A stretch of DNA of 64,000 bases, from NCBI GenBank assembly GCA_002269645.1, contig NIVC01001593.1, forward strand, positions 177,960 to 241,959. Direction: 5' to 3'. The notes beneath the pieces were generated by a model. The model did no database searches, was not told the origin of the DNA, and worked only from the letters and a program-made list of their open reading frames with translations. This DNA comes from Macrostomum lignano. Lineage: Eukaryota. The position numbers were made by a program, and so were the translations under genes. Below, one piece after another: positions 1-64,000 of the stretch (within the stretch, counting starts at the first letter, position 1; every line of letters starts with the position of its first letter).

Positions 1-2030
1 TGTTTTTCCACATTCTCCATGTATCTCCACATTCTCCATGTTTCTCCACATTCTCCATGTTTCTCCACATTCTCCATGTTTCTCCACATTCTCCATGTTT
101 CTCCACATTCTCCATGTATCTCCACATTCTCCATGTTTCTCCACATTCTCTGTGTTTTTCCACATTCTCCATGTATCTCCACATTCTCCATGTTTCTCCA
201 CATTCTCCGTGTTTTTCCACATTCTCCATGTATCTCCACATTCTCCATGTTTCTCCACATTCTCCATGTTTCTCCACATTCTCCATGTTTCTCCACATTC
301 TCCATGTTTCTCCACATTCTCCATGTTTCTCCACATTCTCCATGTTTCTCCACATTCTCCATGTTTCTCCACATTCTCCATGTATCTCCACATTCTCCAT
401 GTTTCTCCACATTCTCTGTGTTTTTCCACATTCTCCATGTATCTCCACATTCTCCATGTTTCTCCACATTCTCCGTGTTTTTCCACATTCTCCATGTATC
501 TCCACATTCTCCATGTTTCTCCACATTCTCCATGTTTCTCCACATTCTCCATGTTTCTCCACATTCTCCATGTTTCTCCACATTCTCCATGTTTCTCCAC
601 ATTCTCCATGTTTCTCCACATTCTCCATGTATCTCCACATTCTCCATGTTTCTCCACATTCTCTGTGTTTTTCCACATTCTCCATGTATCTCCACATTCT
701 CCATGTTTCTCCACATTCTCCGTGTTTTTCCACATTCTCCATGTATCTCCACATTCTCCATGTTTCTCCACATTCTCCATGTTTCTCCACATTCTCCATG
801 TTTCTCCACATTCTCCATGTTTCTCCACATTCTCCATGTTTCTCCACATTCTCCATGTTTCTCCACATTCTCCATGTTTCTCCACATTCTCCATGTATCT
901 CCACATTCTCCATGTTTCTCCACATTCTCTGTGTTTTTCCACATTCTCCATGTATCTCCACATTCTCCATGTTTCTCCACATTCTCCGTGTTTTTCCACA
1001 TTCTCCATGTATCTCCACATTCTCCATGTTTCTCCACATTCTCCATGTTTCTCCACATTCTCCATGTTTCTCCACATTCTCCGCAATTCTCCACAATTCT
1101 CCGCAATTCTCCACATTTCTCTACAATTCTCCACATTTCTCTACAATTCTCCACATTTCTCCATGTATCTCCACATTCTCCATGTTTCTCCACATTCTCT
1201 GTGTTTTTCCACATTCTCCATGTATCTCCACATTCTCCATGTTTCTCCACATTCTCCATATTTCTCCACAATTCTCCACATTCTCCATGTTTCTCCACAT
1301 TCTCCATGTATCTCCACATTCTCCGTGTTTCTCCACATTCTCTGTGTTTTTCCACATTCTCCATGTATCTCCACATTCTCCATGTTTCTCCACATTCTCC
1401 GTGTTTTTCCACATTCTCCATGTATCTCCACATTCTCCATGTTTCTCCACATTCTCCATGTTTCTCCACATTCTCCATGTTTCTCCACATTCTCCATGTT
1501 TCTCCACATTCTCCATGTTTCTCCACATTCTCCATGTTTCTCCACATTCTCCATGTTTCTCCACATTCTCCATGTATCTCCACATTCTCCATGTTTCTCC
1601 ACATTCTCTGTGTTTTTCCACATTCTCCATGTATCTCCACATTCTCCATGTTTCTCCACATTCTCCATGTTTCTCCACATTCTCCGTGTTTCTCCACATT
1701 CTCCATGTTTCTCCACATTCTCCATGTATCTCCACATTCTCCATGTTTCTCCACATTCTCCGTGTTTTTCCACATTCTCCATGTATCTCCACATTCTCCA
1801 TGTTTCTCCACATTCTCCATGTTTCTCCACATTCTCCGTGTTTCTCCACATTCTCCATGTTTCTCCACATTCTCCATGTATCTCCACATTCTCCATGTTT
1901 CTCCACATTCTCCATGTTTCTCCACATTCTCCGTGTTTTTCCACATTCTCCATGTATCTCCACATTCTCCATGTTTCTCCACATTCTCCATGTTTCTCCA
2001 CATTCTCCATGTTTCTCCACATTCTCCGCA
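1..2030. repeat. 19-bp satellite (TTTCTCCACATTCTCCATG)n with 10-mer interruptions; continues off the window start
   Basis: 19-bp period seen directly. Variant monomers containing CTGTGTTTTTCC recur at 151, 417, 664 and 930. The long ORFs in all three + frames are by-products of the repeat. Confidence 0.97.
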
Positions 2031-3335
2031 ATTCTCCACAATTCTCCGCAATTCTCCACATTTCTCTACAATTCTCCACATTTCTCTACAATTCTCCACA
2101 TTTCTCCACAATTCTCCACATTTCTCCACAATTCTCCACATTTCTCCACAATTCTCCGCAATTCTCCACATTTCTCTACAATTCTCCACATTTCTCTACA
2201 ATTCTCCACATTTCTCTACATTTCTCCACATTTCTCTACATTTCTCCACATTTCTCCACATTTCTCCACAATTCTCCACATTTCTCCACAATTCTCCACA
2301 TTTCTCCACAATTCTCCACATTTATCTACATTTCTCCACATTTCTCTACATTTCTCCACATTTCTCCACATTTCTCCACATTTCTCTACAATTCTCCACA
2401 TTTCTCCACAATTCTCCACATTTCTCCACAATTCTCCACATTTCTCCACAATTCTCCACATTTCTCCACATTTCTCCACAATTCTCTACATTTATCTACA
2501 TTTCTCCACATTTCTCTACATTTCTCCACATTTCTCCACATTTCTCCACATTTCTCCACATTTCTCCATATTTCTCCACAATTCTCCACAATTCTCCACA
2601 ATTCTCCACAATTCTCCACATTTCTCCACAATTCTCCACATTTCTCCACAATTCTCCACATTTCTCCACAATTCTCCACATTTATCTACATTTCTCCACA
2701 TTTCTCTACATTTCTCCACATTTCTCCACAATTCTCCACATTTCTCCACAATTCTCCACATTTCTCCACAATTCTCCACATTTCTCCACAATTCTCTCTC
2801 CACAATTCTCTACATTTATCTACATTTCTCCACATTTCTCTACATTTCTCATTTCTCCACATTTCTCTACATTTCTCCACATTTCTCCATATTTCTCCAC
2901 AATTCTCCACAATTCTCCATATTTCTCCACAATTCTCCACATTTCTCCACAATTCTCCACATTTCTCCACAATTCTCCACATTTCTCCACAATTCTCCAC
3001 ATTTATCTACATTTCTCCACATTTCTCTACATTTCTCCACATTTCTCCACAATTCTCCACATTTCTCCACAATTCTCCACATTTCTCCACAATTCTCCAC
3101 ATTTATCTACATTTCTCCACATTTCTCCACAATTCTCCACATTTCTCCACAATTCTCCACATTTCTCCACAATTCTCTACAATTCTCTACAATTCTCTAC
3201 AATTCTCCACATTTCTCCACAATTCTCTACAATTCTCTACAATTCTCTACAATTCTCCACATTTCTCCACAATTCTCCACAATTCTCTACAATTCTCTAC
3301 AATTCTCTACAATTCTTCATGTTTCTCCACATTCC
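2031..3335. repeat. 10/20-bp satellite (TTTCTCCACA / ATTCTCCACA)n
   Basis: Tandem 10-mers, often alternating as a 20-mer, contiguous with the 19-mer array. Confidence 0.96.
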
Positions 3336-4499
3336 AGAGCCTCACAAGTTGGCAACCAATGAATCAATCCTCCCCAGAAATCGGAAATCTGAAGTGCTTC
3401 AATCGGTCATCATTAATTTATGACCCTGTCAGTAAGTTTCGTGCGCGCCAATTGTTGGCTATGCATTAAATTTCACTGCCAGCCCCCCCTGGCAATTAAT
3501 TATGACACAGAGACTGAGCGAGTGGAGTAATTATGGATTGGCTGCCTACGACTTGATGAAGCCACAACGTGCAGGCGCATAGAATATTAAATGAGGGGCC
3601 CCGGAGACCGCTTCTCAATCAGCGGCCTGCTCCACCGTGAGAATCCCATTGGGGGGGGGGGAATAGAGGCCGCAGTTTGCAGCAGATCTCCAGCTCTAAA
3701 AAGAAATCCAATGGCTACTGCTGCTGGAGGCTTGGCAGGCCCGCGGTTGACTTTTGCCAAATCATTATTCACCATCATTTAAAAGGTGGAAGGGTGGCAA
3801 AGCTGCAGCTGAAAGAGATGGAGAAAGCGTCCCAGCTGGTGAATACTGTTTGCCGCGGCCTGGAAGCTGCGGCTGGGCAAATATTCAGCTCTGAATAAAT
3901 TATGATAATTAAGAGGCGCCGCCAATCCTGCGCATGCTCGGTATTCGAAACGCGCACCAAATTTTTTTGCCGTAAAAAGCAGAAGCTTATGCGATCATAA
4001 AGCATCGGCTGTAAATAATTTATTGCTCTTTTTCGTTGGATTCCGTCGCGGCGAATGCGTGGTGCATGGAAGTCTCTAGAACTGTAGAGTAGCACTTTCC
4101 CCTATGCTGTTGATCAGTTTATGCTGTTAGCCCCTCGCGAGCTAGGCCAGTTTTAGGACTTTGAGGATTCCAGTTTTAGGAATTGTTTTTTAATGATGAT
4201 TCTTTAAATCTGTGAAGTAAAGCAAATCTGTGATCAAACTAATAATGGGTAATGGCGCATTGTATATGGTACACATACGAGCTAGCTGGGACATTATTTC
4301 AGCACAGTGAATGTGCGCAGGTTAAGCCATTGACGAAATCGCAAGATGTAGAATGAGTGAAATAGTGGAGTTGAAGGCACTGGTAGGCTTTGACTTACTT
4401 GACTTAGCTGCAGGGCGGTCTGAAGACGCAGCGGGGAGGCGAGCGTCGCCCATTCCGCTAATCCCTGAAAGACCCGCAAAGGCTAGGGCGCGGGGCCGG

Positions 4500-7400
4500 T
4501 CAGGGAGGTCTGCCGGTCCTGTCTGCAGCGTTTTCTTCGGTGGGGAAGACAGAGGCTCGTTTGGTGGCCCTGAGGAACCGGATGAGCCGTGGGATGTTCT
4601 CGGGCCGGCAAGCGTCGTCCAGGGACGGGTTGGGCCCGAGCTGGCTGAGCCGGTCTTCGTTTTCGTCTTCGTTCTCGAGGTTGCAGAAAGGGCAGAGTTC
4701 GCTCCGGCGAACACTTCGGAGGAAACAGTGCCTGGCAAAAGCAACCGTGACCTGTGAAGGTCATAGTGAGAGCGCGGATATCTTTTCGATTTTGATTCAG
4801 AATGATTCTCCGCAGCTTGAGGGCCGGATTGGGCACTGCCGCATGGGATTGGCGGCATTGGAAATGCCATCCCATCTGCGCAAGTGCAGGATGTCCGCCC
4901 AGTCGTTAATTTGACGATTAATGACCGTGGCGGGGATGGGGGCCAGAGGCACGGGGTCAAGTAGCGAGCTGGAGCTACCCGCCTTGACCTTTGAAACCGG
5001 CGTGACCTGGGATCCACGTAAGCCGGACGGTGTTTCTCCGAGCCAGCTTGTTGAGCTGCCCGATACAGTCGCGGACTGATCGGGAGTTCGTAGTGGTGTG
5101 ACACAGGGCCTGCAAAGCGGCCTGGCTGTCAGAGTGGAAGAAGATTCTTCTGTCTTTGAAGTCCCTGGAGTGGAGCTCAGCTGCACAGGAGCTGATGGCA
5201 AGGACTTCGTTCTGGAAGACGCTAGAGAATCTGCCAGTGTGTTGGGCGAGAGTGGCGATCACGCGGCCGTTAAGGATACAGACTCCAAAGCCGGATAAAC
5301 CGTCTTTGGAGGATCCGTCAGTGAAGCAGTGAACCTCCTGAGGGGCCCGGCTGTTGTTGGCGTTCTCCCTAGAGGGGATCGTGACCTTGAAGCGTTGGTA
5401 GAGATTGAGAAAGCGCGGCTCAGCGTCCGAAAGGACAGCCGCACTCCCACTCTCCTCCAGAACTTTAAGGCACAGGTCAGAGTGCGGCAGGAGCTTGCGC
5501 TTCGCCATCGCTCTTTGTGGCTTGAAGCGAACACCAGCTTCGATGAGCCGGCGGGTGGTTTTAGCAGCCTCGCGACGGACGAAGATGTCCAGAGGCGGGA
5601 GGCAGAGGAAGGCGTTGAGGCCGTCAAAGGGAGCAGAGAGCGGGGCATTCAAGATCATGCGGCACGCGCGTCCCTGCACCTTTTTGAGGGCTTCGTGGCA
5701 TGTTTTAATCTGCAAGGCGCAGGTCCAGACCAGGCCGGCGTAAGTAACGGCCGGTCGGACCATTGCGGTATAGATCCACCAGAGCCGCTTCGGGGTGAGG
5801 CCCCAGGTGGTGCCGACGGCCCTGCGCAGCTGCGCAAGAATCGCGAGGGCTTTTTTGGTTTTGGTCTGAACGCGCCCTAGCCTATGCGGGCTTCTCAGGG
5901 AGTAGCGGAATGGGCGACGCTCGCCTCCCCGCTGCGTCTTCAGACCGCCCTGCAGCTAAGTCAAGTAAGTCAAAGCCTACCAGTGCCTTCAACTCCACTA
6001 TTTCACTCATTCTACATCTTGCGATTTCGTCAATGGCTTAATCTGCGCACATTCACTGTGCTGAAATAATGTCCCAGCTAGCTCGTATGTGTACCATATA
6101 TGCGCCATTACCCATTATTCGTTTGATCACAGATTTGATCACAGTGTAACGCCGAGACACTTGGTTCGCTTGCAGGATGGGATTTCCACGCGTAAAGCTT
6201 TAGTGGGCGAATACGCCAGTTGACCCCGCTGGTGAACATGATCGCGACAGTTTTGGTCTCGGAGAGCCTGAGGCCGCACCAGTCCGCCCATTGTTCAGCA
6301 GAGCGAAAAATTTTTTGCAGAAGATCCCTAAGGGTTTCGGGTGACGGTTCGGATGCTACAGCTGTGACGTCATCGGCGTAACCGACCTTAAGGATGGGGT
6401 CAAGATGGCTGTCCTGAAGGAGCTCATCGATGACCATGTTTCAGAGAACTGGAGAGAGGACACCGCCTTGGGGGCTGCCTTTGCAGACGGTTACCGTCCG
6501 TTGGTGGCCCAACAGGTGTGCGGTGGCAGTAACGGTGGCTGATCACTTACATGATCCACCGGGTGAGGTGCGAGTGGGTTCCTCTAGCACGTAGAGCTCT
6601 GTCAGAAGCCTCAAAGAGGACATTATCGAAGGCTCCAACAATGTCGAGGAAGACAGCGAGAGCGTAGCCATTATCAAGAACGGCTTTCTCCAGCATGTCG
6701 ACCAAGACGTGAAGCGCGCTATCCGTGGACCTGCCTGCCCTAAAGGAGTGCTGGTTCTCTTTGAGCGGCTTGTTCTTCAGTTCCACAGAGAGGAGGCGCC
6801 AAAGCACCAGTCTCTAACAGCTTCACCAGTGAGGAGGTGAGGCTAATTGGTCTGAAGGATTTAATGGACCGGTAGTCCGGTCGGCCGGGCTTGGGGATAA
6901 AAACCACCCTGGCCTCGGTTCACGTTTTCGGAACAAAGCCGAGTACAATGCAAGCTTCCAGGAGCCGGCAAAGGTTCCGCAGGAAACCGGTGCATTTCAC
7001 CGCCTCACACAGGAAGATTGGCACAACGCCGTCCGGTCCTGGGGATTTGAAGGGTTTGAAGGAGGAGACTGCTTTAGTGACGCGGTCCTGCGTAATGATT
7101 GAGTCAGCCGAAACATGTCGGCCCACTGAGTGGTCAGGGGGTCGGGCCTGGCTGGCTCGTTCGGGAAAAACGCTGTTAGCATCGCCTCCAGCGTTTCTCC
7201 TGGGTTCTCAGTGAGCGAGCCGTCGGCTCTCTTTACTGATGAGAGTTTGGACATTTTGTCCAGAGTGAGGGCTTTAACGATTCTGGAGGTGGGGCGGGAG
7301 CCCTCAAGTTCCTCACAGTATTCGCGCCACTTATTGGTTTTTGTGTTCCTAACCTGCCTCTTGAACTCGTGGATAGAGTTCAGGTAGGCGGTTTGGTCGG

Positions 7401-8616
7401 CCGGGTTTTTAGTTTTTTGGGCCATACTGTGAAGTCTTTTAGCTCTGCGACGGAGGTCGCCAAGCTGCGGGTTCCACCATGGGGCCGACTGTTTGCCTTT
7501 ATATGCCTTTAGTGGGCATGAGGCTTCGAAGGCAGCAGTGAGCGAGTCCGTGAGTACGGCCGCAAAATTCACCTGCTTCCTCGCAGGTGTTGATGGAGAC
7601 TGGAGCGCTAGTGCAACGATAGGTCTCCTCCAAGGCAAGCCTGAAGGCGGTCCAATCGGTATTCCTAGCTGTTGTGTATTGCAAAGGCATGCAATGCGTA
7701 GGGATAGTTCGGGGGCAGCGTTTCTAGAAACTTCCACCGCGGACTTGTTTACGCATAGTTCCAGAAGTTCCTTCCCCGGTCTTTCTAGAACTTTCCTTCC
7801 CCGCGTGCATAAATATACGAGCCGCCCTCCTATTGGCCAACCCTTCTTTTGGTGCCACTGAGCGCCCGGATAATTATCTATCTTGTTTCTGCGTTCGTTA
7901 ATTCCACAACAGAACACTAGCATTCCGTTTCCGTTCCGTTTCGGGCGCCGGCCAGCGTGAAAGAGATGAACTTGTGATCGGAGAGGGACGCCTTAGGAAG
8001 CACCCGCCACTCTCTAGTGCTCCGGAAGAGCCTGGGCGTGGCAAGGGTGGCATCCAGCACCTCCGATCGGCGTCCGTTATTGAAGGTAGGGGTGCTACCC
8101 GAGTTACAGAACTTAAGGCTAGTAATAGTTATATAAGCCAGGAAGTCTTTACCTCTCTGGTTAATATCAGAACTGCCCCAGTGGGTGTGGTGGGCATTGA
8201 TATCGCCTGCCACAAGCAGCTCATAATTTCTGGTGGAGCAAAGCTCGACCTGGGATCATCTCGCCGTCGCCCGGTAGGTAAACCGAAGCGATGAGGGTAG
8301 TCCTCCCAGGGAGTATGTCTTCAGATTGGATGACGCAGATGTCCCTGGTGGACAGGTCCGATCTGAGCCATGCGTTAATAGAACTGGACACCATGATGCA
8401 GGATCTTGGTGTCAGGTTTCCCTCCGGGTGCCTGCGGTTAAACACTGGCAGCCGGTGGGGACATGTTGGGGGCTGCCTGCCCCTTAGCATCCACGGTTCC
8501 TGGATAAGGATAATCCCTGGTGCGTATTGGTCAGTGTGCTTCAAGAGGTTGACTGAAGCAGCAATGCTATGCTGCAGGTTGACCTGCAAGCAGTGAATGC
8601 CCTGGGAGACAGTCAT
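4500..8616 (-). pseudogene. LINE ORF2 (APE endonuclease, reverse transcriptase, RNase H, Cys motif), fragmented
   Basis: Track fragments 8221-8616, 7917-8213, 6997-7923, 6547-6807, 6108-6437 and 4975-5763 carry consecutive ORF2 motifs. Interrupted at 5871-6137. Confidence 0.9.
5871..6137 (+). mobile_element. Inverted copy of the LINE's own 3' end (4223-4492) inserted into ORF2
   Basis: Reverse complement of 4223-4492 with about 7 substitutions and one 3-bp indel. Lies between LGVTL and VQTKTKKA in the RT-thumb region. Confidence 0.9.
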
Positions 8617-8618
8617 GT

Positions 8619-10075
8619 CTACTGTCCAGGGGAGGAGAAAGGCAACCCATTTTCAGCCTCATCGGTGAGAGTTGAGCCGCCAATTTCCATTGGCTCAGGC
8701 TCAGCCGCCTCCCCAGCCGCCGCGGAGGCGGACACGGCGCCCACGGCAGGTGAGTCACCTAGCCGCGCTACACCGCCCTCCTCCCCAGCGACTGGGGTAC
8801 GGCTGCTGCCTTTGCCTTGCGCCCCGCCGTCGGGAGTCTGAGCTCGGCCGGCAGCATCCTCCTGGTGGCAATCCACCAGTTGGATGGTTGAGCCGTGCCG
8901 TCGTCCAGCTCCTTCGGCTGGCTTTGTGTGGTTTTACGAGCGGCATGAGTCTGCTCGAGGTGAAGTCTCATAGACTGAGCTTCGTCAAGTGCGCGCTGGA
9001 TTAGCCCGGACCGCCGGTTACTGCGGTCGGGTCTACGTCCGCGCGAGGCAGACTCAGCAGCGCGAATAGCCTTATTAGGCTCGGGATCGGGTTGCTGCTG
9101 CCGCTTGGCCGGCGGAGCCTGAGCCCCAGCTCCGGGAGCGGCACGCTTCCCGTCGTTCTTAGACTCCACCTTGCCCTCCTGACAGCGGAGGATGGTCAGT
9201 TGGTGGAGACCAAAGTGGAGGTTTGAGCCTTGCGGACCGTGTTGTGGTACACAAGACCACTGGCGTCAAGATCCGGGTGCCGCTTGAGCAGGAGCTGCCG
9301 CAGGTGCTCCCTGGACTTGATCGCACTGTCGGCCGGGACCCAAATCCGATGGCGGATGGTCTTCGGCCGCTCGCTCTCCAAGGCGAAGGTCAGCTGGCCC
9401 AGGTCGCTGTGCCAGTCGAACTTGGGCAGCTGATCCCGCAGGAGCTGGGTGCTCTCCTCGGATTTGCACCACAGTAGGATGCACCCGTTCGCCTTGGTGG
9501 ACTTAAAGATGTCCACGAAGACGCCCTCCAGTGTTAGATTGAGCAGGCCCTCGTCGATGGTGCGCCATAGTGCGCGCGACGTCGAGCTGCTCGGGCGTCA
9601 GATCGAAGTCTCCACCGAGGATCATCACGGCGGGTTGCAGCGGCTGCTTGACCTTGGAGGCGTAGGGCTCGGAGGTCTTGAGCGGGGCCGCTTTGTCCTT
9701 GGAAGGCGGTAGGCCGGCAGGGTTGCCCCCCTGAGAGTCCGAGGACACGGCGGTTCCTGACGGCCCAGCCGCGCCACCGGACTCCCCAGAGGGCTTCCCC
9801 GCCGCGGTGGCTCCCAAAGGCCTCACCGCGGCTTGCCCGCCCTCCGCGGACGCAGCAGCAGCCCGCTTCTCCTGCCGCTTACGGTTGCGGCAGATGTTTT
9901 GCTGCCGTCGGGACTCGGCCGTGCGCGGTCGGCTAGACTGGCGGCCAGGGTGCTCGGCGGCAGCGTCAGCTGGCCCGGTTGGACCAGGTTGGGCGTTGGA
10001 GCTACCAGTGGTAGCTACCGGAGCGGCTGATTTCGGTGGGCCAGTTTCTTTTGGGATGGTGGCGTTAGTGGCCAT
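8619..10075 (-). pseudogene. LINE ORF1, frameshifted; Ala/Pro/Gly-rich N-terminus and a central RIWVP...LLLKRHPDL domain
   Basis: ATG at 10075; pieces lie in several frames. The TAG stop at 8619-8621 is followed 2 nt later by the ORF2 ATG at 8616. Resemblance to LOA-type ORF1 is inference. Confidence 0.7.
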
Positions 10076-11269
10076 AGCTGAAAAGCGGGGGAGGGCTACT
10101 CGTTACGCGAGTTGAGTACCCGACTGGCCGACACCCCAAGCCAACCGGTTTGAAAAAGGGACCGCTAGCGACCGGACTACTCCCCGGCCTTCCAGCCCAT
10201 CGGCACGGTCAAACACCTTAGGCATTAGAGGGTACGTTGAGCAGTACCACGGCCTGCAGGCTGGTGAGCCAGACCCGCATACCCAAATTCGGCCCAAGCC
10301 ACTGGATGGGTCCCCAGCGCCGGAGCCCAGTCAGTCCAGCAGCCCTAGGGTCTGCCTTGAACACACGCGGGGACGGGTACCCCTGGGTCGGCTTGCGAGA
10401 CAGCCTGGGGGGGTCTGCGGCTGCCAGCGGCAAATAGAGGGTGCAGACCTCCCACCAGCCTTTACCAGGCCCATAGGCCTGGTCTGTCTCATACTTCACT
10501 GGCATGCTGAATACGCCTTCGCGTGCAAGGCACTGGTAGGGCTGGGCCATAGACGAAACTGATGGACAACGGCGGGGCCAAAAGGAGATGGAGCTGAAGG
10601 CTCTAGCTAGGAAAACAGAGAGAGTCGAGAGAGAGACCTCAGTGGCCTTAGACCCCAGCAGTTCTATTTTAAAGCCTATTAAAAATGGCCCTCATCATTT
10701 CTACACTTCAGCGTGAGCAGACCCGACGCATCGCTCGCTTCTTTGAGAACTGCCGTTTTGAGCCCTGCACTTTCAACTTTCAATCAATGGTTACGAGCGT
10801 ATTACATTACCTGTTAATCTATATACAGACCCTTGAGATGCTAAGCCGGATTCTAGAATCCCCGATCTCCATGGCTGAGCAACAGCGGCTTGAAGTTTCC
10901 CAACCTTAGCCCTTCGGTGTTTGCCCAGGCTGCCGCTGCCGACGCCTTCTCTCTGCTTCTAAAAGCAGCAAAAATGAGTGCATGGCAGCGGTCTCTCTTG
11001 CTTTTTTTCTTTGACCCTGAAATGCCAGGCGTTCCATGCTGGGTAAACAGCTGGCGCTCGGATCCGCCTGGTAACCAAATCAGCCTCGATTTTGTAAGTT
11101 TTAAAAAATTCAAACCGATTTGCTGGTGGCCCCCCGACTTTGGTTTATGGACTGTTCTGGCCGCAGCAGTTCTGGCCTCTGCTCGTGTCGTACGGCTTCT
11201 CTTTTCTGACTTGAACTGTTCTCTTCTGACCCCAGGTTCACTGCCGGCTGTCCCTCTCGCCTTTCTCTG

Positions 11270-11334
11270 ACTCTCTCCTCTCTCTCTCTCCTCTCTAACT
11301 CTTTCCTATCTCTTCCTCTCTCTCTCTCCTCTCT

Positions 11335-11410
<76 letters not shown>

Positions 11411-11411
11411 C
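11270..11411. repeat. (CT)n microsatellite
   Basis: Seen directly. Confidence 0.95.
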
Positions 11412-11782
11412 AGATTCCCCCCTTCTCCTTCTTCTCTCTACAGGCTGGATCCTGCAGCTTGATTTTAGCAATTCAAAGTCGCTTAGTGCAATATATTTTA
11501 TCCCGTATGCTGTTTACTGCATTCGCCGAGCCTTTTGAATAAGCGGGCGGCGCATTGAATAAAAGACTGCCTCAGCCAAATAGAATAATTAATAGCTCGA
11601 TGAAATTCGTATGATAGCAAAGAACTGCCGCTAATGCTGGGCAAAAGAATATTGCAAAAATCAGTACCTACCGACTTTCTTCTTCAACGATTGCGAGCTG
11701 AGGACCTGCACTGGAAATTCGGGCCATCGAGAGCGCGCTCTTGACCTGGATGCCAAGGACTTCAGGCAGCCATCATATCCGT

Positions 11783-12034
11783 GTCAGTCAGTCAGTCAGT
11801 CAGTCAGTCAGTCAGTCAGTCAGTCAGTCAGTCAGTCAGTCAGTCAGTCAGTCAGTCAGTCAGTCAGTCAGTCAGTCAGTCAGTCAGTCAGTCAGTCAGT
11901 CAGTCAGTCAGTCAGTCAGTCAGTCAGTCAGTCAGTCAGTCAGTCAGTCAGTCAGTCAGTCAGTCAGTCAGTCAGTCAGTCAGTCAGTCAGTCAGTCAGT
12001 CAGTCAGTCAGTCAGTCAGTCAGTCAGTCAGTCA
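11783..12034. repeat. (GTCA)63 tetranucleotide microsatellite
   Basis: 252 bp of perfect GTCA abutting the RTE fragment. Confidence 0.97.
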
Positions 12035-12950
12035 GTCGACGAAACGCCGAGTGCGCGCCTGCCCCCGCGCCGAGTGCGCGCCTGCCTAGGGTGCCTGCAG
12101 CGTCAGCAGCAGCACCTCCTGCACCGGCTGTGGGCAGTACCACTCGGCTCGGATGATGTGGCCTGCCAGCTGGAGTCACCGACGGCGCAACAGTTCGCTG
12201 GGACGGGACAGGCCGGTGCGGCGATAGAGTGCCGCATTGGTCACTCGCTCGTAGCCGATCTTGAAGGCGGCACGCAGCAGGCCAGCGTGCGCCGCATCAA
12301 CCTGTTGTTCGAGCGAACCTGTCAGCGTCCCGGTCTCGGCATTCTTCAACAGGACGGTCTCGATCACCGCCTGGAACAACGCCGCCCTCTGGCTGTCGGG
12401 CAGGGCCTCGGACTGCAGGACATCCCTCGCGAACGTCAGTCACCAGACCTCCGAAGTAGACGAACTGCTGACAGCACGGAAGCTTCGTCACCTGCCCGTC
12501 GGCGCCTCGGCAGAAAATTGCAGCCTCGGTGTCGTCCGGCACGCAGAGCACCACGGACCAGGCCGACACTCACCGCAACGGCCACCAGCCGGTCCAGCTG
12601 GCGTTGGGCGCCCTCGACGGTCGAGGACAGCAGGGCGAGATCGTCGGCGTAGCCCAGCACGCTGAGCCGCCTTTTCGGTTGGCGTCGACCCACGCGTCGC
12701 TGCAGCAGGAAGCCGTCATCGTTAGAAGGGAGAGCAGTCCGCAGCACCCAGTCAAGCACCAGGACGAACAGGAACGGTGCAATCGTGTATCCCCCTGAAG
12801 CACCCCAGAGGATTTCTCAAAGAATTCCGACAGGCCGTCCGGTGTCAGCACAGCAGCGTTCGTGCCATGATACAGCGCCATGATGGCGGAAACCAGCTGC
12901 CTCTGGCACGTTGTACACACGTTGTACGCAAGAGCTTGCATGCATGTCTT
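12035..12950 (-). mobile_element. RTE-clade LINE fragment (RT domain to near the C-terminus), decayed
   Basis: GVLQGDT, VLGYADDLALLS, FQAVIETVLL..AET, TNAALYRRTGL, LQLAGHIIR and RGQARTRRFVD across frameshifts. Confidence 0.88.
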
Positions 12951-13404
12951 GACAGTCCTGGTATATTTTAATCAAATCGGACAGGCCTAACGAGCCGTGC
13001 TGAATGCGACTCGAACTCTGTAGCCTCTTCTTCCCTGCATGTCCCCTTTGTCAATACCTGAAAGATCATGGGCAACAGTTGGAAATTCATTTCAGGTCCT
13101 TCAGGACAGCAACGATGACAGCGCCCGGCCTTCCGTCATAGTCAATCAGTCCTTTTCTTGCAAAATTCTTCTATTTCTCCTATTACAAAGCATTGTCCTG
13201 CAGAATATCAATTTTTACTAATAGATTAAGCTGCATCCGTAACTGACCGGCAGTTATCCTGAACTTATCCCCCGTTCTCTCACCTCCATAAACAGCAAGT
13301 CAATATTAGATTTGTTCAATATCAACAGCCAGCCTCCAACCTGTTCACGGGCCTTGGCCCGTTGTATTAAATCGATATATGCATATAACTGTGGCCATAA
13401 GCAG

Positions 13405-13485
13405 ATTATAAACAGATGCTAAACAAATTATAAACAGATGCTAAACAAATTATAAACAGATGCTAAAAAGTTCATAAACAGATGC
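13405..13485. repeat. 22-bp minisatellite (TATAAACAGATGCTAAACAAAT), about 3.5 copies
   Basis: Seen directly. Confidence 0.85.
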
Positions 13486-13924
13486 TTAACAAACATTGCT
13501 AGACGCAAAACAGATGCTAGGAAAGAAAACCGAAACTTTCTTCGATTTCTTCGGCCAAGTTTCCCACGCGCGGGTGAATTACAGCCACAAAAAACGCGCG
13601 ATTATTATCAAAAGCCGGTCTGCATAGCAACTGGAACCCTCGCCCCCCCTCCCCCGATTCTTTTATCTCCACTGATTCGGCGCGCGGCGAAGTATTAAAT
13701 AAATAATATCTATACAGGCACAGTAATTCGATGCTCAGAAACGCTGCACCAGCACAGATAATCCTCGGCTCCCATCTGCATTTTATCTTCCTCAATCAGG
13801 ATCGGTGCGGGTTTCCGAATTCGCATTTATTTCCCGGATTCTTTTACAAAACTGGACGAATTCTCGTGCTCATGGACTTCGATACAAGTTTGGGCGCGTG
13901 AAATGGAAAACCGGAATATAATCC

Positions 13925-15704
13925 TCTCCCTCTCTTGTCTCCCTCAATTCTCTCTCTCTCTTGTCTCCCTCAATTCTCTCTCCTCTCTCTTGTCTCCCTC
14001 AATTCTCTCTCCTCTCTCTTGTCTCCCTCAATTCTCTCTCCTCTCTCTTGTCTCCCTCAATTCTCTCTCCTCTCTCTTGTCTCCCTCAATTCTCTCTCTT
14101 CTCTCTTGTCTCCCTCAATTCTCTCTCTTCTCTCTTGTCTCCCTCAATTCTCTCTCTTCTCTCTTGTCTCCCTCAATTCTCTCTCTTCTCTCTTGTCTCC
14201 CTCAATTCTCTCTCTTCTCTCTTGTCTTCCTCAATTCTCTCTCTTCTCTCTTGTCTCCCTCAATTCTCTCTCTTCTCTCTTGTCTCCCTCAATTCTCTCT
14301 CTTCTCTCTTGTCTCCCTCAATTCTCTCTCTTCTCTCTTGTCTTCCTCAATTCTCTCTCTTCTCTCTTGTCTCCCTCAATTCTCTCTCCTCTCTCTTGTC
14401 TCCCTCAATTCTCTCTCTTCTCTCTTGTCTCCCTCAATTCTCTCTCCTCTCTCTTGTCTCCCTCAATTCTCTCTCCTCTCTCTTGTCTCCCTCAATTCTC
14501 TCTCTTCTCTCTTGTCTCCCTCAATTCTCTCTCTTCTCTCTTGTCTCCCTCAATTCTCTCTCTTCTCTCTTGTCTCCCTCAATTCTCTCTCTTCTCTCTT
14601 GTCTCCCTCAATTCTCTCTCTTCTCTCTTGTCTTCCTCAATTCTCTCTCTTCTCTCTTGTCTCCCTCAATTCTCTCTCCTCTCTCTTGTCTCCCTCAATT
14701 CTCTCTCTTCTCTCTTGTCTCCCTCAATTCTCTCTCCTCTCTCTTGTCTCCCTCAATTCTCTCTCCTCTCTCTTGTCTCCCTCAATTCTCTCTCTTCTCT
14801 CTTGTCTCCCTCAATTCTCTCTCCTCTCTCTTGTCTCCCTCAATTCTCTCTCCTCTCTCTTGTCTCCCTCAATTCTCTCTCCTCTCTCTTGTCTCCCTCA
14901 ATTCTCTCTCCTCTCTCTTGTCTCCCTCAATTCTCTCTCTCTCTCTTGTCTCCCTCAATTCTCTCTCCTCTCTCTTGTCTCCCTCAATTCTCTCTCTTCT
15001 CTCTTGTCTCCCTCAATTCTCTCTCCTCTCTCTTGTCTCCCTCAATTCTCTCTCCTCTCTCTTGTCTCCCTCAATTCTCTCTCTTCTCTCTTGTCTCCCT
15101 CAATTCTCTCTCCTCTCTCTTGTCTCCCTCAATTCTCTCTCCTCTCTCTTGTCTCCCTCAATTCTCTCTCCTCTCTCTTGTCTCCCTCAATTCTCTCTCC
15201 TCTCTCTTGTCTCCCTCAATTCTCTCTCCTCTCTCTTGTCTCCCTCAATTCTCTCTCCTCTCTCTTGTCTCCCTCAATTCTCTCTCCTCTCTCTTGTCTC
15301 CCTCAATTCTCTCTCCTCTCTCTTGTCTCCCTCAATTCTCTCTCCTCTCTCTTGTCTCCCTCAATTCTCTCTCCTCTCTCTTGTCTCCCTCAATTCTCTC
15401 TCCTCTCTCTTGTCTCCCTCAATTCTCTCTCTTCTCTCTTGTCTCCCTCAATTCTCTCTCTTCTCTCTTGTCTCCCTCAATTCTCTCTCCTCTCTCTTGT
15501 CTCCCTCAATTCTCTCTCTTCTCTCTTGTCTCCCTCAATTCTCTCTCTTCTCTCTTGTCTCCCTCAATTCTCTCTCTCCTCTCTCTTGTCTCCCTCAATT
15601 CTCTCTCTCCTCTCTCTTTCTCTCTCCCTCTCTTGTCTCTCTCAATTCTCTCTCTTCTCTCTCTCTCTCTCTCTCTCTCCCTCTCTTGTCTCTCTCAATT
15701 CTCT

Positions 15705-15775
<71 letters not shown>

Positions 15776-15791
15776 TGTCTCCCTCAATTCT

Positions 15792-15889
<98 letters not shown>

Positions 15890-16018
15890 CTCCCTCAATT
15901 CTCTCTCTTCTCTCTTGTCTCCCTCAATTCTCTCTCTTCTCTCTTGTCTCCCTCAATTCTCTCTCTTCTCTCTTGTCTCCCTCAATTCTCTCTCTTCTCT
16001 CTTGTCTCCCTCAATTCT

Positions 16019-16080
<62 letters not shown>

Positions 16081-16093
16081 CTCCCTCAATTCT

Positions 16094-16155
<62 letters not shown>
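13925..16155. repeat. 29-bp polypyrimidine satellite (TGTCTCCCTCAATTCTCTCTCYTCTCTCT)n decaying into (CT)n
   Basis: TGTCTCCC recurs every 29 bp (13991, 14020, 14049, 14078, 14107, 14136). Confidence 0.96.
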
Positions 16156-16158
<3 letters not shown>

Positions 16159-17129
16159 CCTTTGCATCTTTTCCATTGTCCTCACTCTCTCGTGCTCATT
16201 GTTCTCACAGATTCTATTTGGAAAAAAATCGGTTATTTTTATCTCACATCGGTTATTTTATTAATCGCTTTGTTTTCTCGACATTATAAATGCTGCTGTA
16301 ACTCGTTTACCACTTCTGGTCATTCATTAAGCCCTCCACCGAGGGTCAGGCTTACAGACCCAATTAAGCAATTTTACAGTCCAGCGGACCGGACAAGCGA
16401 GGCCACTGTCACAGACCCCATCAGGACAGCATTTGGCCACAGCTAAGCTAATAAAACTGCCCTGTCGCCGAATAATAAAAAATCACTTTTTAGCAGCCAA
16501 GCCAAGCCGCTTGAGCAGTAATTATAAAATCCACTTTGCCTGAGTAGGCCCTCCTGCACACAACCGCGATTGCAATAAAATCTACAATTTATGCCGTCGT
16601 TTGTCTCCGAGCCTTCCACAGTTCAGATTGTCGTTCGCCTCTCTGCTTCCACTATTATCCGGCTGCAGGATTTTCCTGGGATAACTCCGCGCGCAAGTAT
16701 ATCCCGGACAGTCCTGTTTTACAACAAATTGATTGCCCCACAGTCCTCTGGGATTCGGCCAGCGAGGTGCAGCATTGATCTCTCTGTGCGCGTGGATTCT
16801 AGGCCGGGATTGGGGAAGGGATCTCAGTGGTTGGGGTTGGACCTGGGGGGGGGGAGGCAGCAGTCCTCTTCCCCGATACCCACGAAATCCCTATGCTGGT
16901 TGGGGAGAGCTGCTGCTGGATTAGTCAAACTGCCGAGCTGCTCAAGCAGCAGTTTGCCAGACATTGCCGAGCTGGCAGCGGCGAATTCAGCTCGTCTGAC
17001 GCTGAACCGGCGGTCGCTGCTAGCAGCTTCTCTTGCCACTGCTCACGGCCTGTCTCCTAATAGCCTCTTTCCTTCTTCTCCATCTGTTTCTTTAGTCTAC
17101 TCCACTGCCTATCATGTCCGTCAATTATC

Positions 17130-18190
17130 TCCTACCTCTCCTTCACCTCTCCCTCACCTCTCCCTCACCTCTCCCTCACCTCTCCTTCACCTCTCCCTCA
17201 TCTCTCCCTCACCTCTCCCTCACCTCTCCTTCACCTCTCCCTCATCTCTCCCGCTCCTCTCCCTCATCTCTCCCTCACCTCTCCTTCACCTCTCCCTCAT
17301 CTCTCCCTCACCTCTCCCTCACCTCTCCTTCACCTCTCCCTCATCTCTCCCTCACCTCTCCCTCACCTCTCCTTCACCTCTCCCTCATCTCTCCCTCACC
17401 TCTCCCTCACCTCTCCCTCACCTCTCCCTCACCTCTCCTTCACCTCTCCCTCATCTCTCCCTCACCTCTCCCGCTCCTCTCCCTCATCTCTCCCTCACCT
17501 TTCCCTTATCTGTCCCTCACCTTTCCCTTATCTGTCCCTCACCTTTCCCTAATCTCTCCCTCACCCCTCCCTCATCCCTCCCTCACCTTTCCCTCATCTC
17601 TCCCGCTCCTCTCCCTCACCTCTCCCTCACCTCTCCCGCTCCTCTCCCTCACCTTTCCCTTATCTGTCCCTCACCTTTCCCTAATCTCTCCCTCACCCCT
17701 CCCTCATCCCTCCCTCACCTTTCCCTCATCTCTCCCGCTCCTCTCCCTCACCTCTCCCTCACCTCTCCCTCATCTCTCCCGCTCCTCTCCCTCACCTCTC
17801 CCGCTCCTCTCCCTCACCTCTCCCGCTCCTCTCCCTCACCTCTCCGCTCCTCTCCCTCATCTCTCCCTCACCTCTCCCGCTCCTCTCCCTCATCTCTCCC
17901 TCACCTCTCCCGCTCCTCTCCCTCACCTCTCCCGCTCCTCTCCCTCACCTCTCCCTCACCTCTCCCGCTCCTCTCCCTCATCTCTCCCTCACCTCTCCCG
18001 CTCCTCTCCCTCACCTCTCCCGCTCCTCTCCCTCATCTCTCCCTCACCTTTCCCTCATCTCTCCCGCTCCTCTCCCTCACCTCTCCCTCACCTCTCTCGC
18101 TCCTCTCCCTTTCCTCTCCCTCATCTCTCCCTCACCTCTCCTGCTCCTCTCCCTCATCTCTCCCTCACCTTTCCCCCATCTCACCCTCAT
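17130..18190. repeat. 11-bp polypyrimidine minisatellite (CCTCTCCCTCA / CCTCTCCCGCT)n
   Basis: Seen directly; the same array recurs at 20562-20960. Confidence 0.95.
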
Positions 18191-20508
18191 TTCTGCCTCG
18201 TTACTTCTTTTATTAATTACTAAAAAATAAGGCAACCCTCAGTAAATTAAAAAGGCAGGCATTGAAACACATAAAAAGCAGAGGCGATTTCTAAGGCCCG
18301 TTCAGATCCGCCCCATTAGTGCAAGTCATTTGGGAATTGGCTGCTTCAGTATGAAACAAACGGATTAAATCGTTGCTTTCACTTTCTGTCGTCCCCTCTA
18401 CTCTCCCCCGGCGAATGGGTTCGTTGCTTTGATTTATTATTCCTAGTATTTTTTTGGGTATTGCTCGCGACAGCAGCCTTTAAACGCATAGTTAATTAGC
18501 TACCTAACAATTCCACTCCATGCTTTCGTCAAAAAACCTCATTGGTTTTTATAGCTGACTTTGAATTTTTTAGTTCTTAGAATTTAAATAACTGCATTTT
18601 GAGAGAAAGCCTAGCAGTCCACAAATCCCCCCACCCCAGCAAGCAAAATAAACTGAAGGGTCAGTTACCGATATGTAGCGTAAAAACGAAAAAAACAGAC
18701 AGCTTCGAGTCCAATGCTAAGCTCCCGAATCGCTCAGTTTCTTCCTCAGGTTTTATTTCTGCTAATAAGCTATCGATTGATTTTTATAGAGAGCCAGCAC
18801 TGCATCAGCCAGCCGGACTCGGCTCTTCTAGCTAGATAATTGACGACGCTAAAATAGGCGAGGCCTCCATAGAGACAGCCAGAGAGACCAGACAAAAAAC
18901 TATATAAGCACGAACACAAAAAAGTTGATTTTGATTCATACCAAAAATGAGGATACTGCAACCATGGCAACAGTGAGTTACAACAATGAATTACTGAAAT
19001 ATAGTATCTAGAGATGGGGAACCGCCTGTCCTCAACAGCAACAGCTCACAGCGGGAGAATAAATGTACATCTACTGTCTTTTCACTGACCCAATGTCCCG
19101 GTGGACTTCTTTTCTATCAACAGATTGAAGGACCTTCAAGATCTATCAGCAAAAACTGGAAAATGTTTCCAGTGTCCGGCATGCTCGGACGAGAGAAACT
19201 CCTCCTTTGAGGCCCTTGCCGACCCTTCACCATGGATCTCAAAGTCCCAATCCTCTGCTCAACCAGTCAAGAGTCGCCAAGAGTGAATCGGATTTCCCGT
19301 CAGCTGTCAGCATTCGGCAGCTTCTGATGCGGTCGCGGCCCGGCGGCCACAGCCGGCAGCAGGACGTCCGCCTCCGAGCGGCTGGCCGCTCCATCGCACC
19401 TCCTGACGGCGGAGGCTCCGCCAACGCCGCGGCTCTGCCTGGTGCAAATTTCGTAGCAGTGGATGAAAAAGTCGATTAGCTCTACCACGGAGATCATTGT
19501 CAGGCCGACGAATATAGAGAACAAGCCGCCAATCTGGCTCAGGAAGGAGGTCAGAGACAGGACCTCTTTTTCCTCAACCTTGTGCAGATCGAAGTTCGGC
19601 CGGATCAGCTGGATAGACAGCAGGTTCCGTTCCAGCAGGTTCTCGTGCTTCAGCATCTCGTAGGCCTCCTGGATGCTGCCGTTGTTATTCAGCTTTTCTA
19701 TAGCCTTCCTGTAGGCCTTCATCTCCTTCCTGTTCAGCAGGCGGCTGTAGACCCGGCTGTGAGCAGGCGCAGCTGGAACGACCTGGTCGGCCAGTCGGAT
19801 GTCGACCGCTCGGTCTGGTAGCTCTAAAACGAGCCAGGGCAGCGTGCAGCTCTCCACCACGTCCTTGGAGTACTTGGAAATGACGTCATTCTTGCAGCGG
19901 ATATAGCCGTAGACTTTCTGCAGGGTGGCACTGCAGTCGGCCAGCCGTTTCGATCGTTCTCGGCCGTGGCCCAGTTGCAGCCGTCGCTGCCGCAGAAACT
20001 CCTCCAGGCCGGGTGCAGTAGGTGAAATTCGATTCGCGCACCAGCGGATACTCGATGGCCTGGCAGCCGCAGTATTGAGAATGTCCCGCTGGATTGTGGC
20101 CTGTCGGCAGCGTCCTCGCTGTATTTGTACTCCCGACCGAATAGGTTAAGATTCCTCTGCGTGTCCTGCGAGCACCGGCCGTAGGGCGCCTGCTTCTGAA
20201 CGTTTCAACACGTGTTTGAGCTTCACCTCGGTCAGGGAGCCGGCTTTCAGTGGATGGCCTCGTGATTCACGTCCGGGTAGGTGTCGCCCGAGTGGATGGT
20301 GAGCACGGCTCCAGACAGCTGCGTCGATGTCCATGAACAGTCTACGCAGTTGAAATTGTCGAGGTTCCATTCGTTGTCTAGGTAGACGGCCATCTCTACC
20401 ATGGTGGTGTTGTCCCTCAACTCCTCGTGCAAGTCCAAGTGTAGCAATTCATGTAGTTGCCGTGCAGGAAGGCGTGAAAGTTACCGGCGAACATGTCGGA
20501 GCCTTTGC
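18190..20508. repeat. Copy 1 of a ~2.78-kb tandem duplication (copy 2 at ~20970-23286), holding the 3' part of the DEG/ENaC gene with many 1-nt indels
   Basis: Near-identical at an offset of 2774-2779 and ends at the N gap. Indels cluster toward the gap. Confidence 0.93.
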
Positions 20509-20561
20509 NNNNNNNNNNNNNNNNNNNNNNNNNNNNNNNNNNNNNNNNNNNNNNNNNNNNN
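20509..20561. other. Assembly gap (53 N)
   Basis: Seen directly. Confidence 1.
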
Positions 20562-20960
20562 GCTCCTCTCCCTCACCTCTCCCGCTCCTCTCCCTCACCT
20601 CTCCCGCCTCCTCTCCCTCACCTCTCCCGCTCCTCTCCCTCATCTCTCCCTCACTCTCCGCTCCTCTCCCTCATCTCTCCCTCACCTCTCCCGCTCCTCT
20701 CCCTCACCTCTCCCGCTCCTCTCCCTCACCTCTCCCTCACCCTCCCGCTCCTCTCCCTCATCTCTCCCTCACCTCTCCCGCTCCTCTCCCTCACCTCTCC
20801 CGCTCCTCTCCCTCATCTCTCCCTCACCTTTCCCTCATCTCTCCCGCTCCTCTCCCTCACCTCTCCCTCACCTCTCCGCTCCTCTCCCTTTCCTCTCCCT
20901 CATCTCTCCCTCACCTCTCCTGCTCCTCTCCCTCATCTCTCCCTCACCTTTCCCCCATCT
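20562..20960. repeat. 11-bp polypyrimidine minisatellite, second copy
   Basis: Same units as 17130-18190. Confidence 0.93.
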
Positions 20961-22071
20961 CACCCTCATTTCTGCCTCGTTACTTCTTTTATTAATTACT
21001 AAAAAATAAGGCAACCCTCAGTAAATTAAAAAGGCAGGCATTGAAACACATAAAAAGCAGAGGCGATTTCTAAGGCCCGTTCAGATCCGCCCCATTAGTG
21101 CAAGTCATTTGGGAATTGGCTGCTTCAGTATGAAACAAACGGATTAAATCGTTGCTTTCTTTCTGTCGTCCCCTCTACTCTCCCCCGGCGAATGGGTTCG
21201 TTGCTTTGATTTATTATTCCTAGTATTTTTTTGGGTATTGCTCGCGACAGCAGCCTTTAAACGCATAGTTAATTAGCTACCTAACAATTCCACTCCATGC
21301 TTTCGTTAAAAACCTCATTGGTTTTTATAGCTGACTTTGAATTTTAGTTATTAGAATTTAAATAACTGCATTTTGAGAGAAAGCCTAGCAGTCCACAAAT
21401 CCCCCCACCCCAGCAAGCAAAATAAACTGAAGGGTCAGTTACCGATATGTAGCGTAAAAACGAAAAAAACAGACAGCTTCGAGTCCAATGCTAAGCTCCC
21501 GAATCGCTCAGTTTCTTCCTCAGGTTTTATTTCTGCTAATAAGCTATCGATTGATTTTTATAGAGAGCCAGCACTGCATCAGCCAGCCGGACTCGGCTCT
21601 TCTAGCTAGATAATTGACGACGCTAAAATAGGCGAGGCCTCCATAGAGACAGCCAGAGAGACCAGACAAAAAACTATATAAGCACGAACACAAAAAAGTT
21701 GATTTTGATTCATACCAAAAATGAGGATACTGCAACCATGGCAACAGTGAGTTACAACAATGAATTACTGAAATATAGTATCTAGAGATGGGGAACCGCC
21801 TGTCCTCAACAGCAACAGCTCACAGCGGGAGAATAAATGTACATCTACTGTCTTTTCACTGACCCAATGTCCCGGTGGACTTCTTTTCTATCAACAGATT
21901 GAAGGACCTTCGATCTATCAGCAAAAACTGGAAAATGTTTCCAGTGTCCGGCATGCTCGGACGAGAGAAACTCCTCCTTTGAGGCCCTTGCCGACCCTTC
22001 ACCATGGATCTCAAAGTCCCAATCCTCTGCTCAACCAGTCAAGAGTCGCCAAGAGTGAATCGGATTTCCCG

Positions 22072-24070
22072 TCAGCTGTCAGCATTCGGCAGCTTCTGAT
22101 GCGGTCGCGGCCCGGCGGCCACAGCCGGCAGCAGGACGTCCGCCTCCGAGCGGCTGGCCGCTCCATCGCACCTCCTGACGGCGGAGGCTCCGCCAACGCC
22201 GCGGCTCTGCCTGGTGCAAATTTCGTAGCAGTGGATGAAAAAGTCGATTAGCTCTACCACGGAGATCATTGTCAGGCCGACGAATATAGAGAACAAGCGC
22301 CAATCTGGCTCAGGAAGGAGGTCAGAGACAGGACCTCTTTTTCCTCAACCTTGTGCAGATCGAAGTTCGGCCGGATCAGCTGGATAGACAGCAGGTTCCG
22401 TTCCAGCAGGTTCTCGTGCTTCAGCATCTCGTAGGCCTCCTGGATGCTGCCGTTGTTATTCAGCTTTTCTATAGCCTTCCTGTAGGCCTTCATCTCCTTC
22501 CTGTTCAGCAGGCGGCTGTAGACCCGGCTGTTGAGCAGGCGCAGCTGGAACGACCTGGTCGGCCAGTCGGATGTCGACCGCTCGGTCTGGTAGCTGTAAA
22601 CGAGCAGGGCAGCGTGCAGCTCTCCACCACGTCCTTGGAGTACTTGGAAATGACGTCATTCTTGCAGCGGATATAGCCGTAGACTTTCTGCAGGGTGGCA
22701 CTGCAGTCGGCCAGCCGTTTCTGATCGTTCTCGGCCGTGGCCCAGTTGCAGCCGTCGCTGCGCAGAAACTCCTCCAGGCCGGTGCAGTAGGTGAAATTCG
22801 ATTCGCGCACCAGCGGATACTCGATGGCCTGGCAGCCGCAGGTATTGAGAATGTCCCGCTGGATTGTGGCCTGTCGGCAGGCGTCCTCGCTGTATTTGTA
22901 CTCCCGACCGAATAGGTTAAGATTCCTCTGCGTGTCCTGCGAGCACCGGCCGTAGGGCGCCTGCTTCTGAACGTTCAACACGTGTTTGAGCTTCACCTCG
23001 GTCAGGGAGCCGGCTTTCAGGTGGATGGCCTCGTGATTCACGTCCGGGTAGGTGTCGCCCGAGTGGATGGTGAGCACGGCTCCAGACAGCTGCGTGCTGA
23101 TGTCCATGGTGTAACAGTCTACGCAGTTGAAATTGTCGAGGTTCCATTCGTTGTCTAGGTAGACGGCCATCTCTACCATGGTGGTGTTGTCCCTCAACTC
23201 CTCGTGCAAGTCCAAGGTGTAGCAATTCATGTAGTTGCCGTGCAGGAAGGCGTGAAAGTTACCGGCGAACATGTCGGAGCCTTTGCCGCCCCAGACGTAC
23301 TCGGGACTGCAGAATTTCAGGTTGCGGGCGCTGCCGTTCCGGATGACCGCCCGACAGTCGAGAATAAAATCCTGGAGAGTGTGCCCGATGTCGCGGCTGG
23401 CGCTTCTTGGCAGGCTCTCCAGGTAGGCTGGGAAACCCATCGAGCCGGAGAAGTTGTAGTAAACGTACTTCGTTGACTCGTTATAGAAGTACAGGTTCCT
23501 GGCGAACAGTTCCAACGATTCGGAGAAGTCGCGCGGATATTTCCAGCCCTGCTGGCGCAGCTGCTGCCGGCCCTCAGAGGACAGCGGTCGCATATTGCAG
23601 AGCGTTACGGAGGGAAACGGCGAGCTGTAGTCCTTCAACACCCTGGGCGGGTGCATCACGTCGTACTCGATGAACTGCAGCGTCAAGAAGGACAGACAGA
23701 GGATGCAAGCGACGAACAGGGCTACCACGAAGAAGATCCAGAGCAACCGGATGCGCCGGCTCTCCGATTTGATGATGCGCGGAATTCCTCGGATAGTGGT
23801 GTTCTCGCAGAAGCAGATGAACTGGCGGTGCAGGGCGCTGCGGACTGGGGCCAAGTCCGACTGCCCGGCAGTCGCCGCTCCAAAAGAAGCTACAGCAGAG
23901 GCTTCCGCGTCGGCATCCGTGGGGTCAGCGTCGGCCTCGACGGCCCGATTATTGGTCTGGACGGTGTACTTGTGCAGCGGAGAGTTACGGCGCTGTTCAT
24001 TGCCGCACTGTCGGGCGCTGCAATTGCGACAGCGAGTTCCGCGTCCTGTCGACTTCTGCGTTTCATTCAA
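22072..24070 (-). CDS. Intronless DEG/ENaC (amiloride-sensitive sodium channel / ASIC-like) family protein, ~666 aa after correcting two 1-nt gaps
   Basis: FCENTTIRGIPRI, TM1 LLWIFFVVALFVACILCLSFL, FPSVTLCNMRP, MNCYTL, GAVLTIH, a Cys-rich thumb, and TM2 FLSQIGGLFSIFVGLTMISVVELIDFF. The two missing bases (near 22298 and 22598) are present in duplicate copy 1. Confidence 0.92.
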
Positions 24071-25946
24071 CAGAGGCCGGCAGCTCTTCGGTTCTGCTGA
24101 TTCTCTGTATGGCGCGATCGCGAAGGAAATGGATTAGAAGTCCGCGAGAGGGAATGCTGGCGTCGGGTGGGCAGTGGGGATATTTTAAAAACGGGAAGAG
24201 AGGTAGCAAGACTATACGCGGATAGTTTGGAAGCCTAGCCCTAGACGGCCAATGGCAGGCGAAACAGCGGCTTGATTGGCTCTCGGTGACGGTTTGATGC
24301 CTGTACGGTACTCAACTGAGCTGGTGTGTCACGGACAACTGGCTAAAGCTAATGGCAAAACTGCGCAGTGAAGTGGAAGCAGCAAGTTGTAAAATCATAT
24401 TGTGTTTTGAAAAAGTCTAATTCTACTTTTTTTGCTCACGCAGGCTCATTTAATGCAGAAATACATAACTATCAATAAAATAAATCAATTCAACTGGCTA
24501 AATGGTGACAAAAGGAGCATCCCTATTTTCTACTTCAATTACTTACTCGTAGCTACGGGAGAATACTGCATGGGCATTGTAGTGGTCTGCAGTGCTGATT
24601 GACATGCCTCTAAGGGCCTCGCCGTGGACGCATACAGTGGGAGTTTTTGTATCCAGTTGACGAAAGCCCGAAGTTTCTGCTGCAGCAGGAATGAGGATGG
24701 AAGCAAATGCCACAGATTATATAGCTGCAGGCACTGGCAGGGGCTGCACACGTTCGAGTTTTAGTCTGTCTGGAAAAACTGGCTGATATTTTTTCAGATT
24801 GATAAATTCAGAGCCTCTGGTTGGGAGACTGAGCCAGTAAAAAGTGGTCTGTTTGGCAGATGACACAGGGTGCAACGCGCATTTTGGACTTACCTTAGAG
24901 CGTTTTCTTACTTGCTAGGTTTGAGAGTTTGAGAGTTTAGTCAATCGGAGCAGAGTCCAGTCCTGTACAACATCATCTTTATACTTACTGGCACAGCCAA
25001 AGTCCTCTATAGTGGTCTTCAACCCTCTGGTAAAGCTGTGGAACAGTCCCAATTGCCTCACATAAAAGAACATCGGTGTTAAAGCAACCGTCATTCCCAG
25101 AAGTAATTGCTTTGTTGTTAATTAATCTCCGAGAGCTATGCATCAGAAAAATATTGCGATCGAAAATCCAGGACCAAACTCCCCATGGGATAGTTTATTC
25201 TACAAAGATGGCATTGTTATAAAAATCAATCTGATAGCCTTGCAATGCAGCCATCTGAATTATGAAATCGGGTGCAGCTCACAGAGCCCCTTCCGTCGGG
25301 AGGAAGCAAGGGACGGTCCGAGAATGGCCGGGATCGGGCGGCGGAACAAGAGAGCACGAACGCTGCTTTTTTATGCTTTTCATTCACCCGGCCGCCGCGG
25401 GTCCCATGTCGAATACGACAGCCAGCCCTACTCGAGTCTGCTTGAGATCATAAAATTGCGGTCCGGTCGGTGTAGGAAGAGGGAATGAGCCAGATCCGAG
25501 CCCGATGAGATTCATGAGGCAAGCAGATGAATGCTCAAGATACTGCAGTGCAGGCTGATGGCAATCTGCTCAACCATTCAAGCTCCACAATGAGCAGGTC
25601 CATCTCCCAGTCTTCCGCCCCAATGCAGTCCGTGAAGAATGTGCAAATTCAGGCAGCAAGGCGTGCATGATCAAGGGGGACAGGATGATATGCCAATCTT
25701 CTTGTCTTCACAATTCATGAATGCATGGCTTTCCTACCGAATATTGTTCATCCCAGTGTCGAATGACGAGAATATTGCAAGTGAATGCACGAGAAGGATG
25801 CTCACAAAGCCGCACAAGTCCGTGACTTTGCGAGCTTCATATATAGCCATGTGTGCATCTAATCATACTTGAACACCTGTTTTTATATCGGACGAGTACA
25901 CGTGTAGAATACTTACATGATTTCTACATACAAATTTACAGTAGTA

Positions 25947-26644
25947 CGAGGGTTGTCCCAGAAATAGCGGGAAAAACCGGTATAGAAGCTGACTGTGATA
26001 TTCGAATTTTATGCAACTTGCGTCATAAGTAGAAAAAAATCCAATGGTTGTTTTGCTTTTTAAATGAGGTAAAAATGTCAATTCATTAAAAAGTTATGCC
26101 TATAATTAGAACAAGGGGTAAGGGGGTAGAGTTACACCAAGTCGAGCCTACTATGCTGGCCATAGACTAAACTTTTGATGCTTAGTCAGAACCATAGATA
26201 CTATATAACTATATAACTGTATATAGATATATAAATATCTATGGTCAGAACCATCGATTCGAAAACAGAAGCAAACGAAGAAGCTGAAGAGAAACAAAAG
26301 AGCACATAAGCCCTCGAAAAAAGCAGGAGCTAATCTGAAGCAGAAGCAGAAGCAGAACAGCTGCAGGCTACAGGCTGAGGGTTGACTTCGTCGAAAAGTC
26401 ATCAGTCAAGGGCGATGGCGATGCTGCGTGACCGACTTTGCAGACCCCTCGACTTGGTGTAACACTACCCCCTACCCCTTGCTCTAATTATAGGCACAAC
26501 TTTTTAATGAATTGGCATTTTTACCCCATTTAAAAAGCAAAACAACCATTGGATTTTTTTACTTATGACGCAAGTTGCATCAAATTCGAATATCACAATC
26601 AGCCTCTGTACCAGTTTTTCCCGCTATTTCTGGGACAACCCTCG
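25947..26644. mobile_element. Tc1/mariner-type MITE, 698 bp, ~200-bp TIRs, TA target duplication
   Basis: TA|CGAGGGTTGTCCCAGAAATAG ... CTATTTCTGGGACAACCCTCG|TA. Arms 25947-26146 and 26448-26644 are imperfect inverted repeats. Confidence 0.9.
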
Positions 26645-28494
26645 TAGAATGACGGCAGTTCAGTATTTACATGTGGCACATCCTGCGCGGTTGAATTATC
26701 ATAGCTACATGTATATAAACGTGTCCAAAAATAGTCCCGTCGACTCCGCTAAGCTAAGCTAAGCTACAGACAAGGGCGGAGCGTTTAAATGAAATATGCA
26801 ACGCCTGCAGTTAGCTACGGCTCTTATATAGCTACATGTTTCGACAAACAGGCGGTCGAATTTAAAATGCATTATGGACCCTGTTGTTTATAGCCTAGTC
26901 CATATAGTAGTAATATTAGATAATCGAATTTCAAGCGCCCGGCTTTGCATGCTTTTTTAATTTTTTCTTGGTTCCAGACTTAAGAGAGCTGAGAAACAGA
27001 GGAACAGAGAAGTGGAGAGAGTGCTTCAGATTTGGCGTGTAAGCTTTTAAACGCATGAATATATCGATCTTGACGGGCAAGGCCCTCCATCTTCTGGTAG
27101 CTGGCCTCCAGCTCCTCCGCTTGGGATGTCGACGTCAGAAAATTAATAAGAAGCTGTAACCACAAGCACCGCAGGGTGTCCACTGTATAAGCCTTTACTC
27201 TCTATATAGCATACGGGAGTTGTAGAGCATACACGCAAAGCTAACACACACAGGTCTTGTATGCATGTTAGTGAGCAAATAGACCGCACATGCTCAGGCC
27301 TGCTGCATTGATGGCGTTTTGTATGGGGTTTTTTAGGCAAATTGCGTTTGTTGTGCCACAGTGAAAACTTCTAGGATATTAGCTGCAGAGCCTCAAATAG
27401 ATTTTTAGCTCGGGATCAAGCAGGTGAACGCGCGCTGGCCAGAGTCAGTTTATCTAAGCACGCTTCGGCTAGCAGATTAGTGTATGCAGAGACCATACAA
27501 GCCCCGTTAGGGAAACAGCAAGCTTCATAGAGAAATCGTTTGATTAGCAATTCGCTCGAATGACAATTGCGTCAGGGGTGGACTAAAAACAATATTAATA
27601 ATCACCGGCCTCTATTGCACGGCCTCGGTGCAAGTTTGCCAAGAGTAAACACGGATCTCGTCACCTCGATATGCAATTTTTATAGCAATGGCTTGCAAGC
27701 GAATTGACATAGGCTTTTCTTTCTACACAAAATGTGAACTAACTTCTTTTTTTTAGCCTGCAAGATTTGCGCAGGTCAGGTAATCATCGATTGCCCCGGT
27801 GTTGCCAACCAGCTGATTGATAGTAGAGGTCGCATGACTTGTGCACTGAGAACAAGGACCGTTGGAAGGAATGTACACTCGTAGGATGAGGTTGCTTCAT
27901 CCTATGAAAAATAGAACAAAGTAGCTACCTCAGGAAGACTCTCAAAATGTACAGAACAAGCAAATTCCGTTGATCCATTTTGAAATACTAAATTTGTGTC
28001 ACGTAAATTATGAATAAACATAAATTTCCCTTATCTTCTTTAAAACTTTCTGGAAGTCTTTCTACATCTTAATCAGTTAAAAATAATGTAAAAGAAAAAA
28101 ATTAAACTGCAATTCATTTATTACAGGAGATTAGAGAAGATCATTGTTAAATCAACAGCAAACGCCACTCACGATATATTTTCGTTACTCGCAATATCTA
28201 GATATTGACAGAAAGCAGATACATAACAATTAGTTTAAGTAATTCGTGGCGCCCTAGCAGTCAGTAGCTGGCACAAGAAACTGTCCAAAATAAAATGAGC
28301 AATTGGCAATTTTATAAAAAAGAAAACTCCTCATAGGTAAAATACATACATCTCGTCACAAAACGGAATTAATAAGATGGTGAATAAAAGTTTAATGGAA
28401 TGAATGCATCAATTTTCTTTATTTTTCCATAGAAAATAAAACATTTAATCGTAAATCTCATGCATAGACAGCACTTGCAAAAACTCTTAGTTAT

Positions 28495-29691
28495 TTAGAC
28501 TTCCGCACACACGCACAGCTTTGATAGTCCGCTGAGATTGGAGTCGCTGACTGCCTCCTCGGCTGCTGACACTGGCTGGCTGCCGGCATCTCCAGCTGCT
28601 GACACTGGCTGGCTGCCGGCATCTCCAGCTTCTGACACTGGCTGGCTGCCGGCATCTCCAGCTTCTGACACTGGCTGGCTGCCGGCATCTCCAGCTGCTG
28701 ACACTGGCTGGCTGCCGGCATCTCCAGCTGCTGACACTGGCTGGCTGCCGGCATCTCCAGCTGCTGACACTGGCTGGCTGCCGGCATCTCCAGCTTCTGA
28801 CACTGGCTGGCTGCCGGCATCTCCAGCTTCTGACACTGGCTGGCTGCCGGCATCTCCAGCTGCTGACACTGGCTGGCTGCCGGCATCTCCAGCTGCTGAC
28901 ACTGGCTGGCTGCCGGCATCTCCAGCTGCTGACACTGGCTGGCTGCCGGCCAAGCAGTAAAAGATAGACACAGCGGATTGGCTTTCAATCTGACAGGCGG
29001 TAAAGCCGACCCGCTGAAGTGCATCAGCCAGTGCCTCGGAAGTGATGTCAATCACCAGTACAAGCTTGTACCGGGCAGCCAGGTGAGGCCACAGGTCTGG
29101 CTCGGCGTTGACTGAGTGGGCAAAGCTCAGCACCACCAGGTCAGCATCTGGCAGCAGTTTGGCAGCGTCGGCGGAATTTTTAACACAGCCAGCTTTGAAC
29201 CATAGGCTGTATGGCAGTCGCTGCTCTCTTAGCTGCTCATCTATACTCGAGATTAGCGGCTGCCAGCCGCCGCACCGGTCTACCAGGAACATGACGAGAG
29301 GCTCGGCTGGCCCGGCGCTGTGGTGGTGCCGCCTAGCCAACAGAGCGATAGCATCGGAGCCGGGGCCGCAGCCGACGCAGACGCCAGTTTGGCTGCTTAG
29401 CAACACCCGATTGACAGCTTCAACATTGGAGACCGCCTCTAGAGATTTCGCTGAGATGCCAACAGACCAGGGCAGCTTGTTGATGGCGTAGCAACAGCGG
29501 AATAGCTCGTCATCGTAATATTCATAGTGCTGCTGTTTCCACTTCTTCTGCTCCCACTCGTTATAACGAAGCCAGCCCCGGCTGCGGCTGTCCCGATTGC
29601 GGTCGAGTTTCTCCTGGGCGCAGCGGTGCACTGCCTTGGTTAGAACTGAGCTGAGCCAGGCGCCACTGCCGCCAGCATCCGCACCCTGCAT
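28495..29691 (-). CDS. Intronless class I SAM-dependent methyltransferase-like protein (398 aa) with an 11-aa repeat C-terminus
   Basis: Motif I-like VCVGCGPGSD, acidic post-beta2 FLVDRC, DADLVVLSF and LVLVID. AG acceptor at 29711-29712 and an in-frame upstream stop support the ATG at 29691. Fold assignment is inferred from motifs. Confidence 0.7.
   Translation of the reverse strand: MQGADAGGSGAWLSSVLTKAVHRCAQEKLDRNRDSRSRGWLRYNEWEQKKWKQQHYEYYDDELFRCCYAINKLPWSVGISAKSLEAVSNVEAVNRVLLSSQTGVCVGCGPGSDAIALLARRHHHSAGPAEPLVMFLVDRCGGWQPLISSIDEQLREQRLPYSLWFKAGCVKNSADAAKLLPDADLVVLSFAHSVNAEPDLWPHLAARYKLVLVIDITSEALADALQRVGFTACQIESQSAVSIFYCLAGSQPVSAAGDAGSQPVSAAGDAGSQPVSAAGDAGSQPVSEAGDAGSQPVSEAGDAGSQPVSAAGDAGSQPVSAAGDAGSQPVSAAGDAGSQPVSEAGDAGSQPVSEAGDAGSQPVSAAGDAGSQPVSAAEEAVSDSNLSGLSKLCVCAEV
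28563..28950. repeat. 33-bp coding minisatellite, ~12 copies, encoding AGSQPVS(A/E)AGD
   Basis: Seen directly; variant order is AAAEEAAAEEAA. Confidence 0.95.
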
Positions 29692-30381
29692 CAATAAGCC
29701 GCAGCTCTACCTGTGAGCAAATTTCATTTTTTTCAATATAGATAGGCCTATGTTTATTGTTGTTCAAGCTAACTCAATACACTATAATTTGACAACCTTT
29801 ACTTTTATGTACTATAATCAATACTTAAATAAATTTGATAAAGATAGCCAATATGGTTACTACAATGATCTAATATATGGTTACAAATTACAATATAGCT
29901 AGGCCCAGATCCAGAAATTTTCTTTGGGGGGAGGGGGATAGGACATCTCAAGGGAAGGAAAATGAATCCCCCATTCCCCTTTCATATGCCCCTGAAAGCT
30001 TGTTTTTAATTTTTATAAAGTTTGTTTGAATGTGCATAATATGAAAATATTAAAAGTATTATATATAAAATTGAGAGATAATATACATAAAATTAAATAA
30101 TTAAATATATAAATTAAATATAGAATTGAGAGATAAATACATAATATGATAAGATTTGCATCTTATTTGTATATTACAAAAAAGTTATTTTGTCTAGCCA
30201 GGACCTACTAGCAAATAAAAAGACAATAGACAAAATCATTGCATATTGACACTATCTATCAATGGACCTTTCAAGTCCATTGGCATTGACATTTATAGTT
30301 AGGATATAATCTAACTTCCCATATATAGCATACAATCAACTATGCCTATAAGGCACAAAATTCCTACATGCCAGACTCGAG

Positions 30382-30386
<5 letters not shown>

Positions 30387-30440
<54 letters not shown>
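30387..30440. repeat. (TA)n microsatellite
   Basis: Seen directly. Confidence 0.95.
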
Positions 30441-30445
<5 letters not shown>

Positions 30446-33400
30446 TTTTCTAGCATACAAGTATAAAGATATCTGGTATAGGCCCTATACCACACAATTG
30501 GTATACAAATTGGCATATAAAGGGGCCTGGCATACCCTTTGGTATATAGCTTGGTATATAAAGATCATCATTTATAATTTTGTTTTGATATATTTTTGTA
30601 TGCAATAAAAGTCCATCAGCATACATTGGCATATAGCATATGCATTACATAATACATATAGTACATACTTGCAACTATGAACTAGGCCTATTTCAAAACT
30701 GATATGATATATTGACCTTTCCTTTGCCCCATTGTCTGGCATTAATAATTTTTGTTTTATCTGCATGTGTTTTCTATGTGTTTCTATTGTTTCTGACTGC
30801 TGCCCCATCCTTTGCCCTTTCTTCCCTATCTGCTGCGGACTGCCCAGTTTTTAATATTTATGTGGCCAGTTTGGGCCTCAAACTTGTTTACGCACTTGCT
30901 TTTGCTTGCTTTCCTTTTCCTTCTCCTTTCCCTTGTTTGCTTAGTTAGTTTAAGTCTAGTGTTTAGTTTCTAATACTTTTCCTTGTTCTAGTTTAAGGAG
31001 TTAATTTGCTTACACTTTAGAAGCTTAACCAGTTACTCTTACTCTGCACCCAGCATCGCCGCGGCAACTCTTGTTCATTAGCAATAAAATTGTTGGCAAA
31101 AATCTAATACTTAACAAACATAACACCTGTTTTACAAATAAGTTCATTAATTAATCAAAGCCTTTAGCGGTTTATCTTAAGTTATTTGCTTAATATGAAA
31201 CAATTGAATTAATCTCAACTCCAAATGAGCTCTGAGATCTCAATATTCTATAATATTACAAAATTATGGTGGTAGTAGCACTAATCTACTGAAAAAATCA
31301 GTTAAGCAAATCAGCTAACAATAAAATTATTGTGTCAAGACCATTGAGCCTACAATCTGAATGACTATGCCTGCTTAAGACTGCTTGACACAATTATGAC
31401 TACCCTCCCCTGGAATTGAGGACCCAGCAGTATTCTAAGAGAAAAATGATTCAAATAATTCAGTGAAATTTTCCAGCTTTGCAAGTGCCAAGATAATGAA
31501 GACGGAATTCAAAAGTTAGAATTGCCCATTTTCTGGTGTCAGCTAACAATAGACCAATTTAAAATTTTAAATTCTTTTCTCTGCCCCACTTCAAAAGCAT
31601 ATAATTCTTCTAAAATTAAAAAACTAGGCTTTAATATTTACACTTAATATTAATTACTAAATTTAGATGATATTTGTTTTTTACCATAAAATAACCATTT
31701 TGCTATTTATAATTATATGGTTATATGGTTTTTCACCTATTTTAACTAAATTCTGATAGACTTATTATATTGATTAGTTGATAATAATAGGGCCTAGGCC
31801 TAATTAATTTAAATCTACCTTGCAAATATTCATAGATATAAATTAATAGCTAAAAATATGATTAACTAATATTATTAACAATCATATCATGACTAGTACA
31901 CAACCTAGAAACAAACTAAAATAGATCACTTACCAATTTATCGCCTCTCTATCACAATGAAAAGATAAGATACTGAATAGGACTAGGCCTAACTGCCTAA
32001 GCCTTAATTATACATTTATACTATGTAATAGGCCTACAATAGGCAATAGCCAGAGCCAGAGGTCAAGAAGGCCAGTAATCAAGATAAAAATTAAATGATA
32101 ATATAAATGAAAATGAGTAAAAGTAGGCTTATTCCTTTGATATACGAATATGTATATATATGTTGTATGTATAGTAAATGACTGACTCACTTACTGAGTA
32201 AAGTCTGAGTTATGAAAATCACTGTTTTTCATATAGCGTAGTAATATAATAGGCCTAGTCATCAACTTCCTTAAGTCTGATCAGTTATAATTTAATGGGG
32301 TATTAGGCATTAGCCATAATTTTTTTGATAGGCGAAACGACAGGCTTTTTTCTTTTAAATCTTTCTTTCTTTCTCTTTCTTTTAGAAGACCACTACCTAA
32401 GACCTAAGACTAAGTGCTACATACATCTTTCCAGGAAACCACACCTCGTATAGTTTTCGTGCCAGACTTTCCGGTAAGATTTATCCTTGTCACTGTCACG
32501 TTTACTGGCTGAGAAAAATTTGAAATAAATCCAATGATTTTCATTTTTCTACACATTCTGGTTCCAGAACCAATTCTCGTGAAAAAGACTGATGCATGTT
32601 TATCACATCACGAGCATCATCGAGAGTCTATATTTTTGTGTTTAACGCTCAAATTTGATTTGCCAATGGCATATATATTTGCATGTTTTACTGTATTCGC
32701 AGTGTCCACTGATGCACTAAATCAGTTTTTATTAGCGATATCTTTTGAAATTTCCCAAAGAATTGTATCTGTAAACACGCAATTTCTTCAGAGAAATGCG
32801 GAGTATCAATTTAAAATTTGCTTCAAATACTTCGAAATGCACGCAATCGAGCCAATATAGCCTCTTTTGAGACAATTAAAACACTTTCCTGCAAAGCAGC
32901 TGTTTTATCTCGCACAAAAATAATATATAGAGAAAGAGACATCTCGAGTGCCAAGCCGATGCCATGCTTAGTGGATGTTTTTCTATAAATAATGGATGCT
33001 ATACTTTTTAAATCAATTCAGGCCAATATTTAATTATTGTAATCATAAATTTCTGAAATAATCGAAATGGGTTGAAATTCAAAATCGAAAAATGCTCAAA
33101 AAGATTAGATTCTTTCTATATACACATGGCAACCTTTTATAAATGGGGTAATGTAAGTGCAAGGTTAGTGGGCCTGAGCTATGCAAGTACAAGACTTATT
33201 AATTTTTTATTCAAGACAATGTACAGCAGTACATGTACGAGACGTTCAAAATTGATGTTGACTGCATGCGTTCTGATAAAGGAGCTGCTGACGTTAAAAA
33301 GGGCAACTTATTTGAAATATCTACTGCTGCCTATGCATAAGCATCAGCTCCACTTTCCCTATGAAACTTCAGTTGACTGCGCTAATAATCAAATCTGAGC

Positions 33401-34938
33401 CAGTATACATGAGATATAATTGCTCCAAACTCGAGTGACCTCAACACCCAAGCCGCGGCATAACCCGAGGCAAACCTGAGCTGCTAAGCTGCAAACTTTT
33501 GGCTCTATATCCGCGCCGGGCCAGCGGCTGCTTAGCAATGCGGAAGACGTGGGAAATGGGAAAAGCTGCGAGGCATCGACCCCACAGAGCCAATTAAAGC
33601 GGTACTGCATGGCGAAGATCAGGGGGATGCTGCACCGCATCCATGTATGCGGGACACGCCACTCTGCCACTAATGCAATCGGGTTCCTCTCATATAATGC
33701 TTCACCGAGTCCCTGGCTTTTTCTCTGCATGGGCTGTTGTAAGAGCTAAGTTTTTGTTTTAGTATAACAGCTAAAAATTTGGGAGTGTAAAGTTTGGAGA
33801 TACATATGTATACGAAGCATTGGGATTGCAAACTCTAAATGCGACTTAAGAAATGACATTTGGATCGAGTGAATTAAGAAAGCACACCCGTGGCAAAAAG
33901 TAACTGCAAGACTTTCGCCTCTTAGCGCAAAGTTTGTTTTCTAGTAATTCAGCCTGTATTCAGCTGCTAGGAAATGAAATTTCTTCCTGACAGAGCATAT
34001 GGCTGTATTCCACTATTTCTTCGATTATGCACAGAAAACGGGTTGTTTTTATTAAAACATTGACAGTTTGACTGGATATCCCAAGTTTACTATAGGCAGC
34101 GTGTATATGGGAGGCAGGGCTAAAGTATTGACGTCAACATTAACAGAATCACGATAAGTTTCCGGCTCTCAAAAACTCTCAAAAGGAGGCGAATTTCCCA
34201 AAAAGAGAAGCCTAACTGTTTGCATACAGTAAGCAAATCGCGCTTAGTATAAAATTGGAGATTGTGAATTTTGTGCCATAATTGCTTGCGACATTGTAAA
34301 GAGGAGAAATGCACGTAAAAGAGACATTAAACTAAGATATTAGTAAGCAGGAAGGTTAAATGGCCTTTGGTAGCTGCGGTAGTACTTCGTAACTGTGAGT
34401 TAGCCAGCACTGTCAGACACGACGGCTATACACAGATCGCAAAATAATAAATCACGCTTCACATGCTCGTAAACGGATACACGTGTAATGCGATTATTTT
34501 GCTTAATAAGAATGAATCAATTGGCTTTTGGTTACAGGATCCTGTTTAACAATTGTGGGGATGGTATGCGATATGCTACGTTAATGTTACACGTTTCCTG
34601 GACAAGAAAGGGAGAGAGAGTAAGCAGCAGTGAATAGTTTGCAGACGCAGTTCGGCCATTAATACTGTGCAAGCCAGTACTCGTAAATCATGTACCAAGG
34701 ACCACTAGAAGATTACGTTACTTTAGTAGTCCTTATCTTGTCCCTCTAAATCGTGTGATTTAGCCCAGTTTGTTTATTATGTGCCGCAATTAGAGCTTAT
34801 GTTCTCCAAACAATATATCATACGTGCTACACTGAACATAAGCTAAGCAGATAATTATATAGGATTATCCGATTAGCCAGCGTTTCTCTTAATTTCTCTG
34901 ATTTTCTACGAGGATTTCAATTGTGAATCGTTCTGCAC

Positions 34939-35655
34939 GATTCAACGGACTGAATGAACGGATAGACAACTGCTTGATTGATTGAACTGAGTGAACGGAC
35001 AGACAACTGCTTGATTGATTGAACTGAGTGAACGGACAGACAATTTCTTGATTGAACTGAGTGAACGGACAGACAATTTCTTGATTGAACTGAGTGAACA
35101 GACAGACAATTACTTGATTGATTGAACTGAATGAACGGACAGACAACTGCTTGATTGAACTGAATGAACGGACAGACAATTGCTTGATTGATTGAACTGA
35201 ATGAACGGACAGACAATTGCTTGATTGATTGAACTGAATGAATGGACAGACAACTGCTTGATTGAACTGAATGAACGGACAGAAAACTTGATTGAACTGA
35301 GTGAACGGACAGACAATTGCTTGATTGAACTGAGTGAACGGACAGAAAACTTGATTGAACTGAGTGAACGGACAGACAATTGCTTGATTGAACTGAGTGA
35401 ACGGACAGACAATTGCTTGATTGAACTGAGTGAACGGACAGACAACTGCTTGATTGAACAGAATGAACGGACAGACAACTGCTTGATTGAACAGAATGAA
35501 CGGACAGACAACTGCTTGATTGAACTGAATGAACGGACAGACAATTGCTTGATTAAACTGAATGAATGGACAGACAACTGCTTGATTGAACTGAATGAAC
35601 GGACAGACAATTGCTTTATTAAACTGAATGAATTAATAGACAACTGCTTGAATAA
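34939..35655. repeat. 33-bp minisatellite (TTGATTGAACTGARTGAACGGACAGACAAYTGC) with 30- and 37-bp variants
   Basis: Seen directly. Confidence 0.93.
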
Positions 35656-36532
35656 ATAAAAACAATAATTTAAATAATCGAAGGCCTTAAAATAAGGAAA
35701 TTAAAAAACCAAGGCAGCAACTGATGTAAAGTTGAGTTAAAATAACTTTCTTGAAATAAAAAAGTTTATTTAATGATATATCGGGGTTGTAAGGAGCTTA
35801 TATTTGAGTTAAATCGGTTCTGCATGGTTCAATAAACGTGACAAGCGGTCAGGACTCAGACAACCTTGAACCAAAAATAGGCTTTAAGCAAAGTGATAAT
35901 TCAAATTTTGTTTCAGATGCCTCCCTACAAAGTGTGCGTGTGCTAATCTGTATTTAATAAAATGATTACGTCATTCATACCATTCGAATTTCACTACAAC
36001 AATTTTGTACACTATTTATTTGAATACATTGCTAGTGGTGCCGTGTTCTAAGTAGCTCAGGAATTTAATATGCCAAAACTATGACCGCCTAATAGAGTCC
36101 CAACAAACCAAACAGTTTCATTAGCTACTAATAGTAGATTGTGGCTACCCGGTCTAGGCTACTGGTGGTTTCATACTGATTCGAATTTAATAGTTGCTGT
36201 CACAATGTTCCCCTGATGCTGATGTTTTTAATCTTTTTATGCAAGATTAAAGAAGGAAGACAGAAATTCAAGATATTAATTCGAAAGATGTTTAAATAAA
36301 AAATGCAACGATTTTAAAAGGTTTTAGTTCCTGGATGCAATAAGCAATTAGGCAATTACTATACCACTGCGCACTGTTTACTGGCAAAGACCACCGATAA
36401 AAGTCTACACATTCCCTATCCATTATTCCATGGCCTTATCTCAGCTCGCTTACTCTTAGTTGACGTCACTTTACTGAATACCTGTATGTAGTATCCTAGG
36501 TTGACCCTAGTTTCTGTTTTTCAAAGAATCAC

Positions 36533-37280
36533 TACTACTACTACTAAATAAGTAATAAGGCGCCTCAGCCATTGAACAGGCTCTTACGCCACTAGGAATG
36601 AATTAGGATCCAAGTTGGGAGTGTACTAATGTACACTAGGTTTCTAAGCTAGGCTAAAAGAAACTGTGGCCATCAAGCCGAGCAGGCGACACCAGTCGGG
36701 CTGAGGGCGGGGCCTACCCCCTACCGTCGGGGCGTCGCACCTACTCCAAACTCAAATCAAAACCTCCCCGGGGCTAGAGGGGGTTGAGTGAACCAATCAG
36801 GGAAGCCCGTGCCTTCTCCGGGGTTAGGAATGCCAAAATACCGGTCAAAAGACCGCCCCCACGGCCGTGGCAACCCGAAGGAGCCTCCCCACCCACTAAA
36901 CCCCGGGTACTCTTGCCAGACAGTCTCTTATCTTTGAAGCGGCAAGAGGGCTAATCGCCGGGACTATTTCACCCTTTGCTTCGCCAACCCGCCATTTCTA
37001 TAGTGACCGTGCCAACGGTCTCGTCCTGGTCAGATTCAGTCCTGGTCCTGGCACACTCCAGCTTTAATAGAGTCGCTGGTATGTTCACCAGAGGACACTC
37101 CGAGGGAGACCGTCAGAGCATCAACTGGAACAGGTATAGGCCTGCCTTCCTATACAGCTACCCACAGCCCTTCCTGATCGACTATTACCCAGCCTACTAA
37201 CTTATTACAAGCTTTCAGCCAGGCAGAGACAAGTGTCACAGGGATACTGCGGTTAGGCGTCTCTATGCGAGACAAGACCA
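36533..37280 (-). mobile_element. 748-bp retroposed insert (5'-truncated LINE or SINE, possibly RTE-related) with a (GTA)n tail and 20-bp TSD
   Basis: TCTGTTTTTCAAAGAATCAC occurs at 36513-36532 and 37281-37300. TACTACTACTACTA directly follows the left TSD. Confidence 0.82.
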
Positions 37281-38300
37281 TCTGTTTTTCAAAGAATCAC
37301 AACTGCTCTATACTTTTATAAACTCTCAAGCCCCTTATTTCTCCCCAGTAATAACATTTCCCAAGCCTGACTACTAATAGTAGGGGAAAAGCGAATCTAC
37401 TTCGCTTTTCTGCTATATAACAGTAAGTTAATTTAGAGACGATTTTTGACATACATGCATTTAATCAAACGCACTAATACCAGCCACTTGTGTCAAGCTT
37501 CTCAAAGTATCGTGGTGTCCTTTGAGCAGAATATTCGGGTGAAAAAATAAGTTGTTGGGGCAAGAGTCAACAGTCCCAGTGACCAACGCCTGAGCAAAAT
37601 CACACGAAACAAAAAGGAAACCAAACTACTCGTTTACTGAAGATGGATTTAGATGATCAGATTTAATTAACAATATAGTAAGAAGTTACTAACAAGGTCA
37701 ACTGAAAAAAAATTGTTCAATCTACACGGGTGCTGCGCAATAGTAAGCAGCAGATCCATACTGACAGAAAAAATAATAAACGAAAACTTTTCGTCTTCTA
37801 CGGGATTAAAACAGCGAAAAGTGTACTACAGAAGCAAAGACTAATAATTAACGAATAGGATTTGCCTTGACAAGTTTCACGATTTACAACCAAATAGTTA
37901 ACTAACTAGCTAGAGAGATCAGAAATCCAAGTGTGCTGAATAACATTATTAAAAATTGATTGGGAATCTAAGGAATCTGTTGCGATGTATTGTAATTGTA
38001 ATTAAGTTGAAACGGTACTAAAAATACTGGATGAGCATTTCCCGAAGTTTATGTTTAAATAGAAATGTGAGCTACTTATAATTCAGCGTCTGTTTGGAGT
38101 TTTTTGGATAAATTTGCAAAAAAATCAACAGTACACACAATTATAATAGCGACCTATTTAGTGTTTCATATATAAACTTGAATACATTCTAGAAAAATCA
38201 GACACTAAAATGACGCTGATTGTGCATACAAAATGTTTGATTGAAATTTGATATTAATAATTTATAGTCAAGTTATCTATAGCAGCTTAAGTAGATCAAC

Positions 38301-45427
<7,127 letters not shown>

Positions 45428-45998
45428 TTTTTAATCTACTGCAGCGACTGACTGGACGCGGCTAACTCACTCAGCTTGGCTAATGCTCAATCCGATTCAA
45501 TAAGAGGGCACGAGGGGGATAAATGGGCCAAGATAAAATCGGATGACCTTTTCGGCACAAGTCTATCCTCTGTGCGCAAAAGAAAAGATAATATAGGTAC
45601 ACTGGGATGAGTGCCTTAGAGAGATTAGGCATGTATGGAGAAGGAAAATGCGCCTTCATGCGGCTCATTGGAAGCTTTGGTATTGAGGACAGAGAGACGG
45701 GCGGAAGGGAGAGGGAGAGACGGCACGTGTGTTGGGGAAAGGATTAAGAGGCTGCAGAACTGCGGTTGGTTGGAGAAACACCGAAGGACTGACTGACTGG
45801 GGGAAAAGACGATTTTCTTCGAAATTGCTGCAGAGGTTTCAGGCCAAGCGCACTCCTTTAGTTAAACTGCATGAACCACTTAATACACCTGCCAATCTCT
45901 TCAAGATGCCGTTAGTCACTGGCACAGAAACCGGGAAAGCTAAGATTGAGCACAATAGAACTTTATTTCTGAATGAAGCTACATCTTGGAAAGGACAG

Positions 45999-46290
45999 CT
46001 GTAAACTTCTGACAGAAAGCACTGATTACATACTACCGAATGCTCAAAGCTGTAAACCACTGACAGAAAGCACTGATTACATACTACAGAATGCTCAAGG
46101 CTGTAAAGCACTAACAGAAAGCACTGATTACATACTACAGAATGCCCAAGGCTGTAAACCACTGACAGAAAGCACTGATTACATTCTACAGAATGCTCAA
46201 GGCTGTAAACCACTAACAGATAGCCCTGATAACACACTACAGAACCCTCAATGCTGTAAACCACCGAGAGATAGCTCTGACTATACACAC
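45999..46290. repeat. 51-bp minisatellite, ~6 degenerate copies
   Basis: CTGTAAACCACTGACAGAAAGCACTGATTACATACTACAGAATGCTCAAGG-like units. Confidence 0.88.
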
Positions 46291-48509
46291 TACACTAGAG
46301 AACACTGAAGGGGCTTCAAGCGATTCACGATCTCATAATGGATGTACATCACATAAGACATCCATCATCTTGCATCGTTCTTATCGACACAACCATCTTT
46401 TATTTATATAACACATAAGCTCAATGGAAGCTAAATCGGTAAATCCATCAGACTTGTCTCTATAGGGCCAGACGCAACGAAGATTTGACCTAAAAATATC
46501 GCAGTACAGTATGTAGCTCCTGTGTGATAAGCAATGCATAGTAAGTATAATATTTAAGTTGTGCGCTAGCAATGCATCTCAATCCAGGGCTAGTCCCACT
46601 GGGTCAATGTGCGTAGATGCAAGTCAGACGAAATATGATGTGAAGCAAGTGAAGGCAGAGCAGAGAGCACTTTAAAAAGAGCGAAAGAGACGGGCACCAA
46701 TAGACAGTAGCGGGAGCCTAGGCCACTTCTGGGTGCGCTGGACCACAAGCACGCTGCTTCAGCATGTCAGACTCTCTCTCCATGTCCCTGTCCTTCTTGC
46801 CACGTCTCTACACCCCCCCCCCTCGTCATCCCGCAGGCTTTGGTAGAAAGCCAGGAAAAAAAAGCGCGAGCAAATTTAATCATGCGAACGTGGCAGGACT
46901 TGGGACGACCGAATAGGATGGAGGACGGCTGGCGGCTCTCCTAAATCAGCGGAACTGTGCGCGCGCTAAGGCAGGCCAACCAACTTGTTTGCCGGCATGG
47001 AGAGAAAAAATTGGCGCAGAGAGTAAAGCAAGAAGTCGACAGTAGCAGACGCGGCGTTAAACATAGCTGCTGATAGCTCAGAATCTTTCATCGGGTTGAA
47101 AGTCCGGGCAGGTTTATAAGAATCGCAGGCGTGTACAAGCGCATTGCAAACGAATTGTATAGTTGTGGCGGGTTATTCAAGAAATTCAATATATGGTCCT
47201 TTCGCATCCCAGGAAGCGACGCTGGCGGCTGTCTCAGAACAAATTTTATATATCAATACCTTTGGTCAAGTAATATATCACACAACAGATAGGCAAGTTT
47301 TGGAGCACCCTTTTTCAAGATCGTGGGTGCACTAATCACCCGGTGTGTGCGCGTGTCCATGTAGTCAATCCAGCAGATGACCCCACAAACGAGCTGTCTA
47401 CGTTTTGGAAGATTACCGCAAGTATTGAGCTTGAGCTGCCTCTGCGTTAGATGAACCTAACTGTGAAGAGAGCTGGTCAGAGGACTATCTCGAAGGCTTT
47501 AAGCCACAGAAGCTGGTAAGGCATGAGCCCCAGAAGTTGATACCCTACCAGTGAGACTCACTGCACAGGGAGTTTGGTGTAGTGTTCGCTTTTCTCCTGT
47601 GGAATGGCTCTCACTGGCTGCCGGAAGTACCCTGATTTGAGACCGCAGTTTCACCGTTAAGTCGGCGAGTCAAGCCAAAAATGTTTAGTTGTTCGCAGTA
47701 AACCAACCCCCACTGGTCAAGCCTTGAGTCTTGCCCTCCAATTACTTATATGCGGGAGGACCCATCACTCCCGCTGCAGAGCATAACTAAGACTGATCCA
47801 TGCCAGCATTAGGCAACCCCGGTTAACAACAGCAACAAGTCTGAATAGACAGCATTAGTTGTCTTTGTATGCAAATGTAGGCCCTAACAGAGACAGGACT
47901 TTAGAAGTGAGAAAACTTTCCAATTTCAAAACTTGAACTCGTAAAGTTAAAGTTTGGGATTAAGACTACTGCGTATAATGTCAGATTCTTGCAATCATAA
48001 TAACTAAAAGTACAATATAAGAGTAATTCTTAATCAATTGCTGCTATATATATTTCTTCATTACTATTATGAAAGTAGCAGGCCCAGTGAACTATTCCAT
48101 ATATCTATCTAATAAAGGCAGTAGTGCGGGAGAGGAGCTTGAGAAGTGAAACAGGAGCATTGGGAAGCAGGCCAGGGGAAGTTGAAGCCGGAGATTTACC
48201 ATCGATCAGAGGAAATCTCTAGGCAGGGCAGACCGCCAATTCCTATAGGGAACTAAGAAGAAAGGTCTAATGCCCAGTGGCTAGGGAGGGGAGCAGTTCA
48301 AACTTTAGGGCTGGCCATAGGCGATGGTGATGAGGTGCGGGTACTCCCACTAACGAGACATTCGATCAGCATCCAATCTGCGAGGGGCCCGGATGCCAAA
48401 TGAGCGAGCTGTAGAATTATTGGCTTATCGTAGAGTAGTGCTTTATAATGGTCTCTGGCTTTAAGCTTTAATAGTCCAATTGCTGGGAAAGTTCAAGTTG
48501 AATCACTCA

Positions 48510-49006
48510 GGTGGTCAAGGGATCACAAGGGGGATTGCATGGGTGGTCAAGGGATCACAAGGGGGAATGCACGGGTGGTCAAGGGATCACAAGGGGGATT
48601 GCATGGGTGGTCAAGGGATCAAGGGGGATAGCACGGGTGGTCAAGGGATCAAGGGGGATAGCACGGGTGGTCAAGGGATCACAAGGGGGATTGCACGGGT
48701 GGTCAAGGGATCACAAGGGGGATTGCACGGGTGGTCAAGGGATCACAAGGGGGATTGCACGGGTGGTCAAGGGATCACAAGGGAGATTGCATGGGTGGGT
48801 GGTCAAGGGATCACAAGGGAGATTGCACGGGTGGTCAAGGGATCACAAGGGGGATTGCACGGGTGGTCAAGGGATCACAAGGGAGATTGCACGGGTGGTC
48901 AAGGGATCACAAGGGGGATTGCACGGGTGGTCAAGGGATCACAAGGGGGATTGCACGGGTGGTCAAGGGATCAAAAGGGGGATAGCACAGGTGGTCAAGG
49001 GATCAA
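48510..49006. repeat. 32-bp G-rich minisatellite (GGGTGGTCAAGGGATCACAAGGGGGATTGCAC)
   Basis: Seen directly; period 32 (48661 to 48693). Confidence 0.94.
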
Positions 49007-50114
49007 GACGAATTGCTCGTGCACGCTATAAGTTGTCGACCTTGTCAACATTGTCAACCCCAACCCCCAGTCCCCCGACCCCGCCGAGTTCAGCACCCAT
49101 CCAATTTGATTAGAGCAGTATTCTTCGCAAAATATACATACTCGTAGGTTAGCAGTCTCTTCTCCAGAGAACTCTCCAGAGTACGTGTTGGTTTTTTCTG
49201 TTCGTTTGGCTCGTAGCCATAAACTAAAGCATCGAGGACTCCGGAGACTAGCCCAGAGGCAAACCTATCAATAGGAACGGCTGATGCTAGCAAAGGAATC
49301 AATGGATCGAAAAGAAATCGCACAAATGGCCAAAATACTCTATAAACAGATTAAGGGAGGGGGTTGCGGATGGCTAATTATTCCATTACAAGTGCATACC
49401 CAAGGGCCAATAGTCTACAAGGCACAACGCAACAGCCTACTGTAAAGGGAACACAGATTTTCCAGTAGCTTTGTCAATATCTGCCTATTTACACACCAGG
49501 GATTCACAAATCTATTCGAAAATCTATAGAAGCTGCACTGCTTTTAGCTTTTAGTAAAAGTTTTTACACACATTTCATACATTCTTATATTTGTGATCCT
49601 CTGGTCGCAAGCAGGAAAAGAGGGATTAAGGTGTCCTTTTGGGTGGGGACCTTCGTGCGGGAAAGTCTCATAGATCCTACTTAAAGCAGTAAACAATGCA
49701 TACATCATATTTATACTAGGGTACGCAGACGCTTAGCGATAAGAACGAAAAGGTTAAATTTAAGTGAAGCTCGAGAACCCCGTATAAGTTTCAGTAGTTG
49801 ACAAGTTTATACAGTTTATATAAAAATTTCTGAACTCTAAGGAGCAAGAGTAGGCAGATTGTCAGAGTTAAAGCGGTTCCCAGGCTTATGCGCCAGCAAC
49901 GAGGCAACAACTAGCACAGCGATAAGATAAAATGTGAGGCCGTGCTCGCAAATCAGCATTTCCAACTTGCATTAAGAGATTTCAGAATTTTTGTTTTTAT
50001 TAGAAAATAACGCTAACTTTTGAAACAGAATTAACCTGTTAGCCTTTGTTTAAAACGAATGTGTTGCATCTATCTGCATCTGCATGTAATCCAATATTCA
50101 ATGGAAATTCCTTT

Positions 50115-50407
50115 GGGGGTTTTGTAGCCTAGTGGTCAGAGCGTCGGACTTACGACTGGAAGGTCAGGGGTTCGATTCCCAATCCCACTCGAAATAATTT
50201 GTGTCCTTGAGTAAGACACTTAACTCTGCATTGCTTCAGTTCACCCAGCTGTAAAATGGGTGCCAGCATTAGCTGGGGGTAATTGAGGCTGTGTGTGTGG
50301 CAACCCCCCAGTCCTTGGACTGAACAGCCGTACGCAGCCTTCAGATGCGCCGCGCAATAGCTGCGGCTGAGCTGCAATCAAATATATTATATCATTATTA
50401 TTATTAC
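50115..50407 (+). mobile_element. tRNA-derived SINE with a CORE/Nin-like central domain and (ATT)n tail
   Basis: A box TAGCCTAGTGG and B box GGTTCGATTC, then TGTGTCCTTGAGTAAGACACTTAAC...CAGCTGTAAAATGGG. A second copy lies at 63391. Confidence 0.85.
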
Positions 50408-52135
50408 AAGCATAGGAGCCAGTTTCACAGAAATCATAGTGAAAAGATTTTGACTCGACCCATGCTCTAAGAAATTCTAAGAAAGACGAATTAGGGTAGC
50501 AGAGGGCCCCACAGCTTTAATTACAGTTAGGGCTACAATAATTAACTTGGAAAGCATCAGCTCAAGCTGTTTCAATTAATAATTAACAAGAACAGCAGTC
50601 ATAAGTGCACACTGCAAGCGAGGTTGTTGGATTTCTCGGGCAAGCATATATAAAATTCTAACTTCCACACAGGTTGGACGCTACATGGAGAAGTACAGTT
50701 TTCATTTAACTTAACATTCAATTCTTGAGAAAGTTGAATTTTTATAATGCAGAACAACAAAATTTGAAGCTGCAAAGCTTGAAGAAAAAACATCCAGAAA
50801 GAGAGGCGCTCTCTAAACTACGCAGTTATACAAACCCGAAATTTGCTAATAATAACGAAAATGCTTGCCTTGATCCATACGCATAATGGACTAATTTTAA
50901 ACAACTGGGGTCAATGCGCTTAGCAATTCAGTGTTTTGAATGTTTTCCCGATAAAAACGGAACCTACAAGGCCAACAAGCGTCGTAGAGTCACTGAGTTG
51001 CGTCTGCGTCACTTCGCATTCATAACAACTCTATTTAGTTAGTCTACTTGACTTTGTAGCAATTTAAACGCTAACACAACGAATCTTCGGCGACTTTTTC
51101 GCAACTCTTCTACGATTCTGCAACTCACGTGATGTGCTCGCGACTCAACAGTCGCCTTTCCGTCACATTGCAGTCGTTTGAGTGGTTAAAGAAGTCACAC
51201 GAGTTGCTAGTGAGTTGTTTGCAATGATTTTAGCGATTCTTTTTCACGGTATCACGGTGACGGTTTTAACGAATTCGATGGTGGGGCGGACCTCGCATCA
51301 AAGTCCGGGGGTTCGATTCTGCACAGAGTGGCTAAATGAATTTATGGTTTCAAGCATCCAAAATAAGGAAATGCTGATGACCAGATAAGCGGGCCGACTG
51401 TAACTCCCAACCCCCCGGTGAAAATTAACCTCTAGGAAACTAAAAAATGGATCGAAAAAGAAACGGAAGATGCGCGATGATGTATTAATAAAAAAATAAA
51501 CTTGCCTCGATAATAAAATGCCGTTTGAAGCTTTCAAAATCTCGACTGTTTTTGACGCGGAAAACAGTTTAGGAAGGGAAACTCAAGATTCTAGTTCAGA
51601 GATATATGTAGTGGCGGACAGAAACCTACCCTGCAGCCAATGCAGATATTGGCTGCTACGCCATTGGACAGGCTGGCACGTACAGCAAGTTAATTCTCTA
51701 TCCAAACATGTCTAACCAATTGATGGAATTAAAGCGCTTTAAAGCAATCGAACAGCATGGATTTTAGAAAATCACAAACGCAATTAAAGACTTTGTCGTA
51801 AAATAAATCGATAAAAATCGGAATAATTATAATTACATAATCTGTAAAACATCAAAAAAGACGCAAAAAATATTCTGCTTGCTACTAAGAGTAGCTTAAT
51901 TAGTAGTATTTATTAAGGTTAAATAATCAGCGCGAGAATGAAAAACGGATAAAAGCATTGAATTGAGAAAGAAGAACTAAAAAATGCAAAGTATCCAACT
52001 TACTTGCATTAAATAACAGGAGCCTAGAGAAACAAATGGAAATTAGGTCAAAAAGTACAAGACAAAAAATTCACACATGGAAATAAAAATCTAAATAATA
52101 GGCAATAAAATAGAAATAAGCTTATCAACACTCAC

Positions 52136-52260
52136 CGCCGCTAGTGTAGCTCTCTGTAGCTGATTGCTCACCAGCTCCAGCTGCAGCCTGCTTCATCTTG
52201 GTTGAAGCTTCTTCACCACTGACTTGTGCTTCAGAATCCAGCAAGATTAAATCAGTTATG
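52136..52260 (-). CDS. Isolated 125-bp putative coding exon (ITDLILLDSEAQVSGEEASTKMKQAAAGAGEQSATESYTSG)
   Basis: TTTCATTTTTAG acceptor, G|GTGAGT donor, open frame, and a GC-richer island in AT-rich surroundings. Confidence 0.55.
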
Positions 52261-54744
52261 CTAAAAATGAAAACTTAAATACAAAATGTTGAAACATTAC
52301 TATTAAATATTAATAATTAATTTTGACTGACAAACATATTAAGTAGCAAAACCAGAGATGTGAGATTCAAGACAACAAGCTTGGTTGTGGCATTTGTATT
52401 TTGTATCAAATAATCTTGAAGCTTTAGAAAAAGTTGAGACAAATAATTTTTCCTGTATATATGCTTGTACCCCTTACAAGCATTGATCAGTTTTGCAATT
52501 TTGCAAACTTGTAATCTGGTTAGATTGGCTAGGTATACATGCATATAGGGTGCTAGTTATTTTGTCAAATGCTTTTTCATCCATCAGTTTATCAAAAATC
52601 ACTGGACAAAATGTCAATATTCAATGTTTTTATTTAAGAAAATCATTCATAGAAAATGACATACATTTAAGTATTTTAATAGCTAGAGAATCCTCTCTAG
52701 TTGCTTTGCTTCCCTAGAAAACAACATTCACCCTGCTCCACCTTCTACTATACAAAGTGTTTATTTTTACTATATGAGAAGGAAAGGGTATTCTATGCAC
52801 ACAGCTTAGTCATTGCTTCATTTGCCTATTCATGCCTATATGATAGCAAACCTGGAGAGAATGAAAGACCTTGCTAAATTTCTAAATCTCTATTATACTC
52901 TTAGATAGGCCTACTAAAAGAACTAGATGGGCCACTCAGGCATACATACTTCATAAAACACCTTTCTACTTTTAGTTCAGTAGCAAAGAAGAATACATAT
53001 GCTATTTTATTAAAAAGGTTGCTAAAAAGATTGTGATAAGTTTAGAAGCCCAAGCTTTCAGGTATAAACAACTTGCTAATTGGTTCAGCAATAATGTATT
53101 TTGTAAATGTACATGGTAGCTTTAGGCTGGAATTCTAAGAAAGGCAATAAAAACTGGGGTGGGATGGAGGGTCAGTATAGAAAAGCATGGTTAGAAGGTT
53201 TAAGCTAGGGGATAAGAGCCAATAAATGAGCCTTGGCTTTAAACTACATTAAAATTCATCTGTTTAACTTACTACTAAACTGAAAATAGCTTACATTTAT
53301 ATGCAAATGTGCTAAGTGGCCTATCTAGTTATTCTAGTCTAGTATCTATAGATATATTCAAAGTTGATTAAAGCTTTAGACTTTGAAAACATAGTTTCTT
53401 TGCCAAAATAAATGTTCCTAAAGATATGATTCAATGGTTATGCCCCATCATTAACCTGCCTCAATATAAAGATTCAATCTATATAACTAAATCTAAAATT
53501 GATTACTATCTTTATCAATAAAAGCCTTTAAAGGCTAAGCTTTTCAAATACATTTATTTATAGCCTATAGCTTTACACTAGCTCAAATAACTAGTTTCCT
53601 ATAGGAAAACTAGGTAGAATAAGTGATTTAAAAAAGGCTTTAAGACTAACCTAGTATAACTCCTAGCCTAGGGTTGCTTTCTAGAAGATTTAGGATCACT
53701 TTAGAACTTTTGGCTTCACTAAAAGCCAAAATGATGATATAGTGCAATGTGACAAGGTGCCACATAAGGCTAAACTTATGTTAATAAGCTATTATAGCTA
53801 TAGATTTGCTATTCTCTTTAGGTACAATATAAAATTTTGACTTTTAATTTTTATGAAATTGTAATTCACTTGTAAAAATTCTGAATTTAGGAAAATCAAA
53901 ATCAAAATCTTAGAACATCTCTAACCATTATAAATGAAAAGTGTATAGGCCCTTTCCACAGAGATATTAGGCCCCTTCCATGTATATTTGTTTGCTGGAA
54001 CAGCAGCTAGCAGAAAGTGGGCAGTGTGCATTTAGAAAAATTTCAAAAGTGCACTGGACGCTGTCCGCAGTTTTACAAATTTTTCCTATAGGGCATTATG
54101 ATAACAATTGCTATGGTAGTTAAGTCAGAAAATAAATGCTTTTGTATTTTTAAAATTAAACAAAAATAACCTAAATAAATTATAACATAAAAAGTTATTA
54201 TAAAATCTAAAGCCAATATAATATCAAACCATTTTTTATTTTAACCCAACTTTTTATAGAATTAGACATACTTTTATAGTATTTTATAGTATTAGATATT
54301 TTCCCTAAGCATTTTAGGTCTAAATCTAAGGTTAACTTTTATAAATAGGCCTAGCTAGGCCTATTATTACAAAGGTTAGCAACTCTAGCAAGTAATCAAA
54401 AACATGTCAAAATTAAAAAAAGTATTAAAAAGAGACTAACTTTGACTATTCTGATAGAAATGTTATGCAAAAAAGAGAAAAATTTATCTAGCAGTTTTTC
54501 TGCAATGTAGAATTGAGGCAGGCTACTTTTCTTTACTGTAATAAGATTAGAAAGACAAAGCCAATAAAAATCTTTTTTTTTTAGTATTTATGGATATTTA
54601 TGGTGAATAAAAATAAAACTTTAAAAATTCTGAGGTGCATACTGCTGCCTCTGTCTCTCCCTGCTAATTGAATGTTAAAAGAGGGTTTGCAGTCTTTAAT
54701 AGGCCTATGCAAAGTTTCTAATATAGAAAGTTTGGAAATCCTTT

Positions 54745-55510
54745 GGTTTACAATCACCGTCTATTTTTCCAGTTTCGGTTTATGATCACCTTATATTTTG
54801 CTTACTGCAGTGCAAAAATGGTGTGTTCAAAACTAAGACATAAAAACCAACAGTAGTTTCAAATGGAAAGAAAGCAAAAGTTGGCTGATCAACTAACTTT
54901 GTTTATTTGAAATGAAAAGATTTGTACATCGGTTCACTAGTAGCTTATATATATATCACCTTTGGTTTACGATAATCTGAAGCTGGCTATAGGAAAGCAT
55001 GTCAACCCTAGCTTAGTATAATTAATCTTCAGTGCTGCACCCCCCCTTACTTTCAATTTACGATCACTTCTATACATGCACTCCATTGAAATGATTGTGA
55101 ACCGAAGCTGGCTTTAGGAAAGCATGTCAACCCTTAGTACACTTTCTTATGGCCAGCTTTGGTTCATGATCATTTTAATAGGCAACATACATTTGGGTGA
55201 TCGTAAACCAAAGGTGAAATATATAGGCTACTGTAGCTCAAACTTGCAACTTGACAATTGAAATTAGTTTGATAGGTTTTCCTACTGCCAGCTTTGGTTT
55301 GCAATCATTTCAATGGGCAACATATGTTTGGGTGATTGTAAAGCAAAGGTAAAATAGTGCTACAACAATCTTACCATCTTTTGAAATAAACAAAGTCAGT
55401 TCGCCAACATTTGATTTTGTTTTATTGGAAACTATGGATTTTATGTCTTACAACTGTTTTTTGTAGTGATCATCACTGTTTAAGGTGATTGTCACTGGGG
55501 TGATAGTAAA
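54745..55510. mobile_element. Decayed palindromic MITE/foldback-like element
   Basis: CACCTTTGGTTTACGAT (54957) / ATCGTAAACCAAAGGTG (55200); TAAGACATAAAA (54834) / TTTTATGTCTTA (55439); internal 31-bp direct repeat at 54979 and 55104. Ends are undefined. Confidence 0.55.
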
Positions 55511-57213
55511 TTGAAGGAATGCTGAAAGTTGATTATAGTGCTCAATATGATTAATAATTTTAAAATTGAAAACAGGGTTCACATTAACACACTACTTGCA
55601 TATGAGTAGGTGGTTTGCCTATGGTTAATTTTTTAAAGCATTGTTTTTGTGCATTTTTTGAAATGTGTTTGAATGATTTTTTTGCTTTTGTTTGTAGGCC
55701 TATTGTTAAATATTGTCAATGTTGTGTATAGCATATAATAGGTAAGCATGGCATGCAAAAGGTGTGCAAACAAAAGACTCTTTAGTATACTTTCTGGCAT
55801 GCATACAATATGATCTGGAGACTAGACTAGAGTAGGCCTATGGTGCATAGGGCCTATACATTGAAAATGGCAAATAGGCCTACCCTTGTTGTACTATAGG
55901 AAATCCTAGTATACATGTTGCCTTCCAAACTATGGGCTATGCTAGTGTCCCTAGTATAATTATAAAGCCAAGTTTTTGGCTAGGCCAATTCTAGTTATAG
56001 GCCTTGCTTGCATTATTTATTTTGTAAATATTTTTATAAGAAATAAAAAGCATAACTATGTGCAAAAATAATCATTGTGCCTAAATTCTAAAACTAAAAT
56101 GCAAAATACATTACAAAAATAATGAAAAATTAGGATACCAAGAGTTTTTTTTTACTTTTTAGTTCTTATTACTTGATCAAATTTAAAAAGTTATGCAGTA
56201 GGACTCATATTTTGTTCTAAAAAATATTAACATTTTTGTAAGTAAAATTCTTGCCAAATAACATTTATACAAATATTTTGTTTTAATATGATATTTGTTT
56301 TAATGACAATGTAGTAACTTTTGTTTTAGCAAGTCGAATAATTTGTTTTAACTAAATGTTGTTTAAATGAATGTAATACAAGCCAATAGAGAGGTTTCAT
56401 TTAGTACAAATATAAGGCAAGAAACTAAACATTTTCTTTAACTCCTTTGTTGGGTTCAATACTCAGTAACTTCAAAATTAGGCCTAAGGTTTCTCTGGTT
56501 TTATTGTCTTAGGCCTAATTAGTTAAATATATAAGTAAGATTGTAAGTTTAGAAAGACCATGTTGGATATAAAAGGCATTTTGCCAATATAGTTAAGCAG
56601 GGATTGCCAAACAAGCATTTTGCTGAGTAAAAAGGGTGGATTGCCTAGTAAGAAGGGAGGATTCTCCAGGACTAGATCTAGGCTATTACAAGTGTGATAC
56701 AGTATTAAGTTGGAAAAAACAGTATTAAAGCTAGAAACCCCTTGGTCAGTGAAACGCTATGTTTGGACTAAGTAGTTTAGAAATTAGTAATAATTAGTAA
56801 GTATAGTAGTCAGCAGTGTCTTGCTGCTTGGGCACTGAAGCTTCCAGGGTAACTTGTACTGACAATAGCCCATATACGTATATATAGGTATAATTAATAG
56901 GATTCCTAGTCCTAGGGTTAGAAATAATAAACTTTGTACAATTTAGTGGAGCCTTAATAGAGAGAAGTTTTGCCCTAGTACAACTTGGTGGCATTAGTAA
57001 CTAGGCACAATTACACCTGTAACAGTAACAGTAGTAAAGATGCAGGGATTCCCCGAGCGATATTCAAGATCGATTTTCGGAAATAACAAAAATCTTTGCT
57101 TTTAAAGCACCAAACGCTATGATTTTTTACAGAAAAAACATCACCCACGAGATAAACCGACTTGAAAAAAATTACGGCTACAGATAGAAAGGATTTTTTA
57201 CAATTTGCAAAAA

Positions 57214-59333
57214 ACTGATGTTCCTATCTCCGCAATGTATTAGATTGATATTCGATTTCGAGTACTTCTGCTTGCTCTCTGTCGCTGAAAATTGACATGC
57301 AGGACTTCACCCAGACACTAAGCGATTATCATAACTCAAACCGAACTCAAAGCTTCATGCTCGAGAACTATTCGAGAAAAACTGATGTTCCTATCTCCGC
57401 AATGTATTAGATTGATATTCGATTTCGAGTACTTCTGCTTGCTCTCTGTCGCTGAAAATTGGCATGCAGGACTTCACCCAGACACTAAGCGATTATCATA
57501 ACTCAAACCGAACTCAAAGCTTCATGCTCGAGAACTATTCGAGAAAAACTGATGTTCCTATCTCCACAATGCATTAGATTGATATTCGATTTCGAGTACT
57601 TCTGCTTGCTCTCTGTCGCTGAAAATTGGCATGCAGGACTTCACCCAGACACTAAGCGATTATCATAACTCAAACCGAACTCAAAGCTTCATGCTCGAGA
57701 ACTATTCGAGAAAAACTGATGTTCCTATCTCCGCAATGTATTAGATTGATATTCGATTTCGAGTACTTCTGCTTGCTCTCTGTCGCTGAAAATTGACATG
57801 CAGGACTTCACCCAGACACTAAGCGATTATCATAACTCAAACCGAACTCAAAGCTTCATGCTCGAGAACTATTCGAGAAAAACTGATGTTCCTATCTCCG
57901 CAATGTATTAGATTGATATTCGATTTCGAGTACTTCTGCTTGCTCTCTGTCGCTGAAAATTGACATGCAGGACTTCACCCAGACACTAAGCGTTTATCAT
58001 AACTCAAACCGAACTCAAAGCTTCATGCTCGAGAACTATTCGAGAAAAACTGATGTTCCTATCTCCGCAATGTATTAGATTGATATTCGATTTCGAGTAC
58101 TTCTGCTTGCTCTCTGTCGCTGAAAATTGACATGCAGGACTTCACCCAGACACTAAGCGATTATCATAACTCAAACCGAACTCAAAGCTTCATGCTCGAG
58201 AACTATTCGAGAAAAACTGATGTTCCTATCTCCACAATGCATTAGATTGATATTCGATTTCGAGTACTTCTGCTTGCTCTCTGTCGCTGAAAATTGGCAT
58301 GCAGGACTTCACCCAGACACTAAGCGATTATCATAACTCAAACCGAACTCAAAGCTTCATGCTCGAGAACTATTCGAGAAAAACTGATGTTCCTATCTCC
58401 GCAATGTATTAGATTGATATTCGATTTCGAGTACTTCTGCTTGCTCTCTGTCGCTGAAAATTGACATGCAGGACTTCACCCAGACACTAAGCGATTATCA
58501 TAACTCAAACCGAACTCAAAGCTTCATGCTCGAGAACTATTCGAGAAAAACTGATGTTCCTATCTCCGCAATGTATTAGATTGATATTCGATTTCGAGTA
58601 CTTCTGCTTGCTCTCTGTCGCTGAAAATTGGCATGCAGGACTTCACCCAGACACTAAGCGATTATCATAACTCAAACCGAACTCAAAGCTTCATGCTCGA
58701 GAACTATTCGAGAAAAACTGATGTTCCTATCTCCGCAATGCATTAGATTGATATTCGATTTCGAGTACTTCTGCTTGCTCTCTGTCGCTGAAAATTGACA
58801 TGCAGGACTTCACCCAGACACTAAGCGATTATCATAACTCAAACCGAACTCAAAGCTTCATGCTCGAGAACTATTCGAGAAAAACTGATGTTCCTATCTC
58901 CGCAATGTATTAGATTGATATTCGATTTCGAGTACTTCTGCTTGCTCTCTGTCGCTGAAAATTGGCATGCAGGACTTCACCCAGACACTAAGCGATTATC
59001 ATAACTCAAACCGAACTCAAAGCTTCATGCTCGAGAACTATTCGAGAAAAACTGATGTTCCTATCTCCACAATGTATTAGATTGATATTCGATTTCGAGT
59101 ACTTCTGCTTGCTCTCTGTCGCTGAAAATTGGCATGCAGGACTTCACCCAGACACTAAGCGATTATCATAACTCAAACCGAACTCAAAGCTTCATGCTCG
59201 AGAACTATTCGAGAAAAACTGATGTTCCTATCTCCGCAATGTATTAGATTGATATTCGATTTCGAGTACTTCTGCTTGCTCTCTGTCGCTGAAAATTGGC
59301 ATGCAGGACTTCACCCAGACACTAAGCGTTTAT
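57214..59333 (+). repeat. Left subterminal array of a 167-bp unit, ~12.7 copies
   Basis: ACTGATGTTCC starts at 57214, 57381, 57548 ... 59218 (12 x 167). Confidence 0.97.
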
Positions 59334-59475
59334 TTGCACTGAATAAATTATAATTTAGATGAAACTCAATTAGCTCTTTAATCTTATCATTTAATTAAAT
59401 CATTAGACTATAGTCTAATAGTCATGCATATTTAATGCTGCACAAAGTTAGGCCATTGACTTGTATGGTAATCGA

Positions 59476-61018
59476 TCAGCTGAGTAAATTGATGCAGGTC
59501 GAGCAGCAGAAGTTTTCCTCTTCTTGCGTTGTGGATGCACAGACGCAGTGGATCCAGTCAAGACAGAATGAGCACTCAATCTACCAGTAGTGCATGTACA
59601 AGAAGTAAAGGTAAAGTGAGTACATGTGTATGGATATTTGGCACAGAGGTGTTTATACATACAAGAATTTTACAACTCACCCAATCAATTGTTGCTGCAC
59701 CGTCTGCTTTTGGCGGCTCTTCTGCTTGACAAATTGCACAAGAACCTTGGTTGCTATCGACGGAGTTGTTACTGATTACTTTCCATATGTAACAACGCAC
59801 TTTCTCAAGAAAGTCTTTGCTTGCTTTCTGATATTGTAGCTCCCTACCAAGAATTATGCTTCTGGCATACAAGCAGACGAAGGCACCACAACTAAAAGAA
59901 TCGTCTTGCTTAGTGTGTGGAGCGCTGCCACTGCGAAAAGTAGTATTTTCTTTGAGTGAAAAATACTCGTAGATTTCTTTTGGTGCCAGACGTAGAAAAG
60001 CACTACAATTGGTGTTCGGAAAAGCTTACATGGATGTGTATCCTTACATTCATAATTGTCTTATCTGAAGTCAAAGGTTGAAAGGAAAAGCTTCTTACTT
60101 CCAGTTTTCTACAATTCTGGGCAACACATTCTGCTGGCGGATATTACTGGTAGAGGAGTCGAAGAGGTAAACATTTCTAGCTGATACGTTAATCGCTACC
60201 AGGTAAAAATGGCTTCCAGTAAACATGGGAACCAAAATCAAACGGACTTCCTAAAAATGAAATAATTCGGGAAACGTCAAAATCAAATTACATAGCTAAA
60301 TAGATTTTCTTGCGTGCTTAACTCACCCTCAGAAGGTGACCCTCAGAAGGTCTAGGGGGAGTGCTAACCGGAGGAGGGTGACCCTCAGAAGGTCTAGGGG
60401 GAGTGCTAACCGGAGGAGGGTGACCCTCAGAAGGTCTAGGGGAGTGCTAACCGGAGGAGGGTGACCCTCAGAAGGTCTAGGGGGAGTGCTAACCGGAGGA
60501 GGGTGACCCTCAGAAGGTCTAGGGGGAGTGCTAACCGGAGGAGGGTGACCCTCAGAAGGTCTAGGGGGAGTGCTAACCGGAGGAGGGTGACCCTCAGAAG
60601 GTCTAGGGGGAGTACTAATCAAAGGAATGCGGCCCTCAGAGAAAGTTCCAGTCAATCCGGCCAATTCATTTTTTTCTTTTGTTCTTTTGCGAATCCAGTG
60701 GAACATCATGGCTCGATTGCGTATGGTATTCCTCAAATTTAGTCGTTCTGCGATGTAGCAGAAGATGGGAGCCGAAGCTTTAAAACTACGAGGCGTTGCA
60801 AACTTTTTTATTCCATCAGTCACAACGCTATCGATCTGTAAATCGTCCAAATTTCGAGGCATTTCGTAGCTATGAAATAAAATTTACAAATGGCTACTAT
60901 GCCACAAAGATTAAGATGTGACACAGGGACAAAAAGTGGCTTACCTCATCTTTTGGCGGAATACTTTGAGCCAACAGTAAGCAACATACAAAGAAGAGAA
61001 ATGACCTAACAAAGAAGC
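59476..61018 (-). CDS. Ulp1/SENP (peptidase C48)-like cysteine protease + C-terminal PHD finger. Exons 61018?-60945, 60869-60327, 60250-60099, 60002-59681, 59580-59476; 5' end unresolved; one 1-nt frameshift in a G run near 60440 as assembled
   Basis: LDDLQIDSVV; LILVPMFTGSHFYLVAIN (His); YLFDSS (Asp); KQDDSFSCGAFVCLYA (Gln/Cys); PHD CAIC...DW|IECSFCLDWIHCVC...FCCSTC. GT-AG introns are phase-consistent once one G is restored. Confidence 0.82.
60326..60632. repeat. 42-bp coding minisatellite, ~7 copies (PPRPSEGHPPPVST), inside the Ulp1 gene
   Basis: Units start at 60340, 60382, 60424 (41 bp), 60465, 60507, 60549 and 60591. Confidence 0.95.
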
Positions 61019-61523
61019 CTGTCATTCGTGAACGTGAAACTATTCCTGAAACAATTCGTGAAACTAATAATTAGACGCAGCAAATTTTCTTCAAAGCTTA
61101 TTTTCAAAATCAGTAGCTACAGAGTGATTTTGAGTGGGTCCAATTTGACGCAAAATTGTATCCAGCCCTGTCCGAAGAAATATATCAGTCAAATGTGCAG
61201 TGCAAAAAGTATTTCAGCGCAGAAAATACGGGTGTACCGATGTTTGATTGCACGGCTGAAACTGTACGAACAGTCCAAGTAGGCAGGTCAGTGTACACAA
61301 CGCGAAAAAGTTTAATAGTGCTGCATGGCTTAATGAAATCAATTAAACTGATTGAACCCAATGAGTCAGTGTTTACTAGTAGAGAATCTTTAAAAAATTA
61401 TTGTAAATCAGCCAATATATGTACATCATGCATGCAAACATCTTACTATATATTCACACAAATGAACAAAATTATTATCCCAATCTAATGCACTGTGGAG
61501 ATACATGTACATGTACATGTAGA

Positions 61524-62033
61524 AACATCAGTTTTTCTCGAATAGTTCTCGAGCATGAAGCTTTGAGTTCGGTTTGAGTTATGATAATCGCTTAGTGTCT
61601 GGGTGAAGTCCTGCATGTCAATTTTCAGCGACAGAGAGCAAGCAGAAGTACTCGAAATCGAATATCAATCTAATACATTGCGGAGATAGGAACATCAGTT
61701 TTTCTCGAATAGTTCTCGAGCATGAAGCTTTGAGTTCGGTTTGAGTTATGATAATCGCTTAGTGTCTGGGTGAAGTCCTGCATGCCAATTTTCAGCGACA
61801 GAGAGCAAGCAGAAGTACTCGAAATCGAATATCAATCTAATACATTGCGGAGATAGGAACATCAGTTTTTCTCGAATAGTTCTCGAGCATGAAGCTTTGA
61901 GTTCGGTTTGAGTTATGATAATCGCTTAGTGTCTGGGTGAAGTCCTGCATGTCAATTTTCAGCGACAGAGAGCAAGCAGAAGTACTCGAAATCGAATATC
62001 AATCTAATACATTGCGGAGATAGGAACATCAGT
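61524..62033 (-). repeat. Right subterminal array of the 167-bp unit, ~3 copies, inverted
   Basis: The AGT of AACATCAGT falls at 61530, 61697, 61864 and 62031. Confidence 0.97.
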
Positions 62034-62405
62034 TTTTTGCAAATTGTAAAAAATCCTTTCTATCTGTAGCCGTAATTTTTTTCAAGTCGGTTTATCTCGT
62101 GGGTGATGTTTTTTCTGTAAAAAATCATAGCGTTTGGTGCTTTAAAAGCAAAGATTTTTGTTATTTCCGAAAATCGATCTTGAATATCGCTCGGGGAATC
62201 CCTGCATGTAGTAAAGTGTATTTTTACTCAGGCAAGTGAGATTTATCAAATGAAATAAAAAATACAAAAAAACTTTTAAAATCTCACTAGATTCCCTAAC
62301 TAATGTAATAGACTTGTTTTAAATTTTATAAAGGTTTCAGTTCTAGTAATACTAATACTGATATAGTAGAAGTTCATTTTATATCTGTGATCTATTCTAG
62401 TCCCT

Positions 62406-62458
62406 CGCGCTGTACTTCTTATAATGCGGAGGTTGTGAGTTCGATCCGCGCCCGGGCA
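62406..62458 (+). pseudogene. 5'-truncated tRNA-like fragment resembling the tRNA-Ile(TAT) 3' half
   Basis: GCGCTGTACTTCTTATAATGCGGAGGTTGTGAGTTCGATCC contains a B box; the acceptor stem and D arm are missing. Confidence 0.4.
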
Positions 62459-63390
62459 GATAATTTTTTTATAGGCGTAGGGTTAGCATCCCCTGGCTTT
62501 AATTGTAAGATGAGAAAGCAAAGCAAAATTGTTATAAGACTTTATTGTTTATTTACGTGATGATAGTGCAAATGCCAAGCCTAATAAGGAGGAAAAAGGA
62601 ATTTATGATGTGACCTACTAAAATACTTTTTTTAATTGAAACTGCGGCACAGAAAGCTAAGATTTTAATAATATTCTAGTCTGAATACAGACAATATATC
62701 TATCATCTCTTATCTTTTTCATTAGAGTAATTATTCATATTTGTTAGTGGTATTTACTAACGCCTGACATCTACTTTGACATTTTGTTTTATCGTAGGTT
62801 TCTTAGAAACTGTATAAAACGCGTGCTTATTCGCCAATTTAGTTGAAATCGTCCTTTTTGGATTTTCCTTTTGGTGTTGGCAGGGGCGGATTTAGGAGGG
62901 AGGCAATGGTCTGCATCGCATCCCCGTCACTTCTGTTTATCTTAAATAAAAGTTTGGTTTGATGCTGGTGTTCTTTAACAGAGAAGTTTTACATGTCTAA
63001 TACAGTATGTGCTCCTCACGATCCGTAGTCCGCCACCGCGGCGGCAGGCAGGAATTCCCAACTTAGCTTCACGAATGAGGCTCATGCAGAAAGATGAAGC
63101 TAAGAAGGCTAAATTCGGTGTCGTAAATGTACCGAATGTATATTAAATAAATGTAAATGTATATTAAACTCTGCATGTCCAATGGCCCATTTTCATACGA
63201 GTACAAAGCAAATACAAGTGACAAGTGACAATAATTTCGGTTTCATAAGTTTTGAGCAACTGCACTTGCTTGGTAAGCTGAGCAAGAGGACAATCAATTG
63301 CAGCGCTGTCTATGGCCGAAATGGGTGTCCAATTACTTCCCCCGTCATATTCTTTTAACCATAGGGTAAGGCCATAGACAGCTTAAACTA

Positions 63391-63630
63391 GGTTGTAGCC
63401 TAGTGGTTGGAGCGTCGGACTCGTCGGAGCGAAGGTCGGGGGTTCGATTCTCGAACCATTCGGAACAATTTGTGTCCTTGAGCAAGATACTCTGCATTGC
63501 TTCAGTTCACCCAGTTGTAAAATGGGTGCCAGCTGGGCTAATTCAGGATGTGTGTGGCGACCCTCAGTCCTTGTACTGAGCATCCTTACGCAGCCTTCAG
63601 ATGCGCCGCGCAATAGCTGCGGCTGAGCTG
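63391..63630 (+). mobile_element. tRNA-derived CORE/Nin-like SINE, second copy
   Basis: Same head, core and 3' segment CGCAGCCTTCAGATGCGCCGCGCAATAGCTGCGGCTGAGCTG as 50115; no tail. Confidence 0.83.
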
Positions 63631-64000
63631 TCAGTTGCACATCTGCCTAATAGGGCAGGTGTTAATCAATTATTTGTTTTGAACTGTAGAAAGAACACTA
63701 CGAGTCTGTTGAATTATGTGAATTAGCAGTTATTTCTTATCTCTCTAAAAAATCAATAGACTGTTAATAAGAGCAGAAGCCAACTGTAAAGTTTTCAATG
63801 ACCAGAGGAAGTACTTGTTTATGCACGAGGTATATCTGTTTTGTCTATGGCCCCAAGAGGGGCAAGAAACGCTTGAAAAATTGTCACATGTACTTTCCTT
63901 CATGTAGTCGGCCAAAGGACACCACGTTAGATATAATTAAAGCATATGATATGGAATGAATGAATGAGTATATAGAATGAGGTTAGACTCCGTAAAATTA

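What the first reader, a model, noticed from the sequence alone, without database searches (positions are those of the whole stretch)
57040..62207. Young foldback/MULE-like element with satellite-built TIRs carrying a SUMO-protease-PHD gene instead of a transposase
Seen: exact 9-bp TSD (GTAGTAAAG), apparently identical 174-bp termini, inverted arrays of a 167-bp unit, and a ~2.2-kb core with a spliced Ulp1+PHD gene. Known: 9-bp TSDs with repeat-built long TIRs characterise Mutator-superfamily and Drosophila FB-type foldback elements, and plant Kaonashi MULEs carry Ulp1-like proteases. Inference: this may be an undescribed animal family that moves a chromatin-targeted deSUMOylase, possibly as an anti-silencing factor (SUMOylation is required for piRNA/KAP1-type TE silencing), and is mobilised in trans.
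Basis: partly seen in the sequence, partly recalled or inferred. Interest (0 to 1): 0.88.

Follow-up and report, generated by a model that had tools for sequence, protein, structure and literature searches.

The report
Young foldback transposon carrying Ulp1-PHD gene
A 5.2-kb, very recently inserted, transposase-less DNA transposon in a Macrostomum flatworm genome has satellite-built inverted ends and carries a SUMO-protease-like gene with a PHD finger. This build is already known from Rehavkus/Mutator-type elements, so it is a neat new example rather than a new class.

Summary
The element spans 57040-62207 and is flanked by an exact 9-bp duplication (GTAGTAAAG). Its inverted arms match over 688 nt, and the first 526 nt are identical. 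Each arm has a 170-bp unique terminus followed by a 167-bp array: 12.7 copies on the left, 3.1 on the right. The 2.2-kb core holds a spliced minus-strand gene for a Ulp1 (Peptidase_C48) protease ending in a C4HC3 PHD finger. There is no transposase. One 1-bp deletion in an internal 42-bp coding repeat breaks the frame.

The host is Macrostomum lignano or a very close relative.

A 9-bp duplication, long inverted repeats with subterminal satellite arrays and a PHD finger are the published hallmarks of Rehavkus/MULE foldback elements. Ulp1(+PHD) domains are already reported on animal MuDR and Ginger1 transposases. The family is therefore not a new category.

New here:
- It is a flatworm example.
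- The Ulp1-PHD gene stands alone, as in plant Kaonashi MULEs.
- Homologous Ulp1-PHD genes in oysters are also flanked by inverted tandem arrays.
- A fused transposase-like/Ulp1/PHD protein occurs in another eukaryote.

The mobilising transposase, the copy number and any anti-silencing role remain untested.

The parts
57031..57039 (.). Left target-site duplication, GTAGTAAAG
   Evidence: Read directly from the sequence; identical to 62208-62216.
57040..57209 (+). Left unique terminal segment of the TIR. It begins with the 18-nt terminal motif ATGCAGGGATTCCCCGAG.
   Evidence: Perfect reverse complement of 62038-62207. The motif was found by the scan.
57210..59333 (+). Left subterminal array, 12.7 copies of a 167-bp unit. 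Each unit carries the motif ATGCAGGACTTCACCCAG.
   Evidence: TRF score 4150 with 98% matches. Units differ from the consensus at 0-2 positions. Motif copies are listed.
59334..61519 (-). Unique core: the Ulp1-PHD gene, about 570 bp of upstream sequence and about 140 bp of downstream sequence. No transposase.
   Evidence: Six-frame translation. Other core ORFs have no Pfam match. tblastn with a transposase-like N-terminus finds nothing in the element.
59476..59580 (-). Last coding exon: second half of the PHD finger (IECSFCLDWIHCVCAS...FCCSTC) and the TGA stop at 59478-59476.
   Evidence: AG acceptor at 59582-59581. The phase-0 intron after the PHD Trp sits at the same position in homologue L002.
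59681..60002 (-). Exon with the Ulp1 Gln/Cys catalytic motif (KQDDSFSCG) and the first half of the PHD finger (CAIC...TIDW).
   Evidence: Used as the query, with a best hit of 54% identity.
60099..60250 (-). Exon with the Ulp1 His and Asp motifs (GSHFYLVAI...LFDS).
60327..60869 (-). First coding exon (ATG at 60862-60860): N-terminal part of the Ulp1 domain plus the Pro-rich repeat.
   Evidence: GTGAGT donor at 60326-60321.
60335..60618 (-). In-exon 42-bp tandem repeat, 6.8 copies encoding PPPVSTPPRPSEGH. One unit is 41 bp (G4 instead of G5 at 60439-60442), which causes a frameshift.
   Evidence: TRF, unit spacing 42,42,41,42, and restoration of the frame by adding one G.
60945..60953 (-). 3' end of a putative upstream (5'UTR) exon, with a GTAAGC donor at 60944-60939.
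   Evidence: Splice motifs read from the sequence. Inferred, with no transcript evidence.
61481..61519 (-). Degenerate partial 167-bp unit interrupted by a (CATGTA)n stretch, at the inner edge of the right arm.
   Evidence: (D9, I18).
61520..62037 (-). Right subterminal array, 3.1 copies of the 167-bp unit, inverted relative to the left array.
   Evidence: TRF score 1022 at 99%; inverted pairs I1-I15.
62038..62207 (-). Right unique terminal segment of the TIR.
62208..62216 (.). Right target-site duplication, GTAGTAAAG

Best explanation
This is a very recent insertion of a non-autonomous cut-and-paste DNA transposon of the foldback type in the genome of Macrostomum lignano or a sibling species. 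By architecture it belongs with the Mutator-like/Rehavkus group.

Shown:
- A staggered 9-bp cut at the target left the GTAGTAAAG duplication.
- Each end consists of a 170-bp terminus followed by tandem 167-bp units.
- Every unit repeats an 18-nt version of the extreme terminal motif.

Inferred:
- These motif copies are reiterated binding sites for a transposase.
- That transposase must be supplied in trans by an autonomous relative elsewhere in the genome, because the element encodes none.

The only gene is a spliced Ulp1-type (C48) cysteine protease with an intact His/Asp/Gln/Cys catalytic set, fused to a C-terminal PHD finger. This Ulp1-PHD module is a recurrent transposon accessory module rather than a captured host SENP gene. 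The same Ulp1-to-PHD junction is found in three other settings:
- other Macrostomum genes;
- oyster genes flanked by inverted tandem arrays;
- the C-terminus of a 1212-aa transposase-like protein inside a TIR/TSD-bounded element of another eukaryote.

Inferred function: the PHD finger brings the protease to chromatin. There it removes SUMO or a related modifier from host or transposase proteins during or after transposition.

This particular copy carries a 1-bp frameshift in its coding repeat. It is either already a pseudogene or the assembly has a homopolymer error.
For: Structure of the element:
- TSD, TIR, arrays and reiterated terminal motif.
- No transposase in the element or anywhere in the window.

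Gene:
- Peptidase_C48 lies above the Pfam cut-off, and SENP1/SENP5 are the best solved relatives.
- The PHD pattern is read from the sequence.

The Ulp1-PHD module family:
- Exhaustive HMMER search with exon 4 and the cluster look-up give the following relatives. P0016 is 54% identical. M. lignano UniRef A0A1I8HHF3 and its relatives are 40% identical. Oyster proteins and the 1212-aa P0031 are also hit.
- In alignment A1 the catalytic Gln and Cys and the first PHD cysteines are invariant.
- The intron position is conserved in L002.

Other genomic settings of the module:
- P0031 lies in an element with CACGTCCTATTTTC/GAAAATAGGACGTG termini, an 8-bp TSD and a 186-bp satellite next to its 3' end. 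A second copy ends at the same terminus.
- The oyster Ulp1-PHD genes lie between inverted 31-bp arrays at two different loci.

Literature:
- Rehavkus has a 9-bp TSD, 26-400-bp TIRs, a PHD finger and a minisatellite (PMC6446971).
- Rehavkus elements carry satellite arrays in their inverted termini, including a 164-bp unit in Rehavkus-1_TC.
- Animal MULEs Muta1-14 have 8-9-bp TSDs and long TIRs with subterminal repeats, and have many non-autonomous derivatives.
- Ulp1/PHD domains occur on MuDR and Ginger1 transposases of animals.

Host identification.
Against: - Only one copy and one TSD were seen, so the TSD length and mobility of the family rest on a single insertion.
- No transposase could be tied to these TIRs, so the superfamily assignment is by architecture only.
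- The two related settings that do include a transposase-like gene are not clearly MULE. P0031's N-terminus hits no Pfam transposase model, even at E<=10, and its element has an 8-bp TSD with short TIRs. The oyster genes sit beside KDZ/CxC4 transposase genes.
- The gene is frameshifted in this copy.
- No expression or activity data exist.
- Gene conversion between the arms could make the element look younger than it is.
Confidence: 0.6

Rival explanations
1. The Ulp1-PHD gene is only the leftover 3' part of a former transposase-Ulp1-PHD fusion gene. An internal deletion removed the DDE region. On this view the gene has no function of its own, and the element is an ordinary deletion derivative.
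For: - Fused architecture exists. P0031 is a single 1212-aa ORF with a transposase-like region followed by Ulp1 and PHD.
- The literature reports Ulp1/PHD at the C-terminus of MuDR and Ginger1 transposases.
- This copy is frameshifted, and so is the homologue L002.
Against: - The reading frame starts with its own ATG at the beginning of a complete Ulp1 domain. It has a plausible upstream exon and about 570 bp of upstream sequence.
- Stand-alone Ulp1-PHD proteins without a transposase part also occur in oysters as annotated genes, with all catalytic residues kept.
Confidence: 0.25
2. The element is mobilised by a non-MULE transposase, either KDZ/Zisupton-like or the unclassified P0031 type. The resemblance to Rehavkus/MULE would then be convergent.
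For: - In two oyster species the homologous Ulp1-PHD gene with its inverted arrays lies 1.3-2 kb from a KDZ/CxC4 transposase gene.
- P0031's transposase-like region matches no Pfam MULE model.
- Long TIRs built of tandem repeats also occur outside MULE. Galileo in the P superfamily is an example (from my own knowledge).
Against: - Published KDZ lineages make 7-8-bp TSDs, whereas this element has 9 bp.
- In oysters the KDZ gene lies outside the inverted arrays, and no termini or TSD could be resolved there.
- P0031's element has short 13-14-bp TIRs and a satellite at one end only, unlike this element.
Confidence: 0.15
3. This is a Pack-MULE-style capture of a host SENP/Ulp gene, with no relation to transposon biology.
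For: - Non-autonomous MULEs often carry host gene fragments.
- The gene has introns.
Against: - The closest relatives are all Ulp1-PHD fusions in multi-copy or repeat-flanked settings.
- Ordinary SENPs are only marginal matches (E about 0.006 in PDB).
- The first proteome-scale search returned no hit at E<=0.001.
Confidence: 0.06
4. It is not a transposon. It would instead be an assembly artefact or a palindromic satellite block.
For: - Perfectly identical inverted arms can arise from chimeric long reads.
- The window is full of minisatellites.
Against: - The arms are unequal (12.7 against 3.1 units).
- There is a unique 2.2-kb genic core.
- The flanks are unique on both sides.
- An exact 9-bp duplication sits at the precise ends of the inverted repeat.
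Confidence: 0.02

Closest known systems
Rehavkus elements (Repbase; placed in or next to the MULE superfamily), e.g. Rehavkus-1_TC and -3_TC of Tribolium, Rehavkus-1_HR of Helobdella
   Same: - 9-bp TSD.
- Long inverted termini that hold variable numbers of tandem satellite monomers. Rehavkus-1_TC has a 164-bp unit in arrays of 5 and 8 copies.
- A PHD finger in the encoded protein.
Sources.
   Different: - Rehavkus elements encode a DDE transposase, and this element encodes none.
- Ulp1 is not mentioned for Rehavkus in the papers read.
- Known hosts are arthropods and annelids, not flatworms.
- No sequence comparison with Repbase entries was possible.
Plant Kaonashi (KI-)MULEs and other ULP1-carrying MULEs (Hoen et al. 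2006; van Leeuwen et al. 2007, as cited in PMC2836005)
   Same: A Mutator-like element that carries a Ulp1-like protease gene. The point that KI-MULEs carry it in place of the mudrA transposase comes from my own knowledge.
   Different: - Plant lineage.
- To my knowledge they have no PHD fusion and no satellite-built TIRs.
- Homology to this gene was not tested.
MuDR-type transposons of Hydra and Branchiostoma, and Ginger1 (e.g. Ginger1-9_HM), with Ulp1 or Ulp1+PHD at the transposase C-terminus (Bao et al. 2010, PMC2836005)
   Same: Animal DNA transposons that carry the same Ulp1(+PHD) domain combination.
   Different: - In those elements the domains are fused to the transposase. Here they form a stand-alone gene.
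- Ginger1 makes 4-bp TSDs, which excludes Ginger1 for this element.
Foldback elements: Drosophila FB and Tetris; Aedes Muta1 (a 'type 2 foldback' MULE)
   Same: - Long inverted ends made of tandem repeats.
- 8-9-bp TSD for Muta1 and 9 bp for FB (from my own knowledge).
- Many non-autonomous derivatives.
   Different: - The repeat units are short in Muta1 (12 bp) and FB, against 167 bp here.
- None of them carries Ulp1-PHD.
Transposon-borne anti-silencing cargo: VANC of Arabidopsis VANDAL MULEs; TET/JBP dioxygenases on fungal KDZ and other transposons (PMC6446971, PMC12730594)
   Same: The concept of a DNA transposon carrying a chromatin- or epigenome-modifying enzyme.
   Different: - Different enzymes.
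- No evidence here that the Ulp1-PHD protein counteracts silencing.

Membership tests
MULE / Rehavkus | Target-site duplication of 8-10 bp (9 bp for Rehavkus) | tested here: met
   Exact 9-bp GTAGTAAAG on both sides. This is a single insertion only.
MULE / Rehavkus | Long TIRs with subterminal tandem repeats or a minisatellite | tested here: met
   688-nt inverted arms, each made of a 170-bp terminus plus 167-bp units. Compared with the descriptions.
MULE / Rehavkus | DDE transposase of the MULE/Rehavkus clade | not testable with these tools
   The element encodes no transposase. The host genome could not be searched for autonomous copies.
MULE / Rehavkus | PHD finger in the encoded protein (Rehavkus) | tested here: met
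   C4HC3 pattern at the C-terminus. The Pfam PHD_4 hit is only E=0.14. PHD fingers appear among the PDB hits.
MULE / Rehavkus | Multiple genomic copies with different TSD sequences of the same length | not testable with these tools
   - No other copy in the window.
- Metagenome, viral and prokaryote collections have no match.
- No eukaryote genome search is available.
Ginger1 (Ulp1/PHD-bearing) | 4-bp TSD and a Gypsy-integrase-like transposase | tested here: not met
   The TSD is 9 bp and there is no integrase.
KDZ / Zisupton | 7-8-bp TSD and a KDZ transposase | tested here: not met
   The TSD is 9 bp and the window has no KDZ gene. The neighbourhood seen in oysters keeps this open as a trans-acting candidate.
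Ulp1/SENP cysteine proteases (Peptidase_C48) | C48 catalytic domain with His, Asp, Gln and Cys | tested here: met
   PF02902 at E=8e-9, above the cut-off. The motifs SHFY, LFDS and KQDDSFSCG are present. Gln and Cys are invariant in alignment A1.
Ulp1/SENP cysteine proteases (Peptidase_C48) | Intact reading frame and SUMO-specific activity | tested here: inconclusive
   A 1-bp deletion in the 42-bp repeat shifts the frame, and this could be an assembly error. Substrate specificity cannot be read from the sequence.
Drosophila FB-type foldback | Inverted ends made entirely of short degenerate tandem repeats that reach the termini | tested here: not met
   The outer 170 bp are unique sequence, and the units are 167 bp long and nearly identical.

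The most novel reading that the evidence does not exclude
The Ulp1-PHD module may be a portable, chromatin-targeted deSUMOylase that several unrelated DNA-transposon lineages have picked up independently. Candidate lineages are MULE/Rehavkus-like, Ginger1, KDZ-linked elements in oysters and the P0031 type. Its proposed role is to blunt SUMO-dependent heterochromatin or piRNA-guided silencing in animal germline or stem cells. On this reading, elements such as this one would spread the factor on their own, as 'helper' elements without a transposase.
Probability: 0.15. Interest if true: 0.85.

Novelty: new variant of a known kind. Interest (0 to 1): 0.5.

Why it matters
Why DNA transposons from plants to cnidarians keep acquiring Ulp1 proteases has been an open question since the mid-2000s, and no function has been shown.

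- This element looks freshly transposed, because its arms are identical over 526 nt.
- It sits in Macrostomum lignano, a regenerating flatworm used as a laboratory model. To my knowledge the species is amenable to RNAi and transgenesis.
- An active family there would allow direct tests of whether the protease acts on SUMO, whether the PHD finger reads histone tails, and whether loss of the protein changes transposon silencing or mobility.
- It also extends Rehavkus-like architecture to flatworms.
- It adds a clear case of a transposon seeding and carrying a 167-bp satellite.

Tried and rejected
- Word-indexed proteome search with the spliced protein gave no hit. With profile A1 it gave only four hits.
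- Exact-protein look-up of the largest element ORF found nothing on record. The same was true for P0017 and P0021.
- DNA scans with the terminal 24-mer or a unit 30-mer gave 0 matches in metagenome, viral and prokaryote collections.
With A2 it returned one short, uninformative contig.
- Pfam on the remaining core ORFs found nothing. The bacterial promoter/terminator scan is not meaningful for a eukaryote.
- P0031's N-terminus against Pfam and PDB gave no transposase family. P0031 against the oyster KDZ region and the window gave no similarity.
- No termini or TSD could be defined for the oyster elements.
- Rfam found nothing in or beside the element.
- The terminal 170 bp shows only weak similarity to a 167-bp unit beyond the shared 18-nt motif: score 36.5 against a shuffle maximum of 32.5. 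I therefore do not claim that the terminus is a diverged unit.
- Structure prediction was not run. Only near-identical sequences were available for P0031, and the spliced protein is not accepted as input.


Full report
**1. What is in the sequence.**

The element runs from 57040 to 62207 (5168 bp). The nine bases GTAGTAAAG lie immediately outside both ends, at 57031-57039 and 62208-62216. The ends are inverted repeats. Arms 57040-57727 and 61520-62207 are complementary over 688 nt. The first 526 nt are identical, and there are only four mismatches further in.

Each arm starts with about 170 bp of unique sequence and then enters a tandem array of a 167-bp unit. The left array has 12.7 copies (57210-59333). 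The right array has 3.1 copies (61520-62037) in the opposite orientation. The units are almost identical, with 0-2 differences from the consensus and only four variable positions in all.

Each unit contains an 18-nt sequence (ATGCAGGACTTCACCCAG) that resembles the extreme terminus (ATGCAGGGATTCCCCGAG). The degenerate motif occurs 18 times in the 64-kb window, all inside this element, against none expected.

No other copy of the terminus or the unit exists in the window.

**2. The cargo.**

The 2186-bp core (59334-61519) holds one gene on the minus strand, with canonical GT-AG introns. The exons are:

| Exon | Coordinates (minus strand) | Content |
|---|---|---|
| Possible 5' exon | ends at 60945 | untranslated, inferred from splice motifs |
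| Coding exon 1 | 60869-60327 | ATG at 60862; N-terminal Ulp1 and Pro-rich repeat |
| Coding exon 2 | 60250-60099 | Ulp1 His and Asp motifs |
| Coding exon 3 | 60002-59681 | Ulp1 Gln/Cys motif; first half of PHD |
| Coding exon 4 | 59580-59476 | second half of PHD; stop codon |

- The product matches Peptidase_C48 (Ulp1) above Pfam's threshold (E=8e-9).
- Its best solved relatives are SENP1 and SENP5.
- His (SHFY), Asp (LFDS), Gln and Cys (KQDDSFSCG) are all present.
- The C-terminus reads C-x2-C-x19-C-x2-C-x4-H-x2-C-x11-C-x2-C, a PHD finger. The intron falls after the conserved Trp.
- The first coding exon contains 6.8 copies of a 42-bp repeat that encodes PPPVSTPPRPSEGH. One unit lacks a G (G4 at 60439-60442), which shifts the frame. 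Adding it back gives a 371-aa protein. I cannot tell whether this is a real mutation or a homopolymer error in the assembly.
- No transposase is encoded. Other core ORFs have no family match.

**3. Host.**

- A 521-aa ORF at 22505-24070 is 97% identical to an ENaC-type channel of Macrostomum lignano.
- The window is collinear with M. lignano scaffold NIVC01001392.1 at 93-99% DNA identity.
- The window therefore comes from M. lignano (another haplotype, homeologue or assembly) or a sibling species.

**4. Relatives of the gene.**

An exhaustive HMMER search with exon 4, followed by cluster look-ups, found a coherent family that shares the same Ulp1-to-PHD junction (alignment A1). The catalytic Gln and Cys and the first PHD cysteines are invariant across it.

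- **A 54%-identical gene on a short Logan contig (L002).** It has the same intron position but its own frameshift.
- **M. lignano UniRef proteins at 40% identity** (A0A1I8HHF3 and two relatives).
- **Stand-alone Ulp1-PHD proteins of oysters.** These have N-terminal tandem repeats.
- **P0031, a 1212-aa protein from JGI metagenome contigs.** Its C-terminus is Ulp1+PHD. Its N-terminal 800 residues look transposase-like by eye (CxxH and N-x-VE-x-W/F motifs) but hit no Pfam or PDB transposase.

**5. Genomic settings of those relatives.**

*P0031.* By comparing two copies (L001 and L005), the right end of the P0031 element could be fixed. Its 14-nt reverse complement was then found 16.9 kb upstream, together with a matching 8-bp duplication, GCAATATC. 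A 186-bp satellite of about 17 units sits just inside the 3' end only. This shows that the Ulp1-PHD module can be part of a transposase gene inside a bounded element with a subterminal satellite. [quoted passage not shown]

*Oysters.*
- The Ulp1-PHD gene lies between inverted arrays of a 31-bp repeat at two loci. One is in Crassostrea virginica and the other in C. angulata, and their upstream neighbours differ.
- In both species a convergent KDZ/CxC4 transposase gene follows 1.3-2 kb beyond the right array.
- I could not define termini or duplications there, so this remains suggestive.

**6. Comparison with what is known.**

*The architecture is not new.*
- Rehavkus elements, treated as MULE or its sister group, have 9-bp duplications, TIRs of 26-400 bp, a PHD finger and a minisatellite.
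- In Tribolium their inverted termini hold variable numbers of satellite monomers, including a 164-bp unit in the 9.5-kb Rehavkus-1_TC. These can seed long satellite arrays.
- Active mosquito MULEs have 8-9-bp duplications and long TIRs with subterminal repeats. They also have hundreds of non-autonomous derivatives with foreign internal sequence.

*The cargo is not new in kind either.*
- Ulp1 domains are reported on Mutator transposons of hydra, lancelet and plants.
- Ulp1 or Ulp1+PHD domains are reported on Ginger1 transposases.

*Exclusions by TSD length.* Ginger1 is excluded here by its 4-bp duplication. KDZ lineages make 7-8 bp.

*What I did not find described.* I found no description of an animal element in which a stand-alone Ulp1-PHD gene is the sole cargo between satellite-built TIRs. 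The closest analogue is the plant Kaonashi MULE. I also found no Rehavkus-like element reported from flatworms. No Repbase or Dfam search was possible.

**7. Mechanism.**

*Shown:* a staggered 9-bp target cut, reiterated terminal motifs in both arms, absence of a transposase, and an apparently catalytically complete C48 protease fused to a PHD finger.

*Inferred:*
- A transposase from an autonomous relative binds the terminal and subterminal motifs and moves the element in trans.
- Array length changes by unequal exchange, which would explain 12.7 against 3.1 units.
- The PHD finger targets the protease to chromatin. There it removes SUMO or a similar modifier from host or transposase proteins.

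Whether that helps transposition, DNA repair or escape from silencing is unknown. The anti-silencing reading is attractive by analogy with VANC and with transposon-borne TET/JBP enzymes. I give it about 15%.

**8. Verdict.**

This is a real, young, well-preserved element. I class it as a new variant of a known kind, of moderate interest. The missing pieces are copy number, other duplications, an empty site and the partner transposase. All of them need a search of the Macrostomum genome, which these tools do not offer. The homologous site in NIVC01001392.1 is the quickest test.

Noticed in passing
L007:6290-7710, 23133-24073 and 26022-27252; L008:8077-9461, 19056-22101 and 23420-28013: In two oyster species the homologous Ulp1-PHD gene is flanked by inverted arrays of a 31-bp repeat. 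In both it is followed by a convergent KDZ/CxC4 transposase gene. The upstream host genes differ between the two loci. This may be a composite transposon.
   Followed up: partly
L001:479-17348 (JGI 3300056999, contig Ga0558716_16351); second copy at L005: A 16.9-kb element with 13-14-bp TIRs (CACGTCCTATTTTC) and an 8-bp TSD (GCAATATC). It has a 186-bp satellite only at the 3' side. It encodes a 1212-aa intronless ORF that joins an unclassified transposase-like region to Ulp1 and PHD. The host organism is unknown.
   Followed up: partly
window 8359-34491 vs L010 (M. lignano NIVC01001392.1:76937-98934): The window is collinear with the public M. lignano scaffold at 93-99% identity, with indels in the minisatellites. 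It is therefore a second haplotype, homeologue or assembly. The site homologous to the insertion lies in the same 298-kb contig but could not be fetched.
   Followed up: partly
window 4300-10100 (minus strand): GC-rich (53-62%) ORFs that by eye look like the endonuclease, reverse-transcriptase and RNase H parts of a non-LTR retrotransposon. No family search was run on them. Part of the region is 99% identical to the public M. lignano scaffold.
   Followed up: no
window 1-3334, 13924-16161, 17134-18189, 28562-28950, 34949-35651, 41429-41826, 42276-42749, 43251-43972, 48510-49005: Unusually dense minisatellites with periods of 19-53 bp, some inside apparent coding sequence (for example the 33-bp repeat at 28562-28950). 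There is also a run of N at about 20.5 kb.
   Followed up: no
window 39749-39823 (minus strand) and 38862-39332 (minus strand): A tRNA-Arg(TCT) gene lies next to a 156-aa ORF that by eye resembles S-adenosylhomocysteine hydrolase. No family search was run on that ORF.
   Followed up: no
window about 62400-62460 and about 63390-63460: tRNA-like segments (GGTTCGATYC T-arm motifs) lie just right of the insertion and may be SINE heads. Neither ARAGORN nor Rfam calls them.
   Followed up: partly
L002:97-477 and 861-1015 (Logan SRR31628392): A 54%-identical Ulp1-PHD homologue with the same phase-0 intron after the PHD Trp. It carries a frameshift before that Trp. The source organism is unknown.
   Followed up: partly
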